Both the position numbers and the translations under genes were made by a program. From a virus, in IMG/VR virus record IMGVR_UViG_3300030329_003387: a stretch of DNA of 64,000 bases; one strand, given 5' to 3'. Below are positions 1 to 64,000 of this stretch, in pieces. Numbering within the stretch: position 1 is the stretch's first letter; every line of letters begins with the position of its first letter. The notes beneath the pieces were generated by a model. It did no database searches, had not been told where the DNA came from, and saw only the letters and a program-made list of their open reading frames with translations.

Positions 1-2100
1 GAATGCTAGGTTCATTCCTACTTCTGCAACACCAGTAGGAGCTTCTGGTATTATCAAAAGGGGCATAGTTTTTTGTATGTATGGGTAAATATTTACGCCA
101 CCCTTAGTTTCTAAGTTCAAGTTATTATTTGCATAATAAACCTTACCGCCGATAAACAGCGTTTTTGTCATTTTTTCAATAGCGCCGAGAAGACTTAAGT
201 TCATGCTGTCATTAATTGTTACGCCAGCATTAGCACTAAGATAGCCATGACCTGTATCACCCATACTGGTTTTGGCATCTTGATTTATGACTAGCGGCAT
301 ACTCTGTGTAGCTTTGTCAGTAAATACCGTTAATCTAAGATCGCCTGAAGCTTTCGCTTTCAAGCCGCCATCGACAAACAATGGAAGGTCAACGCCATTT
401 CCGGGAGATAAGGGATTTCCGGCAACGGTTAGTTGTCCATCAATATTGTTGTACTTGTTATATCTGTCAAACCCTGTGTATCTTATCTTTGTTGAGTAAA
501 CTTTAAATTCAGCATCATATGGATGGTCGTACTCTGGGTAGAATACTGTAAGGTTAAGTTTATGTTCTCTAAAGTCTTCTCTAAAAGAATTTCCATTTTG
601 ATAGAAGTTGCTGACCCCATCTAATGGAGCTTCAAAGGTAATCTTTTGCTTTTCCCCAGAAGGAACCATAATCCCACTAGGAAACCAATTCAAACTTTTA
701 TATTTATTTATTAAAAGTTCATGTTCTTTATGCAATAACGCGGCTGAAAACTTAGCTCCACTTGGGTGATTTGTACTGTTCTCTACCCATACATCTACAG
801 CAACGGTATCAAGTTGGTGGAAGGTAGGAGGTGTTTCTTCTATCCTAACACTTAGAACAGATGACACAGCGTAGTTTGAATTGCCCCAAAGATTTGTGTC
901 ATAAGCTCCACCTAAAGCTTTTTCGCTATTACCTGAAGCTACAGTAAATTCAATATAGTCTTTGTCTTGAGCGTCAAAAGCCCCACTAAATAAACCAGCC
1001 TTAAAAGCAGCTCCGGTTGGCGCAGAATAACTTTTTATAATATCTGTAACGCCAAACGTATGATTATAAAACTTACTAACCTCTTCGTCGCTAAAAGTCT
1101 TGTTACTAATACCTACTTCGTCTACCCATCCGGTATAACCACGTTCAGATATGGCAAACCCTCGTTTACCTAAAATTATGTCAGTATTATCAGCTCCAGT
1201 TACGTCCCTGCTAAAAGTATTGGACTCACCTTCAATTTTACCGTTTACATAAATCTTTAATCTTGACTCGCCAGAAGCAAAAACTCCAACAACATGTGCT
1301 GGATATTTGTATTCTTGATAGTTCTTTGCTGACTTTGCTACAAAAGCTGTGTTAAGACCAGAAACGTTTCCATCAGAACGTATGTAGAACTTGCCGTCAA
1401 AGTCACAGCCTAGAACAAATTTAGCTGGATTTTCTTTGTGCTGAGCGAGAATAACGGTATCACTTATATCGCCACTGGGTAATATTTTAGAGTAAACCGT
1501 AAAGCCCTTTGCGTCACTTAGACTGACGCCGCTACCTAAATTAACATTGGCTCTTTCAGAAAGGAATAGACATCTTTCTTGTATAGCTTCTCGACCTACT
1601 ATACCTACGAGATCTCCGGCCTTTTGCCATACAGCAAAACCGTCTCCAGCAGAGTCTCCATCGGCAGTACCGGAAGAACCACCACCAACACCTGCGGTAC
1701 ATGGGCCGGAAACAACACCACCCATATAACCAGCTCCGTCAGGTGGATCTGTACATCCACAAGTAGCGTCGTATGAATCAGGTTGATCTCCACATAGGTT
1801 TGAATATAAAAACCATTCAGCCCCATCCCACATCCAAGCGCAACCCTCTGGGTCACAACCCAGTCCACTGGCATTAGTGGATGTGCCTTTTTTAGACTTT
1901 ACAACAGGAGAGCCAGAATACAGACCGCTACCCTCAAGAGGCATGTAAAGTTTATTAAACTTCCTTACAATCTCTTTATTGTAACTCCCTCGCCAGTATC
2001 CGAATTCTCTGTTTACACCACTAGGAAATATTTCTCTTTCCTCTACGTGGGCAACACTTCCGAATATGACTAGGCCCATATTTCCTGAAGAAGCGGTCAT
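1..2100 (-). CDS. Tail-associated protein with LamG/concanavalin-A-like domain (runs off window start; absent from ORF track)
   Basis: ATG at 2100 after AAGGA RBS. About the first 370 codons were translated by hand (MTASSGNMGLVIFGS...) and contain LamG-type motifs HVVGVFASGESRLKIYVNG...IILGKRG...GYTGWVDEVGISNKTFSDEEV. Openness to the window edge is inferred. Lies directly downstream of the tape-measure gene. Confidence 0.75.
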   Translation of the reverse strand, partial: MTASSGNMGLVIFGSVAHVEEREIFPSGVNREFGYWRGSYNKEIVRKFNKLYMPLEGSGLYSGSPVVKSKKGTSTNASGLGCDPEGCAWMWDGAEWFLYSNLCGDQPDSYDATCGCTDPPDGAGYMGGVVSGPCTAGVGGGSSGTADGDSAGDGFAVWQKAGDLVGIVGREAIQERCLFLSERANVNLGSGVSLSDAKGFTVYSKILPSGDISDTVILAQHKENPAKFVLGCDFDGKFYIRSDGNVSGLNTAFVAKSAKNYQEYKYPAHVVGVFASGESRLKIYVNGKIEGESNTFSRDVTGADNTDIILGKRGFAISERGYTGWVDEVGISNKTFSDEEVSKFYNHTFGVTDIIKSYSAPTGAAFKAGLFSGAFDAQDKDYIEFTVASGNSEKALGGAYDTNLWGNSNYAVSSVLSVRIEETPPTFHQLDTVAVDVWVENSTNHPSGAKFSAALLHKEHELLINKYKSLNWFPSGIMVPSGEKQKITFEAPLDGVSNFYQNGNSFREDFREHKLNLTVFYPEYDHPYDAEFKVYSTKIRYTGFDRYNKYNNIDGQLTVAGNPLSPGNGVDLPLFVDGGLKAKASGDLRLTVFTDKATQSMPLVINQDAKTSMGDTGHGYLSANAGVTINDSMNLSLLGAIEKMTKTLFIGGKVYYANNNLNLETKGGVNIYPYIQKTMPLLIIPEAPTGVAEVGMNLAF

Positions 2101-2111
2101 TAATTATTCCT

Positions 2112-5100
2112 TTAGGCAGTCCCTTCTATATCCATTCTTGGCATATCTGGGAACTGTCTTTCTATGAAGCTATTAATTCCCCTACTAACTTCTCGTCTAA
2201 TTTTTCTTTGCATTCCTCTGCTCATTTCTCCGTCATCAGTAGGCTCACCATTATGGTTCACACTTACTATAACGTTCATGTCTTCAATTTTGTGCGACAT
2301 TTGTATTCCGCCCTTGAATAATTCTTCAAGTCTCTTGACAGAGCTGTCAAATGAACCTACAGCGTCAGTAAAGGCGGACGAATCTAATCTGTACATATTA
2401 GTTCCGCCTGTAACTTCACCCTCACCGCCACCAGCCAAGTAGTTGGTTCCTCTAGATTTTTTACTTCTATTGTTAGTATGTCCAGCGCCCATGCTATTAA
2501 TAGACTTGAGAGTTTCTATACCTACAGCATCTACAGCAGCTTTTCTTACAACAAACTCTCCCGGTGTTAACATTGCAGGAACTGTGTCTGTTCCCATAGC
2601 TGGACCACCAGTATTAAACAACGAAACAAAACCGCCTTTAGCATATCCTCTATTTTTAGCTTCTTTTTTGTAAAATTCAGCAAGTTCATCCTTTAGTTGG
2701 TTTCTAGATTTTCCACTTGGATTTTTACTGGCGGTGCGACTCTGACTCATTAAATGGTCGTAATGTCTAGTCAGAACTTCATTACCTTCTAAAACCTCAT
2801 CAAGAAATTTTTGAGGTACACCTCTGTTTGAGAGGGTCTTTTTCACTCTCGATTGTTTCATAGCTATTTCTTTTTTAGCAGCTTCAAGAGCTTCTCGGCT
2901 ACCATACACGTTATCCCAATCATGTATTGCTTTCGGTCCTGAGTCAGGTATCGCGTCTTGTTTCTTTAATTCATCTAGAGCTGCTCCTCCGCGAAGTTGC
3001 TCACCTTCCATTGCTAGCCTTTTGTTCATCGCTGCCTGTCTTCCGGGAGAGATAGGACGACCTGCATACTGTTCTTGTACCTGTTTAAGTGTAGGTCTTG
3101 GTTCTTTCGGTCCTCTTGTCAGTTTCTGGGTTTTTCCAACAACAGCATTTGCCGGAGTGTAAGGTTTTTTACCCGGCTGCATAACAGCGTCTTTTGCTTC
3201 TACTCCTGTATCCATTCTTTCCATAGTTTGAGCAACTTTGATGTCTTCCAGCATTTTATTTGGAAGAACTTCTTTTCCTACGGGAGAGACTTTCTCTTGC
3301 GTCTTACCTCGCGGACGATTCAACATATCTTGCTTTGTTACTGTCGGATTGAGATCTTCCATTGCTTGAGCTTCATTTCTTCTTCTTGCAAGGGCGCCTT
3401 CAGGATTTTCAGCTCCTCTTGTTTGAATTTGATCTCTAAAGTCTTTCTGGCCAGCTTTAAATTTGTTTAGATAATCTTCAGCTATAGCATTTTCTTCTGC
3501 TGCGTTCTTTGCAGCTGCTTCTGCTGCTTCTTCTGCTGCTTCTTTAGCTTCTTTTTGGTCCTTGTCAAAGTCTTTCCTCTTTTGCTCTAACTCCTTTGTC
3601 TTATCGCTTTTGCGCAAGAATTTATCTTGCGTTTTGCTTAATGCAATTTCTGCATCAAGTTTAGCTCGCTGTTCTGCTGGAGTCAGTTCACCTACTGATT
3701 GCTTTGCAGCATCATCTGCCTGTTTTGTAACTTGTGCCTGTCTTCTAGTTACAACCTGTATCGTGTCGTCTACTTGGTCAATTGCGGCAAGACTAAAAGT
3801 CTCTCCAGCTCCATATTTTCCAGCGGCTGCGGCTGCTGGTTTTGGAGTGGTTGCGGCTGCTGGTTTTGGAGTGGTTGCGGCTGCTGGTTTTGGCTTAACA
3901 GCTGTAACGGGTTTTTTAGGGACGGTATCGGCAGGAACTTTCCAGCGACCAACGGTGACAGCTTCTTTGGCCTGATTCATTATATCGTCCGCTATTCCAA
4001 GCGCTTTTTGAGCAACTTCCTCAACTGTGTCCATTAAACTACCAACATTAAGAGAGCCGGGATGATTGAACATCTCTTCTTTTGCTTTTTGTAGCCAATC
4101 AATAGTGACTTCAGGATCACCTCCCGGTCTTTTTACCTTCTTAGCTTCAAGTTCTGCTAGTTTATTTTTACCTTGCTGTATTCGCACTTCGTCTGCGGCA
4201 CTAAACGCATTAGGCTTTGCTCCCTTCGGTACTTGACCCGGAGGAAGATTCTTTATCATCGCTTGTTTTTGTGCGGTGGTAAGAGTCGCGTCATTTATAA
4301 TATCATCATAAGTTCTTGCAGCAAAACCTAGACCCGGCTTAGTTTCAAATGTTGTTTTTCCTTTACCGGGGATTATATCTGTATAGAAACTCGATTGTGG
4401 ATCAAACGCGCCGAAATCACTTTTGTATGTTTTACCAGTTTCTGGATCGATGTATGTCTTTCTTGCTGGCCCTTGCCCACGAGCTTCAACATAATTTCGC
4501 ATGTCGGCAGTAATTGCCTCTGGCCTCTTCGGTATTTCAGGCGCGTCGGGTGTAAATTTACCACGATTGAGAGGATCAAACGTTCCGGGTTCCATACCTT
4601 GAAGTAGATCATCAACTGCTGCGTCTGGTTTTACAGGACCTTTAGGTGCAGGTTTTGGTTTAGTCAATTCTCCTAAACCCGGCTTTTTACCAGTCAATAT
4701 GTCCATCGAAGATTGACCTAGAAGTTTATTTACTTCTGCGCTGTGCCTAGCTTGCGTTGCTCTTTTCTGAGCCTGTTCTGCAATATCATTCGCAAACGAC
4801 TTAGCTTTTTTAACAGTAGTACTGACGACATTTTTTGTTACTTTTGCGCCGACTTTACCTACTTTGCTTCCTGCCATTCCCGGAACAGCAACTTCGGCAA
4901 GGTCCAATATTCCCTGTCTGTCTTTGGCTTGTTGCTCAGTTAAACCGCCCTGCATAGCGCGTTCGACAAACTTATCTTCATACTCTTCACCCGTAAATGT
5001 AGAGGTAAGAGCATCACCAAACCCCTGCAAACTAGCCATGAAGCCAGCTCTGTCATCCTCGCTAACAATAGCGGGTATCGCCTGCATTCCAGTTTGGATT

Positions 5101-8100
5101 AGGTTGGGGACGGCCATCATAGCGCCCTCTACAACATTAACACTCTTGCTTTGCTCAATACCTTCTCGTGTTATGTCTTTGACGCTGGCGCCTTCCTTAG
5201 CAAGATGTGTTGACCGAGCAACGAACGCATTGATAGAGTCTTCTGAATGACCAGCCTTACGCATTCTTTCAGCTTCATCAAGAACGGCATTTAATGCATG
5301 AGCTTCAATTTTTTCATCAATGAATTCTCCCATCATTCCCATGCCGCTCTTAAGAGCATCGCCAGTAAGGTCCCACGCCCCTAAAAGTATGTTGCCACCG
5401 ATGTTGCCAGTTCTGTCAATATTTTCCTTCATATAGTCGCGTTTTTGAGTCTCGGTATCTACCTTACCCCTTGCGGCCACGGCTGTACCCATCGTTCCCA
5501 TCTGAGGATTAACTTTTACAACTTTTTCAAAATATTCTCTCCAAGGCTTTGCTGCTTGTAATATTTTTCTTTGACGATCAAACTCTGCTTTGTCATTACC
5601 CATTCCTGTTGGTAAATTCATAAGATTTGAATCTATTTCAGATGATTTCATCTGTCTCCACCAACTACCAGCTTGCGTTTCTATAATGTCAAGAACGCTC
5701 TTGTCTTGTAAGTTTACCGGCGGGGATTCATATGGGCTAATTATCCCATCTTTATCTATATCGCGAGGATCAAATGTACCCCCAAAATGCTCATTAAGGG
5801 TTGCATAAGTAACAGGCTTTTCTGGAATTTCATAGGCTTTTGCTGCCGCAAGAAGTTTTTCATAGCTTGCATTAATAGCCTCTGCAAACTTTTGATCTTC
5901 TGTGCTAGAAGGGAACATTCCCATTTTTCCAAAATCTTCAACCTGCTTGCGTACTAAAGGATTATCAGGATCTACTGCGATACCTTCAGTGGTTGCACTT
6001 TTTCCAACTTGACTTTCTTTATAACTTGTTCGTAACTTATAGTAAGCTTTACCTAATTTTTGTTGTTCAATAGCTGTGTATTTTGCGTTTTCTTTGTCTA
6101 CTCTAGCTCTTTCTTTTACATCTAAAGCATAAAGATCTTCCATAACATCCGTAGGAAGGACTGGGAAGGTTTCAATTTGTGTATTTCCCGGACCTTCTTT
6201 AGTAGATCTAAAGGTAAATGCATTTTCTATTTTTGAAGCTTTGCCGCGATAAACACCTTGGTTATAAGATTCTCTATGAGCAATAAAACTATCAAGAAGA
6301 ATGTTCAAATCCTCTTCATTTTTTTCTGCTATATTTTTTTCTAGATCTGCTATTCTCTGACCAAAACTTCCTCTCAATCTGCTTTTAAATGGCGCTTTGT
6401 CTTGTATCATTTGATACCCAGCAGGACTTCTTTTAAATCCTTGTCCGGGTTGATAACTTGCGTATTGAGTAGCTAAAGCTCCGTCATCTCTTGCCGCTTG
6501 TAAAAATGCTCCATGATTAAATTGTGCTAAATAAGGTATGGCGTTGAGATTCGCAAAAACTTGCTTTTGATCTTTTTCTGATAATTGATGACTTACGTTA
6601 CCTTGACTATCTACAAGAGGTGCGTCTTTGAACCTATCTTTATCCTTTCCAATCTCAAGATCGCCACTAGCTTCTAGACTATCTAAAAGCTTATAGAGTG
6701 ATCCGGCTTCTGTCATTGGTTGTATAAATCTAGCAGCCTTTTTTAAATCTTGTTCTGCAAAAAACTCAAGCATCCTTTTGTCTCTTGCGTAAGATTTTAG
6801 GTCGCCGGGAGCTTCACCTCTACCGTAAGTTTGTATCCATTGTTTAGAATGGTCTTTATCAGGAGGATTAAGTCTAGACGGAGGCCAGTTTTTAATTGTT
6901 CGGTTATTTTCGTCTGGGTGACTTTCAGCATGTTCTTCAGCTTCAGCTAAGTATGCGCCAACAAGCCTCTTTGGATCTACTAAACCACCTTCAGCTAAGT
7001 ATTGAGTCTTGCCGCTATTGAGAGCTTGTAATGCTCCCATGTTTTTCTGAGCAGCTTTTCTATTAACAACAAACTCGCCGGGTGTTAGCATGGCCGGTAC
7101 TGTATCTGTACCCTTTGGAGCAAATATAGTTCCACCATCAGCTTTAGTTACTGGCTTTACTTGGAACGGACGAGCGTTTTCTTTAAACTCTGCACTCCAA
7201 CCTTTCCAAGCCATTGAGAAGCTCTCTTTTACTTGCTTCTGCATAAGACCTAAATGTCTTGCCACTGTTCCACCACCAAAGAACAGATCCATCATTTTTC
7301 GTTGACCTTCTTCAACTTTTCCATAACCCCATTCGTTAGCCGGTAAATTCGCCCAACCGTTAAGTCTGCCTATCAAACCACGCTGGCCGATGAAAGTCAT
7401 AGCTTTTTTAGGGTCTCCGGTGGTGTTACCGCCACCTAACAAACCTTGCATTGCGGCTATGCCTTGGTTTTTAGGGTTAGCTCCGGGTCCAACGGCTCCA
7501 GTTACGCCTTTTACACTAACGTCTCGTATTTTGCCTTTGGATTGGTGTACTGCATCCCAACCTAGACCTAACTGCTCAGAGATTCTCTCTTGATTAATTT
7601 TAAGACCACTAGCGTCCATTCCGTTAAGAAATCCGCCTCTAATCATGACTTGTAAATCATGACCAAGACCTTTAAAGAATGGAAATACCATATGTGCGGT
7701 ATTTTCATCAAATTCATAATTTTGCAGCCATCGTCTGTTAATACCTGCATATTTAGGCATTGCTGACTTAATTCTATTCTTCATCATAAAGTTGGTAACT
7801 TTATTCATATGGGAAGCAAGCCTGCTTCCGGTAAGAATAGGACTTTTCATAAACTTAAAGTTTTCATTTACGTCGTCTTTAAGTTCTTTGTTTGCTAGCG
7901 CGTCTTTTTCTTGCTGATCTTTTACAGCCTCCTGAGCATCTTCAACGTCTCCTGCGCCCATGCCCTGTATAGCTACCCCACCAAAAAGTGCGGTTTGAAG
8001 TGCGTCAAGAGCTGTACCATATCCTGCGGAAGTATTGTTTGCCTTTATAAATTTATGGTAATTGACAAAAATTTCACGCACGCGATCAATTTGTTTACTT

Positions 8101-11100
8101 CTTTCAGTTGCACCCGCTTGAATAGCCGCAACATCAGGGATTGACCCCCAACTGCTTGGGTTTGCCGGATTAAACTCAAAGCCCCTAAAAGAATTCGCTC
8201 CGAAACCTGTATCTATCAAATGTTTTTTAACACCACCTGCTATTTGTTTTAATCTACTTGTATATCCAGTTCCTGTGGTTTGTTCCCATATGTTTGTTCC
8301 TCCGCTCACAAAACCCCTGTACCAAGAATCTGGATGCATTTCTTTAACAACGTCGTCTATGACGTTTAAATTATTCCCAGACTTTAATGCTTCTTGAATT
8401 GCACCGACTTTTTTAGAAAGGTATGATCTAGCGGAAGTACCATAAAGTTCTGCAACGGCTTCTTGTTGGAGTTTATGGGCATCTTTAAAAGCTTGTAAGG
8501 GGCCTTTAACTTTTTCGCTGAAGGCAAGAGCTGTGTTAAGACTTCCAGCTACATCAAGATTTTTCCATGTACCAGAGGGGTAAGCAGCACTTAATAGAGT
8601 GCTTTTGTTCTTTTCGCTACTAAACCAGTCCTGTATTCGACTACGACTATAAACTTGACCAGTGTACGCAGGGAACAGCTCTATATATTGACCGCCTTGA
8701 CCTCTAACGCCGGAGTTTTGCCCCACAAAACGTTCATGTTTAACAGCCTGCATCCATGCAGGACGAATCTCATAAGTATTGTCTACGTTTTTTATAAACC
8801 TCCTCATTCGGTCAACTTTTACGTGTTCAGGACCGAAGTATTTTTCGTCTATCTCCTGCTTAAGTCTTACATAATCCCCACCTGCGGAATTTAGTCTACC
8901 GCGATCACTAAAATCGACTTCACTACCTTCTGCTAAGAAATTTTGAGGGGTTGCAACTCCCATACCGTTAGCTTGTATTATCTTTCTGTATGTTTCTCCA
9001 TATTTTCTTGCATCAAAACCAGCAATTTGCTTGGTAAATGCATTCGCAGTTGGTCTCTGGAGATTTTGAGCCAAGTCAGGGATTGCTCGAAGGAATATAG
9101 GATTAGGCGCCCATCTTTCCAATCCAGCGCCAGTTAATCTGTAAGCCTGTTTGCCTATCTGATAAGAAGTGCCGCTATTCCAAGCGGAATTAAAACCCGG
9201 AGGAAAAGCAGTAAAATCTACGTCTTCTGAAAGGTACGAACCTTCGTATGATTTTTTGTCTTGGATGCCTGTGGTTATTTGGTTTCCGAGCTGATCTTTA
9301 GTACCCATAATAGCATTCCGAACAGACTCCTTTAACGCTCCAAAAGCGCCTTGCATAAATGGAGTATGATACTTGAGTAACTGATCTTGTTTAATTGCAG
9401 CGGCAGGACCAACCCCATTAAACATTACGACTCCACCACCAGCCAAGTAGTTAGTTTTACCACTATTAATAGATTGGAGTGCGGCCATGTTTCTTTTTGC
9501 AGCTTTTTTATTAACTACAAATTCGCCGGGAGTTAACATGGCTGGAACAGTGTCTGTTCCTTTAGGCGCAAATACACTACCACCAGTAGCAAATACAGGT
9601 ACGTTGCCACCTGCGCCTCCAGCAGGTCCAGCGCCTCCAGCAGCAGCAGCACCAATTGCCGCCATATTAGCTGCTATAGAATTATTGGTCTTATTTATCG
9701 TTACTCCTAATCTAACTATATCGTCGCTTAGACTTTGCCAAGTTTCACCTTGAGGTATGTTAGCTAGTGACTGACTAAGAGCATCAAAGTTATTTACTAG
9801 CGTATCTGCAAATTGACCTATACCAGCAGAGTTAAGAGTACTCATGGCTTGATTAATAACGTCACCCTGAATATTCATCTGTTCCTGAGCAAACTGCGTG
9901 AGGGTTCTTTGTAAGAATGCTTGTACCTCACTAGCTGTCATAGGAGCTTGACCTTGTCCCTGACGACTCGCTATCTCACCCGACAAAGCACTACGAAGTG
10001 AAGCGGCAATCTTATTTCCAACATCTACTCCAAAATTTCGTCTGAGATCTTTAGCTATATTGTTTATAGCGTTCTGATTTGCCGCTCCAGCTCCTCTACC
10101 CTCTACTGTGTCTGCGAACTGGTTGGGAGCAATTTGGTATTGTGCAGCCGCTGCAAATCTTTGACGAGTCTGTCTCGCTTCCCTTAACCCTCTAATGCTT
10201 TCTATATTGACTCTAATCGCATTAAGAACTCTAGGATCTTCTACAGGAAGTCCCATGCTTCTAATTTTTTGCAGCTCTTTAAATCCATTTTCAGCTGCTA
10301 CTCTATTACCTTTAGCTTCAGACAGTTCTCTTTCTAAAGTTCTCTGTTCTTGTCTTAAAAAGATATTCTTTAGTTCGGTTGTGAGTTGCTTATGCAAACC
10401 AGCTATTGTTTTAGCAAGATCTTTTCTATCTTCTTTCATACCGACAAGTAAAGCCATCTGAGCTTGTTCAGCTTGCTTTTGTATCTTTATCTGCTCTTGA
10501 ATTAAACGCTCTTGTTCTGAAGTAGCCCCCCTAATTGCCTTTTTCATTTCGTCGGGAAGAGGGCCAAACACACGTTCCAATTCAGCAATGGTAAGTTCTG
10601 CCTTAGCTTGCTTTCCGGTCATTCCATTGAACATGGCAATTTCAGAGAACTGATCGAGAATGCTAAGAACTTGTGGTCGCATTTGATCCGGTATACGACC
10701 TAAACCGCCCTGCATAGCCATAGCGGTTGCTCGCATGGCTTTCATTATATCTACACGAGCTTCATTAGTGGCAAAAGCAAATTTTTCACCGGCACTAACT
10801 AATTGAGATCTTTTTAATTCTTCTTCGGCCAATCTCTCTGAGATAACAGCTAGTCTTTGTTGAACATTTGAATAGTTCTCAAGAACCATTTTTGTTTTTG
10901 CAAACTGTTCTTTTAATCTAGCATTTTCATCTAATAGCTTTTTCTGACTCTCAGTTAGCTGACCAGTAACTGCTGCTGGATCAAGACCAAAACTTTCTAA
11001 CTCAGCATTGCTCTTTCTAATTTTTTCTTTTAGTCTTATAAACTCTGTACTGACAACACCAATATTAGTACCAAATCCGGCAACAGCAGTTCCCGCTAAC

Positions 11101-14100
11101 AAGAAGTTTTGTTGGGTAGCAAATGACTGTCCAGCAGCCTGTTCGTTAGCAGGTTGTTTTCTTAGTTTTCTAATTCTTTCAGCATTTTCATACTGTAGCT
11201 GAAGTATGTTTTGTTGTTGTTGAACAATCTTTAATTCAAGCTTTGTCCTAAGATCATAAGCTTTTGCAAGTCTAGCATTAGCTTTGTCAATAAACTCAGC
11301 AGCCCTTTGGAATGCTTGTTGAGTTTCAGACATACCTTTTGTAAGGTCTCTTACTACACCCTGTATGTCTTCTCTAATTCTACCGGCAAACTTACCTTCT
11401 CCGCCCTCTCCCATTTCAGCAGCTGCCTGAACGCGACGAACAATCATCTTTCTAAACTCATCGCCTATAATCCCTCCGGGATCAGCAGCCATCAATTTTG
11501 CTTCTATAATTTCAGAAGCTCTTGCTCCACCAATACCTATTTCACCGGCAGCTTCTGTTAGTATGTTAGGAAGAAGGGAATTAAGGGCGGCAAACTGCTT
11601 TAAGTCCTTACCGAGCGCCACGCCTGAACTTCCTAAAGTAGCGGATATGTTATCTACATGTCGGTTAAAGGCGGAAAAATCAAGTATGTTTGATATGTCA
11701 TCAAAGTTTGGAGCTATTTTGCCTAGTGCGGCTTGGCCAAATGTGTTATTTATAGATTGTTCGGCATTTGTTAGGGCGTTATCAAAAGCAGTCAATCTAT
11801 GTTCTATCGCAGCAAAAGCACTAACTGCATCTCTGGCTCCGTACAGAACTTTATTTAATTGTCTTATTGATTTTATTTGAGCTTCTTGAGCGGCTTTTGA
11901 TCTTTTTCTTACTTCAACCCCATCTTGTATTTCTTTTTTCATCCTCTCTAAGCTAACGCCACTTAGTTCAGAGAAACTGTTTAACGTATCAGTTCCAACA
12001 ATTTGTTCTAGTTCTGCAAAGCTATCTACGTTAGCTGCCATTCTATTTATAAAATCGGCAAATCCCGGAATTGATTTTTGAACCAGTCCATTAAACGATT
12101 CAAGTTCTTCAACTGTAGTAATTTCAGCAAACGATCTGTCAAGACGATCTATTCCGTCAGACACACTAGCAGCAATCGCTCGACCACTAGCTTTACCTTC
12201 AGTAAATAACTTTAACTTTCTTTCTACATCAGATAAAGCGTCTCCAAGCCGTAACGATCTTACTTTTGCATTAAAATTTATCAAAGCTTCAGAAGCCGCA
12301 CCCTCAGCATCTGCAAGCGCTCCTCCACTTACGCCACCTACTACGCCACCGATTATTCCCCCCGCTATAAGACCCGGAATTCCGAAAACCTTTGCGCCTA
12401 TAGCGCCGCCAGTAGCTGCGCCGCTCAATGCTCCCCATCCCGCACCTGTAGATTCAGCTTCTTGTGCTGCACCCTGCGTAACTCTAGCTCTAGCTTCTTC
12501 TGTAGCCGATTGTGTTTTATAACCTCCTGCCTCAACACTTTTCATGGCAAAATCCTGCATTTTTTTAGCAGCATTTTCCATAGCTTTATGATACGCGAAG
12601 AAAGTTCCAGCAATAGCAGTAATACCAAGTACCTGACCGCCGCTTATTCCAATCTTACCGGCCATCTCTGTAAGTTTTTCACCAAACAACATGTGTGCGG
12701 CTGTAGCCATCATTAGAGTTTGGGTGAGGGCGTTCAGTCCCTCTTTCATCATATTGATTTCGCCATCAACTTCCTCGATGTTTGCAGCAAACATTGGAAG
12801 TAGCATTTCTAAACCAAACATTAGACCTAAAGCTCTAGCAGAAGGGTCGGCTTTTCCACCTTCATTGAATTTTTGTACGCGAACTCCGCCTACAGCACCA
12901 CCTTTAGCAAAGCCTCTAGGAGTTTCCCCAAATCTGTTAGCGCGATTTAGATTTCCGTAACCAATTCTTTGAGCGGACTTTCTGTTGATTACAAATTCGC
13001 CGGGAGTCAAGAGGGCAGGAACGGTATCACTACTTCTAGGCAATCCCCCTCCAGCATTTCGTCTTTTGCGAGGACGAGAAAAAATTGAAGCTTTGCCTAT
13101 TTGTCTTTGTTGTTTTTTGTCAGCAGTTCCCGTGGGGTCATATTTTGCAGTTGTAAATTCTTTTTTGGATTTAGCTTCCCAAATATCTACTGAACCTAAA
13201 TCTATAGTATCTCTTTTGCTAGTAAGCGCACCCTCTGGACCTACATCTTTAAGCTTTTTGGTTTTATCAGTGAGGTGTTGTCTAAGAGCTTTGTTTAGTA
13301 TAGATTTAGTTCTTTCTCTTCCCCCTTTAAACTTAACTTCTCCATATTTTAAACCCTTTCCCTTGAGGTCCATAGGAGCATTTCCGGGAATTAACTTCAT
13401 TCTAGATTTTTTAGCTGCGACTGCTTCAAACATATCAGCAGAAGCTTTATTGTTTAAGGCTAGAGTTCCAAGAACTTGTTCTCGTTGAGCGCCTTTATAC
13501 ATCTTCTCAACATCAGCTCTAGAAATCTTATTCCTATTTACGATTCCTTTGACTTTATCACCGCCCTGTAATCCATCAAATACACTCTTAGCGCGCTTAA
13601 ACGGTTCATCAAAGCCCAATGTTTTAATTGAAGGCTTCTTCCTAGCCATTTGTTCGACAGTTCCGCCTGACGCGTACCTGTTCATCTTTCGTAATCTATC
13701 AGTTCCAATAGCTTTAACAGAACTTTTTCTTATTACAAATTCTCCGGGCGTTAGCATTGCCGGAACAGTATCTCTATTACCCCTTCCGGGAACCATACCA
13801 CCACTAGCAAATCTGTTAATTCTACCGCCCTGATTTCTACCTCTACCCATACCTCCAGCGAGGAAAGCAACACCTTTAGCAGCGGATAGAGCTGTCAACA
13901 TAGGAATCATAGGGCCAAGAGTTTCTGCAACGGTAGCAAGAGCTTTAGCTAATTCCAAAGCCATCTTAACCATAGCTTGCATACCGCTAGAACCCATAAA
14001 GGTACGGAACAGAGCTTGGAACTCTTCTTTGACCTTAACAACCTGAACCGCAACAGATTGTTGTGCTTTGGCGGCATCTCTAGCTAAACTAGTACCGCCA

Positions 14101-15176
14101 GACTGCGCAACATTGAGAGCTTTTTGCGCAACGCCAAATTGTTGGATAAGAGGTATAACTTTAGAGACTTGCCTAAAACCACCAAGCTGCTCAACTATTT
14201 GAGAATATCTAACATCTCTTGGGTCGAGATCTTTTAGGGCGATGTTTAATCTACGTACAGCTTCGTAAGGGCCTACAAAATTTCCAGCAAGGTCTTGAAG
14301 TTCTACACCGACCTGTCTTAGAAATTGTATAGTTTTTGGACGTTGGATTCTGGTAAAGATAGTTCTAAAGCCGGTAGCAATCGTTTCTGCCGTTTCACGA
14401 GTCGTAGAACGTACAGCAGTAAACATGGCCTCCAGTTCCATCAGTTGTCCACCCGCAGCCTTAAACGCGCCACCAGCACGCCTAATAGCTACACCAATGT
14501 CTCCAGCCTCAACAGCGAAGTTTGCGGCTAAAGCATTAATTCTTCCAAGCTCACGTTCTAAGTTTGATGCTTCTATATTAAACTGTCGCATTGCAGCGAT
14601 AGCAGTTTCTGTAGTAGAAGTAATATCATCAAAAGTAGCAGCGAGTGTGGTTTTAGCAAGTGCATCTAAAGATATTCTAACTTCCCTTGCTGTCATACCA
14701 GTTTGGGCTAACACCCTACTAGTCTTCACAAGAGAACTAGAAGATACACCTAAAGAAGTAGATAGTGATGTTATTTCACGCTCTAACCCCTTTAGTGAGT
14801 TCATGGTTTTGCCAGTAACTTGACTGACTTTTACCATTTCTCTTTCAAAAGCAATGGCAGAAGTTACACCATCACGAATAGTATTTACAAAGGCATTAAT
14901 GATCGAACGAGCTAAGTCATACTTCATTAAGTACGATAAAGCTCCTCTAAAGCTAGAACCCATTCTCTGGGCGCTTCTTCCAGCTGCTTTAGCATTGTTG
15001 CTAACGTTTTGTAAATTTTGACTAACTGTTTGAAGTTGGCTAGCCGTGCCTTTGGGCAAATTTACATTTACATTAGCGTTTACGCCTTTAAGCTGGTTGT
15101 TTATATTTCTAACTACATTTCTCATGTTTGGCGCTTGAATCGCCAGAGTTGAAGTTAGTACAAAACCTTTTGCCAT
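2112..15176 (-). CDS. Giant tail tape-measure protein (TP901-like N-terminal core plus multiple C-terminal modules)
   Basis: 4354 aa. N-terminal tape-measure core (AIAFEREMVKVSQVTG...LAQTG...ETIATGFRTIF...LGGFRQ), long helical/coiled-coil segments and five DTVPAMLTPGEFV repeats. Located downstream of tail tube and chaperone-like genes. Confidence 0.9.
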   Translation of the reverse strand: MAKGFVLTSTLAIQAPNMRNVVRNINNQLKGVNANVNVNLPKGTASQLQTVSQNLQNVSNNAKAAGRSAQRMGSSFRGALSYLMKYDLARSIINAFVNTIRDGVTSAIAFEREMVKVSQVTGKTMNSLKGLEREITSLSTSLGVSSSSLVKTSRVLAQTGMTAREVRISLDALAKTTLAATFDDITSTTETAIAAMRQFNIEASNLERELGRINALAANFAVEAGDIGVAIRRAGGAFKAAGGQLMELEAMFTAVRSTTRETAETIATGFRTIFTRIQRPKTIQFLRQVGVELQDLAGNFVGPYEAVRRLNIALKDLDPRDVRYSQIVEQLGGFRQVSKVIPLIQQFGVAQKALNVAQSGGTSLARDAAKAQQSVAVQVVKVKEEFQALFRTFMGSSGMQAMVKMALELAKALATVAETLGPMIPMLTALSAAKGVAFLAGGMGRGRNQGGRINRFASGGMVPGRGNRDTVPAMLTPGEFVIRKSSVKAIGTDRLRKMNRYASGGTVEQMARKKPSIKTLGFDEPFKRAKSVFDGLQGGDKVKGIVNRNKISRADVEKMYKGAQREQVLGTLALNNKASADMFEAVAAKKSRMKLIPGNAPMDLKGKGLKYGEVKFKGGRERTKSILNKALRQHLTDKTKKLKDVGPEGALTSKRDTIDLGSVDIWEAKSKKEFTTAKYDPTGTADKKQQRQIGKASIFSRPRKRRNAGGGLPRSSDTVPALLTPGEFVINRKSAQRIGYGNLNRANRFGETPRGFAKGGAVGGVRVQKFNEGGKADPSARALGLMFGLEMLLPMFAANIEEVDGEINMMKEGLNALTQTLMMATAAHMLFGEKLTEMAGKIGISGGQVLGITAIAGTFFAYHKAMENAAKKMQDFAMKSVEAGGYKTQSATEEARARVTQGAAQEAESTGAGWGALSGAATGGAIGAKVFGIPGLIAGGIIGGVVGGVSGGALADAEGAASEALINFNAKVRSLRLGDALSDVERKLKLFTEGKASGRAIAASVSDGIDRLDRSFAEITTVEELESFNGLVQKSIPGFADFINRMAANVDSFAELEQIVGTDTLNSFSELSGVSLERMKKEIQDGVEVRKRSKAAQEAQIKSIRQLNKVLYGARDAVSAFAAIEHRLTAFDNALTNAEQSINNTFGQAALGKIAPNFDDISNILDFSAFNRHVDNISATLGSSGVALGKDLKQFAALNSLLPNILTEAAGEIGIGGARASEIIEAKLMAADPGGIIGDEFRKMIVRRVQAAAEMGEGGEGKFAGRIREDIQGVVRDLTKGMSETQQAFQRAAEFIDKANARLAKAYDLRTKLELKIVQQQQNILQLQYENAERIRKLRKQPANEQAAGQSFATQQNFLLAGTAVAGFGTNIGVVSTEFIRLKEKIRKSNAELESFGLDPAAVTGQLTESQKKLLDENARLKEQFAKTKMVLENYSNVQQRLAVISERLAEEELKRSQLVSAGEKFAFATNEARVDIMKAMRATAMAMQGGLGRIPDQMRPQVLSILDQFSEIAMFNGMTGKQAKAELTIAELERVFGPLPDEMKKAIRGATSEQERLIQEQIKIQKQAEQAQMALLVGMKEDRKDLAKTIAGLHKQLTTELKNIFLRQEQRTLERELSEAKGNRVAAENGFKELQKIRSMGLPVEDPRVLNAIRVNIESIRGLREARQTRQRFAAAAQYQIAPNQFADTVEGRGAGAANQNAINNIAKDLRRNFGVDVGNKIAASLRSALSGEIASRQGQGQAPMTASEVQAFLQRTLTQFAQEQMNIQGDVINQAMSTLNSAGIGQFADTLVNNFDALSQSLANIPQGETWQSLSDDIVRLGVTINKTNNSIAANMAAIGAAAAGGAGPAGGAGGNVPVFATGGSVFAPKGTDTVPAMLTPGEFVVNKKAAKRNMAALQSINSGKTNYLAGGGVVMFNGVGPAAAIKQDQLLKYHTPFMQGAFGALKESVRNAIMGTKDQLGNQITTGIQDKKSYEGSYLSEDVDFTAFPPGFNSAWNSGTSYQIGKQAYRLTGAGLERWAPNPIFLRAIPDLAQNLQRPTANAFTKQIAGFDARKYGETYRKIIQANGMGVATPQNFLAEGSEVDFSDRGRLNSAGGDYVRLKQEIDEKYFGPEHVKVDRMRRFIKNVDNTYEIRPAWMQAVKHERFVGQNSGVRGQGGQYIELFPAYTGQVYSRSRIQDWFSSEKNKSTLLSAAYPSGTWKNLDVAGSLNTALAFSEKVKGPLQAFKDAHKLQQEAVAELYGTSARSYLSKKVGAIQEALKSGNNLNVIDDVVKEMHPDSWYRGFVSGGTNIWEQTTGTGYTSRLKQIAGGVKKHLIDTGFGANSFRGFEFNPANPSSWGSIPDVAAIQAGATERSKQIDRVREIFVNYHKFIKANNTSAGYGTALDALQTALFGGVAIQGMGAGDVEDAQEAVKDQQEKDALANKELKDDVNENFKFMKSPILTGSRLASHMNKVTNFMMKNRIKSAMPKYAGINRRWLQNYEFDENTAHMVFPFFKGLGHDLQVMIRGGFLNGMDASGLKINQERISEQLGLGWDAVHQSKGKIRDVSVKGVTGAVGPGANPKNQGIAAMQGLLGGGNTTGDPKKAMTFIGQRGLIGRLNGWANLPANEWGYGKVEEGQRKMMDLFFGGGTVARHLGLMQKQVKESFSMAWKGWSAEFKENARPFQVKPVTKADGGTIFAPKGTDTVPAMLTPGEFVVNRKAAQKNMGALQALNSGKTQYLAEGGLVDPKRLVGAYLAEAEEHAESHPDENNRTIKNWPPSRLNPPDKDHSKQWIQTYGRGEAPGDLKSYARDKRMLEFFAEQDLKKAARFIQPMTEAGSLYKLLDSLEASGDLEIGKDKDRFKDAPLVDSQGNVSHQLSEKDQKQVFANLNAIPYLAQFNHGAFLQAARDDGALATQYASYQPGQGFKRSPAGYQMIQDKAPFKSRLRGSFGQRIADLEKNIAEKNEEDLNILLDSFIAHRESYNQGVYRGKASKIENAFTFRSTKEGPGNTQIETFPVLPTDVMEDLYALDVKERARVDKENAKYTAIEQQKLGKAYYKLRTSYKESQVGKSATTEGIAVDPDNPLVRKQVEDFGKMGMFPSSTEDQKFAEAINASYEKLLAAAKAYEIPEKPVTYATLNEHFGGTFDPRDIDKDGIISPYESPPVNLQDKSVLDIIETQAGSWWRQMKSSEIDSNLMNLPTGMGNDKAEFDRQRKILQAAKPWREYFEKVVKVNPQMGTMGTAVAARGKVDTETQKRDYMKENIDRTGNIGGNILLGAWDLTGDALKSGMGMMGEFIDEKIEAHALNAVLDEAERMRKAGHSEDSINAFVARSTHLAKEGASVKDITREGIEQSKSVNVVEGAMMAVPNLIQTGMQAIPAIVSEDDRAGFMASLQGFGDALTSTFTGEEYEDKFVERAMQGGLTEQQAKDRQGILDLAEVAVPGMAGSKVGKVGAKVTKNVVSTTVKKAKSFANDIAEQAQKRATQARHSAEVNKLLGQSSMDILTGKKPGLGELTKPKPAPKGPVKPDAAVDDLLQGMEPGTFDPLNRGKFTPDAPEIPKRPEAITADMRNYVEARGQGPARKTYIDPETGKTYKSDFGAFDPQSSFYTDIIPGKGKTTFETKPGLGFAARTYDDIINDATLTTAQKQAMIKNLPPGQVPKGAKPNAFSAADEVRIQQGKNKLAELEAKKVKRPGGDPEVTIDWLQKAKEEMFNHPGSLNVGSLMDTVEEVAQKALGIADDIMNQAKEAVTVGRWKVPADTVPKKPVTAVKPKPAAATTPKPAAATTPKPAAAAAGKYGAGETFSLAAIDQVDDTIQVVTRRQAQVTKQADDAAKQSVGELTPAEQRAKLDAEIALSKTQDKFLRKSDKTKELEQKRKDFDKDQKEAKEAAEEAAEAAAKNAAEENAIAEDYLNKFKAGQKDFRDQIQTRGAENPEGALARRRNEAQAMEDLNPTVTKQDMLNRPRGKTQEKVSPVGKEVLPNKMLEDIKVAQTMERMDTGVEAKDAVMQPGKKPYTPANAVVGKTQKLTRGPKEPRPTLKQVQEQYAGRPISPGRQAAMNKRLAMEGEQLRGGAALDELKKQDAIPDSGPKAIHDWDNVYGSREALEAAKKEIAMKQSRVKKTLSNRGVPQKFLDEVLEGNEVLTRHYDHLMSQSRTASKNPSGKSRNQLKDELAEFYKKEAKNRGYAKGGFVSLFNTGGPAMGTDTVPAMLTPGEFVVRKAAVDAVGIETLKSINSMGAGHTNNRSKKSRGTNYLAGGGEGEVTGGTNMYRLDSSAFTDAVGSFDSSVKRLEELFKGGIQMSHKIEDMNVIVSVNHNGEPTDDGEMSRGMQRKIRREVSRGINSFIERQFPDMPRMDIEGTA
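3828..3893. repeat. 24-bp tandem repeat (~2.75 copies) encoding a PKPAAATT linker inside the tape-measure gene
   Basis: TGCGGCTGCTGGTTTTGGAGTGGT repeated with period 24. Confidence 0.9.
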
Positions 15177-15187
15177 TATTACCTCTC

Positions 15188-15235
15188 AAAAAAAATAGAC
15201 GTACCGATACACAGTTTTAGTGATCGACACGTCTA
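15188..15235 (-). terminator. Intrinsic terminator/attenuator immediately upstream of the tape-measure RBS
   Basis: Minus strand TAGACGTGTCGAT...ATCGGTACGTCTA followed by a T-run, then GAGGT RBS. Confidence 0.6.
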
Positions 15236-15246
15236 CTTTCCATATA

Positions 15247-16161
15247 CTATTCGGTACTGTCTTCTACTGTTTCTTTTTTAGGTCTTCCTCTCTTTTTGGG
15301 AGCGGTTTCCTTTTCGGCCACTTCTTCGGCCTCTTCTTCTTCTTCTTCTGGAACTGGTACTGGATCTCCAGAATCGTCTAAGAATGGAGAAAACTCAACG
15401 TCATACTCACCATCTTCAGTAAGCTTTGTTCCGTCGCCATCAACGTAGATAAATTCTCCGTCTTCTTGCCATTCAATAAGTCTTCCGGTTTCGTCAACAT
15501 AGTCACCGTTAGCATTGATCAGTTTTCCATCTGAATCAATCCTTCTCAACTCATCGTCAACAAAACCATAATTTTTCAAAAACTTGTTTTCGGGTAATGT
15601 AGTTTCATAGTTAGAATCCAACCCATATAACTTTTCGGCCAGCTGTTTAGCGGCTTCCAGAGCAAAAGGCTCTATTGCGTTGTCTTCGTAATCTTCAACA
15701 CTCTTAAAAACAGTTTCATTTTTTGTATTTACTGTGCAAGCATAAACAAGGTAATTAAATCTTGCATTATCAGCTTGACCTTCTGCTGTGTTACCATCCA
15801 TAGCAGTTCTTTCTGCTATCAACGATCTAAACTCAGCCCTAACAACGGCCATTTCTTCAGCAAGTTCCTTAGCTTCCGAAAGTTTAATACCGCCTTGTTT
15901 TAGATTTTTTTCATTATCATTGAGGGTTCTTAAAATTTCGTTGTAACGCGCTTCTTTTTTATCATCCCAAATTTCTTGGTCTCTAAGTACGTCATCAAGT
16001 TTTTGTCTAAGAATAGCTCCTGACTGAAGAGCATCTCTAAAAGCTCTATTGTAAGCCAGTTGTGCTTGCTTGTTAATTTTTGCATCTGGATCTATAAGGT
16101 ATAAAACTTTTGGGTCACCATTACGATCTTCAGATTCAATTTTCTTCCTGTTTTTGGCCAT
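15247..16161 (-). CDS. Probable tail assembly chaperone/hypothetical protein
   Basis: 304-aa acidic protein immediately upstream of the tape-measure gene; call rests on synteny only. Confidence 0.45.
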   Translation of the reverse strand: MAKNRKKIESEDRNGDPKVLYLIDPDAKINKQAQLAYNRAFRDALQSGAILRQKLDDVLRDQEIWDDKKEARYNEILRTLNDNEKNLKQGGIKLSEAKELAEEMAVVRAEFRSLIAERTAMDGNTAEGQADNARFNYLVYACTVNTKNETVFKSVEDYEDNAIEPFALEAAKQLAEKLYGLDSNYETTLPENKFLKNYGFVDDELRRIDSDGKLINANGDYVDETGRLIEWQEDGEFIYVDGDGTKLTEDGEYDVEFSPFLDDSGDPVPVPEEEEEEAEEVAEKETAPKKRGRPKKETVEDSTE

Positions 16162-16549
16162 CTTCTTCTCCTTGGTTAATTTCAGGTTCCGTCGTGACTG
16201 GCTTTACAGGTAATGTCATCCTGTATCTAAGCCAGCTTATGTCATAGTTTGTAAATTCAGCTTCCAAATTTCTTATCTGATTATTGCCTCGATCTAATAT
16301 CTCAGCTCTAACCTCGTCAAATTGCTCTTTCATGTGAGTCTGCTCAGGAGTTAATTCTCCATTGCCTTCATGACCCCACAAAAAGCCAAAATACTTTTCA
16401 ATAGTGCTTAAAGCACCAATCATAGTAGTTTGTATTTTCTTTTGAGAAATTTTTAAGAGTCTATCTTTTGATACCTCTTTATACTTCTCGTCTCTTGTTG
16501 ATTTGAATTTTTCTGATTTTCTAACCAGTTCATTATAATTTTCATCCAT
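16136..16549 (-). CDS. Hypothetical protein (tail assembly region)
   Basis: 137-aa ORF overlapping both neighbours. Confidence 0.6.
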   Translation of the reverse strand: MDENYNELVRKSEKFKSTRDEKYKEVSKDRLLKISQKKIQTTMIGALSTIEKYFGFLWGHEGNGELTPEQTHMKEQFDEVRAEILDRGNNQIRNLEAEFTNYDISWLRYRMTLPVKPVTTEPEINQGEEDGQKQEEN

Positions 16550-17577
16550 TACATCATCCCTGCTTCCATGATTTCGTCTTTCAAGTCTTTTTGTATATCA
16601 TTAAATTTATAATGATGTAGCTCGCCGCCTTCTGCTTCGCTTAGTTGTTTTACTCTACTCTTTTTAATATGTTGAGAGTAATCACTATTCAAATTATTTA
16701 TTCTCTTTGCGTCGTCATAATCTTTTGCGGCAACAAATATGTCTTTTGCGCTTTTGTGTTTGGAGTGTAGTTTTTCTAATAACTTTTCTTTTTGTGACTT
16801 AGATTGTTTTTCTCTCTGTAATAACAACCAGCCATCAATAGCATCGTCGTCTTCTACAATTTCATCTGGAGGGCATTCTGTAGACTGATATATGTTGTCG
16901 TACATCAAAGAGAAGCTCATTAAAGAAACTTGCTCTGTAGTCAAATCTGATGCCGCTCCTTCAAAAACTCCTGAACAACTTTTATTGCAATTCCAGAATG
17001 ATCTCCAAGGAGTAGTTCTAGCTAGCTCTCTGTACTGAGTTTCTGGTATTACTGCTTTTTTATATTGTGTTAGTAAACTTGTTGGGCTAATTTCTTCCCA
17101 ATCGTAATCGCTTCCGTCTGGAAGCTTTGTTGTATTTTCTATTAGCCATATTGATTTGGCAAAAGTCGCTATACCCTCACAAGTCAAAAAATCATACGAA
17201 TGTTTGTTTGAGAGTATTTGTGCAGACTCTTCTCTGAGTTCATTTAGTTCAAGCCTTTTTAATTCTCTTTCTCTAGGTTCAAAAAATAACTCAAATATTT
17301 GTTTTTTTAATATGTCTTGCTGTTTGTCTATTTCTTCAAGTCTTTCTTTTATTGTTTCATTCCAAAAGCCTTGATCTTCCAGCATTTCCAGAAGCTCTTC
17401 CTCAACCATGTTTTCTTCGGCATAAGCTTCTTCATAGGCTTCAGCAAAAACAAGCTGCGCCTCATAGTTTTGTTCTTTTGTTGGATGGTGAATATATAAG
17501 GTAATATCCTTACCTTTGTATATGTGATACCCACACCTTATCCTAGCGAGCAAAAGCTCTTTTTGGTATGATTGCAT
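16549..17577 (-). CDS. Hypothetical protein, possible tail assembly chaperone
   Basis: 342-aa ORF between tail tube and tape-measure genes. Confidence 0.55.
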   Translation of the reverse strand: MQSYQKELLLARIRCGYHIYKGKDITLYIHHPTKEQNYEAQLVFAEAYEEAYAEENMVEEELLEMLEDQGFWNETIKERLEEIDKQQDILKKQIFELFFEPRERELKRLELNELREESAQILSNKHSYDFLTCEGIATFAKSIWLIENTTKLPDGSDYDWEEISPTSLLTQYKKAVIPETQYRELARTTPWRSFWNCNKSCSGVFEGAASDLTTEQVSLMSFSLMYDNIYQSTECPPDEIVEDDDAIDGWLLLQREKQSKSQKEKLLEKLHSKHKSAKDIFVAAKDYDDAKRINNLNSDYSQHIKKSRVKQLSEAEGGELHHYKFNDIQKDLKDEIMEAGMM

Positions 17578-17667
17578 ACTAATCCTAAAAAAGTCAGTAC
17601 GTCTACTTGCCAGTCTACTATCCTACTATACGTAATATTGATGGCTATCGCAGCAATTCGTACTGAC

Positions 17668-17698
17668 AAAAAGGGTTGGGGACTTTCGTCCCCTTCCC
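17668..17698 (-). terminator. Intrinsic terminator after major tail gene
   Basis: Minus strand GGGGAC-GAAA-GTCCCC hairpin followed by AACCCTTTTT. Confidence 0.7.
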
Positions 17699-17721
17699 CA
17701 AATTGTCTTATTCAACTAAGA

Positions 17722-18639
17722 TTAGCTGGTTACCGTCAAGTCGTTAAAGTTACGATATGAGTAGGTAATTGTGGCATTTTCACCACCCGTCGAACCACCA
17801 CCCCAAGTCCAAGTAGTAAGCTTGTTCTTAGTTCCGAGGTTAAACGTGTGTCCACCAGCTGCAATGCTAATAGTTCTCTCTGCAACGTTATCCTGTTCTG
17901 GATAAGCATTAACATTAGCACTACCTGTTGCAAGAACTTCAACTTCGCAAGAAACTTCGACAGGATACGTAACGTATCTTGTATAAGGAAGTTTCTGACC
18001 AAGAATATTGATCTGTTCACGACCAAAGTCAACACTAACGGTAAGGTTAGTAATTTTAGCGGAAGCACCAATGTCATTAGCCAAGTTACTTTGAATAGTC
18101 GAGATGTTTGTAACATCCTGTCTACGTTTAACTGAGCCGGACTGTGGACTACTAGGTGCGCCATTAAGCTGACCGGAAGAACTCCAAGCAGCGTGATTTC
18201 CAACAAAGGTAATTGACTCTGTCAAGTTACCGTCAGTTGGGAACGAGAACGAAGCTGAAGAAACATACATACCAGAACAGTAAACACCAGCGTCTGGATT
18301 GCCGTCACCGACTTCGTCGTTAGTATCAGCGTAAACATTAAAGTAAACGCCACATCTGTTATTTTGGTTTGCAGAAATGGTTCCTTCACCGAACGAAGAG
18401 GTATACAGAAGGTCTTGACCGTCCATAACTCGTTCTACAGTAACCTCAACATCAGGCACTTCTTCAACGTCCTGATACAGAGACAACTGACCCAGCTGGA
18501 ACACTTGTTCTAAGTTAAATGTCGTTGTAATTCCAACGCTCTGTACGCCGGATACAAAATCAGCAGCGCCAACGGAATCCGCACCGCCGTCACTATTGAT
18601 TCCAAGGGCTTGAATTGCCCAATAGACTCTTGTTGCCAT
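17722..18639 (-). CDS. Major tail (tube) protein
   Basis: 305-aa beta-rich protein (GVQSVGITTTFNLEQVFQLGQ...PDVEVTVER). Has its own late promoter, GGAG RBS and terminator; position typical of tail tube genes. Confidence 0.7.
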   Translation of the reverse strand: MATRVYWAIQALGINSDGGADSVGAADFVSGVQSVGITTTFNLEQVFQLGQLSLYQDVEEVPDVEVTVERVMDGQDLLYTSSFGEGTISANQNNRCGVYFNVYADTNDEVGDGNPDAGVYCSGMYVSSASFSFPTDGNLTESITFVGNHAAWSSSGQLNGAPSSPQSGSVKRRQDVTNISTIQSNLANDIGASAKITNLTVSVDFGREQINILGQKLPYTRYVTYPVEVSCEVEVLATGSANVNAYPEQDNVAERTISIAAGGHTFNLGTKNKLTTWTWGGGSTGGENATITYSYRNFNDLTVTS

Positions 18640-18680
18640 GATTATGCTCTCCTAATTATAGGTTTATTTGCTACCAATGT

Positions 18681-18691
18681 ATTATACACCA
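18681..18691 (-). promoter_or_regulatory. Putative late promoter TGGTGTATAAT
   Basis: Identical 11-mer upstream of four structural genes (also 35510, 38767, 41087). Confidence 0.7.
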
Positions 18692-18706
18692 AATAAGGTG
18701 GTTTTC

Positions 18707-19720
18707 TTACTTAATTATCTCCGCAGTAAGCCTTACTACACCGTGGTATAAATTAGGACTTATCTCGCTACCATCTTGAATTCTAGCGTTTTTGAAACGC
18801 ATTTTTCCATCTGAATGTTCCCACCTGTAACCTTTTTTCTCTATAGAATCTCCAGTATGTCCAGTTGGTTTTATCATATCTTGATATGACATTCCACTCG
18901 GTCTTACTTGACCTCTATGATCTAAAGGAAACGCATCTTTTCTTCCTATTCTATCACTATCAAACATAAATATGGTTTTCTCCTCTTGTAGAGAAACCAT
19001 GTCAACAAGCTTATCTCTTGTATAAGAATCTTCAGCTAGTACATGAAACACAACATCTGTATCAATGTAATGCGTCAGTCCGCCTAAAGCATATGGTTCT
19101 AAGCTTCTTCTTGTAGTAGTATCCACAGCTATTGCTGGTAACTGGAGTCTATTATCCGCAAGTTGAGAATAGTCTCCAGATCCTGTGTGAGTAAAATCGC
19201 CGTCTGCTCTTTGCGATCTATACTGCACCTCCCTAAAAAACTCGCTATCAGCAGGTACAACTTTGACCCACTTATAACTAAACTCTGCTGTTACAGTAGA
19301 GCCAGTGCTTATTGCACTATCAAAAACAACACGCCCTCTAGGATAATCTATATGATGACCATATGTAGAATCACCAGAGGTATAAAAACTGCCATTAACA
19401 AACACTCCGGATATTCCCGGATTATGCCATTTGTTTGTAACTAGCGGTTGTGTTTCGCATTCAAGTCCACTTTGCCAGACCCAATTGGATCTAAAACCTT
19501 CCCATACTTGTCCTGATGTATATCTAGGGTCATCAACAAGGCGAAGTTTATGTTTGTCTCCGCCGTAGTGTCCCGATGTAGGGATATCAATATTAAAAAA
19601 TCCACCATTGTTTAAAATGGCAAAATCAAAATATTCTATGACATTATCTTTTAGTAGGGAAGTTACTGTACTATCACCTACGTTTGATACCTTATTTAAA
19701 TTTAAATAATCTTTAGCCAT
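18707..19720 (-). CDS. Probable tail terminator/completion protein
   Basis: 337 aa; LPAIAV motif; directly upstream of the tail tube gene. Confidence 0.5.
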   Translation of the reverse strand: MAKDYLNLNKVSNVGDSTVTSLLKDNVIEYFDFAILNNGGFFNIDIPTSGHYGGDKHKLRLVDDPRYTSGQVWEGFRSNWVWQSGLECETQPLVTNKWHNPGISGVFVNGSFYTSGDSTYGHHIDYPRGRVVFDSAISTGSTVTAEFSYKWVKVVPADSEFFREVQYRSQRADGDFTHTGSGDYSQLADNRLQLPAIAVDTTTRRSLEPYALGGLTHYIDTDVVFHVLAEDSYTRDKLVDMVSLQEEKTIFMFDSDRIGRKDAFPLDHRGQVRPSGMSYQDMIKPTGHTGDSIEKKGYRWEHSDGKMRFKNARIQDGSEISPNLYHGVVRLTAEIIK

Positions 19721-19721
19721 A

Positions 19722-20384
19722 TTATCCCCAGTGTTTTTTGGTTTGCACTTCTAAAACTTTAGCTATTGCATTCTCTGTAATTTTGTCTTCTAAAGCTCTA
19801 GTAATAAAGTTGTCTTCTGTAGTTCCGGAATACTTACTTGGAACACTCCATGTGGCACTTTGGTTTTTGACCATCTTGCCTTTTCCTGACCTACCCATAG
19901 GACCCTGCACAAAATCAAAACCTTTTACAATCATCGAATCGCCCATGTTAAGCAACCAGTGCAGCCAATTAAGTTCTACAACTTTTTTATATCTTTGAGA
20001 GTAATACTTAAACTTACTACCAGACATCCCCCATATCTCAGGCCAGCTTGAAGAAGGCATTACACCAAGTTCTAAACCACCTCTAAGAGTTGAACCGACA
20101 ACTTTTACTGTTTTAGGTGTAATAAATATATTTTCGGAAACTTCTTGAGCTATTCTTAGGGATATCGTGGAGGCTAGTGATGGTCTTAGCCCCAGCTCTC
20201 CTCTCAAGTCTCCGCTAGACAAGCTTCTTACTTCGTGCGAGTTTAGTATCGAAGACTCTACAGATCTTTTTATTGGGTTAAGTGCAGATCTAGAAACAGC
20301 AGTAAAAACCGAAGTTGCGTGTTTTGCGAGCGCATTTAATATTTGTTTTTCTAACAGTCTTTCAGACTTTAGCTGTACCGACAT
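19722..20384 (-). CDS. Probable neck/tail-completion protein
   Basis: Start taken at ATG 20384, which overlaps the upstream stop. C-terminal GT.EDNFITRAL motif; synteny. Confidence 0.45.
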   Translation of the reverse strand: MSVQLKSERLLEKQILNALAKHATSVFTAVSRSALNPIKRSVESSILNSHEVRSLSSGDLRGELGLRPSLASTISLRIAQEVSENIFITPKTVKVVGSTLRGGLELGVMPSSSWPEIWGMSGSKFKYYSQRYKKVVELNWLHWLLNMGDSMIVKGFDFVQGPMGRSGKGKMVKNQSATWSVPSKYSGTTEDNFITRALEDKITENAIAKVLEVQTKKHWG

Positions 20385-20875
20385 TAAACTCTTTCCCAAT
20401 AAAGAACAATATACTGCGTTGGATTTTGTTTAAACCCCTGAACAAACGGTTCTGATATTCTTTTGTATCTACCTTGATTGTATGCCCCGACATCAATCAG
20501 TAGCTCTTTAGCTTTTGTAAGGTCGTCATAATCAGACATTAGACCCACCGTTTGTATAACGTTGTTCGGGATATCTACATTAAATCCAACGTTAATAAAA
20601 TCTCTTCTATTGTGATAAACTCTTAGTTCTACGTTTTTTGTTTCCTCTACAGCTTTGTAGCCTTTACCGCCACACAAAGGGCATAGACTTCCTCTATTAA
20701 AAGAAACAGGACCTCCAGTTCTATAGGTATTTACAGACCTTCCTCCAATGGTATTCGTAATACAGTTTCCGCATCTATCTTTTTTTTCTGGATATACCAA
20801 AGTACAAGTTCTATTAAACAGAAGTATAGCTTCGTTTAGTTTTTCAAATACACTAGCAGGAATATTAAGAGCCAT
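20384..20875 (-). CDS. Probable head-closure protein with CxxC motifs
   Basis: 163 aa; CGNC...CPLCGGKG; located in the head-tail joining region. Confidence 0.45.
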   Translation of the reverse strand: MALNIPASVFEKLNEAILLFNRTCTLVYPEKKDRCGNCITNTIGGRSVNTYRTGGPVSFNRGSLCPLCGGKGYKAVEETKNVELRVYHNRRDFINVGFNVDIPNNVIQTVGLMSDYDDLTKAKELLIDVGAYNQGRYKRISEPFVQGFKQNPTQYIVLYWERV

Positions 20876-20882
20876 TATTCAC

Positions 20883-21992
20883 CTATATAATTTCGGACGA
20901 AGGATCTACTAATATAAAACCAATCCTAGACGAATAATTTGGTTTTAAGAAACCGTCTCGCTTACCAGTTATTGAAGCTGGCGCATATTCATCTGCTCCT
21001 AAATCCCAAGTATCTCCTTTGTCATCTCTATCTCTTCCGTCTATGTCTATTTCTACGTTTGTAGGAGTTGTTCCCAAATCAACACCTTCATCTATACACG
21101 TACTTATTGATTTTAGATGGAGGTTGGGATCGCTCTTTACGCTACTAGAAAAAGCATTCGTGTGTGTTTCTTCTACAATATTAGTGAAGTCTGTCACGCT
21201 TGCTGCGTCATAGCAGAGATGACTATTTACAGCAGATGAATCTTTGGTTCCAGCTCCTGCAATCTTGCCGAGATTGTCATCTAATATAATATTGTTTCTT
21301 ATTCTTGAGTTTGCATGAGTGTCCATATATGCAAACATTTCTTGGTTTGTAGAAACGCTTTGCTTGTCTATATCATAAAAGGTATTGTTATAAATTAATT
21401 GTTCTCTAGCCGTGCTTGAGTTTCCATGAAAAACATACCAAGAGTGACCTTCGCCACCATGTATATTGAATACAAAGTTATTCGTAAAAACGTTTTTATT
21501 CCCCTCTAACAAAAACGTATAGTTGTTAGAAGAGTCTTGCCCAGCGCCAAAACTGTGTATCAAATTGTTTTGTATGTAAAGCTCTGTAGCGCCAGTACAC
21601 TTAAACATTTGCTTATCGTTACCATTACTAATGGTGTCGTCATCTCCGTCAAACTCTATCCATGAAAAAGTCATGGTGTCAACGGTTGCGTTTCCATCAA
21701 ACTGTACAAGATGTCTACTTGCTGAATTTCTTCTTACCGTAGCTCCAGTGCCTTTATTGCCATTGTGTCTATTACCTTCTGCACTTGAAGATGTTAGCGT
21801 AATACTGTCCAAACCAATACTTCCACCACCGTCTACGTCTATGTCCTCAACAAAAACACTATCATTATAAAGCTCGCCAACAGCGTCATCTCCACTGCTA
21901 TATATTGAAGAGCTATCTAAATCTGCTTCCCATGCAGCTATCGTACTGTAATCACGGGAAGAAGTACCTATACTTTTTGTAACAGTTGCCAT
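20883..21992 (-). CDS. Right-handed beta-helix (pectin-lyase-like) virion protein
   Basis: Repeating IQNNLIH/FTNNFVF/IYNNTFY/IRNNII motifs and a C-terminal LHL...CIDEG...DIDG..R..WDLGADE module. Confidence 0.65.
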   Translation of the reverse strand: MATVTKSIGTSSRDYSTIAAWEADLDSSSIYSSGDDAVGELYNDSVFVEDIDVDGGGSIGLDSITLTSSSAEGNRHNGNKGTGATVRRNSASRHLVQFDGNATVDTMTFSWIEFDGDDDTISNGNDKQMFKCTGATELYIQNNLIHSFGAGQDSSNNYTFLLEGNKNVFTNNFVFNIHGGEGHSWYVFHGNSSTAREQLIYNNTFYDIDKQSVSTNQEMFAYMDTHANSRIRNNIILDDNLGKIAGAGTKDSSAVNSHLCYDAASVTDFTNIVEETHTNAFSSSVKSDPNLHLKSISTCIDEGVDLGTTPTNVEIDIDGRDRDDKGDTWDLGADEYAPASITGKRDGFLKPNYSSRIGFILVDPSSEII

Positions 21993-22771
21993 TATACTAC
22001 TATTATCCCCGCTTCAACTTTGTCTACATTGATATCATCTATGAATGGTCTTTCGTTAAGATCTACCCTTCCGTCAACTTCTTTGTCTTTGTTTCTAACA
22101 TCATCTACGTTTACGCCACTAATATCCCAGTAAGGAACTTGCCATCTTCTTTTAGCTATCAAGATGTCATCTCCAGTAATAACTCTATCGTGACGTTGAT
22201 GTACAGTGTCTCCGGAAAGCTCTTGAATGATACCTCCGGCGTTGCCTCTACAATTCATGGCATAAAAATGCCTTTTTTCCAATTCAGTTAAAGGCCAAGA
22301 CATGTGTTCATTTTTTAGGTTGTCAGTGTGAGTTTCTATGTCGTTCCACACACTATCTATGTCTACCTGCCTGTTACCTGCGTACCATACCTCTGCATCG
22401 CTTTCGCCAAAAATTAAATGGTTGCGATTCTTAAACCTTCTTTTCAATAGATCATGTACGTCTATAGATTCCCCGTTGTCATTGGCTGTCAAACCAATAA
22501 TCTCTTCTTCCAGAGTGATTAAGTTTATTTTCTTAACCTCTGTCTGGTTTACCCTAACAAACTTATATTTGTTAGTCTTTTCCATGAACTTCATAAGAAG
22601 TCCATCATTAGGACGAAGGCCAGTAACCGTATCAAGAGGGAAATTATTAACGTGGCATTTCATCTCGGCATGACACATGAGTATCTTGTCGTTAGAGAAT
22701 GCTTGAACTATGTCTCCATCTTTATAGGATTTATCACCAGCTACATCATCTATTTTTAAGATGAGTTCCAT
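21992..22771 (-). CDS. Hypothetical protein
   Basis: ORF with GGGAG RBS before ATG 22771. Confidence 0.6.
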   Translation of the reverse strand: MELILKIDDVAGDKSYKDGDIVQAFSNDKILMCHAEMKCHVNNFPLDTVTGLRPNDGLLMKFMEKTNKYKFVRVNQTEVKKINLITLEEEIIGLTANDNGESIDVHDLLKRRFKNRNHLIFGESDAEVWYAGNRQVDIDSVWNDIETHTDNLKNEHMSWPLTELEKRHFYAMNCRGNAGGIIQELSGDTVHQRHDRVITGDDILIAKRRWQVPYWDISGVNVDDVRNKDKEVDGRVDLNERPFIDDINVDKVEAGIIVV

Positions 22772-22781
22772 TGCTGACTCC

Positions 22782-23078
22782 CTATACGAGCATGAAAAAT
22801 ACTTTGCTATTAGTTCCTGTAGATGCAACTACATATACTTTTGTTGCGTCTCTTACCGGAACTAATATAGACTCACCAGCCGCCAACGGAAATCCATCAG
22901 TATCGTCTGCTGAATCTGCTGTTACATTATGTAACCCGACATATATAGTAGCAGAATTACCAGCGCTAGCTGTGATCTGCACACCCCTGTCGGCCTTGGT
23001 AGTATTGGTAGTCAATTGGAGCGCTGTGGTTCCAATGCTACTCTTTCTACCTGTTAGAAAATTAGGAACAGCTGTCAT
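22782..23078 (-). CDS. Small virion structural protein
   Basis: 98-aa beta-rich protein (NSATIYVG...GFPLAAGES). Confidence 0.55.
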   Translation of the reverse strand: MTAVPNFLTGRKSSIGTTALQLTTNTTKADRGVQITASAGNSATIYVGLHNVTADSADDTDGFPLAAGESILVPVRDATKVYVVASTGTNSKVFFMLV

Positions 23079-23088
23079 TGTTTATTCC

Positions 23089-23295
23089 TTATGATGTGTA
23101 ATAAGTTACTTCGTCAAATCTATCTGTAAGCTTGCCTTCAAGACCGCCAGTTGTACCAGCGTCATTTTGTGTGGCATCAATAGTAAAATTGCTACCAATA
23201 GCATCAGTACCAGCGGCTTTTGGAGAACCAACTACAATAGCCCCGTTATTGATTGCGCTTACGTTTTTTTGTGCATGGTCAGCTACGTCAGCCAT
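23089..23295 (-). CDS. Hypothetical protein
   Basis: 68 aa, AAGGAG RBS. Confidence 0.55.
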   Translation of the reverse strand: MADVADHAQKNVSAINNGAIVVGSPKAAGTDAIGSNFTIDATQNDAGTTGGLEGKLTDRFDEVTYYTS

Positions 23296-23308
23296 ATCTA
23301 TCTCCTTG

Positions 23309-25582
23309 TTAGGATTCTAATTCTGAAATTCTTTGTTTAGCTGCATCAAGCTCAGCTTTAAGCTCTTTGACGGCAGCGACTAAGTAAACATTGATTATAT
23401 GGTTATCAAGGGATTTTACATCCTCCACAATCACTTCATGTGTATCATGATCTTTTAGGTCATGTCCGCTATTAATAACAGCTTCTGGAAAATGTTCTTC
23501 AACTTCTTGTGCTATAAAGTTGTAGTAGTTAGTATCAGATGTAACTCCAGCTGTACAATCACAATAGCTTTCTGTATATTTAAATTTGACTGGTCTCAAT
23601 GAGTCTATTTTATCCAAAGCATTTTCTATAGTGCTTACGTCTGTTTTAACTCTTTGGTCTGATACTACAGTCCATACAGAACTTATTGGTTTTGCAGCAG
23701 AATTACTACTTAACTGTAATTCATATGAAGGGGTGGTATTCAATCCGACTTTTCCGTCGTCTGTTATTTTTATACCTTCATTTCCTCCGTCATTACTTAT
23801 CCAGTTATTGTTTAGCAATATGTTGCCTTGTACACTAACCTCATTAAACACGCCAGATCCACGGAATTTAGTAGAGTCTGCATAAACCTCCATTTTGTGA
23901 AGGTTACTTCCTTCCGTATCAAATCTAGTTATGTTTAATTTGGCATTTGTGTCTGCGGCGCTAGTACCCGCCTGTATGTAAGCAGTATTATTTGTTGATC
24001 TTGAACCAACAAACCTTAGAGCTGAATTACTTCCACCAAATGGGTCTCCAATAATCATCGAGGTATTTTCACCATAAACATGCAACTTGTCCTTGCCTAG
24101 AACAGTAGAATGATATGGAGAGTCGGTATTAATACCAACGTTTCCTCTTCTATCAATAGTTAAATGAGAAGGAACAAAAGAACCTGAGTTATTAATCTTC
24201 AAAGAGGAGTTAGAAGACTTATAGCCTATAGTGGCCCAATGTCCCTTTTCATTGTCGGTAGAGGCATAACTTAATATTCCACTACCATCTGTATTTTTAC
24301 CTATGTGTATCGCTGTGTTGGTATTTAGAGCATTTTCCAAAGCAAAGGTTGTAGGAGTGCCGCTTCCAGAAACATGCAGATTGTGATTAGGTCTCCAAGT
24401 ATGCTGAACACTAATTCCTGAGTTACCTATACCAACATTACCGTTGGTGGAATCAATAACAAGCGCTTGCGCTCTGGGTACTTGAGCGCTTTTTGTGTCT
24501 ATAACCAGCCTGTGTTTGTCGCCTTCCCATCGTATGTCAGCATAATTCGATAAGTATGACCTACCATCTCCAGAGCCTATATACAAATGAGAATCGCCAG
24601 TTTTTGATCCTATAGATACAGCATGACCATCTCCACTAGCTGTTATTCTTCCAAGGCTATCTCCAACCTCAAAACGCTCTTTAGGATATCTATTACCAAC
24701 GGATGCATACCCACCACTATCTATAACAAAAAGAGCTTCGCTAGATCTAACAGATCCGCTTCTGTCGGTGTCAGAGCCTATAAAGAAGTAACCGACACCA
24801 CTACCTGCGCTGCTCACGCCGATACCATAACCTAAAGTTATGTCATTTTCGCTATAATCTGTAGTCCCTGTTTTGTACTTGTATATTAAAGTGTTGGCTA
24901 AATCGTTTGAGGCTATTTTAGAATCAAACCTCAAAGCAGCCCCAGACGAACGAACATGAAGTGAGTTGAGAGCATTTGTAGTACCAACGCCAACTTTACC
25001 AGTGCTGCCTAAAGACATTCTTGGTGTAAAGATTGAAGTGCCGCTTGCCCAGTGACCAAAGTACATAGACTTATTGTCAGGAACGGCTATATTTCCAACA
25101 GCGTGGTCTAAAACCAAATTAACACCTGAGCCGTGTATAGACTTCAGGTGCATTGCTGGGTACTTGGTTCCACTGCCATAGACAAGGACTTGGCCCTTTT
25201 CGTCTATGGCCATTCTCTTAACTGGACCTCTACCTCCAGTTGAAGAAACAACTCCAGAACTAGCAGTCTTGAAAACTATAATACCATTATCTCTATTAGT
25301 GGTATCATCTCCACTGATAAAATTTATAGTGGCAACGTCTTTGCCAGACCACTGACCTTTTATTGTTGAAATATTGCCGTTAGCAGTTACTATACTGCTG
25401 TCTCTTAGGTCTAAATCATTCCTAAAATATACGTCAGTACCGCTAGCTGTAATTGGTATGACGGAGTCAACCATATTTTTTAGGGTAGTTCTAAGCGTTT
25501 CCGCTGTGATACCGCCAGCTTGATTATCTGCTAAGTCTGCATCTATTTTAGTCTTTAGACTATTTTGCGTATATTCTGCCAT
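23309..25582 (-). CDS. Fibre protein with C-terminal intramolecular chaperone (peptidase S74) domain
   Basis: GNVGIG/GKVGVG...LHV fibre repeats; C-terminal SDQRVKTDV...LRPVKFKY...FIAQEVEEHFPEAV...AVKELKAE. Confidence 0.85.
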   Translation of the reverse strand: MAEYTQNSLKTKIDADLADNQAGGITAETLRTTLKNMVDSVIPITASGTDVYFRNDLDLRDSSIVTANGNISTIKGQWSGKDVATINFISGDDTTNRDNGIIVFKTASSGVVSSTGGRGPVKRMAIDEKGQVLVYGSGTKYPAMHLKSIHGSGVNLVLDHAVGNIAVPDNKSMYFGHWASGTSIFTPRMSLGSTGKVGVGTTNALNSLHVRSSGAALRFDSKIASNDLANTLIYKYKTGTTDYSENDITLGYGIGVSSAGSGVGYFFIGSDTDRSGSVRSSEALFVIDSGGYASVGNRYPKERFEVGDSLGRITASGDGHAVSIGSKTGDSHLYIGSGDGRSYLSNYADIRWEGDKHRLVIDTKSAQVPRAQALVIDSTNGNVGIGNSGISVQHTWRPNHNLHVSGSGTPTTFALENALNTNTAIHIGKNTDGSGILSYASTDNEKGHWATIGYKSSNSSLKINNSGSFVPSHLTIDRRGNVGINTDSPYHSTVLGKDKLHVYGENTSMIIGDPFGGSNSALRFVGSRSTNNTAYIQAGTSAADTNAKLNITRFDTEGSNLHKMEVYADSTKFRGSGVFNEVSVQGNILLNNNWISNDGGNEGIKITDDGKVGLNTTPSYELQLSSNSAAKPISSVWTVVSDQRVKTDVSTIENALDKIDSLRPVKFKYTESYCDCTAGVTSDTNYYNFIAQEVEEHFPEAVINSGHDLKDHDTHEVIVEDVKSLDNHIINVYLVAAVKELKAELDAAKQRISELES

Positions 25583-26091
25583 TATTCAAAGTATCCTGAT
25601 CTTTGACCTAAGTGTGTTCTTGCAACAGCATCGCTTCCCGGAGAATAAGGACCAAGTATAGCTTGTCCAACAATGCCGTTCATCTTGTATTCCAGTTTGG
25701 CGTCGTCGTATTTTTTGTTTATGTCGTCGAATAATATTTTTAAACTACTAACTATACCCCTAAGATCTAAAGAGGATGGTCCGTCTTTTAAAGCGATAGC
25801 ATTTAAAGAGTGTGTTTTTAGTTCGCTACCTAAAAGAACTGTGGCGGATTTTAGGGAAACCAAATTTATAAACGAATTATCTTTACTTCCAGACGTAGTG
25901 GGGTCTGGAGACAAAGACGATCCGTCTACATCTATTGTGTATGTTTTATCAAAATTGATTTCATGCAAAACTAATTGTGCTGAAACTAGTATGCTTTCTT
26001 CAATTCTGCTGTCTGTGAAAGTATAGTTGCTAGAGTCTAAATCATTGATCAGGTGGCGAACAATTATACTCATTTCATTTTGCCAAGCCAT
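25582..26091 (-). CDS. Probable head-tail adaptor protein
   Basis: IVRHLINDLD...YTFTDSRIEE N-terminal pattern resembling adaptor proteins. Confidence 0.5.
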   Translation of the reverse strand: MAWQNEMSIIVRHLINDLDSSNYTFTDSRIEESILVSAQLVLHEINFDKTYTIDVDGSSLSPDPTTSGSKDNSFINLVSLKSATVLLGSELKTHSLNAIALKDGPSSLDLRGIVSSLKILFDDINKKYDDAKLEYKMNGIVGQAILGPYSPGSDAVARTHLGQRSGYFE

Positions 26092-26101
26092 ATTACGCCC
26101 C

Positions 26102-26413
26102 TTATAGATTTCTGTGAACTTTAAACGTCTGTATATCTGTATAAAAAGTCCCGTCTGTAATAACTACCTTTCCCTGTATTTCGTATGTTCCAACTTCATC
26201 CAAATCATCTGCGACAACTGTGTAATATATTTTTCCGTCTGTTCCATCGCTATTAAATGAAGCGGCTTTTGTCATACTTGTGCCTGATGGCTTTTTAAAA
26301 ATAATTTGTTTTGTACTTGTAGCACTAGAGACGTTTACAGCGTCACTGCCATCTTTTATTGTTACAAGGAACTTAGTTCCTATATCGTTTTGGTGTACTT
26401 CGTTTGCTGCCAT
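26102..26413 (-). CDS. BppU-N-like small structural protein
   Basis: DIGTKFLVTIKD...IIFKKPSG...DGKIYY...DLDEVGTYEIQGKV. Confidence 0.55.
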   Translation of the reverse strand: MAANEVHQNDIGTKFLVTIKDGSDAVNVSSATSTKQIIFKKPSGTSMTKAASFNSDGTDGKIYYTVVADDLDEVGTYEIQGKVVITDGTFYTDIQTFKVHRNL

Positions 26414-26414
26414 A

Positions 26415-26993
26415 TTATCTCTCTCTAAATAAATCAAAGCTTTTTTGCTTATCTATGTATTGAGATTTGTTAATAATCTTATCTATATACAAATCAACAG
26501 GCTTTTGTTTGTCTAAATACAAAGCCAATTCCGGCATTTTTTCTATATAAGCAGATAAATCAAGCTGCTTATCTAAATACAGTGTTAAATCAACAGTATC
26601 CGCATTATCAAAGGCGTTTGTAAGTTTACCCGCTAATGTGGAAGGGAAAGTTAAATCAGCAGTCCCTCCTAATAATAATACACTTTTTGACGTTAAACTT
26701 CCCTGACTTTCTAAAGAAGCAGTGTCTGCCCAATTAAAAGAGGCGCTTACAACCACTGGTATGTTTGTTGTGCCAATTTTTTCTACAATCCCATTAGCTG
26801 CAAAATGCACGCTTGAATACATAACTTCTTGGGTTATGGTTGCTGTACCAACAAGCGTAGGTCCTTTTTCAAAACCAATGTCGAAACCTCTACTAAAAGC
26901 AGGTCCAACAGCTATTCTGGCTACAGCGTTCCTAGACGCTAAAGCACTAATAGACGAAAGTGCATTGGAGCTTATAGGGCTAAAACCTAGCAT
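26415..26993 (-). CDS. Hypothetical virion protein
   Basis: MLGFSPISSNALS N-terminus; C-terminal short LYLDKQ repeats. Confidence 0.55.
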   Translation of the reverse strand: MLGFSPISSNALSSISALASRNAVARIAVGPAFSRGFDIGFEKGPTLVGTATITQEVMYSSVHFAANGIVEKIGTTNIPVVVSASFNWADTASLESQGSLTSKSVLLLGGTADLTFPSTLAGKLTNAFDNADTVDLTLYLDKQLDLSAYIEKMPELALYLDKQKPVDLYIDKIINKSQYIDKQKSFDLFRER

Positions 26994-27785
26994 TTAAAGT
27001 TCTTTCAATGATTTTATTGATTTAAGATTGTAATTCAAAAATTGTTCTTCGCTAGTAAAGGCTGTTGGTCCTGTTATGTCAGGGTTTCCCTTGAACCTAA
27101 ACAAAAAATTTCCCATATCCGAAGCTCTAACTAAAGCGTAGTGATCGTTCATTATCTTTTTGTGGTATTTTTTAAGTTCCTTATCATCCATACCTTTAAT
27201 GTCTTCTACAACATTAATACCTTTACTTTTTAAGTAGGATATGCAAAATGTAAGTTCTGCCGTTATGTCCTTATAAAAAAGTTCGCTTTTTAAACCCACC
27301 CTCTTTGCACTTACGGGTTTGTCTTCTTTAAAGTTTTTTATAAACTCCATGCTCCATATGAGCATTGAAAACAAGCTTTTCTTCTTTCCGCCAATAATAT
27401 GATCTGAAGGGTGAAACAATACATCCGGCCTAAACAAAAAATTACAAGTAGTGATTTTGTTAGGGTTTTTTCTAGCAGTGTCTACAAGGTTAGATATGTC
27501 AGTAAAATACTCATCAGATCTCAATTTTATTACATAGTCTGTTTTAGCTGCTCTTACGCCTTCAAAAAATGTTTTTATGTGATATTGTATATTTTGAAAG
27601 TTATACCCTTTAGGTTTAAAAAATTTGTTCTTTATTATTTTTGCATGTCTACCGAGGTTTTTGATTAGGTTTGGACAATCGTTATCCCAGCAAGAAACTA
27701 TAACTTCTCCATATTTTTTACATATCTTTGCTGTTTTTATTGTTTCGCAAGTAAGTGGTCCTTGTATTACAAACGTTATTTTCAT
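26994..27785 (-). CDS. WavE-like LPS/glycan synthesis protein
   Basis: ITFVIQGP, YVIKLRSDE and FHPSDHIIGG motifs resemble the WavE family. Confidence 0.7.
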   Translation of the reverse strand: MKITFVIQGPLTCETIKTAKICKKYGEVIVSCWDNDCPNLIKNLGRHAKIIKNKFFKPKGYNFQNIQYHIKTFFEGVRAAKTDYVIKLRSDEYFTDISNLVDTARKNPNKITTCNFLFRPDVLFHPSDHIIGGKKKSLFSMLIWSMEFIKNFKEDKPVSAKRVGLKSELFYKDITAELTFCISYLKSKGINVVEDIKGMDDKELKKYHKKIMNDHYALVRASDMGNFLFRFKGNPDITGPTAFTSEEQFLNYNLKSIKSLKEL

Positions 27786-28358
27786 TTATAAAACTTTGCA
27801 TAAATAAGAAGGCCATCTGTCTTCGCTTATAGCTTCCATTGTTATATCGCCGTTTTGAATTCTTTCATTTACAGCTCTTACAACAGAAGTTCCCCAAGTA
27901 TTCTCCATAAAGTTACAATAGTCATGGCCCATGATATACCCTCCTTTTTTTACCTTAAGCAATGAAATTTCTATCTCCGCAGATACAACTTCATAGTCAT
28001 GGTTTGAGTCTAAATAAACCCAGTCCAAAGAATTATCCTGTAGCTCACACAAAAACTCAGTACTATAATCTTTTATAAGTTCAGCTCTTCCTGAACTAAT
28101 TTCTTCTGAAAAAATGTCCGCAACCATTTCATAATGGTTCCCGTAGCTCGGTATAAGCTGTGGATGCCATTCCTGACCATCGGGACATAACTCAGTCCAT
28201 ATATCAACCAAGTACATCTTCTTAGGCTTCGTGTACTGGAACAGTATCGCGGCATTTGAACCTTTGCAAACACCAAGCTCTGCTCCTACGCCACCTTTAG
28301 GTATTGATAAGTACAGCTCTTCCCTTGTCTGCGTTATTTTAATCTTGTCCATGCCCAC
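27786..28358 (-). CDS. Class I SAM-dependent methyltransferase (Methyltransf_24-like)
   Basis: GAELGVCKG, LDWVYLDSNHDYE and KKGGYIMGHDY motifs. Confidence 0.85.
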   Translation of the reverse strand: MGMDKIKITQTREELYLSIPKGGVGAELGVCKGSNAAILFQYTKPKKMYLVDIWTELCPDGQEWHPQLIPSYGNHYEMVADIFSEEISSGRAELIKDYSTEFLCELQDNSLDWVYLDSNHDYEVVSAEIEISLLKVKKGGYIMGHDYCNFMENTWGTSVVRAVNERIQNGDITMEAISEDRWPSYLCKVL

Positions 28359-29412
28359 GTTTTACCCATATCCTTTCATCATCAGGACATATTACAACTT
28401 TGCCCGACTTCTCGTGTATCTTCTTTGCTTCTAATTTGTGACTCTCAACAAATATAAAAGCTTGGCTTTTTAAATATATATCAGCCTTAAAACTGGAAGA
28501 CTCTTCTATATGATTTTTGTTTCTCTCTTCTTCTCTCTCTGTTGGAAACATGTGTAATTCTTCATAATCTACTCCATGTTTTTTAAGCCATCTCTCCGTG
28601 ACCTCTCTGTATTTTTCAAGTCTTGCTGTTACTATACCTTGAACTTTATAAAGACTTGGAAGTCTGTGTTGTATTGGTTCTACATTTTCAATGTATTCAA
28701 TGTACTTCTGTTCGTCGTTTGCTATATGTGAAGGAACGTCTGGTGAAAGTATTCCATCAAAATCTAAATAACTTCTTTCCATGTATGAAGTATTAAAAAA
28801 GCACCAATCCAGTATGTATGGATGATGCAAATCAAGACCGTAAATATCCACTTTGTCAAGTTTTTTAGGGTTAGCATAAACAGCGCATGTGACTATATCC
28901 TCGTCTGTCTCAATACGACCTACAGCTTTTTCCATAGATCCTCCGCTTGATAAAGTGTCATCTATCAAGACGATGGAGCCACTTTTTTCCTTAAACTGTG
29001 ACATCCTCAACCCTCCAAAGTCTGAAGAGTTTGACATTACATATAAGCTTCCATCTTCCGCTATGCCGTACAAAGGTATGTTTAACCAAAGTGCGCATAG
29101 ACTAGCTGGCAATATTCCAGATCTTGGGACTCCAATTACTCCCTTTAAATTCATCCTTGCCAATTTTGGTAGAAGATGTTTTTTTATGTCGTCAACTAAA
29201 GAAGACACCGTAGAAAATCTAATACTTAGGTTGTCTGGATAACACCAAGGCCCAGTGGCTTTTCTCTTATGTTTCTTCTCAACTGCTATCTTGTATTTTT
29301 TTCTTTCCTCTGGTGTGGCGTTTTGACACCACTGCCAGTTAGGAGGTTCGTAGGTCATCTCTTGCTGGAAAAACGAGCAAAATCCCCACGACTCGCACTG
29401 ACACCTGTCCAT
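28339..29412 (-). CDS. Phosphoribosyltransferase + HAD-like phosphatase fusion
   Basis: GVPRSG and PRPP-binding IVLIDDTLSSGGSM, followed by HAD motif YLDFDGIL and IVTARLE. Confidence 0.75.
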   Translation of the reverse strand: MDRCQCESWGFCSFFQQEMTYEPPNWQWCQNATPEERKKYKIAVEKKHKRKATGPWCYPDNLSIRFSTVSSLVDDIKKHLLPKLARMNLKGVIGVPRSGILPASLCALWLNIPLYGIAEDGSLYVMSNSSDFGGLRMSQFKEKSGSIVLIDDTLSSGGSMEKAVGRIETDEDIVTCAVYANPKKLDKVDIYGLDLHHPYILDWCFFNTSYMERSYLDFDGILSPDVPSHIANDEQKYIEYIENVEPIQHRLPSLYKVQGIVTARLEKYREVTERWLKKHGVDYEELHMFPTEREEERNKNHIEESSSFKADIYLKSQAFIFVESHKLEAKKIHEKSGKVVICPDDERIWVKRGHGQD

Positions 29413-29421
29413 AATTCTCTC

Positions 29422-29829
29422 TTATAAAAACAAATTAAAAGCTGGTCCTAAATCTCTTGTGAAGTCATGTGGAGCTTTATTAGGAGATGCTGAACTTCCT
29501 GTTCCAGAAGGTAGGTCACAAGGAGAGTCATCTCCATCCCCATTACTATCAGTAATGTATTTAAGTGTTAATGTATCTCCGTCTGTTATTCCTGTGACAA
29601 GATATGTGTAAGTAGAGACATCAATTCCTCCATCTCCATGCGCTCCATTTCCAGCATCCATTTTATAAACAGTCACATTGTCTCCAACCTGCACGGGTAT
29701 GGAGGGAGGACCGGCATCGCCGGGATCCCAAGTAATTTTTGCTGAATAATTGACGGTGTAGCTAGGTCCAGACCCCGAACAACTACTTACTGCTTTATCG
29801 CTTACTACATCTACTGTATTTCTAGCCAT
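29422..29829 (-). CDS. Hypothetical virion-associated protein
   Basis: 135-aa ORF in operon. Confidence 0.55.
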   Translation of the reverse strand: MARNTVDVVSDKAVSSCSGSGPSYTVNYSAKITWDPGDAGPPSIPVQVGDNVTVYKMDAGNGAHGDGGIDVSTYTYLVTGITDGDTLTLKYITDSNGDGDDSPCDLPSGTGSSASPNKAPHDFTRDLGPAFNLFL

Positions 29830-29837
29830 CTATATGT

Positions 29838-30122
29838 TTATGGGTTAGGATCAAAGATATCAACCGAAGTATCAAGGCCCGAAACAGAAGCTTCTCTAGC
29901 TTGTTTTACTTCCCAAGCGTCTACATGACTGCTTAAAAACTCACGAACTTTTCTATGAACAAAACTGCCTTGAGTTTCAGGGTTTGGTATTGTTTCAGGC
30001 TCTTCTCCACCTTCTACGAAATCTGGGTTTGGAATATTCTCTAGCCAGCCATACGCACCGCATACAGCATCAAAAACTTTTTGGATATCCCCATCAGCTA
30101 TTCCTAATTCAAAAATTGCCAT
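29838..30122 (-). CDS. Hypothetical protein (possible fibre chaperone)
   Basis: 94 aa with PNPDF...IPNPE motif, downstream of a fibre gene; GGAG RBS. Confidence 0.5.
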   Translation of the reverse strand: MAIFELGIADGDIQKVFDAVCGAYGWLENIPNPDFVEGGEEPETIPNPETQGSFVHRKVREFLSSHVDAWEVKQAREASVSGLDTSVDIFDPNP

Positions 30123-30132
30123 TATAAACTCC

Positions 30133-32202
30133 TTATATATTTTGACCTATAATAAAACCATCAAATGCATTCTCATCATTAATAATAAATCCTACAGTAT
30201 CAGCCTTTGCATTTGTTCTAGTCATAGTGTGTGCTATTCCTCCAGCCCATTTAATTGTAACGCTAGCAGGACTTCCACCACCATCTTGGTCATGAGTGAC
30301 AGCATTATAGGCGATACTATAGTTATTACCTGCTGGCTGAGTAAATCTAATTAAAAATCTTTGACCATCTGTTCCATTAGTAAAATCTATGTCTGTTACA
30401 TTTGCGCCTAAAGTTATATTAAAGTAGTTACCAGAACTTAGGTCTATAACGACTGTAGCATCTTCGGTAGCGCTTGTAATACCTTGGTTTATTGACTTAG
30501 CAAATAGTACAGACCCTCCGTCATTAATAGTAATCGCATCGTCACCGTCTGTGTATGCAATTTTGGGTGTTTGTACTTCTCCAGCAGAGTCTACTTTGAA
30601 TAACGTGGCATCGCTATTGTTAACAATATGTATTAAGTCGCCGGAGTGAGATCCGGGCATTTTAGCATAAATGGCTTCATCAGCAGCTTCGTATGGATAA
30701 ACTTGCAAGGCCGAATCGCCAGCAGAATTTGTGAGCAAATCAGCCTGACCGATAGCCAAATGTTTATTTTCCATATCAGCCTTGATGATAGTACCACCTG
30801 CTCCGCTAGTTGAAGGTTCATCGTTTGCAATGTAAAGCATATTGCTTGCGTGGTCGAAGTCACCATAGCCAGCTTCAAAGCCTAGATATAAACAATAATT
30901 GGCGGCTGTCCCACGCCCTTTATTTTTACCCGCTCTATACCCTACTCCAACAGAACCATAGTTTTCTGCAACGTCACTAGAACTACCAGACATTGCCGAC
31001 GAGCCAATTGCAACTACATTTACTTCTGTGTTTGATGCGTCTCCAATATACTGACCAGCTTCTGAACCAATAATAACAGAATTTTGAACGTGAGAAAGTT
31101 TACCCGCTCGGTTTCCAATTAGTACACTACTTGACCTATTAGTAAACGAAGAGCTTGATTCGCCAGCTTGATAACCAATAACAACCATTTTGCTCTGATA
31201 GGTTGTTGCCCCTTCATTTGGTTCATATCCAATAGCAACCGTGTAAGTTCCTGTAGTTAAGTCCTTCGAGGCGTTATAACCAATAGCTACATTCCCATCG
31301 CCTGTTGTGATATCCTCTAAGGCGGTAGTTCCGAGTGCAATATTATAATTAGCTCCAAGGGTTGTGCTACTTGGGTCATTGCCAAGAAATATAGAGTTAT
31401 TCTCTACTAAACAATCTGAAAGGTCATTTATAGATGATGCTCCTCCTCCAGAGGCGTTTTCCCAGCCCGGAGCATTTGCTGCGTCATTTACTGTTAAGAC
31501 CTGTCCGTCAGATCCTATACCAAGCCTAACATAGTTAGTGCCATTATGATAAAGAATATCTCCAGCCGCATCTGAACCAACATCAAACCCTGCGGCAAAT
31601 GTAACTTTACCACCATCAGCGATAGTCATTGCATTGTCGCCATCAGTATAGTCGATGGTTGCAGTTTCAATGCTACCACTGTTAACGGTTAATCCTGTCG
31701 AATCAATCGTTACGCGTTTAGTATTGTCTGCATAAAAATTAATTTGATTAGCGGTCTCAAAGTCTATCTTGGTTTGATCGTCCTCACCAATTTTAATATC
31801 AGTAGCAAGGAGAGAGGTTATCCCAGTGACCGCACCAGCTAAAATAACCTCTGTTCCCTCTACTGTTATTACTCCAGCACTACTTCTTGCTATCGTGGTA
31901 TCACTCGCATGTCCGAGTTCTAGATTACCAGCTAAAGTAAGATTTCCACCAGAGCTTAAGCTCATATCATAATTAGTCGCTCCGGGAGCGGCAGATTCAC
32001 TAGCAGCAGTTACAAAAACCAATTCAGTAGCATTGTTATCAGCAGCAAAAGTGCCTTCTGACCTAGCGAACATGGAGGCCGCTATTAATATTGAGTCGGT
32101 TCCTCCAGCTTCGTTAGGTGCAGCAAAACAAACTTGACCTAATATATCGTTATCAACGATAGCAGTATCTGCTACGTTTTGTAACGTGATTGAATGTGCC
32201 AT
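30133..32202 (-). CDS. Fibre protein with adhesin-like (NxAIG) repeats
   Basis: NIALG/NVAIG/TVAIG/SVLIG repeats; AGDILY...RLGIGSDGQVL module; AGGAG RBS before ATG 32202. Confidence 0.75.
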   Translation of the reverse strand: MAHSITLQNVADTAIVDNDILGQVCFAAPNEAGGTDSILIAASMFARSEGTFAADNNATELVFVTAASESAAPGATNYDMSLSSGGNLTLAGNLELGHASDTTIARSSAGVITVEGTEVILAGAVTGITSLLATDIKIGEDDQTKIDFETANQINFYADNTKRVTIDSTGLTVNSGSIETATIDYTDGDNAMTIADGGKVTFAAGFDVGSDAAGDILYHNGTNYVRLGIGSDGQVLTVNDAANAPGWENASGGGASSINDLSDCLVENNSIFLGNDPSSTTLGANYNIALGTTALEDITTGDGNVAIGYNASKDLTTGTYTVAIGYEPNEGATTYQSKMVVIGYQAGESSSSFTNRSSSVLIGNRAGKLSHVQNSVIIGSEAGQYIGDASNTEVNVVAIGSSAMSGSSSDVAENYGSVGVGYRAGKNKGRGTAANYCLYLGFEAGYGDFDHASNMLYIANDEPSTSGAGGTIIKADMENKHLAIGQADLLTNSAGDSALQVYPYEAADEAIYAKMPGSHSGDLIHIVNNSDATLFKVDSAGEVQTPKIAYTDGDDAITINDGGSVLFAKSINQGITSATEDATVVIDLSSGNYFNITLGANVTDIDFTNGTDGQRFLIRFTQPAGNNYSIAYNAVTHDQDGGGSPASVTIKWAGGIAHTMTRTNAKADTVGFIINDENAFDGFIIGQNI

Positions 32203-32221
32203 TCCACAAAAGCTCCTAAAA

Positions 32222-34066
32222 TTACATGATGTACCAAGTATCAGCGGCTCCAACAATGACAGTTACACTTTCGTGCTGATGGTAAAGAACAACACTAGTT
32301 CCTCCATCAATTGTGTCATCACCGGCTCTAGAAACACTTACATTACCAGATCCGCTGTCTAGCTTTTTAATGGTGTACATTGCACCAACATTGCCTGCGG
32401 CAGCTTCTGGTAAAGTAGCAGTTCTATTGGATCCACCAGTAGTAACGCCAGTAAAACCTTTACTCACAGTGACATTGTCATTAGTGACAACCTCTACAGA
32501 ATCTATAAATACACTACCCTTTACAGTACTGTTGAATGTAGCAGCTCCAGCCTCGCTACCATCAAGTGTTAAGAACGTTGTGTCACTACTTCCATCAGTA
32601 CCTTTGAAGATAATATCTGAATCGCCATCTTGAGCGTCTATAGTGATATTTCCACTGGTTGTAGTAAGATTTATAGCGGCGTCACCAGCACTAATATCAT
32701 CAGCAGCAAGACCACTAACAGTAGCGGCGGCTGCAACCCACTTACTACCGTCGTATTTCAAGAATTCGCCACTAGATGGACTATCTTGGCCGATCTTAGT
32801 AACGTTACCACTTCCATCAAAGGTAAAGGCAGCAGTACCACCACCCTCTTTAAGAGATCCACCATCATCAAGTATAATGTCACTGCCAGAAACAGTAATA
32901 TCACCAGCGACTGTAAGATTACCACCACTAGATAGAGACATCTTTTCAGAAGCAGCTTCACTTGCGGCAGTTCTAAAGCTAAGTTTTGTAGCGTTATTAT
33001 CAGCTGCGAAATCGCCCTCTGAAACAGCAGCAATTCCAGCAGCTACTAAGATGGCGTCTGTTCCAGTGCCTTCGTCTGGAGCTTGGAAGTTAATAACACC
33101 AATGACATCGTCAGCAGCTATGTCGGTTTCGCCAGTAGCAAGAGTAAGCGTAACTGGTTTATCGTCTGCCGTAGCTGTATGCTTCAGGGTAAGACCCGTG
33201 TCTGCTACATGACTAAGCGTAATTTCTTTATCACCACCAAAGTGAATAACAGAAGAATCCGACAATAAGATAAGATCGTTACCGATAACAGCATCTTTTG
33301 CAACACTAAGACCGCCATCAGTCTGTAGAGAGCCGTCTGTGGTGCTTGTAGCGTCTGTAGTGTCATCAGTCTTCAAAACGCCTGAGAACGTACCTGTGGT
33401 CGCTGTAAGGGCTGCTGTAGCTAATGTTCCACCGGCTACAGTAATGGTGTTTGAAGAGTGTGTTAGAGTTACGTCGCCATTAGCGAAATTAATAACGCCG
33501 CCAGAACCCATATGAAGGTCGTTCCAGCCAAGACTTGTGCTACCTAAGTCGTAGGTGGAGTCTGCATTTGGAAGTAATTTACCGGCAAACTCTACGTTTT
33601 TATTGAACTCCCACTGAGTTCCGGTGTGGTCATAGATTAATGAAGCGCTAGCCCCATCAATTGTAATACCAGCGCCATCAGCAGCAGCTGAATCAGCTGC
33701 GCCAGATGCAAGAACTATATTTAAATCATCAACAGTCAATGTTGTTGAGTTAATAGTAGTTGTAGTACCGTTTACTGTAAGGTCACCTGTGACAGTCAAG
33801 TTATCATTAACAGTGACTTCAGATGTGGTGTGACCAATTGATATTGCTATGCCACTTGTTTCTGTTGCTAGTTTTAAAGTACCAGTAGCGTTTGTGAGAT
33901 AACCATGAGAGCCATCGTGATATACTTGCATATCACTACCAGTACCAAACTTAAATTTGTCACTATCTGGTATGATGAGATCGCCATTGCTATCAACACT
34001 TACAAACTTTGAAGCTTGGGATGTACCTAACGTAGTAATACCAAGCCCGAAGGGTGAATACGTCAT
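32222..34066 (-). CDS. Fibre protein
   Basis: G/T/D-rich; LTVTGDLTVNGTTTTINSTTLTVDD motif common in phage fibres. Confidence 0.75.
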   Translation of the reverse strand: MTYSPFGLGITTLGTSQASKFVSVDSNGDLIIPDSDKFKFGTGSDMQVYHDGSHGYLTNATGTLKLATETSGIAISIGHTTSEVTVNDNLTVTGDLTVNGTTTTINSTTLTVDDLNIVLASGAADSAAADGAGITIDGASASLIYDHTGTQWEFNKNVEFAGKLLPNADSTYDLGSTSLGWNDLHMGSGGVINFANGDVTLTHSSNTITVAGGTLATAALTATTGTFSGVLKTDDTTDATSTTDGSLQTDGGLSVAKDAVIGNDLILLSDSSVIHFGGDKEITLSHVADTGLTLKHTATADDKPVTLTLATGETDIAADDVIGVINFQAPDEGTGTDAILVAAGIAAVSEGDFAADNNATKLSFRTAASEAASEKMSLSSGGNLTVAGDITVSGSDIILDDGGSLKEGGGTAAFTFDGSGNVTKIGQDSPSSGEFLKYDGSKWVAAAATVSGLAADDISAGDAAINLTTTSGNITIDAQDGDSDIIFKGTDGSSDTTFLTLDGSEAGAATFNSTVKGSVFIDSVEVVTNDNVTVSKGFTGVTTGGSNRTATLPEAAAGNVGAMYTIKKLDSGSGNVSVSRAGDDTIDGGTSVVLYHQHESVTVIVGAADTWYIM

Positions 34067-34112
34067 ATTATTTCTCCGCTAGGAAGTTGATGTTTCTATA
34101 GTAATATACACT

Positions 34113-34736
34113 TTATACTATAAACCAATTGCTGTTATCCGATACCAATGTAACAGATTCATTCTGATGCAAAAGCGCAACAGAAGTTGCTCCGTCTATG
34201 GTGTCACTTCCAGCCCTTAAAATATTTACAGCATTACTGCTGCTGTCCGTTTTTTTAACTATTACCTGCATACCACCGTTTGAATCTGCGGTATACAAAG
34301 TAACGTCAACTTCCCCACTGCTAGCATTTACAAAGACTACACCATTGGCAGTGGTCAAGGTTGTGTCTCCAGTTATTGTGGTATAGGGAATTGCGGTGTT
34401 TGATTTTCCATCCGCATCAAGAAAAACAGCCTTATCAGCAGGATAAGTACCAAAAACGGTATGCGTACCAACTGTTAAGTCGATAGCATTATTGCTGTTT
34501 GTGCTAGCTAAAACAGTAGTTCTAGCTAACGTGTCTGGAGATCCATCGGTAATAGTCCCGATGCCGACTTCCCATGAAGTGCCATTTGCATCTTCTATGG
34601 CATAGTAAGTTGTATTACTATTACCAACAGCAGATACAAAAGTTTGAAAGCCATCAACAGCACCGGCCAAGCTTAATGTACCTGAACCGTCTGTTGTTGT
34701 GGTTTCTTTTACTCTGTCTTTTATTACTAGAGCCAT
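34113..34736 (-). CDS. Fibre-related structural protein
   Basis: MALVIKDRVKETTTT.G.GT N-terminus; C-terminal domain shared with 32222..34066. Confidence 0.7.
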   Translation of the reverse strand: MALVIKDRVKETTTTDGSGTLSLAGAVDGFQTFVSAVGNSNTTYYAIEDANGTSWEVGIGTITDGSPDTLARTTVLASTNSNNAIDLTVGTHTVFGTYPADKAVFLDADGKSNTAIPYTTITGDTTLTTANGVVFVNASSGEVDVTLYTADSNGGMQVIVKKTDSSSNAVNILRAGSDTIDGATSVALLHQNESVTLVSDNSNWFIV

Positions 34737-34768
34737 AGCAACTCCCTAACAAGAGGTTTTAGAGTTTA

Positions 34769-35173
34769 CTAGGCAAATGTAATGTCTAAATCGCCAGCGT
34801 TAAATTTAAATACATCGCCATTTTTAACATCTCTTGACGATGTGAGAGAGCCGTGAAGCAGAACATTTCCTCCGCTTGACGCATCTGCAATAAACACGCC
34901 AGAAACCATTCCCCAGTCCGCTGAGGATGTCGGAAACGTTACGTCACTAGTATTTTGAGTTGCTCCGTTAGAAGGAGAGTCCCAAGAGGTGACTTGAACT
35001 CTAGCATAAGAACCACCACTAATTTCCTGTGTAACAGTTCCAGCTTCTAGCTTGTCTGTTTCATAAAACTTAATAAGACCAACATAAACACTTGTTCCGG
35101 GAGTTGTGTATGCGGTATTTCTTAATACGTGGTTTACTAATGCGTTTTCTAGATAATTTGAAAGTGCTGACAT
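34769..35173 (-). CDS. Conserved small virion (minor tail/fibre-associated) protein
   Basis: SNYLENAL...GGSYARV...FPT...WG...DASSGGN.L pattern. Confidence 0.65.
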   Translation of the reverse strand: MSALSNYLENALVNHVLRNTAYTTPGTSVYVGLIKFYETDKLEAGTVTQEISGGSYARVQVTSWDSPSNGATQNTSDVTFPTSSADWGMVSGVFIADASSGGNVLLHGSLTSSRDVKNGDVFKFNAGDLDITFA

Positions 35174-35187
35174 TATTTATCTCCGAT

Positions 35188-35469
35188 TTAAAAGGAGGTT
35201 AACTCCATTCTTCTCCATGTGTCGGTAGCCACGCATACATAGAGGTGATATATTGTTGTGCCATTTGTAGTAGTCCCACCAAATTGCATTTCTCCGGGAC
35301 TACAAGTTTCTGTCGCACTGGATGGTACTGAATTATCCCAAAAAACAACAGAATCTGCGGTATCTGTAAATGAATCTCTTACATCTGCGGGACTTATTAA
35401 ACCACTAGAATTATTAGGCAAAATAGTTGCTATTTGACTAGATAATTCAGTCTTTGTTCTTTTGGTCAC
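35188..35469 (-). CDS. Small virion protein
   Basis: 93 aa; LYVCVATDTWRR motif; N-terminus similar to 23309..25582. Confidence 0.6.
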   Translation of the reverse strand: MTKRTKTELSSQIATILPNNSSGLISPADVRDSFTDTADSVVFWDNSVPSSATETCSPGEMQFGGTTTNGTTIYHLYVCVATDTWRRMELTSF

Positions 35470-35509
35470 TTTAATCCCCTTATATATTTATCTATACAAA
35501 ATACATATT

Positions 35510-35520
35510 ATTATACACCA
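35510..35520 (-). promoter_or_regulatory. Putative late promoter TGGTGTATAAT
   Basis: Exact motif copy just downstream of the capsid terminator. Confidence 0.7.
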
Positions 35521-35525
35521 TATAC

Positions 35526-35561
35526 AAAAAAACCGCCCCTAAAAAAACTCTAGGGGCGGTT
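35526..35561 (-). terminator. Intrinsic terminator after major capsid gene
   Basis: AACCGCCCCTA...TAGGGGCGGTT followed by a T-run on the minus strand. Confidence 0.85.
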
Positions 35562-35586
35562 CGTGATGACAGAAAGCCGTTATTGA

Positions 35587-36594
35587 TTAGAAGGAGCCGA
35601 GAAGGATTCTTCGGTTATCAAGTACAGCAAACCCTACTTCAGCCCAGCCGTAGAATCCGGCTCTCTGATGGCGATGAAGAGCGTCGTCCTCGAAAATCTG
35701 AACATCTTGCTTAATAGGCATGATGAAACTGTCATTTGCAGTTCTATCAATACCGACTACAAGTTCAGGATCGCTACCGTTCAACGAAGCAGCCAATTGG
35801 TTGCTGTAGAACTTCTGGTATTCTTGACCTTCGCCAAGTTCGTCCATGTCGTGCAGATTTACACCAAAGATACGGGTGATAGCAGCGGCATCGTCGCCAG
35901 CTTGATAGATCTCACGTCGTGTGATTTCATCAACTTGGTCTACACCCCAGTTACGGATGTCTTCCAGAGCTTCTGGAGACAGGTAGATGTCAGTCAATTT
36001 TCCACGATTCAAAGATCCAGAGTTACCACCAGCATTACGACGCATAACAGTCTTCATCAAAGAAATAAGTCTCTTTGTGAATTGTCCATCAGCAGCGTCA
36101 CCATCGTAAACCAAGATGTTTCTATCAACGCCAGCGGCCAACAATGTGTGCCATCCGTCGTCGTTCATCTTCTTTACGAAACCAGCTTCGAGAACCTGCA
36201 TTGCGCGGCCTACAACATCCCAACGGGCTTCGCGAGCGTATCGAAGAAGGTAATCAATCGAGGAGCCAACTGTGTAAGTTGGAACCATGACGTAATCGCC
36301 TTCGACAGCACGTTCAGGAATTCTTCCGTGGCCGGGATTGGTGTAAGCAACATGCTCGTTCTCAGTTCCGGGAGCCAAGAGGTCAAGTGGGAATTCCACT
36401 GACGTTCCGGGTTCCATTGGGAGTCTTTCAAAGATCCCATCAAGAACATCGCCCACTAAAACACCCTTACGAAGAGGCTGTTCCAGCGCTGTTGCTAGTT
36501 CGTGTTGAGCTTCAAGGGCAACGACCTTGTCAGCACTACCGGAGCGCTTGATAAGCTCAATAAAATGATCATCAGGTCGATTCATTCTATTCAT
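35587..36594 (-). CDS. Major capsid protein
   Basis: ~335 aa, last in the portal-protease/scaffold-decoration series. GGAG RBS, biased codon usage, followed by a strong terminator. Confidence 0.8.
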   Translation of the reverse strand: MNRMNRPDDHFIELIKRSGSADKVVALEAQHELATALEQPLRKGVLVGDVLDGIFERLPMEPGTSVEFPLDLLAPGTENEHVAYTNPGHGRIPERAVEGDYVMVPTYTVGSSIDYLLRYAREARWDVVGRAMQVLEAGFVKKMNDDGWHTLLAAGVDRNILVYDGDAADGQFTKRLISLMKTVMRRNAGGNSGSLNRGKLTDIYLSPEALEDIRNWGVDQVDEITRREIYQAGDDAAAITRIFGVNLHDMDELGEGQEYQKFYSNQLAASLNGSDPELVVGIDRTANDSFIMPIKQDVQIFEDDALHRHQRAGFYGWAEVGFAVLDNRRILLGSF

Positions 36595-36624
36595 TATTCT
36601 ATTCTCCATTTAAGGGTTAAATTA

Positions 36625-37137
36625 TTACTCAAGACCGACAGTATCGTCGTCAGTATTCTGGAATGGCATTGGCAAGTTGACTTCAACTTTGGCATAACCA
36701 TCTTCGTCCTTAGTGGACATGAAACGACCAATGATAATCTTCTTACCATCAGTAACTTCAGCATCGGTAGCAATGTTACCAGCGGTATCATCACACACAA
36801 ATGCAGCTACACCAGCCGTTGGTGTACCAGAAATTTTGTTGGTCACAACATAACCCTTTTTAAGGATAGAAACTTTTCCACCTTTTTGGACTTCGTCTTG
36901 ATGCCAGTTGATGTGTTGGCGAGTGAGGTCAAGATTGACAACATCGTTCAACAGAATACCAACGGGAATCAAAGCGTTAGTTGCAGCGGCATACTTTACT
37001 TTTGCGCCAGCTTGGTCCATTGCTGCACCAGAGCCAACCGTGTCGAGAACTACAACTCCACCGCGTTCAGCAGTACCTTCGTTGTAGAAAAAAGAAATAT
37101 CGACATCGAGTTCGTGTCTATCAGCTTTTAAAGCCAT
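36625..37137 (-). CDS. Capsid decoration/cement protein
   Basis: 170 aa between scaffold and capsid genes; PVGILLNDV...IGRF motif. Confidence 0.6.
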   Translation of the reverse strand: MALKADRHELDVDISFFYNEGTAERGGVVVLDTVGSGAAMDQAGAKVKYAAATNALIPVGILLNDVVNLDLTRQHINWHQDEVQKGGKVSILKKGYVVTNKISGTPTAGVAAFVCDDTAGNIATDAEVTDGKKIIIGRFMSTKDEDGYAKVEVNLPMPFQNTDDDTVGLE

Positions 37138-37165
37138 GATATATACTCCTAATTATAAAACTAAA

Positions 37166-38749
37166 TTACTCTTGAACGCTAGCGGTAGAACGAAGAACAT
37201 TACTTTCAAGCCATTCGCTAGCAGCAGTTCTGGCTTCTAAGGCAGAATCTTCACCAGCATCAGTTAATGCTGCTTCAGCTTCTTCTTCGACGTTTTCAAG
37301 AACTTCTTCGGATGCTTCTGCTTCAGCTTCATCAATTTCTTCAGCTTCAGCTTCTGCGTCTTCAGATGCTCCCTTCTTCATTGGGTCTTCGCCCTTCTTT
37401 TTCATGAAAGGTGGAAGATCTTTTTCGTCTTTTTCTTCGTCGTCCTTTTTGGGTTTATCTTCAGCCATTTTCTTCTTAGGTGGTGCAGAAGGTAATCCCG
37501 CAGCCATGATCTGAACAATTTCCCCAAACATTTCGTCACTTGCTTCAGCAAACTTCTCAAGAGCAGCTTCAGCTTCCTCACCCTCTACACCAGCTTCAAG
37601 AAGCATAGACTTGCGAGCAAGTACCTTCTTTTCGGCTTCATGGGCTTCAATCTTTTCATTGGCAGAAGCCAATTCTTCGTCTTTGCTTGCAATCGCTTCT
37701 TCGAGTTCAGCGACTTTAGCTTGAGCAGCTTCAAGAGCTTCTTTAGCTTGAGCAACAGCTTCGTCTTTTTCAGCAACAGTAGCTTCAAAAGCTTCAATCT
37801 TAGCCTGAAATTCCTCATCTTTCTGATTAGCAACTTCAGCCTTCAGAGCTTCAGCAGCTGATTTAGCATCTGCTAGTTCTGCTTTCAACTCTGCAACTTG
37901 ATTTTCTAATACATTATCGGACATATCAGATATCTCCTTAATATTTGATTCTGAAATTAATTGTGGTTCACTATTTCCAGCAAAGGAAAATGATTTTGAA
38001 GAATCGTCATCAAGAATAACGCTTCTAGGGTTAGCAGGGTTACTAACCAAACCTTTGCCAGAAAAATTGATATTCCGTAGTAATCTACCTACCCTGTATC
38101 CTTCATACTTTCCATCTCCTCCATATGCTCTAAGATGCTTAGTTAAAAACGCAGACTCGTCGTTTCTTGCTATTGTCTTATGCGCGCCTTCCGGGGTAAC
38201 TACGGCATAATCAAAGTTACTAAAAAGAGCTTCCATGCTAACAAACCATTTGCCATCTTCTATTTCAGCAATGATTTTAGACATCCGCTCTTTTAGCTCT
38301 GGTTTCATCCAGCTATTGTATAAAACGGCACTAGTTATAATATCGAATTCAGAATCTGGCATAGTATTCTGATCTTCAAACTCTTTACCATTTTGGTCAA
38401 CAACCACACTACCAGTTATATGCCCTATAATGTCACTTTCGTCGTGCATAAAGTTGAACTGCTTGTCCTCTGGTGAGTTCCTAGCAGCCCAAGTTTCTTT
38501 CCAGTCAAAAACATCATCATTTTTATTCCAACCAGTAGAAACTAAAACAGATTGTAAGTAATAGAGATCAAACTGATCTTTATTTTCTGCAACAGTTTCG
38601 TGGTTAGCCATCAATTTCTCAATGTCACTCTGTTGTTTTTGATCTGGAATATAGGTATCAACGACAGAAGAATAAGCAACACTAGCTGTTGACTTAATTA
38701 GTTCTTCTAACCCGTTGTTATATTCATCTTTATAGATTGGTATATTCAT
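37166..38749 (-). CDS. Prohead protease-scaffold fusion
   Basis: N-terminal globular domain (NKNDDVF, FMHD..IIGHI, FVSME, F.GKGLV.NPA) plus acidic Ala/Glu/Lys coiled-coil C-terminus. Confidence 0.75.
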   Translation of the reverse strand: MNIPIYKDEYNNGLEELIKSTASVAYSSVVDTYIPDQKQQSDIEKLMANHETVAENKDQFDLYYLQSVLVSTGWNKNDDVFDWKETWAARNSPEDKQFNFMHDESDIIGHITGSVVVDQNGKEFEDQNTMPDSEFDIITSAVLYNSWMKPELKERMSKIIAEIEDGKWFVSMEALFSNFDYAVVTPEGAHKTIARNDESAFLTKHLRAYGGDGKYEGYRVGRLLRNINFSGKGLVSNPANPRSVILDDDSSKSFSFAGNSEPQLISESNIKEISDMSDNVLENQVAELKAELADAKSAAEALKAEVANQKDEEFQAKIEAFEATVAEKDEAVAQAKEALEAAQAKVAELEEAIASKDEELASANEKIEAHEAEKKVLARKSMLLEAGVEGEEAEAALEKFAEASDEMFGEIVQIMAAGLPSAPPKKKMAEDKPKKDDEEKDEKDLPPFMKKKGEDPMKKGASEDAEAEAEEIDEAEAEASEEVLENVEEEAEAALTDAGEDSALEARTAASEWLESNVLRSTASVQE

Positions 38750-38766
38750 ATATATTACCTCATAAA

Positions 38767-38777
38767 ATTATACACCA
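38767..38777 (-). promoter_or_regulatory. Putative late promoter TGGTGTATAAT
   Basis: Exact motif copy upstream of the protease/scaffold gene. Confidence 0.7.
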
Positions 38778-38802
38778 TAAATCAAAATAAATCTTAAAAA
38801 CA

Positions 38803-41034
38803 TTAGGTAGTATGGAAAGACGCATAAGCCGTAACACACATTTGGCGCCTTTCTTCTATGTTAGGTTGTCGTTGGTTTTCTTCAACGAACCCAAACTTTA
38901 GAGACTCGATAGTGTTAGCAATTGACTTGTTAACACCAGCGCCACTCTTTAAGATTTCATTTATCATTTCGGCATCAATTTCTTTACAAGGTCTTAAGTT
39001 ACATAGAATACAAAGTTTAATGTATTCTAATTCATCTGCCTGCTGTTTAGTCAGGCTTCTCAAATTCTTCTTATCATAATGATTTAGTAAAGCGGGTTGC
39101 ACAGTATTTGCAACAATCTTTTGAGCTTCAGATGCCCAAAGCATTATGTTCATGAAGTTAGACTTAACAGTTTCTCTAGGTTTAACTTCCTTTTGTTTTC
39201 TCTTTACTTGATCCTTAGCGTTTTTGGGCCTGCCGTCTTCCGGTCGGCCTTGTGGAGCAAATTCTTCTTGCTTTTCAGCCCTCTTATCAAATTTGTTCTG
39301 TTCTCTCTCGTCTTGCTTATCTTGCATTTCTTCCTTCTTGTCTTGGATGGTTTGATCACTTCTCCTATCTTCAGGTCTAGTAAGAGGATGATCACCAGTT
39401 TCTTCGGAAGGTATAAGACCTAAGTCTTCAGGAGAAATAGCATCTTTTGTAAGAGCAATTTTTTCGAGATCGTTTCTGTGTTGAGCGTTGTGATAAGGGC
39501 CAGCTTTTTGAGGCATAGATTCGCCCTTTCTTTCTCGCTCTTCTCTTTTAATTCTAATTTTTTCAATTTCTGGAATTTCTCCAAATCGCTCAACTACAGT
39601 TTCGGCGCTAACTATATTTCTATCTGCTAGCTGAATAAGCAAGTTCTTCTCAGACGCTTCGTCAGAAAGAATCATCTGATCAAAATGAACAGTTGCTGGA
39701 AGTCTAAAACCCATAGCCTTGCGAACAATCTCTAGCTCTTGATTTAACCAAGAGACCAAAACGTCGCGCCCGTACTCTAATCTTTCTACAAGAGTTTTAA
39801 GGCTAATAAAGTTGTTAGTAAAGCTGCCTCCGCCGCCAGCTGCCATTCCGGTAAGTGTAGGTGGAATACCAAGACCTGCGTATATATTCGTGAGAACTGG
39901 TTCATATTTTTCCTTACCTAAAAATCTGTATACTTGAGTGCTAGATTCAGTAAACTTAAGTTCGGGACCCCATACCAAATCCATTGTTCCGCCACCAACA
40001 TTACTTGCTAAAATATTCCTAAGCTTATTGATAGCATTTTTTGTTGGTAGTATTTTGTTATCTAAATCACCAAGACTCCAAAGTCTTATATTAGAGATTG
40101 CACCATCAAGAGCAGATATGTCTGCTAGTTTCATTTTTTCTAGCATAATAATGTCATCTAAAATTGCATAGATCATAGGGTTAGCCCAAACCAACCAATC
40201 GTCTTTCTTATAGAAATATGCTGACACTTTATTTTCATCTAGCGGAATAAGCTCTTGTCCGCTCTTGATAGCCTCTACAATGTCTGGTGGTAACATTGCA
40301 GACAATCTCGCGTTATAAGGAACAGAACCAGACAGTCCTCTTTTTGTTTGTTGTCTAACTATTTTGGAAACCCTTATCGCATATTTGGGTTGACCAACAA
40401 ACGTAGCTAATTCGTTACCAATAACTTCAACCGAAAGGGGGTTGAGAAAATCAAATTTCCAAGGTATCTCTCTTTTGTTGAACAACAACTCTTGAATGTC
40501 CATGTCCGGAGTTGCAGAAGATCTTAGTTCTCTTTCAGCTTTTTTGCTTATTTTAGCGGTTCTTCTTTTAACTATTACGTTTCCACACCTGTATAGCGTA
40601 TTTAGAAATCTTTCTGATCTTTCCTTTCCGCTAATCTTTTGAAACCACTTACGATAAAACTTCTCTATTCTTTTGTTAGGATGAACTAAATTAATTCCTT
40701 GAGATGCGAAATCGGCCATGAGATCAATGACGTTTCTTACAATCCCTACCTTATCGTAAGCAGCCATGCACATCTGCATAGCTTCCTTTTGTTTCTTTGG
40801 AACTGCTTCTTCGCTTCTAAAGCGATTGTAGTCTTCGCGTGTAAAACCAGTTCTGACAGACTTATTTGTCTCTATGTCCAGAAAAGACCTACGCCTGTAA
40901 CCTATAGACTTTTGAATGCCATCATAATGGTCTATATTGTCTGAGGTTTCCAATAAAACTTGTTGCTTGCCTGAGTCGTCTGCCCAAGTAACAAAACCCT
41001 GTGTTTTTTGTATCTCTGGATTTTTGTCTTCCAT
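38803..41034 (-). CDS. Portal protein
   Basis: Between terminase and protease genes; YDKVGIVRNVIDLMADFA and IYAGLGIP motifs; GAGG RBS before ATG 41034. Confidence 0.8.
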   Translation of the reverse strand: MEDKNPEIQKTQGFVTWADDSGKQQVLLETSDNIDHYDGIQKSIGYRRRSFLDIETNKSVRTGFTREDYNRFRSEEAVPKKQKEAMQMCMAAYDKVGIVRNVIDLMADFASQGINLVHPNKRIEKFYRKWFQKISGKERSERFLNTLYRCGNVIVKRRTAKISKKAERELRSSATPDMDIQELLFNKREIPWKFDFLNPLSVEVIGNELATFVGQPKYAIRVSKIVRQQTKRGLSGSVPYNARLSAMLPPDIVEAIKSGQELIPLDENKVSAYFYKKDDWLVWANPMIYAILDDIIMLEKMKLADISALDGAISNIRLWSLGDLDNKILPTKNAINKLRNILASNVGGGTMDLVWGPELKFTESSTQVYRFLGKEKYEPVLTNIYAGLGIPPTLTGMAAGGGGSFTNNFISLKTLVERLEYGRDVLVSWLNQELEIVRKAMGFRLPATVHFDQMILSDEASEKNLLIQLADRNIVSAETVVERFGEIPEIEKIRIKREERERKGESMPQKAGPYHNAQHRNDLEKIALTKDAISPEDLGLIPSEETGDHPLTRPEDRRSDQTIQDKKEEMQDKQDEREQNKFDKRAEKQEEFAPQGRPEDGRPKNAKDQVKRKQKEVKPRETVKSNFMNIMLWASEAQKIVANTVQPALLNHYDKKNLRSLTKQQADELEYIKLCILCNLRPCKEIDAEMINEILKSGAGVNKSIANTIESLKFGFVEENQRQPNIEERRQMCVTAYASFHTT

Positions 41035-41086
41035 TGTCTGCCTCAATTGAATTGTAATTGGAATGATTGAATAATTAATCTAATTG

Positions 41087-41097
41087 ATTATACACCA
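41087..41097 (-). promoter_or_regulatory. Putative late promoter TGGTGTATAAT
   Basis: Exact motif copy upstream of the portal gene. Confidence 0.7.
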
Positions 41098-41099
41098 AA

Positions 41100-43073
41100 T
41101 CAATAAACATCTTTCATTCCTTGTGTAAACCAAGCTGGTCCTATAAAACTTTCTCCGCCATCTCCAACAGCTTTTCCAGCCCATCCACCTACAGGATCGT
41201 AGTTAGGTTTTGCTGGTGTTCTGTGTATTCTTCTGGCGGACATGTTAGCCATTATGAGAGAAGAGTAACGGTCTTTTCTTAGCCTATCTTTTTTACCTCC
41301 GGGAAGTTTAACTTCTGGAGTGTCCCACTTATCTCTACCCGAAGTTGTTTGCGTCATAATAATCATAGAAAGCTCATCTTTAAGCTCTTCTATTTCCATA
41401 ACACAATCTTCTAGCGTGTCATACAGTCTGTTTTTTAGTTTGTCATCAGATATTGCTAGTCCAATAGTAGCTGCATCAAAGTATGGAAAGAGTACAACTT
41501 TATCCTCAAAGTCTTTCCTTAAACTATGATTTGCCTCGGCAACCCAGTCGGCCTTAGCAAACTGTATCATTTCTAGAATGTGAAGTCCCGGCTCTCCGTC
41601 TGTGTCCTTTTCCTTCTTTTCGTCTATCGTAGGCCATATCGGAAGTTCGCCTTCTTGTATCTTGTCTTTATCGTGCAGAGCCTCCATGATTGCTATACCA
41701 CCACCCTGAGCGTCTAGGGCGATCTCTTCACAAGGAAATACCTTCATCAAGTCTCTTATCTTCCTAGCACAGTAAGAATAAAAGTCCGTTTCACTTACCA
41801 CGCCCGCTTTTATTTTTTCTTTATGTTCAGACCTGTTGGTAGTCCAACAATAAACAATTCTTGAATGATCTTCGTGTAACTCCATGACGACAATAGAAAA
41901 GTTGTCTACTTCAGAAGCGGGGTCAATGCCGAATACATATCTTCCGTTTGGGTTACCTCTAAGCGATGCATGAAAATTTACTTCTCCGCTAGGCATACTT
42001 ATTGGGTTTTCTGGAGAGGCTACACAGCTTTCGATTAGTGACCTCTTAAAGAACCCATTACTATCGCTAGAAAAACAAGCCCCAAACTCCATTTGATATA
42101 TACCTGCATGAACAGTAGCCTTAGATCTAGCCACCTGTCCAGCGTCCATAAAGCCTTCTGGCAAAAGCTCAAATGGTATTCTTATGATTGAATACTCTTT
42201 CCAGTCAAAGTCTTTAGGAACTTCATTGTCGCCAAACATTTCAGAGAGTTTTTTAGGATCTCCTTTACTATTTATTATCTGACGCCATTTTTTCCAGTAT
42301 TCGGCAAAGTGATTGAAGTCATAGTATGCCGTACCAGAAAGTATGATCTGGTTTCCTATATCTAAAACTTCGTCCTTATCCTCTTCTACGTTTATGCCCT
42401 CTTCTTCAGCTAATCTTTTTGCAGCCAATCTTTTTACATTCTCTATCGGAGATGCGCTTACGGCAGCAAAACCTGCTACAACATTTTCAAATATCGCACG
42501 AGGTATAGATGCAAATTCGTCAGCAATAATATCATTAGCACGTTGACCACGAATTTTAGAGCCATCACCTAATGGAAGACACGTCACCGTGCTATCGCCA
42601 ATGATCATCCTGCACATATCCACATCTTTACGTGGACCACTACTGCCTCCGGCTATATCTCTCAATATAGGTGCATTTCTCCATATTGTATCCATGTACT
42701 CAAACAGGACTTTAGATTGACGGAAGGCAGCACCAACGATAACGATCTTTCTTCCGGGCATCAGGAGCGCTCTTAGCATAGAGTAGAGCGACAGTATAAA
42801 AGATTTTCCAAAACCACGACTAGCGATAAGCATTGGAAACTTTCTTCCCCACATTTCTTTGAGCATTAATGCTTGCGCAGGTAGTATTTCTACATTAAAA
42901 ACATACTTGCATATAAAAGAGAAGTATTCTGGATTAGACAATAACCACGTAAGCTTTATGTGAAACTCTTCTTCAGTATCTAAAGCAAAAGGATTTATTA
43001 GCTCCGATTCGTCTTTGTCTATATTCAGCCATGCGTCTTGTAGAATTTTAGGATTATTAAGAGTGCTGTTCAC
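41100..43073 (-). CDS. terL: Terminase large subunit
   Basis: Walker A ASRGFGKS, Walker B IIADEF, motif III LSGT, RNase-H-like FGIDPA and C-terminal KDRYSS. Confidence 0.92.
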   Translation of the reverse strand: MNSTLNNPKILQDAWLNIDKDESELINPFALDTEEEFHIKLTWLLSNPEYFSFICKYVFNVEILPAQALMLKEMWGRKFPMLIASRGFGKSFILSLYSMLRALLMPGRKIVIVGAAFRQSKVLFEYMDTIWRNAPILRDIAGGSSGPRKDVDMCRMIIGDSTVTCLPLGDGSKIRGQRANDIIADEFASIPRAIFENVVAGFAAVSASPIENVKRLAAKRLAEEEGINVEEDKDEVLDIGNQIILSGTAYYDFNHFAEYWKKWRQIINSKGDPKKLSEMFGDNEVPKDFDWKEYSIIRIPFELLPEGFMDAGQVARSKATVHAGIYQMEFGACFSSDSNGFFKRSLIESCVASPENPISMPSGEVNFHASLRGNPNGRYVFGIDPASEVDNFSIVVMELHEDHSRIVYCWTTNRSEHKEKIKAGVVSETDFYSYCARKIRDLMKVFPCEEIALDAQGGGIAIMEALHDKDKIQEGELPIWPTIDEKKEKDTDGEPGLHILEMIQFAKADWVAEANHSLRKDFEDKVVLFPYFDAATIGLAISDDKLKNRLYDTLEDCVMEIEELKDELSMIIMTQTTSGRDKWDTPEVKLPGGKKDRLRKDRYSSLIMANMSARRIHRTPAKPNYDPVGGWAGKAVGDGGESFIGPAWFTQGMKDVY

Positions 43074-43542
43074 GTATTAGTATCTCCGTTACTTCATCGA
43101 ATATCCTAACGACCTTGTCCTCAGCGTCGTGTTTGTTATCAAGGAATAAAAATACAACACCAAACTCCTCTTCAATTTCTCTTATTCGTTTCCATATGTA
43201 CTTACCGTTCATGCGCATATACTGCCACCTTTTTTTCGGTATTCCTGAATTCTCAGGAAACGACATAATGTCGTCTATCGAGAATTCACATACAATGTAT
43301 GCCCATCGAAACTTAGACATCCGCTCCATTTCTGCTTCAAACGCATTCTTCTTTTGCCCAAGATTCATAGCTATCTCGCCCGTGCTGGCCTTGCGCTCAA
43401 TTACTAGGCTCTTTTCCAAGCCTCTCGCGGTGTAATCGCCCGTCCTTAGACCCCAATCCTTAACGGCCATACACTTATCCTGAGAGCTGAAATCCCAGCC
43501 ATTCTTCTCTCTCGTGTCTCTTAGAACTATGTACTTACTCAT
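43057..43542 (-). CDS. ERCC4/XPF-like nuclease
   Basis: DTRE, GDY and IERKA motifs. Confidence 0.8.
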   Translation of the reverse strand: MSKYIVLRDTREKNGWDFSSQDKCMAVKDWGLRTGDYTARGLEKSLVIERKASTGEIAMNLGQKKNAFEAEMERMSKFRWAYIVCEFSIDDIMSFPENSGIPKKRWQYMRMNGKYIWKRIREIEEEFGVVFLFLDNKHDAEDKVVRIFDEVTEILIREQHS

Positions 43543-43801
43543 TGTCTCTCAGTATGTCCCAAAACAGAGGCGCATACGTGCTTTCAGAACCTGTTACCTC
43601 TTTATGGCACTTCCAGCACAAAGTTATTCCATTATTCAGATCATAACGCAGGTGTGGAGCTTCTGACCATTTTATTATATGATGCGCATTGAGTCTTGAA
43701 CGCTTTGATTTGCATCCGGGCATTTGACACTTATGAGAATCTCTCTCATAGATACGCTTGCGCCATTCGGCATATACCGGATCGTCATAATCTCTTTTCA
43801 T
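43535..43801 (-). CDS. HNH endonuclease
   Basis: RDSHKCQMPGC...AHHI...NGITLCWKCH. Confidence 0.85.
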   Translation of the reverse strand: MKRDYDDPVYAEWRKRIYERDSHKCQMPGCKSKRSRLNAHHIIKWSEAPHLRYDLNNGITLCWKCHKEVTGSESTYAPLFWDILRDNE

Positions 43802-44058
43802 GATATTCTTGGACCAATCCTTCTGAGCTTCACGACTCTAACCATATGACGAAGATCCTTTATTGTATCCTTAACCGCTGCTGTATTATTTTCTTCTAGC
43901 ATTTGTTGCGCTAATTTTGCTAAAGCAATAAAACATGCTTCGTCAGGGTCTTCTGCCTGAACAAAAATATGCGTGCTTTCTTGCTTATACCGATATATAC
44001 CCAGCTTCTTCAGCAAAGGCAATATCTTGGAAATGTCTATCTCTATCTTGTATATCAT
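43798..44058 (-). CDS. Hypothetical protein
   Basis: 86-aa ORF overlapping its neighbours. Confidence 0.5.
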   Translation of the reverse strand: MIYKIEIDISKILPLLKKLGIYRYKQESTHIFVQAEDPDEACFIALAKLAQQMLEENNTAAVKDTIKDLRHMVRVVKLRRIGPRIS

Positions 44059-45034
44059 GGTCTACCATTCTTGCTACAAGCGTTTCAAACGATACTTGTG
44101 GCTCCCATCCAAGAAGTCTACTAGCTTTTGAGCAGTCGCCCCTAAGATACGGAACTTCAGACGGCCTATATAGTTTTTTGTCTATTTCTACATAATCACT
44201 GTACTCATATATATCTATACACTGAAATGCTTCTATTACGAAGTCTTCTACTGTATAACTCTCACCAGTGCAGATAACATAATCCAGCGGCTTGTCCTGC
44301 TGTAACATCATCCACATTGCCCTAACATAGTCAGGAGCATAGCCCCAATCACGCTTCGCTTTGAGGTTTCCTAGCTTCAATTTCGGTATAGAGTATCCCT
44401 CATTTATTGCTTGGTACAATTTAGCTACGTATTTGCTTACCTTGCGCGTCAGGAACGTTTCTCCGCGCCTTTCACTCTCATGGTTAAAGAGAATACCCGA
44501 ACAGGCAAAAAGCCCGTAGGAGTCCCTGTAGAGCGCTGTAGCCTGATGAGCGGCGGCTTTTGCTATAGCGTAGGGAGACTGTGGATTAAAGGCGGTTAGT
44601 TCGTCTTGGTAAACATCGCCATCACTATCGTAATCAAAGTTATCGCCAAACATCTCCGATGAGGATGCTTGATAGAAGCGTGGTTTCTTCTGCATGGAAC
44701 GAATGACTTCAAGAATGTTCATACATCCCTTAGCGACAATATCCCAAGTGGTAGAAGGTTGCTCGAAAGAAGTCCAAACATGAGATTGAGCAGCTAGGTT
44801 ATACACTTCGTGTGGTTTAACGCTGCTCAACAATCGGTAGATGCCTGCTGGGTCTGTTACATCACCCTGAACCAACTCGAAACGTTTGTTAGTTAGGGAA
44901 ATGGGCAATCTGGCAGTGTTGTCGTTACTCGATCTTCGTGCAACACCATATACCTTGTATCCCTCACCAAGTAGGAATTCAGAAAGGTATGATCCGTCTT
45001 GTCCTGTTACTCCGTATATTATTGCTCTTTTCAT
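43985..45034 (-). CDS. gmd: GDP-mannose 4,6-dehydratase
   Basis: GVTGQDGSYL, YNLAAQSHV, FYQASSSEMFG, PQSPYAIAK, GILFNHESERRG and RDWG motifs. Confidence 0.95.
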   Translation of the reverse strand: MKRAIIYGVTGQDGSYLSEFLLGEGYKVYGVARRSSNDNTARLPISLTNKRFELVQGDVTDPAGIYRLLSSVKPHEVYNLAAQSHVWTSFEQPSTTWDIVAKGCMNILEVIRSMQKKPRFYQASSSEMFGDNFDYDSDGDVYQDELTAFNPQSPYAIAKAAAHQATALYRDSYGLFACSGILFNHESERRGETFLTRKVSKYVAKLYQAINEGYSIPKLKLGNLKAKRDWGYAPDYVRAMWMMLQQDKPLDYVICTGESYTVEDFVIEAFQCIDIYEYSDYVEIDKKLYRPSEVPYLRGDCSKASRLLGWEPQVSFETLVARMVDHDIQDRDRHFQDIAFAEEAGYISV

Positions 45035-45804
45035 GTGTATTTGCCAAAGACCTCGTTGCTAAGTAATAGGGCATCAGTGTGTTGATGTAGGAAGGCTTTA
45101 TAGAAAGGGTTGTCTTCCATGTACTTATATCGTTTGGTAGTTGTCATCTCCCAAGCAGTTTTAATGTATTTCATTCCATCAAAGGAGCTACCGCCACCAA
45201 ATGGTGACAATTGGTTTATAGCAGAGTCGGTATAGTATAATCCTAAGTTACTACATATCTCTTTTCGGTATTTAGGACTCTCTACCCATTCATTGTATAA
45301 GATATATTGTATTCCGGCGCTTTCGTCGTTTATATATCTAAAGTGGTCTTTGTATATCTCTACTTTGTCTTCGTTTATAATATCCTTAATTTCTTTGTTG
45401 TCTCTTTCAGCCATTTTAATACAACTAGCTAGCCAGTTCTTAAAATCTCTTAGCACAACAACGACTTTAGGTTTATTGTCTTTTTTCCACACCGAACTAG
45501 AATGAGCGCAAGCAAAAGCTACCTGCGAGAGTTTTTCTTGTTCGTGCGTCAGAATAATACGGTGTGGATTCATACCCTGCATAATATCGTCGAACTTTTC
45601 CTTGTCAGGATGTTCTTCGGGGCCTCTCTTAAGAGGATTATTAGCGAGGATACTAACTCCTTGGTGGTTTTGTATTTGAAACAACCAAGATGCTATTGTT
45701 TGTATTGAGAAATCGTGAATTTCTTCTTGCTGGTGTAGCAACCATACAGCTATTGGATGGTGGCCTGTTCTGTGCATCCCAGCAACAACTATATTGTTAG
45801 TCAT
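45031..45804 (-). CDS. Sulfotransferase-like (P-loop) protein
   Basis: VVAGMHRTGHH (5'-PSB-like) and VVVVLRD...WLAS (3'-PB-like) motifs. Confidence 0.55.
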   Translation of the reverse strand: MTNNIVVAGMHRTGHHPIAVWLLHQQEEIHDFSIQTIASWLFQIQNHQGVSILANNPLKRGPEEHPDKEKFDDIMQGMNPHRIILTHEQEKLSQVAFACAHSSSVWKKDNKPKVVVVLRDFKNWLASCIKMAERDNKEIKDIINEDKVEIYKDHFRYINDESAGIQYILYNEWVESPKYRKEICSNLGLYYTDSAINQLSPFGGGSSFDGMKYIKTAWEMTTTKRYKYMEDNPFYKAFLHQHTDALLLSNEVFGKYT

Positions 45805-46591
45805 CTTTTACCGTGTCTGGCGTTAGAAATGGTTGATCTACAATTTGGTCTTCGTATTGGTGGTATTCTGACAGCCTTTCTTGCTCTTTATATGCGGCTA
45901 GTCTCATTTTTTCCATCTCCATACCCATTTCGTGGCGTGTTTGTGGGTCGGACATGAGGTTTCTTACCCAACCAATAAAGGTTTGCTTAGAATCTTCCAG
46001 CCTTTTTACTCTTTGCTCTCTTGTAGCCTTTAGGTCTTTTAGCATGGAAGACTTTTTTGTTTGTAAATCTTTATAATCTCTATTCATAGTCTCCGAGGCA
46101 GCTCTTAGAACAGCTACTTGCCTCTCTAAACTGTAGATATAGTCCTTGTCTTGGACTTCTAACGGTTTTCTTTTCTCGTCCGTGACCAGCTCTTCGTACT
46201 TACTTATGTCTTTTAGGTTAGTTTGTTGATCTTTTAACGCGCGATTCATTAAAACTTCAAGCTTGATAGCGTCTAAAACCTGTAATTCTTCGGTAGGGAG
46301 GACATCATCGCGGAATTGTCCGATTATTCGGCCCCAGTGATAGATAAGAATCTCTAGTTCACGCTCAGTAAACTGACCTTCAAGCTCTCTCCAGTAAGGT
46401 CTTGACTTCAAATCGTAGTAAGCTTCGATTTCTCGCTTGTCTATTGCTGTCTTACCTAATTTAGAGTTCACGTAAGACTCAACAGAATCAGGATCTCTGT
46501 CCAATTCTGTTGCAATTTCTTCTATAGAAAGAGATTCGTAGTTCTCTTTTATGAATTTTTGCTCTTCTTTAGAAAATCTGCCCTTCTTCAT
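45797..46591 (-). CDS. Myb/HTH + coiled-coil protein (candidate terminase small subunit or regulator)
   Basis: GRFSKEEQKFIKENY...IEEIATELDRDPDSV N-terminus followed by coiled coil. Confidence 0.5.
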   Translation of the reverse strand: MKKGRFSKEEQKFIKENYESLSIEEIATELDRDPDSVESYVNSKLGKTAIDKREIEAYYDLKSRPYWRELEGQFTERELEILIYHWGRIIGQFRDDVLPTEELQVLDAIKLEVLMNRALKDQQTNLKDISKYEELVTDEKRKPLEVQDKDYIYSLERQVAVLRAASETMNRDYKDLQTKKSSMLKDLKATREQRVKRLEDSKQTFIGWVRNLMSDPQTRHEMGMEMEKMRLAAYKEQERLSEYHQYEDQIVDQPFLTPDTVKDD

Positions 46592-47120
46592 ATCCGTTCT
46601 CTCGCAGGATTGTATCTATTTCTTCGTATATTTGCTTTCTTCTAGGCTTTGGCACGTAAACTCCGTCTTTTATTCGTAAATAGTCGGACCGAAGTGACAC
46701 ATCTAAGTTCTGATCTATAATTCTTAGCACTTCTTGTTGCTCAAAGTCTATAACAAAGTCGTCTTCGACTCTCATATTGTCCTCTTTTTCATCTCTAATG
46801 TTAGAAATGTCGAGAGGTTCCATCAAAAACTTCTTGCTGTTGTTATGTTTCTCTTGTGTGTTAGAGTCAACTTTGCTTTGACGGTAGTATTTATCGCGTT
46901 TAAAGTTGTTTAGTCTGTTCTTTACGTGTACTGCTAGGAAATTTTCTAGCGGACGACCCTCTTCGTAGCGTTCTAGAGCTTCCATCGCAATTATTACCGC
47001 CTCTTGACGTATATCATCCGCCTCAAAGTAACCAAATCGGAACTTGTGAGCATAGCGGCTAGCGACTTTATTTATTATCTCCAGCACTTCCTTCTCTGTC
47101 ATTCCCTTTGGTATCTTCAT
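46569..47120 (-). CDS. Phage-encoded sigma-70-family (region 2) sigma factor
   Basis: DDIRQEAVIIAMEALERY...ENFLAVHVKNRLNNFKR resembles sigma region 2; ATG 47120 after GAAGGTG. Confidence 0.7.
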   Translation of the reverse strand: MKIPKGMTEKEVLEIINKVASRYAHKFRFGYFEADDIRQEAVIIAMEALERYEEGRPLENFLAVHVKNRLNNFKRDKYYRQSKVDSNTQEKHNNSKKFLMEPLDISNIRDEKEDNMRVEDDFVIDFEQQEVLRIIDQNLDVSLRSDYLRIKDGVYVPKPRRKQIYEEIDTILRENGYEEGQIF

Positions 47121-47247
47121 TTTCACCTTCCAGAATGGCCTTTGCTTTCTGTTTTGCTGGATCTTCAATTGAAAGGTCTTCTGATACGGACTTTTCGACA
47201 CTACCAGTAGCTTTTATGCTCAAATGCATTCCAACTTTATCTGACAT
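47068..47247 (-). CDS. Small hypothetical protein (59 aa, not in ORF track)
   Basis: MSDKVGMHLSIKATG...; AAGGGA RBS; downstream of a TAGTGTATAGT late-promoter variant. Confidence 0.45.
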   Translation of the reverse strand: MSDKVGMHLSIKATGSVEKSVSEDLSIEDPAKQKAKAILEGENEDTKGNDREGSAGDNK

Positions 47248-47333
47248 GTTTATTCCCTTTGTGTAAAATTAAAAAGTTGCCAGTATGATACTATACACTA
47301 AAAGCTTTTTGAAAGCACAATTAGGAGACAGTA

Positions 47334-47552
47334 GTGAAGCTAAGCGGTCAGGAACACAAGTATGTTAGGGAAATGTGCAACATACTTAAGGACAATCAAA
47401 TTGCTGACGAATTAACTCGTATTAGATATAGTCTAGGAGAAAAAGACAGGGTCACAATAGATCAGGTTCGTAAATCTCGATACAAGCAGGGTATAGGGAA
47501 GAAACAGGGTCGTGGCAAATGTCAAATAAGGAAGGAAAGTAGTGATGAGTGA
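47334..47552 (+). CDS. Small basic HTH-like hypothetical protein
   Basis: AGGAG RBS, GTG start. Confidence 0.55.
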   Translation: MKLSGQEHKYVREMCNILKDNQIADELTRIRYSLGEKDRVTIDQVRKSRYKQGIGKKQGRGKCQIRKESSDE

Positions 47553-48003
47553 TAAAGATTATGTAGAAATTTATCTTGGTGGTGTTGCGGGCGCTGGAAA
47601 GTTCGCAAAAGTAAGCCCTGAAGATTATCCTATCTTAAATCAGTATAGCTGGCATCTAAATAAGAATGGTTATGCGGTAACGAAGGTTAAGGGGCGATCA
47701 AGATCTATGCATAGAATGGTCACAGGCACTACAAATCCGTATATATTCGTTGACCATGCGGATCAAGACCGTCTTAATAACACTCGCAACAATCTGCGAG
47801 AGATGACTCCTAAAGAAAATGCCAATAACATGAAGTCTAATGTTAAGATTGCGGCGTTTGGCGAAGAAAAGAATATAGCAGAATGGGTAGACGATGATAG
47901 GTGTGAGGTATCTTACGCCGCTTTCTATAATCGTTTGAATAAAGGTATCGAACCAGAAGTCGCAATGAAAAAGAACGGAAGCAAGCGACAAATAGATGCA
48001 TAA
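47542..48003 (+). CDS. HNH homing-type endonuclease
   Basis: MHRMV...VDHADQDRLNNTRNNLR..T..EN motif. Confidence 0.85.
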   Translation: MMSDKDYVEIYLGGVAGAGKFAKVSPEDYPILNQYSWHLNKNGYAVTKVKGRSRSMHRMVTGTTNPYIFVDHADQDRLNNTRNNLREMTPKENANNMKSNVKIAAFGEEKNIAEWVDDDRCEVSYAAFYNRLNKGIEPEVAMKKNGSKRQIDA

Positions 48004-48193
48004 TCCATATAAGCCGCCAGAAGAAGATTCAGAGCGGCATCTAACAAGCTCAGATAGGTGGGGAGAGAAGTACAGACCGCCAACAACCGACTGGTGCGAT
48101 GTTACTTTTGTCATCTTCATTTTGTCACTGATGTGGTTCAGCCCAGTTCTAATCGAGTGGCTCGCTCAGATTCTAAGAGGATGGATTAGCTAA
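47996..48193 (+). CDS. Small membrane protein
   Basis: NPYKPP N-terminus plus one hydrophobic segment. Confidence 0.5.
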   Translation: MHNPYKPPEEDSERHLTSSDRWGEKYRPPTTDWCDVTFVIFILSLMWFSPVLIEWLAQILRGWIS

Positions 48194-48436
48194 GACAAAG
48201 GAAGCGGAGCGGGTTGATTTTGTTTGCACCACCCCGCGATTTTCGGCACAAAATAGGCACTTTCCTTCCCTAACGAAAAACCCCCCTAACGAACTACACT
48301 AAGAAAAAAAATGGAATTTTGTAGTAATTTATGCCATTATTTTATTTTGTTGTTTTTTTAGAATTATCCGACACTATAAAATTCATGTGCAATAATTAGA
48401 TAGTTCAAGTTAACCATTAAATAGGATAAGTTAGAT

Positions 48437-48532
48437 ATGAATATAGATGCAAGTATGTTTTACGGTATAGTCGTTGGCTTAGTAGTAGCTGTTAATATTC
48501 TGTACTGGATGGAGAAAAAAGAATTACTATAA
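48437..48532 (+). CDS. Small hydrophobic peptide (31 aa)
   Basis: AGGA RBS; MNIDASMFYGIVVGLVVAVNILYWMEKKELL. Confidence 0.4.
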   Translation: MNIDASMFYGIVVGLVVAVNILYWMEKKELL

Positions 48533-48568
48533 ATTTTAGTTATTCTTAAAAAATATGTTTAAGACCTA

Positions 48569-48596
48569 TTGCAATACATACCGATTATGTTAAAAT
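48569..48596 (+). promoter_or_regulatory. Early sigma70-like promoter with CCGAT spacer motif
   Basis: TTGCAA-16-TAAAAT. Confidence 0.6.
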
Positions 48597-48638
48597 GAAA
48601 AGCATCAAAGGCATTACTAAGTAGTTGGAGAAAACAAA

Positions 48639-48722
48639 ATGTTAACCGAAATCATCTTAAGCTCAATTATTACTCTTCCACTTCTTTTCGTATTATTTGA
48701 AAATAATATCAAAAAAAGTTAA
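48639..48722 (+). CDS. Small membrane peptide (27 aa), paralogue of 51516..51608
   Basis: GGAGAAAACAAA-ATG; MLTEIILSSIITLPLLFVLFENNIKKS. Confidence 0.6.
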   Translation: MLTEIILSSIITLPLLFVLFENNIKKS

Positions 48723-48730
48723 GATTGTAC

Positions 48731-48758
48731 TTGACAATTCCGATCATATATGTATAAT
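48731..48758 (+). promoter_or_regulatory. Early sigma70-like promoter with CCGAT spacer motif
   Basis: TTGACA-16-TATAAT. Confidence 0.75.
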
Positions 48759-48797
48759 AAGAGTATCAAAGTTAATAAGTTTTTGGGAGAAAACAAA

Positions 48798-49016
48798 ATG
48801 ACAAAGTTCAACGAAAACATCAGCGTCGAAGAAACTGAAGCCTACAAAATGGGCGAACTAATGGAAGCATCCCGCGAAGTGCAGGAAGCTGAGGCTTCCC
48901 GCCCGATTCATGAGATCTTCGGGATGACCGTCGATGAGTGGAACAGATCACAAGAGGCTTGGGACGTGCTGCACGATATGCACGGCCTAAGAGGTTTAGA
49001 GGGTAGGGCGTGGTAG
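48798..49016 (+). CDS. Hypothetical early protein
   Basis: GGGAGAAAACAAA-ATG; C-terminal module shared with 50207..50539. Confidence 0.7.
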   Translation: MTKFNENISVEETEAYKMGELMEASREVQEAEASRPIHEIFGMTVDEWNRSQEAWDVLHDMHGLRGLEGRAW

Positions 49017-49100
49017 ATAGGTGGCCAGTAGGCCATTCTTGAGTGAAGCCTAACACTATAACAATGGCGCCTTACCTGCTTTTTAATTGGAGAAAATAAA

Positions 49101-49250
49101 ATGAGCTATTTATCTAACAACTTCGACGCGTTTCAAGAGGGCATCATCAACGGCGGTTATGATCCGCAAGAGCAGGACAATCACCCTGTGCGATCAGCGG
49201 GTGATTGGTTTGACTTTGTTGATGAATATACAGAATACGAAGAGGAATAA
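49101..49250 (+). CDS. Small acidic hypothetical protein (49 aa)
   Basis: GGAGAAAATAAA-ATG. Confidence 0.55.
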   Translation: MSYLSNNFDAFQEGIINGGYDPQEQDNHPVRSAGDWFDFVDEYTEYEEE

Positions 49251-49251
49251 A

Positions 49252-49374
49252 ATGACACTAACGCAATTCATCAGCTATATACAATACAGCACAGCGCGCC
49301 CTGATAGGGTGAGCGCCATGCGTTGGAATGGCATGATTAAGTACGCCAAAATAAATGGGATTATTTCTAAATAA
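49252..49374 (+). CDS. Small hypothetical protein (40 aa)
   Basis: GAGG RBS; follows the previous stop. Confidence 0.45.
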   Translation: MTLTQFISYIQYSTARPDRVSAMRWNGMIKYAKINGIISK

Positions 49375-49401
49375 TTCTAGATTTTCTATTGACACAGGTG
49401 A

Positions 49402-49455
49402 GGTAAGACAAGCAACCTAGTGCGCCTTCACTGTATCAGGCGTACTAGGTTGCTT
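49402..49455 (+). repeat. GGTAARAC stem-loop element copy 1
   Basis: GGTAAGAC + AAGCAACCTAGTGCGCCT / TCACTGTATC / AGGCGTACTAGGTTGCTT. Confidence 0.85.
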
Positions 49456-49567
49456 AAGGCGCTTAATGAGACTAGTCTCAATAAGGGAATGTCAAGTAAA
49501 ATCTTATGAAAAATCCAAAAAATATACGATTATTTTTTTTGACCTTTTTTAGAAAAAATGTTGGTTG

Positions 49568-49601
49568 AGTGACCTAACGTGTCACGACCATATGCGATAA
49601 T
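49568..49601 (+). promoter_or_regulatory. Palindromic operator-promoter copy a
   Basis: AGTGACCTAACGTGTCAC-N10-GATAAT. Confidence 0.75.
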
Positions 49602-49644
49602 ACTTACATAAGAGATTAAGAAAACGTTTTTCGGAGAAAACAAA

Positions 49645-49860
49645 ATGTCAACTCGTTACCTAGTAGCCAAAGAAGACAATCAGCGAATTATCGCCAACAT
49701 CATTGCAAAGCTCGATGAGCTTTACAAGACCAACCGCACGCTGATTGACCAAGATAGTCAACCGGCTTGGCAAGCCATCGAAGAAAACTGGCAATATATG
49801 CGAGAATTGGAAGCTCGATTAAAAGACAGGAAAAACCCTAAAATTTACAAAGAAATATGA
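49645..49860 (+). CDS. Hypothetical early protein
   Basis: Conserved RBS leader. Confidence 0.7.
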   Translation: MSTRYLVAKEDNQRIIANIIAKLDELYKTNRTLIDQDSQPAWQAIEENWQYMRELEARLKDRKNPKIYKEI

Positions 49861-49864
49861 GCCG

Positions 49865-49898
49865 AGTGACCTAACGTGTCACACCCATAGGCGATACT
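49865..49898 (+). promoter_or_regulatory. Palindromic operator-promoter copy b
   Basis: AGTGACCTAACGTGTCAC-N10-GATACT. Confidence 0.75.
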
Positions 49899-49937
49899 AT
49901 TAGTATAAAAGTTAACCAAGTCATAAGGAGAAAACAT

Positions 49938-50168
49938 ATGACAAATACTGAAACTAAAACCGTTAAAGGCGTTGCTAGCGTTTGGCTCGCCGATTCACTG
50001 GAAACTGTGGAGTATGTCGCCACAGTTGAAACCGACATCGAAGTCGGTGCTGGTGGTGGTCGTTATGTAAACGACACCCGTGTCACATTTGACGAAATCA
50101 CCCTTGACGGTGAAGACGTTGTGAGTTGGGAAGTTGAAGACCAATTACGTAGCGAAGTCGCTGCGTAG
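49938..50168 (+). CDS. Hypothetical acidic early protein
   Basis: AAGGAG RBS. Confidence 0.7.
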   Translation: MTNTETKTVKGVASVWLADSLETVEYVATVETDIEVGAGGGRYVNDTRVTFDEITLDGEDVVSWEVEDQLRSEVAA

Positions 50169-50206
50169 TTGGATACCCCGCTTAATAAATTTTTTGGAGA
50201 AAACAA

Positions 50207-50539
50207 ATGAAACTAGAAACATTCAAGCAGGCCATCGAAGGCCAAAAAACGATTCGCTTAACTCACAAGATGGCACGCGGTGACGGCTATGTCACTGTCA
50301 ACCGCAAGGTTGAAGTGTCTGATTTATCCGTAGGTGAAAGCGGACTAATCGAATACACTTGCTACTTGGCCGGGGTTTGTCGGCACGTTCTGACAAGAGT
50401 GTCAGAGGTTGTCGAAGTCGAACCAGTGGCTAAGCCATTCAACATTCACGAACAATTTGGAATGACTGTTGAAGAATGGAACGCTTCGCAATCGGCTTGG
50501 GATGTGTTGCACGACATGCACGGATTAAGGGGATTCTAA
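50207..50539 (+). CDS. Hypothetical early protein
   Basis: Conserved RBS leader; shared C-terminal module. Confidence 0.7.
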   Translation: MKLETFKQAIEGQKTIRLTHKMARGDGYVTVNRKVEVSDLSVGESGLIEYTCYLAGVCRHVLTRVSEVVEVEPVAKPFNIHEQFGMTVEEWNASQSAWDVLHDMHGLRGF

Positions 50540-50540
50540 A

Positions 50541-50807
50541 ATGATGAAGTACAAAGTTCAAGGTAACGTATTGCCAACGCATATCATGCCGGAAGGTGAG
50601 CATCCCGTAAAGGCTACAGTTATTAGTCAATGGGTAGATGCTGATAACCCACTAGATGCAGCGGCTGAGTTCCTAATGAATAATGGCAAGGTAAACGCTA
50701 GCCCTATCCTAGTGGTAGATACTGATTACAATATCGGCAACTACCCTCTTGACTATGTGAAGATTGCTATAGATTACAGGGTAGGACTTAGAGAATACGA
50801 AAAATAA
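50541..50807 (+). CDS. Hypothetical early protein
   Basis: Coupled to upstream gene. Confidence 0.65.
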   Translation: MMKYKVQGNVLPTHIMPEGEHPVKATVISQWVDADNPLDAAAEFLMNNGKVNASPILVVDTDYNIGNYPLDYVKIAIDYRVGLREYEK

Positions 50808-50857
50808 AATCTGGATTTATTTCTAAAAAATTCTAGATTTGCTATTGACAAGGAAGA

Positions 50858-50911
50858 GGTAAGACGAGGCGCTTGCTTCGCCTTCACCCGTCGCAGGTGA
50901 AGCAAGCGGCT
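50858..50911 (+). repeat. GGTAARAC stem-loop element copy 2
   Basis: GGTAAGACGAGG-CGCTTGCTTCGCCT / TCACCCGTCGC / AGGTGAAGCAAGCG-GCT. Confidence 0.9.
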
Positions 50912-50969
50912 GAGAGGCAAGCAGGCCGAGAGAAAAAAAACGACATTTTTTAGGGAAAATTTGAGAATT

Positions 50970-51182
50970 ATGAATTACCAACCTTATGAAGCAAGAATGG
51001 CTAAGGACACCCCAACCGGCATGCGTTACCTAGTGCGATGCAATCATACAAACAAGTGGGCAATTTGTAGCTGGGTAGGCTCAACCGGCGCAGCAATCGG
51101 CAATCCCGAGTGTCAGGGAAAATACGAATATGTCATGAAAAAATGGCATAAACTTGTAGGAAAGTACGTGTCAGTGACCTAA
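50970..51182 (+). CDS. Hypothetical early protein
   Basis: ORF in track; ATG 50970 taken as start. Confidence 0.55.
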   Translation: MNYQPYEARMAKDTPTGMRYLVRCNHTNKWAICSWVGSTGAAIGNPECQGKYEYVMKKWHKLVGKYVSVT

Positions 51183-51206
51183 CGTGTCACGACCCTAGAC
51201 GATAAT
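51173..51206 (+). promoter_or_regulatory. Palindromic operator-promoter copy c
   Basis: AGTGACCTAACGTGTCAC-N10-GATAAT. Confidence 0.75.
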
Positions 51207-51240
51207 AATCACATAACAAGTAAACGTTTTGGAGAAAACA

Positions 51241-51516
51241 ATGAAGTATTTAGGAATTATCAACGGCTGGAAAGAGACACCAGCAGAATACACAAAGCAC
51301 TTGGCCGAGTGTGGTACTGAGTACGAAACAACCATATGCTATATGGAATATGGTACGAAGATAGACGCCGATGGCAATAGGTACGGAAGTACACCACGCC
51401 AACGCCAAGAGACGCGAAAGCGTTACGACTTAACGGTTAAGAAGTCAGGCACCTACAGCGTTAAGACTGAGGAAACTTGCAACGAGTGCGGTTGTAGTTG
51501 GGAGAGTTGGACATAA
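51241..51516 (+). CDS. Hypothetical early protein (C-terminal CxxC)
   Basis: GGAGAAAACA-ATG. Confidence 0.65.
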   Translation: MKYLGIINGWKETPAEYTKHLAECGTEYETTICYMEYGTKIDADGNRYGSTPRQRQETRKRYDLTVKKSGTYSVKTEETCNECGCSWESWT

Positions 51517-51608
51517 TGATAACTGAAATTATATTGTGCGCTATTGTTACAACTCCGGTGCTGTTTGTGTTGTGGGAAAATAATATTAAGGGGAAAGTAA
51601 ATGTTTAA
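51516..51608 (+). CDS. Small membrane peptide (30 aa), paralogue of 48639..48722
   Basis: MITEIILCAIVTTPVLFVLWENNIKGKVNV. Confidence 0.6.
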   Translation: MITEIILCAIVTTPVLFVLWENNIKGKVNV

Positions 51609-51840
51609 GTTAGAGTTTAAGCCGTTAAATGGTTACATTGTTGGCAAACAGGCAACAGGCAAATCTCAATATGGTTTTGAGTATAGTGTTGTGAAGTCCT
51701 CATTTAGTTATGGTGGTGAGCGTGGTTTGTACGAGTTCGCCGGATATGACGAAGCGGGCGAAATGGTACACGAAAAAGTACACGGCTGGCTGACACTGCA
51801 AGAAGCTACCGACATGGCCGAGAATTGGAAAGGTAAATAA
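51601..51840 (+). CDS. Hypothetical phage protein
   Basis: SVV...SYGG..GLYE...V.GWLT pattern seen in small phage proteins. Confidence 0.65.
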   Translation: MFKLEFKPLNGYIVGKQATGKSQYGFEYSVVKSSFSYGGERGLYEFAGYDEAGEMVHEKVHGWLTLQEATDMAENWKGK

Positions 51841-52017
51841 AATGGTGAAACGAAATTATCACAGATTGAATTATGACCCTTGGGCGTGGAAACCAGTCGC
51901 GCCGGAAACTGCTGAAGAGAAGGCAGACCGTAAACGCCGCGAAGCTATCGCAGCAGAGAAACGAGCAAAGAGGAAAAAATATTGAAAAAATCCTAAAATA
52001 CCTATTGACATAGGTCG

Positions 52018-52071
52018 GGTAGGACGAGGCGCTTAGTTGTCGTTCGCCCGTATCACGACAACTAAGCGGCT
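52018..52071 (+). repeat. GGTAARAC stem-loop element copy 3
   Basis: GGTAGGACGAGG-CGCTTAGTTGTCGT / TCGCCCGTATC / ACGACAACTAAGCG-GCT. Confidence 0.9.
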
Positions 52072-52085
52072 TAAGGAGGACACTC

Positions 52086-52370
52086 ATGACAGATTCACTT
52101 TTCAACGCCGAACTACGCGATTGCGCGCGCATCAACGAAATCGCCCAACAGCGCGTCACACCCGCGCAGGGCGTGCAGTGCGAGTACTGCGGGGAAACCT
52201 CCGCGTGTACGCAGGAGTGCGCCGCTTGTGGCGAACCTCTCGTCGATAACCCGCAAATCCACATGGGCGTGTGTTACGCCGATGCGTGCGGCTGTGGCAA
52301 AGCCGAATACGAAGGCCGACAGGCTCCGTTCGCGTTCATGGCGCACGACGACCCCGATTATTGGGGTTAA
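52086..52370 (+). CDS. Cys-rich (zinc-ribbon-like) hypothetical protein, GC-rich
   Basis: AAGGAGG RBS; CEYC, CAAC and CGC motifs. Confidence 0.7.
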   Translation: MTDSLFNAELRDCARINEIAQQRVTPAQGVQCEYCGETSACTQECAACGEPLVDNPQIHMGVCYADACGCGKAEYEGRQAPFAFMAHDDPDYWG

Positions 52371-52401
52371 GCTCTAAATTCCAGCCCATTAGAGGCCATC
52401 A

Positions 52402-52455
52402 GGTAGGACGAGGCGCTTGCTTCGCCTTCACCCGTCGCAGGTGAAGCAAGCGGCT
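52402..52455 (+). repeat. GGTAARAC stem-loop element copy 4 (near-identical to copy 2)
   Basis: GGTAGGACGAGGCGCTTGCTTCGCCTTCACCCGTCGCAGGTGAAGCAAGCGGCT. Confidence 0.9.
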
Positions 52456-52534
52456 GAGGGAGAACAAGGGAGGATAAGCTCCACGAACGCTGTGGTCGCT
52501 CCAGTTCCCCTAATTTAACATCGGAGAAAACAAG

Positions 52535-52723
52535 ATGAGCTACAAAGTAGAATTAAACCTTAGAGAACTTATTTGTGTTGAGCAAGCTATTGAGGATCGC
52601 ATCGAGCGATGCGAAACACGCATTGCAAAGTGCAATGAGTTAGGCATGGCGTCCGCCTCCGCTGAATGGCAAGAGCGGATAAACGCCGCCAAAGCCGTGT
52701 TAAAAATTGTCAAGAATTCTTGA
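52535..52723 (+). CDS. Hypothetical early protein
   Basis: GGAGAAAACAAG-ATG. Confidence 0.65.
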   Translation: MSYKVELNLRELICVEQAIEDRIERCETRIAKCNELGMASASAEWQERINAAKAVLKIVKNS

Positions 52724-52746
52724 TTTTGGCGAAAAAAATAAGACCG

Positions 52747-52780
52747 AGTGACCTAACGTGTCACACCGATAGCTGATAAT
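52747..52780 (+). promoter_or_regulatory. Palindromic operator-promoter copy d
   Basis: AGTGACCTAACGTGTCAC-N10-GATAAT. Confidence 0.75.
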
Positions 52781-52845
52781 AGTAATATCAAAAGGCAATA
52801 TTCAACTGGGGTAACCGACAGCACCCTAATACGAAAGGTAACAAA

Positions 52846-52965
52846 ATGGACAATGTTTTAGAGATGGAGTGGATGGAGTGGCTTGCTATAGTTGAGGCTT
52901 TTGACTCACAAACCAAGCAGGTTTTTAATGAGTGCGACGAATTAGAAGAAGAATTGGAGAAGTAA
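52846..52965 (+). CDS. Small acidic peptide (39 aa)
   Basis: GAAAGGT RBS; stop overlaps next ATG. Confidence 0.45.
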   Translation: MDNVLEMEWMEWLAIVEAFDSQTKQVFNECDELEEELEK

Positions 52966-53258
52966 TGGAAATTTTATTTTCACATATCACTGACGAATTA
53001 AAAGCCGGTTGGATCGAAACCGATAGATATGCAAATGGTAATCTTAGAGTTCAGCTAAACACGGCAGAAGAACCATACGCGACACTATCAACCAACATTG
53101 CCGGAATTTGGTTAGAGAAGGATTGTTTTATCGCCAAGACCTATAGCGAGAACGAAGGACTAAACGAGCAGTTTATTGAGAGCGGTTTGTTTGAGGATAC
53201 CGGCGAAAAGGTTGCAGCGGGTTTTGTAACATGTCCAATATTGAGGTTCAAAGGGTAA
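52965..53258 (+). CDS. DUF4313-like protein
   Basis: Y.NGNL.VQL...EPYATLSTN...FIESGL..DTG....GFVTCP pattern. Confidence 0.55.
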   Translation: MEILFSHITDELKAGWIETDRYANGNLRVQLNTAEEPYATLSTNIAGIWLEKDCFIAKTYSENEGLNEQFIESGLFEDTGEKVAAGFVTCPILRFKG

Positions 53259-53260
53259 CA

Positions 53261-53539
53261 ATGAGTAATAAGCAATTAACTAGAAAAGTTAAAGACCACC
53301 GAGGAAATGAACACGAAGTTTATAAGTGGTACTGGATGAAGGGCTGGGAATTTTACCAGACAGAGCCGAGTGACGAGTTCGGCGTTACATTTGGATATAT
53401 GACAAACTGCCCTTGCCCTGAGTGGGGAAGTCAGCACGAAGCCGAGTTAGATGATATTTCCTCTGTGACTGCTGAGAGATTTGATTTATGGGAATTAGCT
53501 CCGCCGCAAGGTTGGGAGTGGTTAGAAAAGGAGAATTGA
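53261..53539 (+). CDS. DUF2958-like hypothetical protein
   Basis: WEFYQTE...FGYM...PEWG....EL pattern. Confidence 0.45.
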   Translation: MSNKQLTRKVKDHRGNEHEVYKWYWMKGWEFYQTEPSDEFGVTFGYMTNCPCPEWGSQHEAELDDISSVTAERFDLWELAPPQGWEWLEKEN

Positions 53540-53540
53540 G

Positions 53541-53696
53541 ATGCAAGAATATTTTGAATACCTAGCTGAGTTACAAGCTAGCGGAACCATGAATATGATG
53601 TGGGCGCCGACTATGTTACAAGCTGATTTTGACCTAGAGAAAAAGGAGGCTCGTGAAATATTCAGTAAGTGGTGCGACTCATTGAAAAACGAGTAG
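53541..53696 (+). CDS. Small conserved phage protein (51 aa)
   Basis: YFEYL.ELQASGTMNM..AP..L...F.....EAREIF..W; AAGGAG RBS. Confidence 0.6.
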   Translation: MQEYFEYLAELQASGTMNMMWAPTMLQADFDLEKKEAREIFSKWCDSLKNE

Positions 53697-53711
53697 TGCC
53701 AAGCTCGTGAT

Positions 53712-53765
53712 ACCCCTGTCGCCGCTCTGTAACTGTTCCTTTTCCTTGGCGGCAGGGGTTTATTT
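53712..53765 (+). terminator. Large-loop hairpin/terminator H1
   Basis: ACCCCTGTCGCC / 24-nt loop / GGCGGCAGGGGT + TTATTT. Confidence 0.55.
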
Positions 53766-53767
53766 CA

Positions 53768-53821
53768 GGTAAGACGAGGCGCGTTGTTGGCGTTCACTGT
53801 ATCACGGCAACAACGCGGCTC
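53768..53821 (+). repeat. GGTAARAC stem-loop element copy 5
   Basis: GGTAAGACGAGG-CGCGTTGTTGGCGT / TCACTGTATC / ACGGCAACAACGCG-GCTC. Confidence 0.9.
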
Positions 53822-53834
53822 AAGGAGAAAGCAA

Positions 53835-54005
53835 GTGAGTAAGCGAAAGAAGACAAGCTGGAAAGTAGTCATCAAGCAGGATGACCTCAAGGTATCAATC
53901 GGCCATACGGCACACACAACCGGCACTGGTATACATGATAGCCGACCACGCCGACAGCGTACACGGTCAGCACAAAAAAATCGAGCAATTAGGGAATTTT
54001 TCTAA
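53835..54005 (+). CDS. Small basic His/Arg-rich protein
   Basis: AAGGAG RBS + GTG; GH..H..G.GIHD.R.RR.RTR. Confidence 0.6.
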   Translation: MSKRKKTSWKVVIKQDDLKVSIGHTAHTTGTGIHDSRPRRQRTRSAQKNRAIREFF

Positions 54006-54013
54006 ATAATTCC

Positions 54014-54042
54014 TTGTCAGTGTCCGATATATAAACTATAAT
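54014..54042 (+). promoter_or_regulatory. Early promoter with CCGAT spacer motif
   Basis: TTGTCA-17-TATAAT. Confidence 0.7.
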
Positions 54043-54068
54043 CAGGTATCTTAGTTAGGGAGAATACA

Positions 54069-54263
54069 ATGGATACAATACACTACAGAAACGGCGAGCG
54101 TATGGTGAGATGTAAGTTCACTAAGGATATTTCTTTGCCGATGTCAAACAGGGACAAGAAAGTCCTAGACCCAGATAGAGATAAGCGTATAGCTTTATAC
54201 TCTGCCAGACAGGACGCAGGCTTAGATATATTCACTGGTTGGTTTAAGGAGGAAGCAGCGTGA
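54069..54263 (+). CDS. Hypothetical early protein
   Basis: GGGAG RBS. Confidence 0.65.
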   Translation: MDTIHYRNGERMVRCKFTKDISLPMSNRDKKVLDPDRDKRIALYSARQDAGLDIFTGWFKEEAA

Positions 54264-54415
54264 TAGATAAGTTTATAGATTTCCGTAAGGAATATGGCAT
54301 TGTTGGATTTATGTTCATGGGTGGTTTATTTACATTTTGTGGTTGGTGGTATATCAAGGAACTAATAGAAGTATTGACGAAATAACTGTGTTGCCCAACG
54401 TAGGGTAACAAACGG

Positions 54416-54464
54416 GAACCGCCTACGTCGTGCTAACTCTCTCCACGACGTAGGCAGTTCTTTT
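54416..54464 (+). terminator. Hairpin/terminator H2
   Basis: GAACCGCCTACGTCGTG / CTAACTCTCTC / CACGACGTAGGCAGTTC + TTTT. Confidence 0.6.
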
Positions 54465-54656
54465 CTAAAAAAGGAGGAAGATTATGATTATGAAAGTTAT
54501 AAGTAAAGACCATACAGACGAACAGCTAAAAGAAGATATGGCTGATTTGCTTGTACTGCACAAACATGCAATGGAAACTGAAATGATGTGGCAATTCTTT
54601 GGTGGAGTTATCACATTAGACAATGGCAATAAGTATCAAGTAGCGGAGTTTGAATA

Positions 54657-54830
54657 ATGAAAGTAGAAACACACGAACAATTACGGGCTTCGATGCTTTG
54701 CATCATAGCATTTACATTAGGATGTATAGTCGTATTTTGCAGTGGGTGTAAAGCCGGACTGCAAACTAAGGTAGGTATGTTTGGCGAAGAATATAGTTCT
54801 GGAATTGGCGTATATACAGATAAAGAATAG
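54657..54830 (+). CDS. Small putative lipoprotein
   Basis: Hydrophobic N-terminal segment ending FCSGC (lipobox-like). Confidence 0.4.
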   Translation: MKVETHEQLRASMLCIIAFTLGCIVVFCSGCKAGLQTKVGMFGEEYSSGIGVYTDKE

Positions 54831-54841
54831 ACTTCCTCCGT

Positions 54842-54892
54842 CCCTGTCGGTAGCACTACAACATCACGTTGCCCGCCTCGCTACCGGCAGGG
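54842..54892 (+). other. Large-loop hairpin H3
   Basis: CCCTGTCGGTAGC / 25-nt loop / GCTACCGGCAGGG. Confidence 0.55.
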
Positions 54893-54902
54893 GCTTCCTT
54901 TA

Positions 54903-54957
54903 GGTAAAACGAGGTGCTTACAACGCCTTCGCCCGTCTCAGGCGTTGTAAGCAGCTC
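54903..54957 (+). repeat. GGTAARAC stem-loop element copy 6
   Basis: GGTAAAACGAGG-TGCTTACAACGCCT / TCGCCCGTCTC / AGGCGTTGTAAGCA-GCTC. Confidence 0.9.
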
Positions 54958-55079
54958 AAGCAGAAAGCGAGTGAGAACGAGACCGATGGGCGACTAGAGC
55001 GGTGGGGCAGAAGCCCAGTATTCAGCAGGTGAAATCCGCACCCATATAGAATTTTTTCAAAATAATTGAAGTCAGGGGC

Positions 55080-55107
55080 TTGTAAAGTCCGATATATATA
55101 GTAGACT
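55080..55107 (+). promoter_or_regulatory. Early promoter with CCGAT spacer motif
   Basis: TTGTAA-16-TAGACT. Confidence 0.55.
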
Positions 55108-55146
55108 GGTAGTGTAGTTAGTTAGTTAGTTTTTTAGGAGAAAGCA

Positions 55147-55446
55147 ATGGAAATTTGCAAATCAACCAAAACCGTTTTGAAGTTCACCAACGAGTCAAGC
55201 GTTAGCACCTACAGCCGTACTTGGTCGAACGTAATCGAAGTAGATTTTTCTGAGGGTTTGAGCGGTGTCGAGAATCGGTATGAACTTGAGATGCCGATTG
55301 AAAAGGCTGAGTGGTTACTTGAGTCACTGACCGAGACAATCAACAGCTTCAAGGAAACCAAAGCCGCAGAGCGTGCCAAAAAAGAAGCCGCAGAGAAACA
55401 GGCGGCGGATTCGCTTGACGGTGAAACTGAAAATTCTTCAGATTAG
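55147..55446 (+). CDS. Hypothetical early protein
   Basis: AGGAG RBS. Confidence 0.7.
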   Translation: MEICKSTKTVLKFTNESSVSTYSRTWSNVIEVDFSEGLSGVENRYELEMPIEKAEWLLESLTETINSFKETKAAERAKKEAAEKQAADSLDGETENSSD

Positions 55447-55499
55447 GTTGTTGACAGTGTTGTATAGTGTGGTAAATTGTAAGTAAAGGAGAAAACATT

Positions 55500-55853
55500 A
55501 TGTTGAAAACAGGACAAAAAGTTAGGTTTCATTACCTAAAACAGTTCAAGGATGAACTAAAAAGTGGTCAAGTCCTAACGGATTACGCCACTACGTCAGA
55601 GTCCTACTCTGGCAAAGTCGTAGATGTTCGTAACATCGTTGACCATCCCGTCTCTAACGAGACTATCCGCAGGGATAACATCAAAGGCCGTAGGTCTGAG
55701 ATGTTGTACACTGTCGAGTTGGATGGTGATGATGGTGTGAAAGCCTTCTACGACGGTCGAATGGTTGGCACGGAAGTGCTACCTGAGACTAAACGAGGTG
55801 TCTGGAAATTGATGGCTTCGGCTTTCAAAAGACGGAAACCTCAACCGGCGTAA
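55500..55853 (+). CDS. Hypothetical early protein
   Basis: AAGGAG RBS; TTGACA-16-TAAATT promoter at 55451-55478. Confidence 0.7.
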   Translation: MLKTGQKVRFHYLKQFKDELKSGQVLTDYATTSESYSGKVVDVRNIVDHPVSNETIRRDNIKGRRSEMLYTVELDGDDGVKAFYDGRMVGTEVLPETKRGVWKLMASAFKRRKPQPA

Positions 55854-55961
55854 GCCGGACTTGGTGTCCAGTATAAGCCTTCGTCGCACCTTCGGGTGAC
55901 AGGATTGGTAGGACAATTTAGGATTTATGCGGAGTGGCTACCGCACACCAAATTTTATATC

Positions 55962-56079
55962 GAGAGGTGCCACCGTGAACCTATGGCAATGTAAGGTCGC
56001 AAGACCGGCAATAAGGCGGTGGAGCAGGCATCAAAACCTGTAGCGCGGTTAATCGTGGGTTCGACTCCCACACTTCTCG
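55962..56079 (+). ncRNA. tRNA-like RNA with enlarged D-arm and non-canonical anticodon loop
   Basis: Acceptor GAGAGGT/ACTTCTC; T-arm GTGGG-TTCGACT-CCCAC; internal CCACCG/CGGTGG and GCAGG/CCTGT stems. Confidence 0.6.
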
Positions 56080-56088
56080 CTTTTTATA

Positions 56089-56255
56089 TGGCTTGGCACA
56101 GTAATTGGCGCCGGTTGATAAGCCAGTAGAACGAAAAACGACACGAAGCCGAGGATGCCTTGAGGGGCGGTTAACCAAATCGGTGGATACACCGGAACAG
56201 CTTAGTTCCTGCGTTTTACTGCAATCGGTCAGGGGTGCAAATCCCCTGCGAGTCA
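56089..56255 (+). ncRNA. Second tRNA-like-domain RNA with large internal insert
   Basis: TGGCTTG/CGAGTCA closing stem; T-arm-like CAGGGG-TGCAAAT-CCCCTG; CAGTAA/TTACTG helix. Confidence 0.45.
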
Positions 56256-56333
56256 CTCTTATTCGAGAACGTCGTGGCGGACGATAAAACGCCACTCAAG
56301 TCCTCGACTCAAAACGAGGCTTGTTTTCTCCCG

Positions 56334-56370
56334 CTCCCTATCGGCTGTCTCAGCCGGTAGGGGGTTTTTT
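56334..56370 (+). terminator. Intrinsic terminator ending the ncRNA cluster
   Basis: CTCCCTATCGGCTG-TCT-CAGCCGGTAGGGGG-TTTTTT. Confidence 0.85.
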
Positions 56371-56384
56371 AATGCAGTAAATTA

Positions 56385-56437
56385 GGTAAGACGAGGCGCT
56401 TGATTCGCCTTCACTGTATCAGGTGAATCAAGCGGCT
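56385..56437 (+). repeat. GGTAARAC stem-loop element copy 7
   Basis: GGTAAGACGAGG-CGCTTGATTCGCCT / TCACTGTATC / AGGTGAATCAAGCG-GCT. Confidence 0.9.
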
Positions 56438-56489
56438 GGGAGACAACAGCAAGACAAACAAAACGACGATAATTTTTTCAAGAAAATTA

Positions 56490-56517
56490 TTGCAATAGCC
56501 GATATATATGTTATATT
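56490..56517 (+). promoter_or_regulatory. Early promoter with CCGAT spacer motif
   Basis: TTGCAA-16-TATATT with TG extension. Confidence 0.6.
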
Positions 56518-56539
56518 GGAATTAGTTAGGGAGAAAATT

Positions 56540-57229
56540 ATGACTTGGGTTCATTTAACAAACATATCCGGCAATCGTAAAGTCGGGCCAATTAAAGTTA
56601 CCACTACCGAAAAAAGCTCTTGCCCTAGTGAGTGCGGCATAGCTGATGAATGTTACGCCGGTGGCGGGCCTCTTAATATCCACTGGAACCAAGTGAGTCA
56701 GCACAATCGTGGTGATAATTGGGACGGGTTTGTGAATCGTGTTAAGCGGTTCCGCAAAAACGAATTGTGGCGACATAATCAGGCAGGGGATTTACCGCAA
56801 GATGAAAACGGTAAAATGGACTCCGATAAGTGTGAAGCACTAGCCGACGCCGCTTCCCATACTGACGGTTGGACATATACGCACTATGACCCAACCGACA
56901 CCCATAATAATGCAGTTATTAAAGGGATGAATGAAATTGGTGGCCTAGTGGTAAACTTATCAGCCGATACAGTAGAACAGGCCGACGAATATCACGAATT
57001 AGGTATTGCACCTATTACAGTTGTGTTGCCGGAAGATGCCCCAAACATGGGAAACAAAACGCCAAACGGTTTACCGATTGTAGTTTGTCCGGCTCAGACT
57101 CAGGAAGATATATCTTGCAACATTTGCGAGTTGTGCCAAAAGCGAGACCGTAAAAGTATCGTAGGATTCAAGGCACACGGAACAAAACGCAAAAAGCTAT
57201 CAGAGAAGTTGGTCAGCAATGCGGTATAA
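56540..57229 (+). CDS. Cys-rich gp88-like/DUF7227-like phage protein (possible Fe-S binding)
   Basis: N.KVG, SCP..C....CYA, WRHNQAGD, WTYTH, NLSAD, CPAQ...C..C.LC...VGF.AHG motifs. Confidence 0.65.
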   Translation: MTWVHLTNISGNRKVGPIKVTTTEKSSCPSECGIADECYAGGGPLNIHWNQVSQHNRGDNWDGFVNRVKRFRKNELWRHNQAGDLPQDENGKMDSDKCEALADAASHTDGWTYTHYDPTDTHNNAVIKGMNEIGGLVVNLSADTVEQADEYHELGIAPITVVLPEDAPNMGNKTPNGLPIVVCPAQTQEDISCNICELCQKRDRKSIVGFKAHGTKRKKLSEKLVSNAV

Positions 57230-57677
57230 TTATTTAGAGACGCTAGACCATATGGAATACATACCCGAAACAACGCTAGAAAAAATGGTAACAATAATAG
57301 AGATGAACGGAATAGACAAAAACAAAAAAGTAGAAGTATACTTCAACCTACATAAAAAATGTTGGAGCGTTAGGCAATCAGGCAGGCCGGTTGTACATAC
57401 GGATTTTATAGAACTTAAAGACCCGCAGTTTGTAGTACAGCAAGGCGGCAATGCTAGAGTACGACGGGAAAAGAAAAAGAACGTTCACGCGTTCGTTCGT
57501 GGATACCTGACCGAGCGAGTTGGGATATTTCCCAAAAACCAAAAGCTAGTAACCTATAACCCGTACAAGCATACCAGCTTTGTAGAACGTGGCAGCGAAA
57601 AGCCAATCTGTAGCGCTGAATATGCCGTGCTGGATATCACCGACAAAAAGCCGTTAGTCGAGGCGCTCTGGTTCTAA
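57219..57677 (+). CDS. Conserved phage hypothetical protein
   Basis: VYFNLHKKCWSVR...KNVHAFVRG...YNPYK motifs. Confidence 0.7.
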   Translation: MRYNYLETLDHMEYIPETTLEKMVTIIEMNGIDKNKKVEVYFNLHKKCWSVRQSGRPVVHTDFIELKDPQFVVQQGGNARVRREKKKNVHAFVRGYLTERVGIFPKNQKLVTYNPYKHTSFVERGSEKPICSAEYAVLDITDKKPLVEALWF

Positions 57678-57689
57678 CAATGAGAATAG

Positions 57690-57744
57690 GGTAAGACGAG
57701 CAGCATAGTTACCAGTCTGCGTCTTTCCGTAACTATGCTGCTCG
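57690..57744 (+). repeat. GGTAARAC stem-loop element copy 8 (divergent loop)
   Basis: GGTAAGA-CGAGCAGCATAGTTAC / 16-nt loop / GTAACTATGCTGCTCG (16-bp perfect stem). Confidence 0.75.
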
Positions 57745-57818
57745 CGGAGGGGTAAACGAGGGTCAGTGCTAGTAGTCAAAGATATTTGGAAAAATTGTGA
57801 TATTTTGCTACTGAGTAA

Positions 57819-57847
57819 TTGACGAACCTGCCGATGTACATTATATT
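57819..57847 (+). promoter_or_regulatory. Early promoter with CCGAT spacer motif
   Basis: TTGACG-17-TATATT. Confidence 0.65.
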
Positions 57848-57909
57848 GGAAGTATGTTGAGGGGAGAAAGTTATCCCCGTTAGTTGTTTTTTTTTGAAAG
57901 GGGTCAATC

Positions 57910-58206
57910 ATGACCGACACTCAGAAGGCCGCACCTATCAGTGCGACAGATTTTGTTAAGGCTTACGTCACCACTCATCAATCAGGTGGCACCATTGCTG
58001 ACTTGGCAACTGCACTAAATCGTAGTGTAGATCAAGTCCGTGCAAAGCGGAATTCGATTTCTGCACAGCTTAAAAGTCGTGGGCAATCATTGCCATCTTT
58101 GAAGCGAATGGAACGTGACAGTTCTGCTTATGATGAAGCCGCAAACATTGTGGGCGATTATCTTAGCACTCTTATGGGTGAATCCGATAGTCACGAGCAA
58201 GGCTAG
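57910..58206 (+). CDS. Small HTH-like DNA-binding protein
   Basis: TIADLATALNRSVDQVRAK. Confidence 0.55.
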   Translation: MTDTQKAAPISATDFVKAYVTTHQSGGTIADLATALNRSVDQVRAKRNSISAQLKSRGQSLPSLKRMERDSSAYDEAANIVGDYLSTLMGESDSHEQG

Positions 58207-58214
58207 AAACGTAT

Positions 58215-58246
58215 AAGAGGGGCGGGATTTTTCTCGCCCCCTCTTT
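58215..58246 (+). terminator. Intrinsic terminator
   Basis: AAGAGGGGCGGGA...TCTCGCCCCCTCTTT. Confidence 0.55.
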
Positions 58247-58315
58247 ACACTTCTTCCACTGTCAAGTATATTAGATAGTAGTAAGTATATTGTTGATTTT
58301 TTGAAAGGTGTTGTA

Positions 58316-59560
58316 ATGGATAATTACGAACGAATTATTGGCGCTGGCAACCAAGGCGATTTTGTTCTTGAAAACCAGCAAACTGCCGACAGGGAAGGTT
58401 TCTCTCATGTATCTAAATCTTGGTACGATAAAACCATTTCCTATGATGAAGGCATGGAAGCGTTGGAGTCCGAAGTAGGCCATCGTGAGGACTACTTAGT
58501 ACCTAAATCAGACATTCAGTTTGATGTACAGTTTATTAACGGTAAGCCATCTTTTGGCGTAAGTCTAAACGATGGGTTCTACGTTCCTACCGACCATGCT
58601 TTGACTCAGCTTGTTTCTAAATCCTGCCAAAACAAAGGCACGGGATTTGTAAGATCATTACGTGAAAACGTATTTAACAACAAGGATGAGGTTAAGGTTG
58701 ATCGAGATTTTCAGGACATGACGACGATTCTTTCTATCGTTCGTAATGGATTTCGACGATTACCAACTGATTCTAAGTTTAAGCTACGGTGTTATGATGA
58801 CGGCACAATGCGTGCTTTCCTGTCTGAAAAATACGCCGAAGTTGATAACCGCTGGTATCTTGAACAGATTAAGAATATCGTACCCGCAGGGCGTTTATCG
58901 CACTGGCGTGGCGATGCCGATACAATCTGGGGTAACGTGTTGATTCCTGACACAATCCGTGAAGAGGATGATTCGGACTATGGTGGTATGGTATCGTTGG
59001 CTAATTGTGAAATTGGCAAGCGTGCAATATACTCAATGCCATCGGTGTTTCGAGCTATCTGCATGAACGGCTGTATCTGGGATCAAACCGCCGGTACTAA
59101 AATTCGTGTAGTCCATATGGGTGACATTGATTTGACCGACCTAGCGGTTAAACTCCGAGATAACATCGAAAAGCAAATACCGCTTATCCCGCAGGGTATT
59201 GAACGTCTTTTGGGTATCCGTGCTAAGGGTACAGACGGTGTTGCTATGAAAAATCTCATCGGTGCAACTGCACAGTTTGAGAAGATTGACAAGCGTGGAG
59301 CTACTGCTATACTGGAATCATGGGTTAAGCATGAATCCAAAATAGCACCCGCTGAACGCAGTTTGTTCGATGTCGTCAACAGTGTAACACGGGCTGGTCA
59401 ATTCCTCGACAACCAAAGTTGGGTGAGGTATGATGAGCTTGGTGGACGGCTTGCTAATTACTCTGACAAAAAGTGGGAGTCTCTCAAGAGACGAGCCGCT
59501 GACTTAGAGGAAGCCGACTTTAAGAAAATCTATAGCGGTCAACCTGTACTCTCGGCATAG
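58316..59560 (+). CDS. DUF932-family protein
   Basis: RAFLSEKY..VDN, N.EIG, FRAICMNG, H and SLFDVVNSVT motifs. Confidence 0.75.
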   Translation: MDNYERIIGAGNQGDFVLENQQTADREGFSHVSKSWYDKTISYDEGMEALESEVGHREDYLVPKSDIQFDVQFINGKPSFGVSLNDGFYVPTDHALTQLVSKSCQNKGTGFVRSLRENVFNNKDEVKVDRDFQDMTTILSIVRNGFRRLPTDSKFKLRCYDDGTMRAFLSEKYAEVDNRWYLEQIKNIVPAGRLSHWRGDADTIWGNVLIPDTIREEDDSDYGGMVSLANCEIGKRAIYSMPSVFRAICMNGCIWDQTAGTKIRVVHMGDIDLTDLAVKLRDNIEKQIPLIPQGIERLLGIRAKGTDGVAMKNLIGATAQFEKIDKRGATAILESWVKHESKIAPAERSLFDVVNSVTRAGQFLDNQSWVRYDELGGRLANYSDKKWESLKRRAADLEEADFKKIYSGQPVLSA

Positions 59561-59662
59561 GTTACGATATGGATGGATGATTCGACCTACACATTTTGGG
59601 TAGTAATAATCACTGTAACATTCGTTCTCACGTTTCTCAATGAATCGAAGAACGACTAACCG

Positions 59663-59697
59663 AAGCACCTCGCCGCAAGGCGGGGTGCTTTTTTTTG
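59663..59697 (+). terminator. Intrinsic terminator
   Basis: AAGCACCTCGCC-GCAA-GGCGGGGTGCTT followed by a T-run. Confidence 0.85.
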
Positions 59698-59739
59698 CAA
59701 AAAATATACACAGAGGGCTTGACATAGGGCGACAGATGG

Positions 59740-59784
59740 GGTAAAACGCGCGGCCCTCCCTGTCTCCGCCGAATCGGGCCGCTC
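59740..59784 (+). repeat. GGTAARAC stem-loop element copy 9 (degenerate)
   Basis: GGTAAAACGC-GCGGCCC / 19-nt loop / GGGCCGC-TCG. Confidence 0.5.
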
Positions 59785-60974
59785 GCAGCGAGTATATCAT
59801 GGGCCAGTGAGTTAGCAGTCAGCGCATAAAAAAACCCTCACGCGCGAAAGGTGTAACGCGTAAGGGTCTCTTGCATATAATAAGAGGTTGGTTATTATAT
59901 ACAATATCAGAAGGTACATCGGAGTAGAGTATACCTTATGAATGCACTCTATGGTTATTCCGTGGTATGTGCTGAACCACATATGGCCGAATGTCTAAGT
60001 AGATGTCTTTAGATAGACACACGGTGGAAGGCACTCATAGCTTACCTCCCCTGCCGTACTAACACAATATACGCAATGTGTATAATGGTCTTCCATGCTT
60101 GTAGGTCGGGGCAACCTATTATACTAGTTATGGTAATACGGGACGCAACGCTGGAAGCGTGAGCAAGTGAGTTAGCGATTTGCTAACATATATATTGCAT
60201 GTCCACGTATGGATATGGTAGTATGTATGTTGGAGGAGTCGGAAGCCTCTTATTATATCTATTACGCCTCTTCTTGCCGCCATACAATACGGTCTGTGTT
60301 AGAAAAAAGAGGAGAGCCGCCAAACATATTAAACGTAAACCTTTCTTCATCTATTACTCCTAAAAAATTACTCTCATTACTCCAGTTTAGCACAGCCAGT
60401 CATTTAATCAAGCTATGTGTTATTGTTTTTTAGTAACTTCCGGTTTTTTTTAATTTAATTGGTATTCGGCAGGTAAAAATCCCCTAACACAGAACCTAAC
60501 AAAGAACAGTCTTTGATTAGCCTCAGTAGCGTCTCTTTCCCGCCTCTTACGCCGCCATCCCCCTAGCGTATCATACGAATTAGTTAATATCAAGTAACAC
60601 TTTTAATATTATCGGGAATACATGGTGCAAACTTGTGGCTTTTTTTCCAAAAAACGATTGACCGGCTCAATATTCCATGATAAACTAGACGATAGGACAC
60701 AATACAAACGTATATAACCCCTTATAGGGTCGTTATCCCACAATGAAACGGCAACAATATACTCGTTTGGGCATCAATCCCACGAAATGTGCCGGACGCT
60801 GGTTAAATTTTTGAAAGTAATCTAATGCCTGTAATACCTAATTCTCTGTTATTGCTTATATATATAACCTATATGTGTATGGCTTTATTATGTGCTAGTG
60901 TTATATATCTTATGTATTGGTTTATTTGTAATATTGTTCTTGGGTAGAAAAATATAGAAAACGGGAGAAATGAT

Positions 60975-62144
60975 ATGGAAAATAAAAAGTCTTTTGGCTT
61001 GCCTACTATTGATAATAGTCAACACTCAGATGATAGAGTCTATGATAGGTACTTTGGTAAGGAGTCTGAACTTGGGTTGTCTGCCAATAATCTAAATACG
61101 ATAGCCATAGATCAGGATGAGTGTGTTAGGGAAGCGGTTGCAAGAGGTTACAACAGGATTTCTATACTGCACAACCTATGGATAGAGGAAGAGGGTTTTT
61201 GGCACATATCTCTGGGTTGGTCTTTACAGACTATTATTGAAAAGAGCATTAACAAGGATAATGAGTACAAGGTTGTAACCTGTATGATACAGGACAACCG
61301 TGACTCTCACGACGATCAAACGTGTGGCTTGGATGAGAATGGTATTAGGAGAAAGGTAGACCATACATTTGATAAGAGGTACAAGTATTGTAAGTATCGT
61401 GATGTAAGGGCTGGCTATGTGGTGAAGCCTGTATGGATTAAAGCTGGTTCCGACTTGGAAAAACAGATAATGCGTGTCAGTAACATTAAAGGTCATATAA
61501 ATGTTATTGGCGAGACAACTAAAATGTCAAAGGAGTATCCATACGTTGGGTGCAAGGGCTTTAACGATATTGAGTGGGTTGGTAAGTATCCACCATCAGG
61601 AGCTATAAAACAGATGGAAGTTGGTGGTGGTGAGTTCTTTGTAAGTGCTGGGAAGGACACTCACGACTATCTTGAATGGTTTGAATATAAATCTTATGGC
61701 AAGGCTAGTTGGAAATACAGGTATCAGTTTACAAGAGCGTACCAATGCGCTAGACAAACTGAAATGGAGAAAGAAAACGAGGCAATGCTAAAGAATAAAC
61801 GTAAAATGCTTTTAGATTGTCGTGTCTTCACGGATGAATTTAGGCGAACATTAGTAGAAATAATAGATTTTACATATCCTCCGCATTGCGAAGACAGGGG
61901 TGACAAAATTATTGATGTTACTGAGAAGAAATTAGTAACTAATCGTAATGAACAGAATTTTAAGAGTGCTAAACGTGGTGAACTAAACAAAGACATTGAA
62001 TTAAGCAGGGGTCAAGTGAAATGCCGAATAAAAAGTGCAAAGCATGTGGAGTATCCGTACATGTACGCCGAAGAGAATGTGACTGCGGGTATAAGTTCCC
62101 TGCTCCCAAAAAGAAAGCCCCTACCTCCCGAAAAAGAGATATAG
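60975..62144 (+). CDS. Hypothetical protein
   Basis: 389 aa, GGGAG RBS. Confidence 0.7.
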   Translation: MENKKSFGLPTIDNSQHSDDRVYDRYFGKESELGLSANNLNTIAIDQDECVREAVARGYNRISILHNLWIEEEGFWHISLGWSLQTIIEKSINKDNEYKVVTCMIQDNRDSHDDQTCGLDENGIRRKVDHTFDKRYKYCKYRDVRAGYVVKPVWIKAGSDLEKQIMRVSNIKGHINVIGETTKMSKEYPYVGCKGFNDIEWVGKYPPSGAIKQMEVGGGEFFVSAGKDTHDYLEWFEYKSYGKASWKYRYQFTRAYQCARQTEMEKENEAMLKNKRKMLLDCRVFTDEFRRTLVEIIDFTYPPHCEDRGDKIIDVTEKKLVTNRNEQNFKSAKRGELNKDIELSRGQVKCRIKSAKHVEYPYMYAEENVTAGISSLLPKRKPLPPEKEI

Positions 62145-62356
62145 ATCCTAACACAGTTGACTATGTGTTTGATGGGTGGAAGAAAGTACCTGCAAGGACT
62201 AGATTGCAGAAGTGTGGTACATGTAGTAAGAAGATGAAGGGTGGTATGATTGCATGGCACTCTTCGTACACGGACGGTGAAAAGTATTGGTGGTGTGAGA
62301 GTTGTCTAAAGGATTTCAAGGATGAAACTTTTTATAAACTTAGTCAGACGAGTTGA
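62021..62356 (+). CDS. Zinc-finger-like hypothetical protein
   Basis: CKAC, CDC, CGTC and CESC motifs. Confidence 0.6.
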   Translation: MPNKKCKACGVSVHVRRRECDCGYKFPAPKKKAPTSRKRDIDPNTVDYVFDGWKKVPARTRLQKCGTCSKKMKGGMIAWHSSYTDGEKYWWCESCLKDFKDETFYKLSQTS

Positions 62357-62406
62357 TGCGTTATTTACTATGTTAGTGATGAAATTTGTGGGCGAGGATA
62401 ATTTTT

Positions 62407-62568
62407 ATGAGTGAAGAACCAACAGTAGCGTTTGATACAAAGGTAGGTGAGACATACTTTGAGTATGAACGTAAGGATGGTAGCCGATTCCTGTCTATTA
62501 TTGGGTGGGATGAGTGGGACTTAGATAAATATGGATTAAAATTCATACAAAAGGTGGTGTGGAAATGA
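62407..62568 (+). CDS. Small hypothetical protein
   Basis: GAGG RBS before ATG 62407. Confidence 0.45.
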   Translation: MSEEPTVAFDTKVGETYFEYERKDGSRFLSIIGWDEWDLDKYGLKFIQKVVWK

Positions 62569-62713
62569 ATCCAATAGGAATAGTTGATGTTTTCATATGG
62601 GCGGCATTGCTAACAGCCGCATACTCAGGATTTGAGCCTAGTAGGTTCACTGAATTCTTTTTATGGTTAGCACTTATATTTCATAAATGGGAATTATCTC
62701 AGAAAATTAAAGA

Positions 62714-62956
62714 TTGTTCTTGAAAAAACCGAAATTGGAGTTTAAGATGGTTATAGATTTTGAATTTTACCGAGAAGTTGAAACCGCTGTGCTTTGTGGA
62801 ACCAAAATGAGCGAGGATAAGTGGCTTCGTGACACGGCAGACGTTCGTAGAATGTTCAAGACCGACGACGAAGAGTATTTTCGCTCAACTGGCAAACGTC
62901 TATTGTCCGAGTACGGACTGACATACGCACAGAAGAACCGTAAGGCAAAGAAATGA
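62714..62956 (+). CDS. Hypothetical protein
   Basis: ORF coupled (ATGA overlap) to the next gene; true start may be ATG 62747. Confidence 0.5.
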   Translation: MFLKKPKLEFKMVIDFEFYREVETAVLCGTKMSEDKWLRDTADVRRMFKTDDEEYFRSTGKRLLSEYGLTYAQKNRKAKK

Positions 62957-63441
62957 ACATATTTGTTTTAGATAGTGACGTTGAAAAGGCCGCAAGGTGG
63001 CATGTCGATAGACATGTTGTCAAGATGCCGCTAGAGACTGCTCAGATGCTCTGTACCGCACGACATGAGCTTGGCGGGACTCCTGAGCATATTCCTTACA
63101 AGGTCGCTCATAAGAACCATCCCTGCACCGTATGGGCGAGGCAAAGCCGAGCAAATTATCAGTGGTTGTGTGATTTAGGTATAGCATTGTGTGAGGAATA
63201 TACATATAGGTATGAAAAGGTACACAAATGTCAGGCAGTAATACAAGATTGCATTGACAATCCTCCCGAATTCACTAACACAGAGATTACAGAGTTTCCA
63301 CAAGCTATGGACGAGGAATACAAGATGGATGATCCTATCATGGCATACAGGAACTACTACAACAAAGGTAAAGCACATTTACATGACTGGAAGAAAAGAA
63401 CTACACCGGAGTGGATAGAAATAGAGAATGAGATTCTTTGA
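62953..63441 (+). CDS. Pyrimidine-dimer DNA glycosylase (DenV/Pyr_excise-like)
   Basis: MNIFVLD...DRHVVKMPLETAQML...HKNHPCTVWAR...AYRNYY. Confidence 0.8.
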   Translation: MNIFVLDSDVEKAARWHVDRHVVKMPLETAQMLCTARHELGGTPEHIPYKVAHKNHPCTVWARQSRANYQWLCDLGIALCEEYTYRYEKVHKCQAVIQDCIDNPPEFTNTEITEFPQAMDEEYKMDDPIMAYRNYYNKGKAHLHDWKKRTTPEWIEIENEIL

Positions 63442-63557
63442 GTTTAAGCAATCAAATACATCCCCACCAAAATACATACTAGAGTTAAGTAGGGAGGAAG
63501 CCGAGAAGGTTAAAGACCTAGTGCAACAAGTCATAGAAAGGTTAAAGGAAGCTGAAG

Positions 63558-63776
63558 ATGAGCGGAAATAGAACAGTAACATTGAGTAAGCATGAGGTTG
63601 TGCTTGATATAGATACAGTTGATGCTATTTGGGAAGTAGCTTTTGGTGCTGATGCTTGGAATAGGGAATTTTCCGATTCTGATGTCATAATGGCTCTCAA
63701 AAACTACGAAAAGAAGGCTCATATGTATGACCAGATATTAGTATTGTTGGGTTTTGAACCACCGGAGGATGATTAA
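63558..63776 (+). CDS. Hypothetical protein
   Basis: 72-aa ORF. Confidence 0.55.
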   Translation: MSGNRTVTLSKHEVVLDIDTVDAIWEVAFGADAWNREFSDSDVIMALKNYEKKAHMYDQILVLLGFEPPEDD

Positions 63777-63777
63777 T

Positions 63778-63993
63778 ATGAGTGAAGAATTCTATGAAGA
63801 AAACGATAGGCGTATGAACATCATTGGTCAGAATGGTAATGATGGACTTCATTACGATAAGATCGCTGATAGTGACAAGGTAATAAATATTGTTGTAGAA
63901 GGTGGCATGGTAGTCGAAGTTAACGGGCTACCTGTTGACTGGCAGTATTACATTGATGATAGAGATTGTCCACCGGAGATTGAAGATGAGTGA
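63778..63993 (+). CDS. Hypothetical acidic protein
   Basis: GGAGG RBS; RRMNIIGQNGNDGLHY motif. Confidence 0.55.
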   Translation: MSEEFYEENDRRMNIIGQNGNDGLHYDKIADSDKVINIVVEGGMVVEVNGLPVDWQYYIDDRDCPPEIEDE

Positions 63994-64000
63994 GATAGTT

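What the first reader, a model, noticed from the sequence alone, without database searches (positions are those of the whole stretch)
49402..59784. Nine co-oriented, co-varying stem-loop elements punctuating a small-gene array: candidate undescribed cassette-boundary or RNA-processing system
Seen: nine ~55-nt elements start at 49402, 50858, 52018, 52402, 53768, 54903, 56385, 57690 and 59740, all on the + strand and all intergenic. Each begins GGTA(A/G)(G/A)AC, followed in copies 1-8 by a 14-18-bp stem. Stem sequence differs between copies yet stays self-complementary (GCAACCTAGTGCGCCT, GCTTGCTTCGCCT, GCTTAGTTGTCGT, GCGTTGTTGGCGT, GCTTACAACGCCT, GCTTGATTCGCCT, GCAGCATAGTTAC). Seven copies share the loop TCRC(C)YGTMKC, and six keep a G.G mismatch at the stem base. 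Wobbles in copies 1, 2, 4 and 7 are G.T on the + strand, which favours folding of the + strand. Several copies follow a terminator or hairpin (5, 6, 7, 9) and several precede a promoter (1, 6, 7, 8). Inference: structure, leader and loop are under selection while the stem is free to vary. This fits a protein-recognised site: (i) an attC/REP-like ssDNA recombination site that shuffles small-gene cassettes, (ii) an RNA processing or stabilising site like the RNase III sites in T7/SPO1 early regions, or (iii) an array of small RNAs or protein sponges. No cognate integrase, HUH transposase or RT is visible in this window.
Basis: partly seen in the sequence, partly recalled or inferred. Interest (0 to 1): 0.9.

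Follow-up and report, generated by a model that had tools for sequence, protein, structure and literature searches.

The report
Hairpin leader elements heading phage gene cassettes
A previously undescribed, strongly covarying ~64-nt hairpin element sits in front of small early-gene cassettes in a whole clade of uncultured marine phages, and it marks the points where those cassettes are swapped between relatives.

Summary
Eight strong copies and one degenerate copy lie at the stated coordinates, all on the + strand. The element is not a local oddity: a pattern scan and a covariance model found at least 238 copies in 113 marine metagenome contigs, 1 to 9 per contig, never on both strands of one contig. 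It has no Rfam match, is absent from GenBank phages, and is absent from 185,579 species genomes apart from one 1.9-kb contig in a marine MAG bin.

Its anatomy is fixed: an invariant unpaired leader (TNRGGTARNAC), an 18-position helix whose sequence varies freely but stays paired (13 of 17 pairs compensatory), a conserved 10-11-nt loop and a purine-rich tail. The tail is the Shine-Dalgarno of the next ORF in about a quarter of copies. G.T outnumbers A.C 100 to 20, so the sense strand folds.

The helix variant travels with the downstream gene, and linkage flips inside the leader. Close relatives carry the same cassettes in a different order, with junctions at the elements.

It fails the attC, REP, PeSL, nut and terminator membership tests. 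My best reading is a protein-recognised RNA punctuation or leader signal of early transcripts that doubles as a recombination junction. RNA versus single-stranded DNA is not settled. Other notes of this scan cover the same stretch of this window.

The parts
49402..49465 (+). element copy 1 (leader, 18-bp helix, loop, tail)
   Evidence: CM R1 72.9 bits; fold -31.2 kcal/mol, z -5.1
50858..50922 (+). element copy 2
   Evidence: 76.0 bits. Positional orthologue present in relative G001.
52018..52082 (+). element copy 3; its tail is the SD of the GC-rich gene
   Evidence: 80.8 bits; ATG 14 nt after the helix
52402..52466 (+). element copy 4; identical to copy 2 from position 6 to 57
   Evidence: 80.9 bits; alignment A2
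53768..53831 (+). element copy 5; its tail is the SD of the small basic protein gene
   Evidence: 83.5 bits; GTG 14 nt after the helix
54903..54967 (+). element copy 6
   Evidence: 77.8 bits
56385..56448 (+). element copy 7
   Evidence: 80.2 bits
57690..57753 (+). element copy 8 (divergent loop)
   Evidence: 66.3 bits
59740..59794 (+). element copy 9; degenerate, with leader and loop motif kept but a short stem
   Evidence: 20.7 bits, E 0.031; no significant fold
49389..49394 (+). perfect TTGACA with an A/T-rich run, 7 nt before copy 1, and no -10 at 16-18 nt. The same arrangement occurs at 50845-50850 (copy 2), 52005-52010 (copy 3) and 59719-59724 (copy 9, 15 nt).
   Evidence: Sequence. Family-wide, 46 of 168 distinct copies have TTGACA at exactly 3 or 7 nt.
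53712..53759 (+). terminator-like hairpin plus T-run that ends 2-3 nt before copy 5. Related hairpins lie at 54842-54892 (before copy 6) and 56333-56365 (before copy 7); another terminator lies at 59662-59691 (before copy 9).
   Evidence: At least 27 of 168 copies family-wide have this context.
53835..54005 (+). conserved 56-aa basic protein with an Arg-rich C-terminal helix; first ORF after an element
   Evidence: alignments A4/A5; lies directly after an element in 41 of 46 hits; AF2 helix 39-55, pLDDT 70; no Pfam or PDB match
52086..52370 (+). GC-rich (60%) Cys-rich gene bracketed by copies 3 and 4; a cassette that sits at a different place in a relative about 90% identical
   Evidence: GC 0.604 against 0.42-0.47 for neighbours; order permuted in L090
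54971..54997 (+). 8-codon ORF (M[RK]x[RK]PMxx) that starts 16 nt after the helix of copy 6 and is conserved in 13 related contigs
   Evidence: read from the sequences, coding not shown

Best explanation
The element is a cis-acting signal at the head of early-gene cassettes. It most likely works as RNA in the sense transcripts. A protein, either an endoribonuclease or an RNA-binding factor, reads the invariant single-stranded leader together with the conserved loop. The two are held a fixed 18 base pairs apart by a helix whose sequence is irrelevant. Cleavage or binding there separates the message of each cassette from whatever lies upstream. It also leaves the purine-rich tail, often the Shine-Dalgarno of the next ORF, exposed directly after a stable helix. 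Any gene placed behind the element therefore gets a standard expression context. Because the same short invariant leader recurs 7 to 9 times per genome in one orientation, it also serves as the crossover point at which [element + downstream gene] units are exchanged, moved and deleted between related phages.

Shown here: the fold, its strand, its geometry, its linkage to the downstream gene, the mosaic junctions and the distribution.

Inferred: that the molecule acting is RNA, that a protein reads it, and that the outcome is processing or insulation.
For: Structure under selection: 97.2% of cells paired, 13 of 17 pairs with compensatory change, 0 of 500 shuffles reach this; all of the top mutual-information pairs are helix pairs.

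Sense strand folds: G.T 100 against A.C 20.

Fixed geometry: 18+18-nt arms in 117 of 169 copies, a 10-11-nt loop in 137, and 8 unpaired leader nucleotides in 137.

Leader and loop invariant even in the 60 copies that the fishing pattern did not select.

Tail acts as SD: an ORF starts 12-16 nt after the helix in 34 of the 125 copies where a downstream ORF with an SD was found (168 distinct copies examined).

Context: the element is co-oriented with the flanking ORFs. It is never on both strands within a contig and has a median spacing of 1268 nt. It is confined to the early small-gene region. Copies 3 and 4 lie inside a stretch with no terminator between 51174 and 53712, so they would be intercistronic.

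Unit of inheritance: the helix variant is linked to the downstream flank (AMI 0.52; 246 pairs) more than to the upstream flank (AMI 0.31; 42 pairs). The linkage flips within the leader. Homology ends pile up at the element edges. Cassette order is permuted at the elements between the window and L090 or L130, and there are indels against G001.

No DNA recombinase of the attC or REP type was found in the 97-kb relative.
Against: No RNA data could be obtained, so transcription through the element, and any RNA ends, remain unshown.

Copies 6, 7 and 8 lie between a terminator-like hairpin and a sigma-70-type promoter. They would be transcribed only by read-through.

Twenty-seven percent of copies abut a conserved UP/-35 box with no -10. 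This reading does not explain that.

Host RNase III alone would not need the invariant leader and loop, and no phage RNase III was found in G001.

Everything shown is equally compatible with folding of the + strand as single-stranded DNA.
Confidence: 0.38

Rival explanations
1. A nut-like antitermination site. The leader plays the part of boxA and the hairpin loop that of boxB. The small Arg-rich protein encoded directly after one element per genome plays the part of lambda N. RNA polymerase that has transcribed an element becomes resistant to the terminators that close each cassette, which switches the array from short immediate-early units to long read-through transcripts.
For: The element has a conserved single-stranded box followed by a hairpin with a conserved loop. 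The region is studded with terminator-like hairpins, several of them 2-3 nt before an element. The conserved 51-56-aa basic protein lies immediately after an element in 41 of 46 hits, as N follows nutL. Its model is disordered with an Arg-rich C-terminal helix. The terminator-element-promoter order fits re-loading of read-through polymerase.
Against: The helix has 18 bp and the loop 10-11 nt, unlike boxB, and there is no boxA sequence. Eight sites per genome are far more than any N system uses. More distant homologues of the basic protein occur in phages without the element, one of them behind an ordinary promoter. The fixed SD register is not explained. No binding test was possible.
Confidence: 0.17
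2. A site-specific recombination site acting as single-stranded DNA: a phage-borne, integron-like cassette system of a new kind. The + strand hairpin is the recognition structure. An unidentified enzyme cuts in the invariant leader, so that [hairpin + downstream gene] units are excised and inserted.
For: Structure is conserved but not stem sequence, folding is strand-specific and the orientation is uniform. The conserved single-stranded motif lies next to the hairpin, exactly where linkage flips. Cassette order is permuted among relatives about 90% identical, and a 60%-GC gene is bracketed by two copies. Copies 6-8 lie outside the obvious transcription units. An HNH endonuclease gene, 75-82% identical, is conserved 1.5-2 kb upstream of the array in every contig that reaches that far.
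Against: No tyrosine integrase or Y1/HUH transposase was found in the window's early region or in the 97-kb relative. A GC-rich 10-11-nt loop disfavours cruciform extrusion. The tail is an SD in fixed register, which a DNA site does not need. The conserved loop is unlike attC. Homologous recombination between repeats gives the same mosaic pattern, as shown for PeSLs (PMC2839356). HNH co-occurrence may reflect only shared ancestry of a tight clade.
Confidence: 0.15
3. A promoter plus 5' leader. The leader (TNRGGTARNAC) is a -10-type element read by host polymerase with a phage factor or sigma. Transcription starts at the foot of the helix, so the mRNA begins with a protective 5'-terminal hairpin followed by the SD.
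For: The model explains the sharp 5' boundary, the linkage to the downstream gene, and the position straight after terminators. It also explains the position in tandem with sigma-70 promoters. The basic-protein gene has no other promoter after the 53712 terminator, whereas its homologue in L170 sits behind a normal TTGACA-17-TATAAT promoter. The phage encodes its own sigma, and its late motif GGTGTATAAT shares T..G.GTA..A. with the leader.
Against: The leader never occurs without the hairpin. It lacks the T at -7 of every known -10 class. The adjacent TTGACA boxes sit 3 or 7 nt away, which is incompatible with a -35/-10 pair. A double-stranded promoter does not explain the compensatory changes or the conserved loop. 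No T7-type polymerase was found in G001, and no polymerase-like match was found for the giant tail protein.
Confidence: 0.13
4. A translational operator of an early-gene regulon, in the manner of T4 RegA or coat-protein operators. A repressor binds the hairpin and leader and occludes the adjacent SD, shutting off many early cistrons at once. The basic protein may be the autoregulated repressor.
For: The SD lies immediately 3' of the helix at a fixed 12-16-nt distance to the start codon in 34 copies. The tail is purine-rich in most copies. The basic gene is the commonest first ORF. An 8-codon ORF is conserved after copy-6-type elements.
Against: About half of the copies have no ORF start within 50 nt, and some are followed by a promoter before the next gene. 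Homologues of the basic protein exist without the element.
Confidence: 0.1

Closest known systems
PeSLs (promoter-early stem-loops) of T4-type phages (Arbiol et al. 2010, PMC2839356; Comeau et al. 2014, PMC4122927)
   Same: Both are short repeated regulatory cassettes in the hyperplastic, small-ORF early regions. Both are co-oriented and sit at the insertion, deletion and replacement junctions between close relatives. Recombination between copies shuffles genes.
   Different: A PeSL is a sigma-70 promoter joined to a short terminator stem-loop, with conserved stem ends. This element has no -10. Its helix is 18 bp with freely covarying sequence, is followed by a purine-rich tail rather than a U-run, and carries an invariant leader and loop. 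Terminators and promoters are separate neighbours of it.
RNase III processing sites in T7 and SP82/SPO1 early mRNAs (from my own knowledge: Dunn and Studier 1983; Panganiban and Whiteley 1983)
   Same: Both are co-oriented hairpins of roughly two helical turns that punctuate polycistronic early messages. Both often lie just upstream of a ribosome-binding site, and the copies within a genome are related to each other.
   Different: T7 sites have an internal loop at the scissile bonds and no invariant apical loop or 5' single-stranded box. Here the helix is nearly perfect (one G.G or none), and the leader and loop are the most conserved parts. Cleavage has not been tested.
Lambda nut sites with N protein (from my own knowledge)
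   Same: Both have a single-stranded conserved box followed by a hairpin with a conserved loop. In both, a small basic Arg-rich protein is encoded immediately downstream of one site, and terminators lie downstream.
   Different: boxB is a 5-bp stem with a pentaloop, and there are two sites per genome rather than eight or nine. There is no sequence likeness to boxA. The basic protein family also occurs in phages that lack the element.
Integron attC sites
   Same: Both are structure-conserved, sequence-variable hairpins on one strand, uniformly oriented, that separate small promoterless genes in an array whose order differs between relatives.
   Different: This element has no R''/L''-L'/R' boxes and no extrahelical bases. 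Its length is fixed and its loop conserved. It is linked to the downstream ORF, not the upstream one. No IntI, attI or Pc was found.
REP elements with RAYT transposases
   Same: Both have a GTAG-like tetranucleotide (GGTAG in about a quarter of copies, GGTAA in the rest) 5' of an imperfect palindrome.
   Different: REPs are chromosomal, occur in hundreds of copies in both orientations and often come as BIME pairs. This element is absent from bacterial genomes, has a single orientation, is separated from the helix by four more conserved bases, and has no RAYT nearby.

Membership tests
Rfam 15 families (any) | Score at or above a family's gathering threshold | tested here: not met
   0 matches over the whole window at gathering thresholds, and 0 at E <= 1 over 52380-54990 with permissive filters
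Integron attC | Inverse core and core boxes (RYYYAAC ... GTTRRRY) forming the base of the hairpin | tested here: not met
   The base of the helix is AG(G/C)NGC paired with GCN'GCU. The leader GGTARNAC is unpaired and has no inverted partner.
Integron attC | Extrahelical bases and a variable-length, variable-sequence central part | tested here: not met
   Arms of 18+18 nt in 117 of 169 copies; loop 10-11 nt with invariant bases; only a symmetrical G.G or a C-G pair
Integron attC | The site belongs to the 3' end of the upstream ORF (cassette = ORF + attC) | tested here: not met
   The helix variant is linked to the downstream flank (AMI 0.52) more than to the upstream flank (0.31)
Integron attC | Adjacent IntI tyrosine recombinase with attI and Pc | tested here: not met
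   No PF00589 match in the 97-kb relative G001 and none among the ten window proteins scanned (nine of them early-region). The genome is not complete, so absence is not proven.
REP/BIME with RAYT | Many copies in bacterial chromosomes, in both orientations | tested here: not met
   Scan of 185,579 species genomes gave 11 pattern matches. Only one passes the model, and it lies on a 1.9-kb contig of a marine MAG bin. There is never a mixed strand in 113 contigs.
REP/BIME with RAYT | GTAG immediately 5' of the palindrome, plus a Y1 transposase gene | tested here: not met
   GTAA in 121 and GTAG in 37 of 158 copies, followed by four more bases before the helix. No PF01797 match in G001.
PeSL (T4-type) | Composite of a sigma-70-type promoter and a terminator stem-loop | tested here: not met
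   There is no -10 at 16-18 nt from the TTGACA where one is present. The helix is followed by a purine-rich tail, not a U-run. Definition taken from PMC2839356 and PMC4122927.
PeSL (T4-type) | Lies in plastic small-ORF regions at indel and replacement junctions between close relatives | tested here: met
PeSL (T4-type) | Forms excised mini-circles | not testable with these tools
Lambda-type nut site | boxA consensus followed by a boxB 5-bp stem with a GNRA-like pentaloop | tested here: not met
   18-bp helix, 10-11-nt loop UUCRC(C)NGUMUCA, leader unlike boxA. The boxA and boxB features are recalled from my own knowledge.
Lambda-type nut site | Bound by a small Arg-rich antiterminator encoded just downstream | tested here: inconclusive
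   A candidate protein is adjacent in 41 of 46 hits and has an Arg-rich helix. Homologues occur without the element. Binding is not testable here.
RNase III processing site (T7/SP82 type) | Double-stranded RNA of about two helical turns in an intercistronic position of early mRNA | tested here: met
   17-18 pairs, sense strand, between early ORFs
RNase III processing site (T7/SP82 type) | Cleaved by RNase III | not testable with these tools
   No RNA data are available. No phage-encoded RNase III in G001, so a host enzyme would be required.
Intrinsic terminator | GC-rich hairpin followed directly by a U-run | tested here: not met
   None of the nine copies appears in the terminator scan. The tail consensus is YRRRGRG.
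N4-type hairpin promoter | 5-7-bp stem with a 3-nt loop on the template strand, read by a virion RNA polymerase | tested here: not met
   18-bp helix, 10-11-nt loop; the non-template (sense) strand is the one that folds. No polymerase-like match for the 4354-aa virion protein. N4 features are recalled from my own knowledge.

The most novel reading that the evidence does not exclude
The elements are the recombination sites of a phage-borne, integron-like gene-cassette system that works on folded single-stranded DNA. An as yet unidentified nuclease or recombinase cuts in the invariant leader and moves [hairpin + gene] units within and between phage genomes. The conserved HNH endonuclease at the head of the array is one candidate. 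This would be a cassette-capture platform for phage accessory genes, mechanistically unrelated to IntI/attC.
Probability: 0.13. Interest if true: 0.92.

Novelty: new variant of a known kind. Interest (0 to 1): 0.62.

Why it matters
The element is a large, cleanly covarying nucleic-acid motif family that no database holds. It has at least 238 copies across marine metagenomes from many sites.

It gives a physical handle on how the 'ORFan' early regions of uncultured phages are built. Each small gene or gene pair comes with a standard head-piece, and relatives differ by which units follow which.

If it acts as RNA, it defines a new phage expression signal with an unknown reader protein. It would also be a ready-made insulator or leader part for synthetic biology.

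If it acts as DNA, it would be the first integron-like cassette system in lytic-type phages.

Either way, the covariance model can be used to mark cassette boundaries and to recruit fragmentary metagenome contigs to this phage clade.

Tried and rejected
- **Leader-loop pseudoknot.** AGACG in the leader is complementary to CGUCU in the loop, but the variable positions do not covary (columns 15/51: G-C 66, A-C 31, G-A 30, A-A 13). Rejected.
- **Trans antisense partner.** The window holds no complement of the loop or leader apart from the elements themselves.
- **Leader TAR as the stop codon of the upstream ORF.** There is only a weak excess: 26% of copies have at least 30 open codons in that frame, against 8-11% in the other frames. 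Not pursued.
- **Short GGT duplications just upstream as recombination footprints.** The excess is confined to the TTGACA-N7 class, with no enrichment elsewhere.
- **Sigma-54-type reading** (GG ... GC). By inspection the spacing is one base too long. Dropped.
- **RfaH ops likeness** (GGTAG core). Only 4-5 bases are shared and the comparison is recalled from memory. Not a test.
- **Virion RNA polymerase inside the 4354-aa tape-measure-like protein.** Pfam finds only PhageMin_Tail and there is no PDB sequence match.
- **T7-type RNA polymerase, RNase III, tyrosine integrase and Y1 transposase in relative G001.** None found. G001 is only 64% complete.
- **Close relatives among GenBank phages.** No nucleotide, element or basic-protein match. 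The terminase is at most 24% identical to Bacillus and Microcystis phage terminases.
- **Distant relatives.** The loci fetched through the 419-aa DUF932-like protein (38-43% identical) and L156, L170 and L172 lack the element. L156 has a different repeated hairpin instead.
- **Exact 15-mer scan of viral contigs.** It gave 13 single matches, of which only one contig (G001) is real.

Full report
**What the window is.** The window comes from a large, uncultured tailed phage. The minus strand, from 1 to about 47.2 kb, carries the terminase, tail fibres, a 4354-aa tape-measure-like protein and a sigma factor. From about 47.3 kb the plus strand carries an array of small genes with many promoters and terminators, that is, an early region. 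GenBank phages hold nothing close: the terminase is at most 24% identical to any of them.

**The observation.**
- A covariance model built from copies 1-8 scores those copies at 66-84 bits.
- Copy 9 scores only 20.7 bits. It keeps the leader and the loop motif but has a short stem.
- The model finds nothing else in the 64 kb.
- Copies 1-8 fold as 17-18-bp hairpins, with 12 of 17 pairs compensatory within the window alone.
- Rfam has no match, even at E <= 1.

**The family is large.**
- A relative of about 72% nucleotide identity (G001, 97.6 kb, IMG/VR) has two copies at its end.
- A degenerate pattern found at least 119 marine metagenome contigs from Tara, JGI marine and deep-sea samples, and marine sediment.
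- On these contigs the model gives 198 matches in the first 100 loci, and an HMM gives 238 matches in 113 loci.
- There are 1-9 copies per contig, never on both strands of one contig, with a median spacing of 1268 nt.
- Among 185,579 species genomes only one 1.9-kb contig in a Tara MAG bin carries the element.
- No GenBank phage carries it.
- More distant syntenic relatives (L156, L170, L172, L014-L029) lack it. L156 has an unrelated short hairpin family in equivalent places.

**Anatomy, from 158 distinct copies.**
- The leader runs T at -3, a purine at -1, then GGTA R N AC N AG.
- An 18-position helix follows. A-U and G-C at its foot are invariant, and the next position is G.G in 108 copies and C-G in 50.
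- The loop has 10-11 nt, UUCRC(C)NGUMUCA, with C, GU and CA invariant.
- The 3' foot is GCU.
- The tail is purine-rich, commonly AAGGAG.
- Arms of 18+18 nt occur in 117 of 169 copies.
- Because the contigs were fished with a pattern, I checked the 60 distinct copies that do not fit that pattern. GGTA, AC, AG, loop C and G, and GCT are 60/60, and 94.6% of cells pair.
- On 150 aligned copies 97.2% of cells pair and 13 of 17 pairs show compensatory change. No shuffle and no slid register comes near.
- G.T outnumbers A.C by 100 to 20, so the + strand, which is the sense strand, folds.
- There is no covariation between leader and loop and no trans complement in the window.

**Context.**
- Upstream contexts of 168 distinct copies fall into classes.
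  - A perfect TTGACA with an A/T-rich run lies exactly 3 nt (15 copies) or 7 nt (31 copies) before GGTA. These upstream halves are homologous to the upstream halves of the phage's ordinary TTGACA-17-TATAAT promoters, but no -10 follows.
  - A terminator-like hairpin with an interrupted T-run ends 2-3 nt before the element in at least 27 copies.
  - The rest follow gene ends, tRNA-like 3' ends or a palindrome.
- Downstream, an ORF starts 12-16 nt after the helix in 34 of the 125 copies with an assignable downstream ORF, with the tail as its Shine-Dalgarno.
- One 60-nt leader module after the element precedes at least four different genes.
- In the window, copies 3 and 4 lie within a stretch that has no terminator. 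Copies 5, 6 and 7 directly follow a terminator-like hairpin, and a terminator lies about 50 nt upstream of copy 9. Copies 6, 7 and 8 are followed by a sigma-70-type promoter before the next gene.

**The unit of inheritance.**
- Homology between contigs tends to begin at the 5' edge of an element (168 left ends at -10 to +9). Less often it stops at the 3' edge (92 right ends at +50 to +79). Overall, ends fall within 30 nt of an element twice as often as chance.
- The helix variant goes with the downstream flank (AMI 0.52; 246 pairs share helix and downstream but not upstream). It goes less with the upstream flank (AMI 0.31; 42 pairs).
- Column by column, linkage to the upstream flank gives way to linkage to the downstream flank inside the invariant leader.
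- Concrete cases:
  - G001 lacks copy 1 with its four genes, and lacks copies 3-4 with their genes.
  - In L090, about 90% identical, the [element + 60%-GC gene] unit lies before the block that follows copy 2. In the window it lies after that block. All junctions are at elements.
  - L130 shows yet another order.
- This is the behaviour described for PeSLs in T4-type phages (PMC2839356, PMC4122927). The element itself, however, is neither a promoter nor a terminator.

**A linked gene.**
- The commonest first ORF after an element is a conserved 51-56-aa basic protein with invariant G-H ... H-D-x-R ... R-T-R.
- It lies directly after an element in 41 of 46 hits.
- It has no Pfam or PDB match.
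- It occurs only in metagenomes.
- Its model is disordered with an Arg-rich C-terminal helix (pLDDT 70).
- More distant homologues occur in phages without the element, one of them behind an ordinary promoter. The protein therefore does not depend on the element, although it may use it.

**Interpretation.** Three things are shown: a structure on the sense strand under strong selection, read through its leader and loop at a fixed distance; a tie to the downstream gene and often to its ribosome-binding site; and use as a mosaic junction. I rank the readings as follows.
- First, an RNA punctuation or leader signal read by a protein, giving processing or insulation (0.38).
- A nut-like antitermination site with the basic protein (0.17).
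- A new kind of single-stranded-DNA recombination site (0.15).
- A -10-only promoter with a 5'-terminal hairpin (0.13).
- A translational operator (0.10).

Two things remain unexplained. One is the conserved UP/-35 box, without a -10, that abuts a quarter of the copies. The other is the terminator-element-promoter order of copies 6-8. Both weigh against a purely RNA reading.

No RNA data could be obtained. No recombinase, RNase III or phage RNA polymerase was found in the 97-kb relative, which is only 64% complete.

**Comparison and novelty.** The element fails the defining features of attC, REP, PeSL, nut, intrinsic terminators and N4 hairpin promoters (see the membership table). It shares the geometry and placement of T7- and SP82-type RNase III sites, but their defining property, cleavage, could not be tested. 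I class it as a new variant of a known kind: a repeated regulatory cassette that mediates modular shuffling in phage early regions. It is carried by a new structured motif family, with a modest chance that it is something categorically new.

Noticed in passing
window 53835-54005 (+); homologues P0001-P0050: A family of 49-58-aa basic proteins with invariant G-H...H-D-x-R...R-T-R and an Arg-rich C-terminal helix. It has no Pfam or PDB match and is known only from marine metagenomes. In element-bearing phages it is almost always the first ORF after an element.
   Followed up: partly
window 49569-49585, 49866-49882, 51174-51190, 52748-52764 (+): Four identical copies of a 17-bp motif with inverted 5-bp ends (GTGACCTAACGTGTCAC), each followed about 11 nt later by GATAAT and a gene. 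This looks like a second promoter or operator class. It is also present in the distant relative L156, so it is older than the hairpin element.
   Followed up: partly
window 54014-54042, about 55073-55110, 56490-56517, 57819-57847 (+); L033 17020-17050; L156: The sigma-70-type early promoters share a conserved (G)CCGATAT box in the spacer just after the -35. It recalls the -10 of sigma-28 promoters (GCCGATAA). It may be a regulator site or a dual-sigma promoter.
   Followed up: no
window 55900-56320 (+): A non-coding stretch of about 420 nt holds two tRNA-like T-arm motifs. ARAGORN calls no tRNA or tmRNA and Rfam finds nothing. In other contigs an element follows a tRNA-like 3' end by about 12 nt.
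   Followed up: no
window 54971-54997 (+): An 8-codon ORF follows copy 6 and is conserved as M[RK]x[RK]PMxx-stop in related contigs, with third-position changes. It may be a leader peptide or an RNA motif.
   Followed up: no
window 47542-48003 (+): An HNH_3 endonuclease gene is conserved at 75-82% identity in all 13 other element-bearing contigs that reach this position, 1.5-2 kb upstream of the first element. It was not seen in the loci of relatives that lack the element. Such stable conservation is unusual for a free-standing homing endonuclease.
   Followed up: partly
window 49464-49485 (+); also in G001 (L033 about 18345-18368) and several metagenome contigs: A near-perfect palindrome centred on TGAGACTAGTCTCA lies just after some elements (copy 1) or just before others. 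It may be an operator or a small hairpin.
   Followed up: no
window 18681, 35510, 38767, 41087 (-) and 60077 (+): Exact GGTGTATAAT without a -35 lies upstream of structural genes on the minus strand. One variant lies on the plus strand just after the last element. With the sigma factor gene at 46569-47201 this looks like the late promoter class.
   Followed up: partly
L156 4700-15200: A more distant relative has no copy of this element. It carries 9-10 copies of a different short hairpin (CGTAAGTC, loop, GACTTACG), often after a GC-rich run and before a T-run, in the same inter-unit positions.
   Followed up: partly
window 52086-52370 (+): A Cys-rich 94-aa gene has 60% GC in a 42-47% GC neighbourhood. 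Relatives carry versions with different N-terminal ends and different elements in front.
   Followed up: partly

Follow-up and report, generated by a model that had tools for sequence, protein, structure and literature searches.

A conserved strand complementary to early ribosome-binding leaders at the 3′ end of a putative operon with tRNA-like RNAs in an uncultured marine phage

The DNA analysed here (the window, or W; 64,000 nt) belongs to an uncultured marine phage. The inspection of its early region showed a short pyrimidine-rich strand at 56320-56332 (+) at the end of what can be read as one transcription unit. This would carry, in order, a promoter, a 15-nt Shine-Dalgarno (SD) leader, a gene for a 117-amino-acid (117-aa) protein, a structured RNA module, two tRNA-shaped modules, two hairpins, the sequence CUUGUUUUCUCC and a terminator. 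The short strand is referred to below as the motif, the seed or the anti-SD strand. The features of the unit and the possible partners of the motif are the following:

48621..55148 (span), + strand: other early initiation regions that pair with the motif at -14 kcal/mol or better in a duplex scan (48621, 48780, 49627, 49920, 50190, 51225, 52518, 54053, 54242 and 55131)
55451..55478, + strand: predicted sigma-70 promoter of the operon (TTGACA, 16-nt spacer, TG-extended TAAATT)
55488..55497, + strand: SD leader GGAGAAAACA of the first gene of the operon, predicted cis partner of the motif from complementarity and folds
55500..55853, + strand: 117-aa gene without Pfam or PHROG family, product predicted by AlphaFold to be a small beta-barrel
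55854..55959, + strand: module A, conserved and structured non-coding stretch beginning at the stop codon (from conservation)
55962..56079, + strand: module B, tRNA-shaped RNA, as read from the sequence
56090..56258, + strand: module C, tRNA-like RNA, from an alignment and RNAalifold
56274..56295, + strand: trailer hairpin 1 (GUGGCG-GACGAUAAAA-CGCCAC), predicted by folding and conserved in the clade
56302..56319, + strand: trailer hairpin 2 (CCUCG-ACUCAAAA-CGAGG), predicted by folding, adjoining the motif
56320..56332, + strand: the motif, a single-stranded anti-SD strand CUUGUUUUCUCCC, from complementarity, conservation and consensus fold
56333..56371, + strand: intrinsic terminator, predicted by folding (15-bp stem with 9 G-C pairs, 3-nt loop, U6)
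56385..56440, + strand: repeated element E (GGTAAGACGAGG, a covarying hairpin, GCGGCU...), from repeat comparison
56529..56537, + strand: ribosome-binding site (RBS) GGGAGAAAA of the downstream DUF7227 gene (56540-57229), a 9-nt complement of the motif (-13.7 kcal/mol)

Relatives of the locus, labelled L001, L123 and so on, were collected by a protein-based search of metagenome contigs with the downstream gene. The search was blind to the motif and yielded 80 loci, and the trailer alignment comprises 17 distinct relatives. No DNA similarity to GenBank phages was detected for the two segments searched (55850-56480 and 48000-55900); among cultured phages, Roseobacter phage CRP-345 has the relative closest to the downstream DUF7227 gene (49% amino-acid identity). 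An extended -10 promoter is present at the equivalent position in 12 relatives, ∼15 nt 5′ of the SD that serves the 117-aa gene, and transcription would start near 55485 with a 5′-UTR of ∼15 nt. Homologues of the 117-aa protein occur in L001-L008 and in the L12x clade. Its AlphaFold model (pLDDT 69) gave tied matches to LSm, Tudor, Hfq-like, WYL and KOW folds in a fold search (VIA-align) at Z 6-7.4, a range below the level that separates these families, and its profile found only a marginal match among PDB sequences (E 0.063).

At the other end of the unit, the earlier note had placed the motif just 5′ of a strong terminator, in a non-coding segment. Both descriptions hold: a terminator-like hairpin followed by TTTTTT starts at 56333, and the non-coding segment lies on the strand of the early genes, between the predicted promoter and this + oriented terminator. 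The terminator stem varies among relatives with compensatory changes. Hairpin 1 is also found 3′ of stop codons in the distant relatives L006 and L008, while hairpin 2 consists of lineage-specific sequences that are self-complementary at one fixed position. Element E always lies 3′ of a terminator and marks a unit boundary, with seven copies on the + strand of the window and four to five per relative. No separate promoter for the trailer was listed between 55924 and 56490 (+), the trailer being continuous with the array of modules.

The region between the 117-aa gene and the motif, seen earlier as ∼500 nt of structured non-coding sequence, turned out to consist of three conserved RNA modules in a row, of which at least two have a tRNA shape. 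Segment 55854-56375 folds better than shuffled sequences on both strands (z -3.3 and -3.9). Nucleotide identity of module A is 94-100% in relatives in which the DUF7227 protein next to it is no more than 79-87% identical. Module B combines a 7-bp acceptor stem (GAGAGGT/ACTTCTC) with a canonical T arm (GTGGG-TTCGACT-CCCAC) and with an 8-nt loop on an anticodon-like arm; instead of a D arm it has a ∼60-nt rod capped by GCAA. It is 93-100% identical in clade members that have the same form, and 88-89% identical over the shared part in a variant with a 43-nt extra arm; a compensatory change (CCACCG/CGGTGG to CTACCG/CGGTAG) was found among its helices. In module C an acceptor stem (GGCUUG(G)/CGAGUC) is combined with a T arm (56230-56248) and a purine discriminator (56255), and a long, branched arm of ∼110 nt replaces the anticodon arm; the 3′ tail of the module reads CTC in W and CCA or CCC in relatives. 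The RNAalifold consensus of ten module C homologues contains 43 pairs, 18 of them with compensatory changes.

Neither module is a canonical tRNA: B departs from the cloverleaf with a 7-nt anticodon loop by its 8-nt loop and giant D arm, C by its ∼110-nt branched arm, and ARAGORN found no genes in the window or in close relatives. True tRNA genes do lie close to the DUF7227 homologue in distant relatives, just upstream of it in several loci. Module C was also considered as a tmRNA and rejected, as it has no G3:U70 and, by eye, no conserved tag frame. A cmscan search of 54000-58000 (both strands, E up to 1) against Rfam 15 gave no match for the motif or the modules and, judged by sequence, the motif is a member of no described RNA family. 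Their acceptor stem, T arm and R-CCA/CCC tail should make the modules attractive to tRNA-processing enzymes. RNA-library contigs from four marine metatranscriptome runs map to 54586-56246, apart from a small patch near 57005-57174; the 117-aa gene and modules A-C are covered as far as 56246, and as contigs they reveal neither strand nor ends. None of them extends over 56318-56900, which speaks neither for nor against a trailer RNA.

The motif, CTTGTTTTCTCCC at 56320-56332 (+), is the exact reverse complement of the leader of the early genes, GGAGAAAACAA. This complementarity had been noticed in the earlier note, and reverse-complement matching bore it out, together with the 12/12 matches at 48785 and 52523 and the 11-nt matches listed there. 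The reverse complement of the motif, GGGAGAAAACAAG, matches eight + strand sites with two mismatches or fewer (48626, 48785, 49632, 50195, 51230, 52522, 53823 and 54058), each directly 5′ of a start codon. Nine matches to GGGAGAAAACAAG were counted where 2.0 were expected, a number reached in 0 of 100 shuffles. The shorter 10-mer GGAGAAAACA occurs eight times on the + strand (48627, 48786, 49633, 49927, 50196, 51231, 52523 and 55488) and once on the minus strand, at the motif (0.24 expected). Within the + strand RNA of the early region, only position 56317 reaches -10 kcal/mol or better in pairing with the consensus leader AAGGAGAAAACAA (-14.6 kcal/mol there), and TTTCTCC has a single + strand occurrence within 47001-64000.

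It is hardly credible that the motif is simply the RBS of a minus-strand gene, or a chance match. GGGAGAAAACAAG would indeed make a good minus-strand SD, and a 104-aa minus-strand open reading frame (ORF) begins at 56295. However, there is no start codon 5-10 nt past this SD, the GTG at 56295 being 32 nt off; the minus-strand ORFs of W, L123, L126, L134, L137 and L001 differ in start, frame and length, and run across RNA modules with covarying helices. The motif serves no conserved minus-strand gene. Chance is unlikely because only 0.24 occurrences were expected and because the core of the motif is invariant in the 17 relatives (see below).

A duplex scan of the motif over both strands of the whole window gave 12 early translation-initiation regions as its best predicted partners, at -14 to -18.3 kcal/mol; the starts of late mRNAs had no comparable sites. 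The early leaders sit behind differing promoters and upstream sequences, so the shared leader is not simply a duplicated cassette, and the uniform form UUUUU-GGAGAAAACAA-AUG is retained in the L001 phage. The earlier note had offered a regulatory RNA as a possible reason for this uniformity, but uniformity alone does not require a small RNA (sRNA). It may reflect an optimal initiation region (U-rich stretch, SD, A-rich stretch) or, by analogy, an 11-nt target of the RegB/S1 type as in phage T4 (PMC1702504).

The motif is a real, conserved feature of these phages. Conservation is strong among relatives retaining the leader, and UUUCUCC is invariant in 17/17 distinct relatives, while the flanking hairpins vary with compensation. 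Among 11-nt segments of the trailer, UUGUUUUCUCC ranks second in conservation, behind the start of element E, which holds the most conserved block of the alignment. In the clade with 84-97% identity the motif lies just 5′ of a hairpin; the same is true of the L001 type, at another place. The RNAalifold consensus fold leaves the motif unpaired with a hairpin on either side. In most relatives the probability of the motif being unpaired is 0.85-1.0; it falls to 0.4-0.5 in W, L126, L137 and L148 because an upstream GAGAA allele can pair with it there. L001 and L141 have no U tail, and in them the motif is buried at the base of an extended hairpin. A second copy of the anti-SD strand was found in L130, L133 and L137, in the 16-nt apical loop of another unit-end hairpin; in L137 it is the full 12-mer. 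A search of viral contigs with the broad pattern TTTTCTCCNGCTCCCT returned 93 stretches, for which BLAST of the trailer gave short matches at the pattern alone, except in the L001 contig.

Two local partners of the motif were considered and discarded. Its pairing with GAGAA (56265-56269) and CAAG (56297-56300) in the local minimum free energy (MFE) fold is specific to W, the relatives having AAAAA and CAUG/CACG, and its pairing with the 3′ flank of the local element E (56433; -13.5 kcal/mol) is not conserved in the L124, L129 and L130 types.

Conservation of this kind might have a reason other than ribosome-binding sites. Any CU-rich stretch appears complementary to an SD, and the motif might be a pyrimidine-rich single-stranded platform beside the terminator (the U-rich part of an Hfq module, a place where a phage protein or ribosomal protein S1 binds, or an element for termination or 3′-end stability) whose match to purine-rich SD leaders is a by-product of its composition. 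The position of the invariant UUUCUCC directly 5′ of the terminator fits such a role, as do other unit-end hairpins with CU-rich flanks or loops (UUCCUUUUCCUU at 53712-53759 and CUUCCUCC at 54832). Nevertheless, a generic pyrimidine strand needs no exact match of 10-13 nt, and in the early RNA the site is unique for the GGAGAAAACAA leader. Such a platform would also leave unexplained why SD and flank change together in the neighbouring unit and why seed variants track their own leader (both described below), and it is judged unlikely. A function in base pairing, counting together the possibilities considered below (within the transcript, in trans or upon read-through), is probable.

The nearest partner lies in the same unit. 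A perfect 10-nt complement, 55488-55497 / 56322-56331, is bracketed by one predicted promoter and one predicted terminator, and in both the MFE and the centroid folds of 55485-56372 the 10-bp helix formed by these segments closes the whole RNA. Folds of whole transcripts pair the motif with the SD of its own operon in W and in 10 of 11 relatives, the MFE fold of L001 being different. The pairing probability was ∼1.0 in W and 0.93-0.99 in 11 relatives, although a predicted helix that spans 870 nt is weak evidence and the 5′ end of the fold was set at the predicted start, which favours the pairing.

The natural variants of the seed point in the same direction. In L001 the seed GUGUUUUCUCC pairs over 12 nt with its own leader GGAGAAAACAUG (-18.7 kcal/mol), while with the three uniform GGAGAAAACAA leaders of the L001 phage it reaches only -15 to -16 kcal/mol; in L134 the seed CAUUUCUCC retains pairing with its own leader GGAGAAGU. 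As to the covariation between seed and leader that the earlier note had suggested looking for, the seed is otherwise nearly invariant, so that a strict clade-wide covariation is assessable in the L001 type and L134 only. The neighbouring upstream unit shows a comparable arrangement: it ends with CUUCCUCC (54832-54839), a hairpin and element E, and CUUCCUCC is complementary to GGAGGAAG, which occurs as a + strand SD only at 54248 and 54473, within that same unit. Its SD and flank change together, to GAGGAAAGG/CCUUUCCUC in L137 and to AGGGAAG/CUUCCCU in L001, the cognate pair being the best in both cases; L127 is an exception. This covariation is only suggestive, because it amounts to two or three independent changes among purine and pyrimidine tracts that look alike.

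The folds with the own SD, the seed variants that fit their own leader and the matched flank of the neighbouring unit favour, tentatively and as a model, a reading in which the motif pairs mainly with the leader of its own transcript, as a 5′/3′ anti-SD element similar to that of icaR. Other observations weigh against it. The best matches (12/12) are leaders of other units (48785 and 52523), and in W the C at 56332 and the CUUG end are unmatched by the first leader of the operon.

In the mechanism proposed, the exposed motif of the 3′ trailer would act by Watson-Crick pairing with ribosome-binding leaders of the GGAGAAAA type. Its likeliest partner would be the SD of the 117-aa gene (55488-55497), possibly along with the GGAGAAAGCAA leader at 55136. 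After synthesis of the 3′ end, the transcript could close on itself through the ∼10-bp helix, which would occlude the SD and might protect the ends, as in the icaR and hbs mRNAs. If tRNA-processing enzymes excise the tRNA-like modules, a piece of ∼75-115 nt comprising hairpin, seed and terminator would be freed, and this could also pair in trans with other early leaders, in the manner of an sRNA derived from a 3′ external transcribed spacer (3′ETS). Fast processing of the tRNA-like modules would cut the cis link early, a point that counts against cis pairing. What the analysis shows is the complementarity, the conservation and the predicted accessibility and folds; the limits of the transcript, its processing and any effect on translation are inferred.

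Two bacterial mRNAs offer models for such a closure. In the icaR mRNA of Staphylococcus aureus, a UCCCCUG stretch of the 3′-UTR pairs with the SD of the same mRNA, blocking initiation and creating a substrate for RNase III (PMC3868564), and in the hbs mRNA of Bacillus subtilis a 14-bp helix between 5′- and 3′-UTR modulates the access of RNases (PMC5737220). As in these mRNAs, a C/U-rich anti-SD stretch near the 3′ end of the phage unit is complementary to an SD that would stand on the same transcript if the predicted limits hold, and the ends pair in predicted folds. Unlike icaR, the setting is a phage early operon in which ∼470 nt of tRNA-like RNAs separate the gene from the motif, the stretch is UGUUUUCUCC rather than UCCCCUG, there is no sequence relationship, and the phage pairing is a prediction. 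If pairing in cis is what the motif does, control of the icaR type between 5′- and 3′-UTR would occur in phages too, and in operons where a protein gene stands together with tRNA-like RNAs.

A partner also lies downstream. If transcription reads past the terminator, the motif could pair with the RBS GGGAGAAAA (56529-56537), and the DUF7227 gene would then be translated only from its own promoter. The complement is perfect over 9 nt, third G included; the CUCCC of the W type faces GGGAG, the CUCCUU of other clades faces AAGGAG, and in L127, by eye, 14 consecutive pairs are possible. However, the C/U switch is a single event, the fit is poor in L126 and L134, and the terminator that would have to be passed is strong. 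The pairing with the flank of the local element E is not conserved either, and control by read-through is regarded as very improbable.

The earlier note had proposed that one trans-acting RNA represses the whole early module. The 12 partner regions and the conserved, exposed seed are in keeping with this, but the folds and the seed variants favour pairing within the own unit. As a model, a dedicated trans-acting sRNA is possible, if doubtful: the trailer, released from the tRNA-like array in the way of a tRNA 3′ external transcribed spacer, would accumulate, perhaps on Hfq or on the small beta-barrel protein of the phage, and block the shared leaders, thereby shutting off the early genes. The best of the 12 partner regions belong to other units, and late starts lack such sites. 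The layout is that of an sRNA, in that the seed is U-rich, single-stranded and flanked by two hairpins and the terminator is GC-rich and followed by U6, and the motif lies just 3′ of RNAs with tRNA features (acceptor stem, T arm, R-CCA/CCC tail), at a place occupied by true tRNAs in distant relatives. Further, the seed is more constant than any one leader, as expected for a seed with several targets, the uniform leader is kept in the L001 phage too and sits behind unrelated promoters, and L130, L133 and L137 have the second copy in a hairpin loop. Precedents exist in 3′ETS-leuZ (10.1101/2021.04.25.441314) and in sRNAs with a UCCC seed, RsaE among others (PMC2790875).

On the other side, the seed is half occluded by the upstream GAGAA in W, L126, L137 and L148, the motif is buried in L001 and L141, which also lack the U tail, and the seed variant of L001 fits its own leader better than the uniform ones. 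A repressor of early genes that is itself transcribed early would require a delay, and the uniformity of the leaders can be explained otherwise, for instance by a target like GGAGAAUAAAA of T4 RegB/S1 (PMC1702504). The widest form of the proposal is distinctly doubtful. In it, the anti-SD sRNA would be the 3′ spacer of an operon of tRNA mimics, freed by host tRNA-processing enzymes, possibly chaperoned by the protein with a putative Sm-like fold encoded by the first gene of the operon, and silencing the whole early set, and the unit-matched anti-SD strands at other early unit ends would belong to a wider SD/anti-SD code.

The sRNAs cited as precedents resemble the trailer in part. 3′ETS-leuZ of E. 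coli is an sRNA sponge cut by RNase E from the 3′ external spacer of glyW-cysT-leuZ and bound by Hfq; its partners are the sRNAs RyhB and RybB rather than ribosome-binding sites (10.1101/2021.04.25.441314). Like it, the phage trailer follows the last tRNA(-like) gene, ends in an intrinsic terminator and has a single-stranded pairing region between two stem-loops; the motif lies 65-77 nt 3′ of module C and abuts the terminator, a position of the 3′ETS type, the upstream genes being tRNA-like rather than tRNAs. Unlike 3′ETS-leuZ, these genes are non-canonical, and the release of the trailer and its binding to Hfq are inferred. In RsaE, other Rsa RNAs and RNAs of the RNAIII type, an unpaired pyrimidine-rich motif binds the SD of several mRNAs and prevents formation of the initiation complex (PMC2790875). 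The conserved, unpaired, SD-complementary motif of the phage is of the same nature, but RNAs of the RsaE type are independent genes of Firmicutes with their own promoters, their motifs lying mostly in hairpin loops, whereas the motif here is the 3′ end of an operon.

A likeness to the c4 RNA may also be proposed, in that both would be phage RNAs freed by a tRNA-processing enzyme and pairing at a ribosome-binding region of the same operon. The c4 antisense RNA of phages P1 and P7 is cut by RNase P from an operon transcript and represses a gene of that operon at its ribosome-binding region; it lies upstream of its target and belongs to the immunity of temperate phages. The comparison with the trailer gave no sequence or Rfam match (E up to 1).

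Knowledge of the timed shut-off of early genes in phages comes mainly from proteins such as RegB, RegA and Alc of T4, and to our knowledge control by RNA has been little explored in lytic phages. The 11-nt RegB/S1 target GGAGAAUAAAA is common to T4 early genes (PMC1702504). As with T4 RegB/S1 and RegA, many early messages would be inactivated here through a shared 11-nt SD leader, GGAGAAUAAAA in T4 and GGAGAAAACAA in this phage; the difference is that RegB is a protein endonuclease and the effector proposed here is an RNA. No RegB-family match was found among the ten early proteins scanned. An sRNA made from an operon of tRNA mimics, if that reading is true, would be an RNA counterpart of T4 RegB/RegA, and would reveal a new route to regulatory RNA and to the timing of early translation.

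The novelty lies in the setting: a putative early operon of a phage joins a gene for a predicted small beta-barrel protein to tRNA-mimic RNAs and an anti-SD strand at its end, and neighbouring units bear copies that are matched differently. The motif provides a concrete element in an abundant group of uncultured marine phages, namely a strand of 12 nt for which partners are defined and seed variants occur naturally, and of which the next unit has a second, differently matched copy. In addition, at least three uncatalogued, highly conserved structured RNA modules are flagged beside it, one of which, module C, sits behind its own consensus promoter in L007.

In some relatives, module C (a tRNA-like segment, 56090-56258 in the window) had its own consensus promoter, as did a further structured RNA, at the following sites:

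L007:2414-2620, L007:2770-2990 and L002:3270-3500: module C or the further structured RNA

Since each of the two carries its own promoter, these phages have several independent non-coding RNA genes. The core ACAGGATYGGTARGACRRTTYAGG was common to this further RNA and to module A (55854-55959).

Module B (55962-56079), which is tRNA-shaped, was found in two forms (window; L123:3376-3552, L141 and L129), one of them with an extra arm of 43 nt and with the anticodon-like stem lengthened. In one RNA-library contig of X15, a marine metatranscriptome run, the 31-nt anticodon-like arm was skipped, 56018 being joined to 56050. A block, GTTTGA(A)TGACACTTCC(A/G)GC, occurred at two sites: the extra arm of module B of the L123 type (L123:3470-3513) and, in the L124 type, the terminator loop 3′ of the anti-Shine-Dalgarno motif:

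L124, L126 and L128-L137: terminator loops containing the block

Its presence at both sites might reflect a mini-insert that is mobile, or a binding site common to the two.

Downstream of the modules, the trailer hairpin GUGGCG-GAC(G/U)AUAAAA-CGCCA(C/U) (56274-56295) was conserved, and distant relatives showed it again (L006:4413-4434; L008:4095-4116), there directly 3′ of the stop codons that end unrelated genes. The motif (56320-56332) was kept in the near-identical relative L162 (L162:1483-1560), from which the terminator hairpin was absent and where CTCCCGCTCCCTA abuts ATTAGGTAAGACGAGG; the absence is due either to a deletion that occurred naturally or to an artefact of the assembly.

The 117-aa protein encoded at the head of the operon (55500-55853, + strand) had no family. 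Its predicted model was a small beta-barrel, for which Sm/LSm, Hfq-like, Tudor, WYL and KOW were tied at Z 6-7.4. Word depth over its gene was high in the X15 RNA-library contigs (up to 313), contig depth being a value that cannot rank genes.

In a neighbouring early unit, CUUCCUCC (54832-54839) abuts the 5′ side of the unit-end hairpin and is exactly complementary to GGAGGAAG, which serves as the Shine-Dalgarno sequence (SD) of two genes of that same unit (54248-54255 and 54473-54480). SD and flank changed jointly in relatives L137 and L001, L127 being an exception.

A repeated element, E, was inspected in the window and in L001, L123, L126, L130, L134 and L137, and marked early-unit boundaries in all relatives:

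50858, 52018, 52402, 53768, 54903, 56385 and 57690 (+): the seven copies of element E in the window

Its consensus was GGTA(A/G)NACGAG(G/C), followed by a 12-16-bp hairpin and then GC(G/A)GCU; the stem sequence differed from copy to copy, yet complementarity was kept in every one. Several copies were followed by the SD-like CAAGGAGARAGCRAGUGAG. Some lay directly 3′ of TATTGACA, with no -10 box.

In its longer version, the uniform leader of the early genes reads UUUU(U)-N-GGAGAAAACAA(A)-AUG (48627-52534); this version was preceded by at least three different promoter types, and the L001 phage (L201) has three copies of it. Two other ORFs of the window were recorded:

47542-48003 (+): HNH_3 endonuclease domain (E 5e-7) in a 153-aa ORF, at the beginning of the early region
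2112-15176 (-): single 4354-aa ORF in the late, minus-strand region
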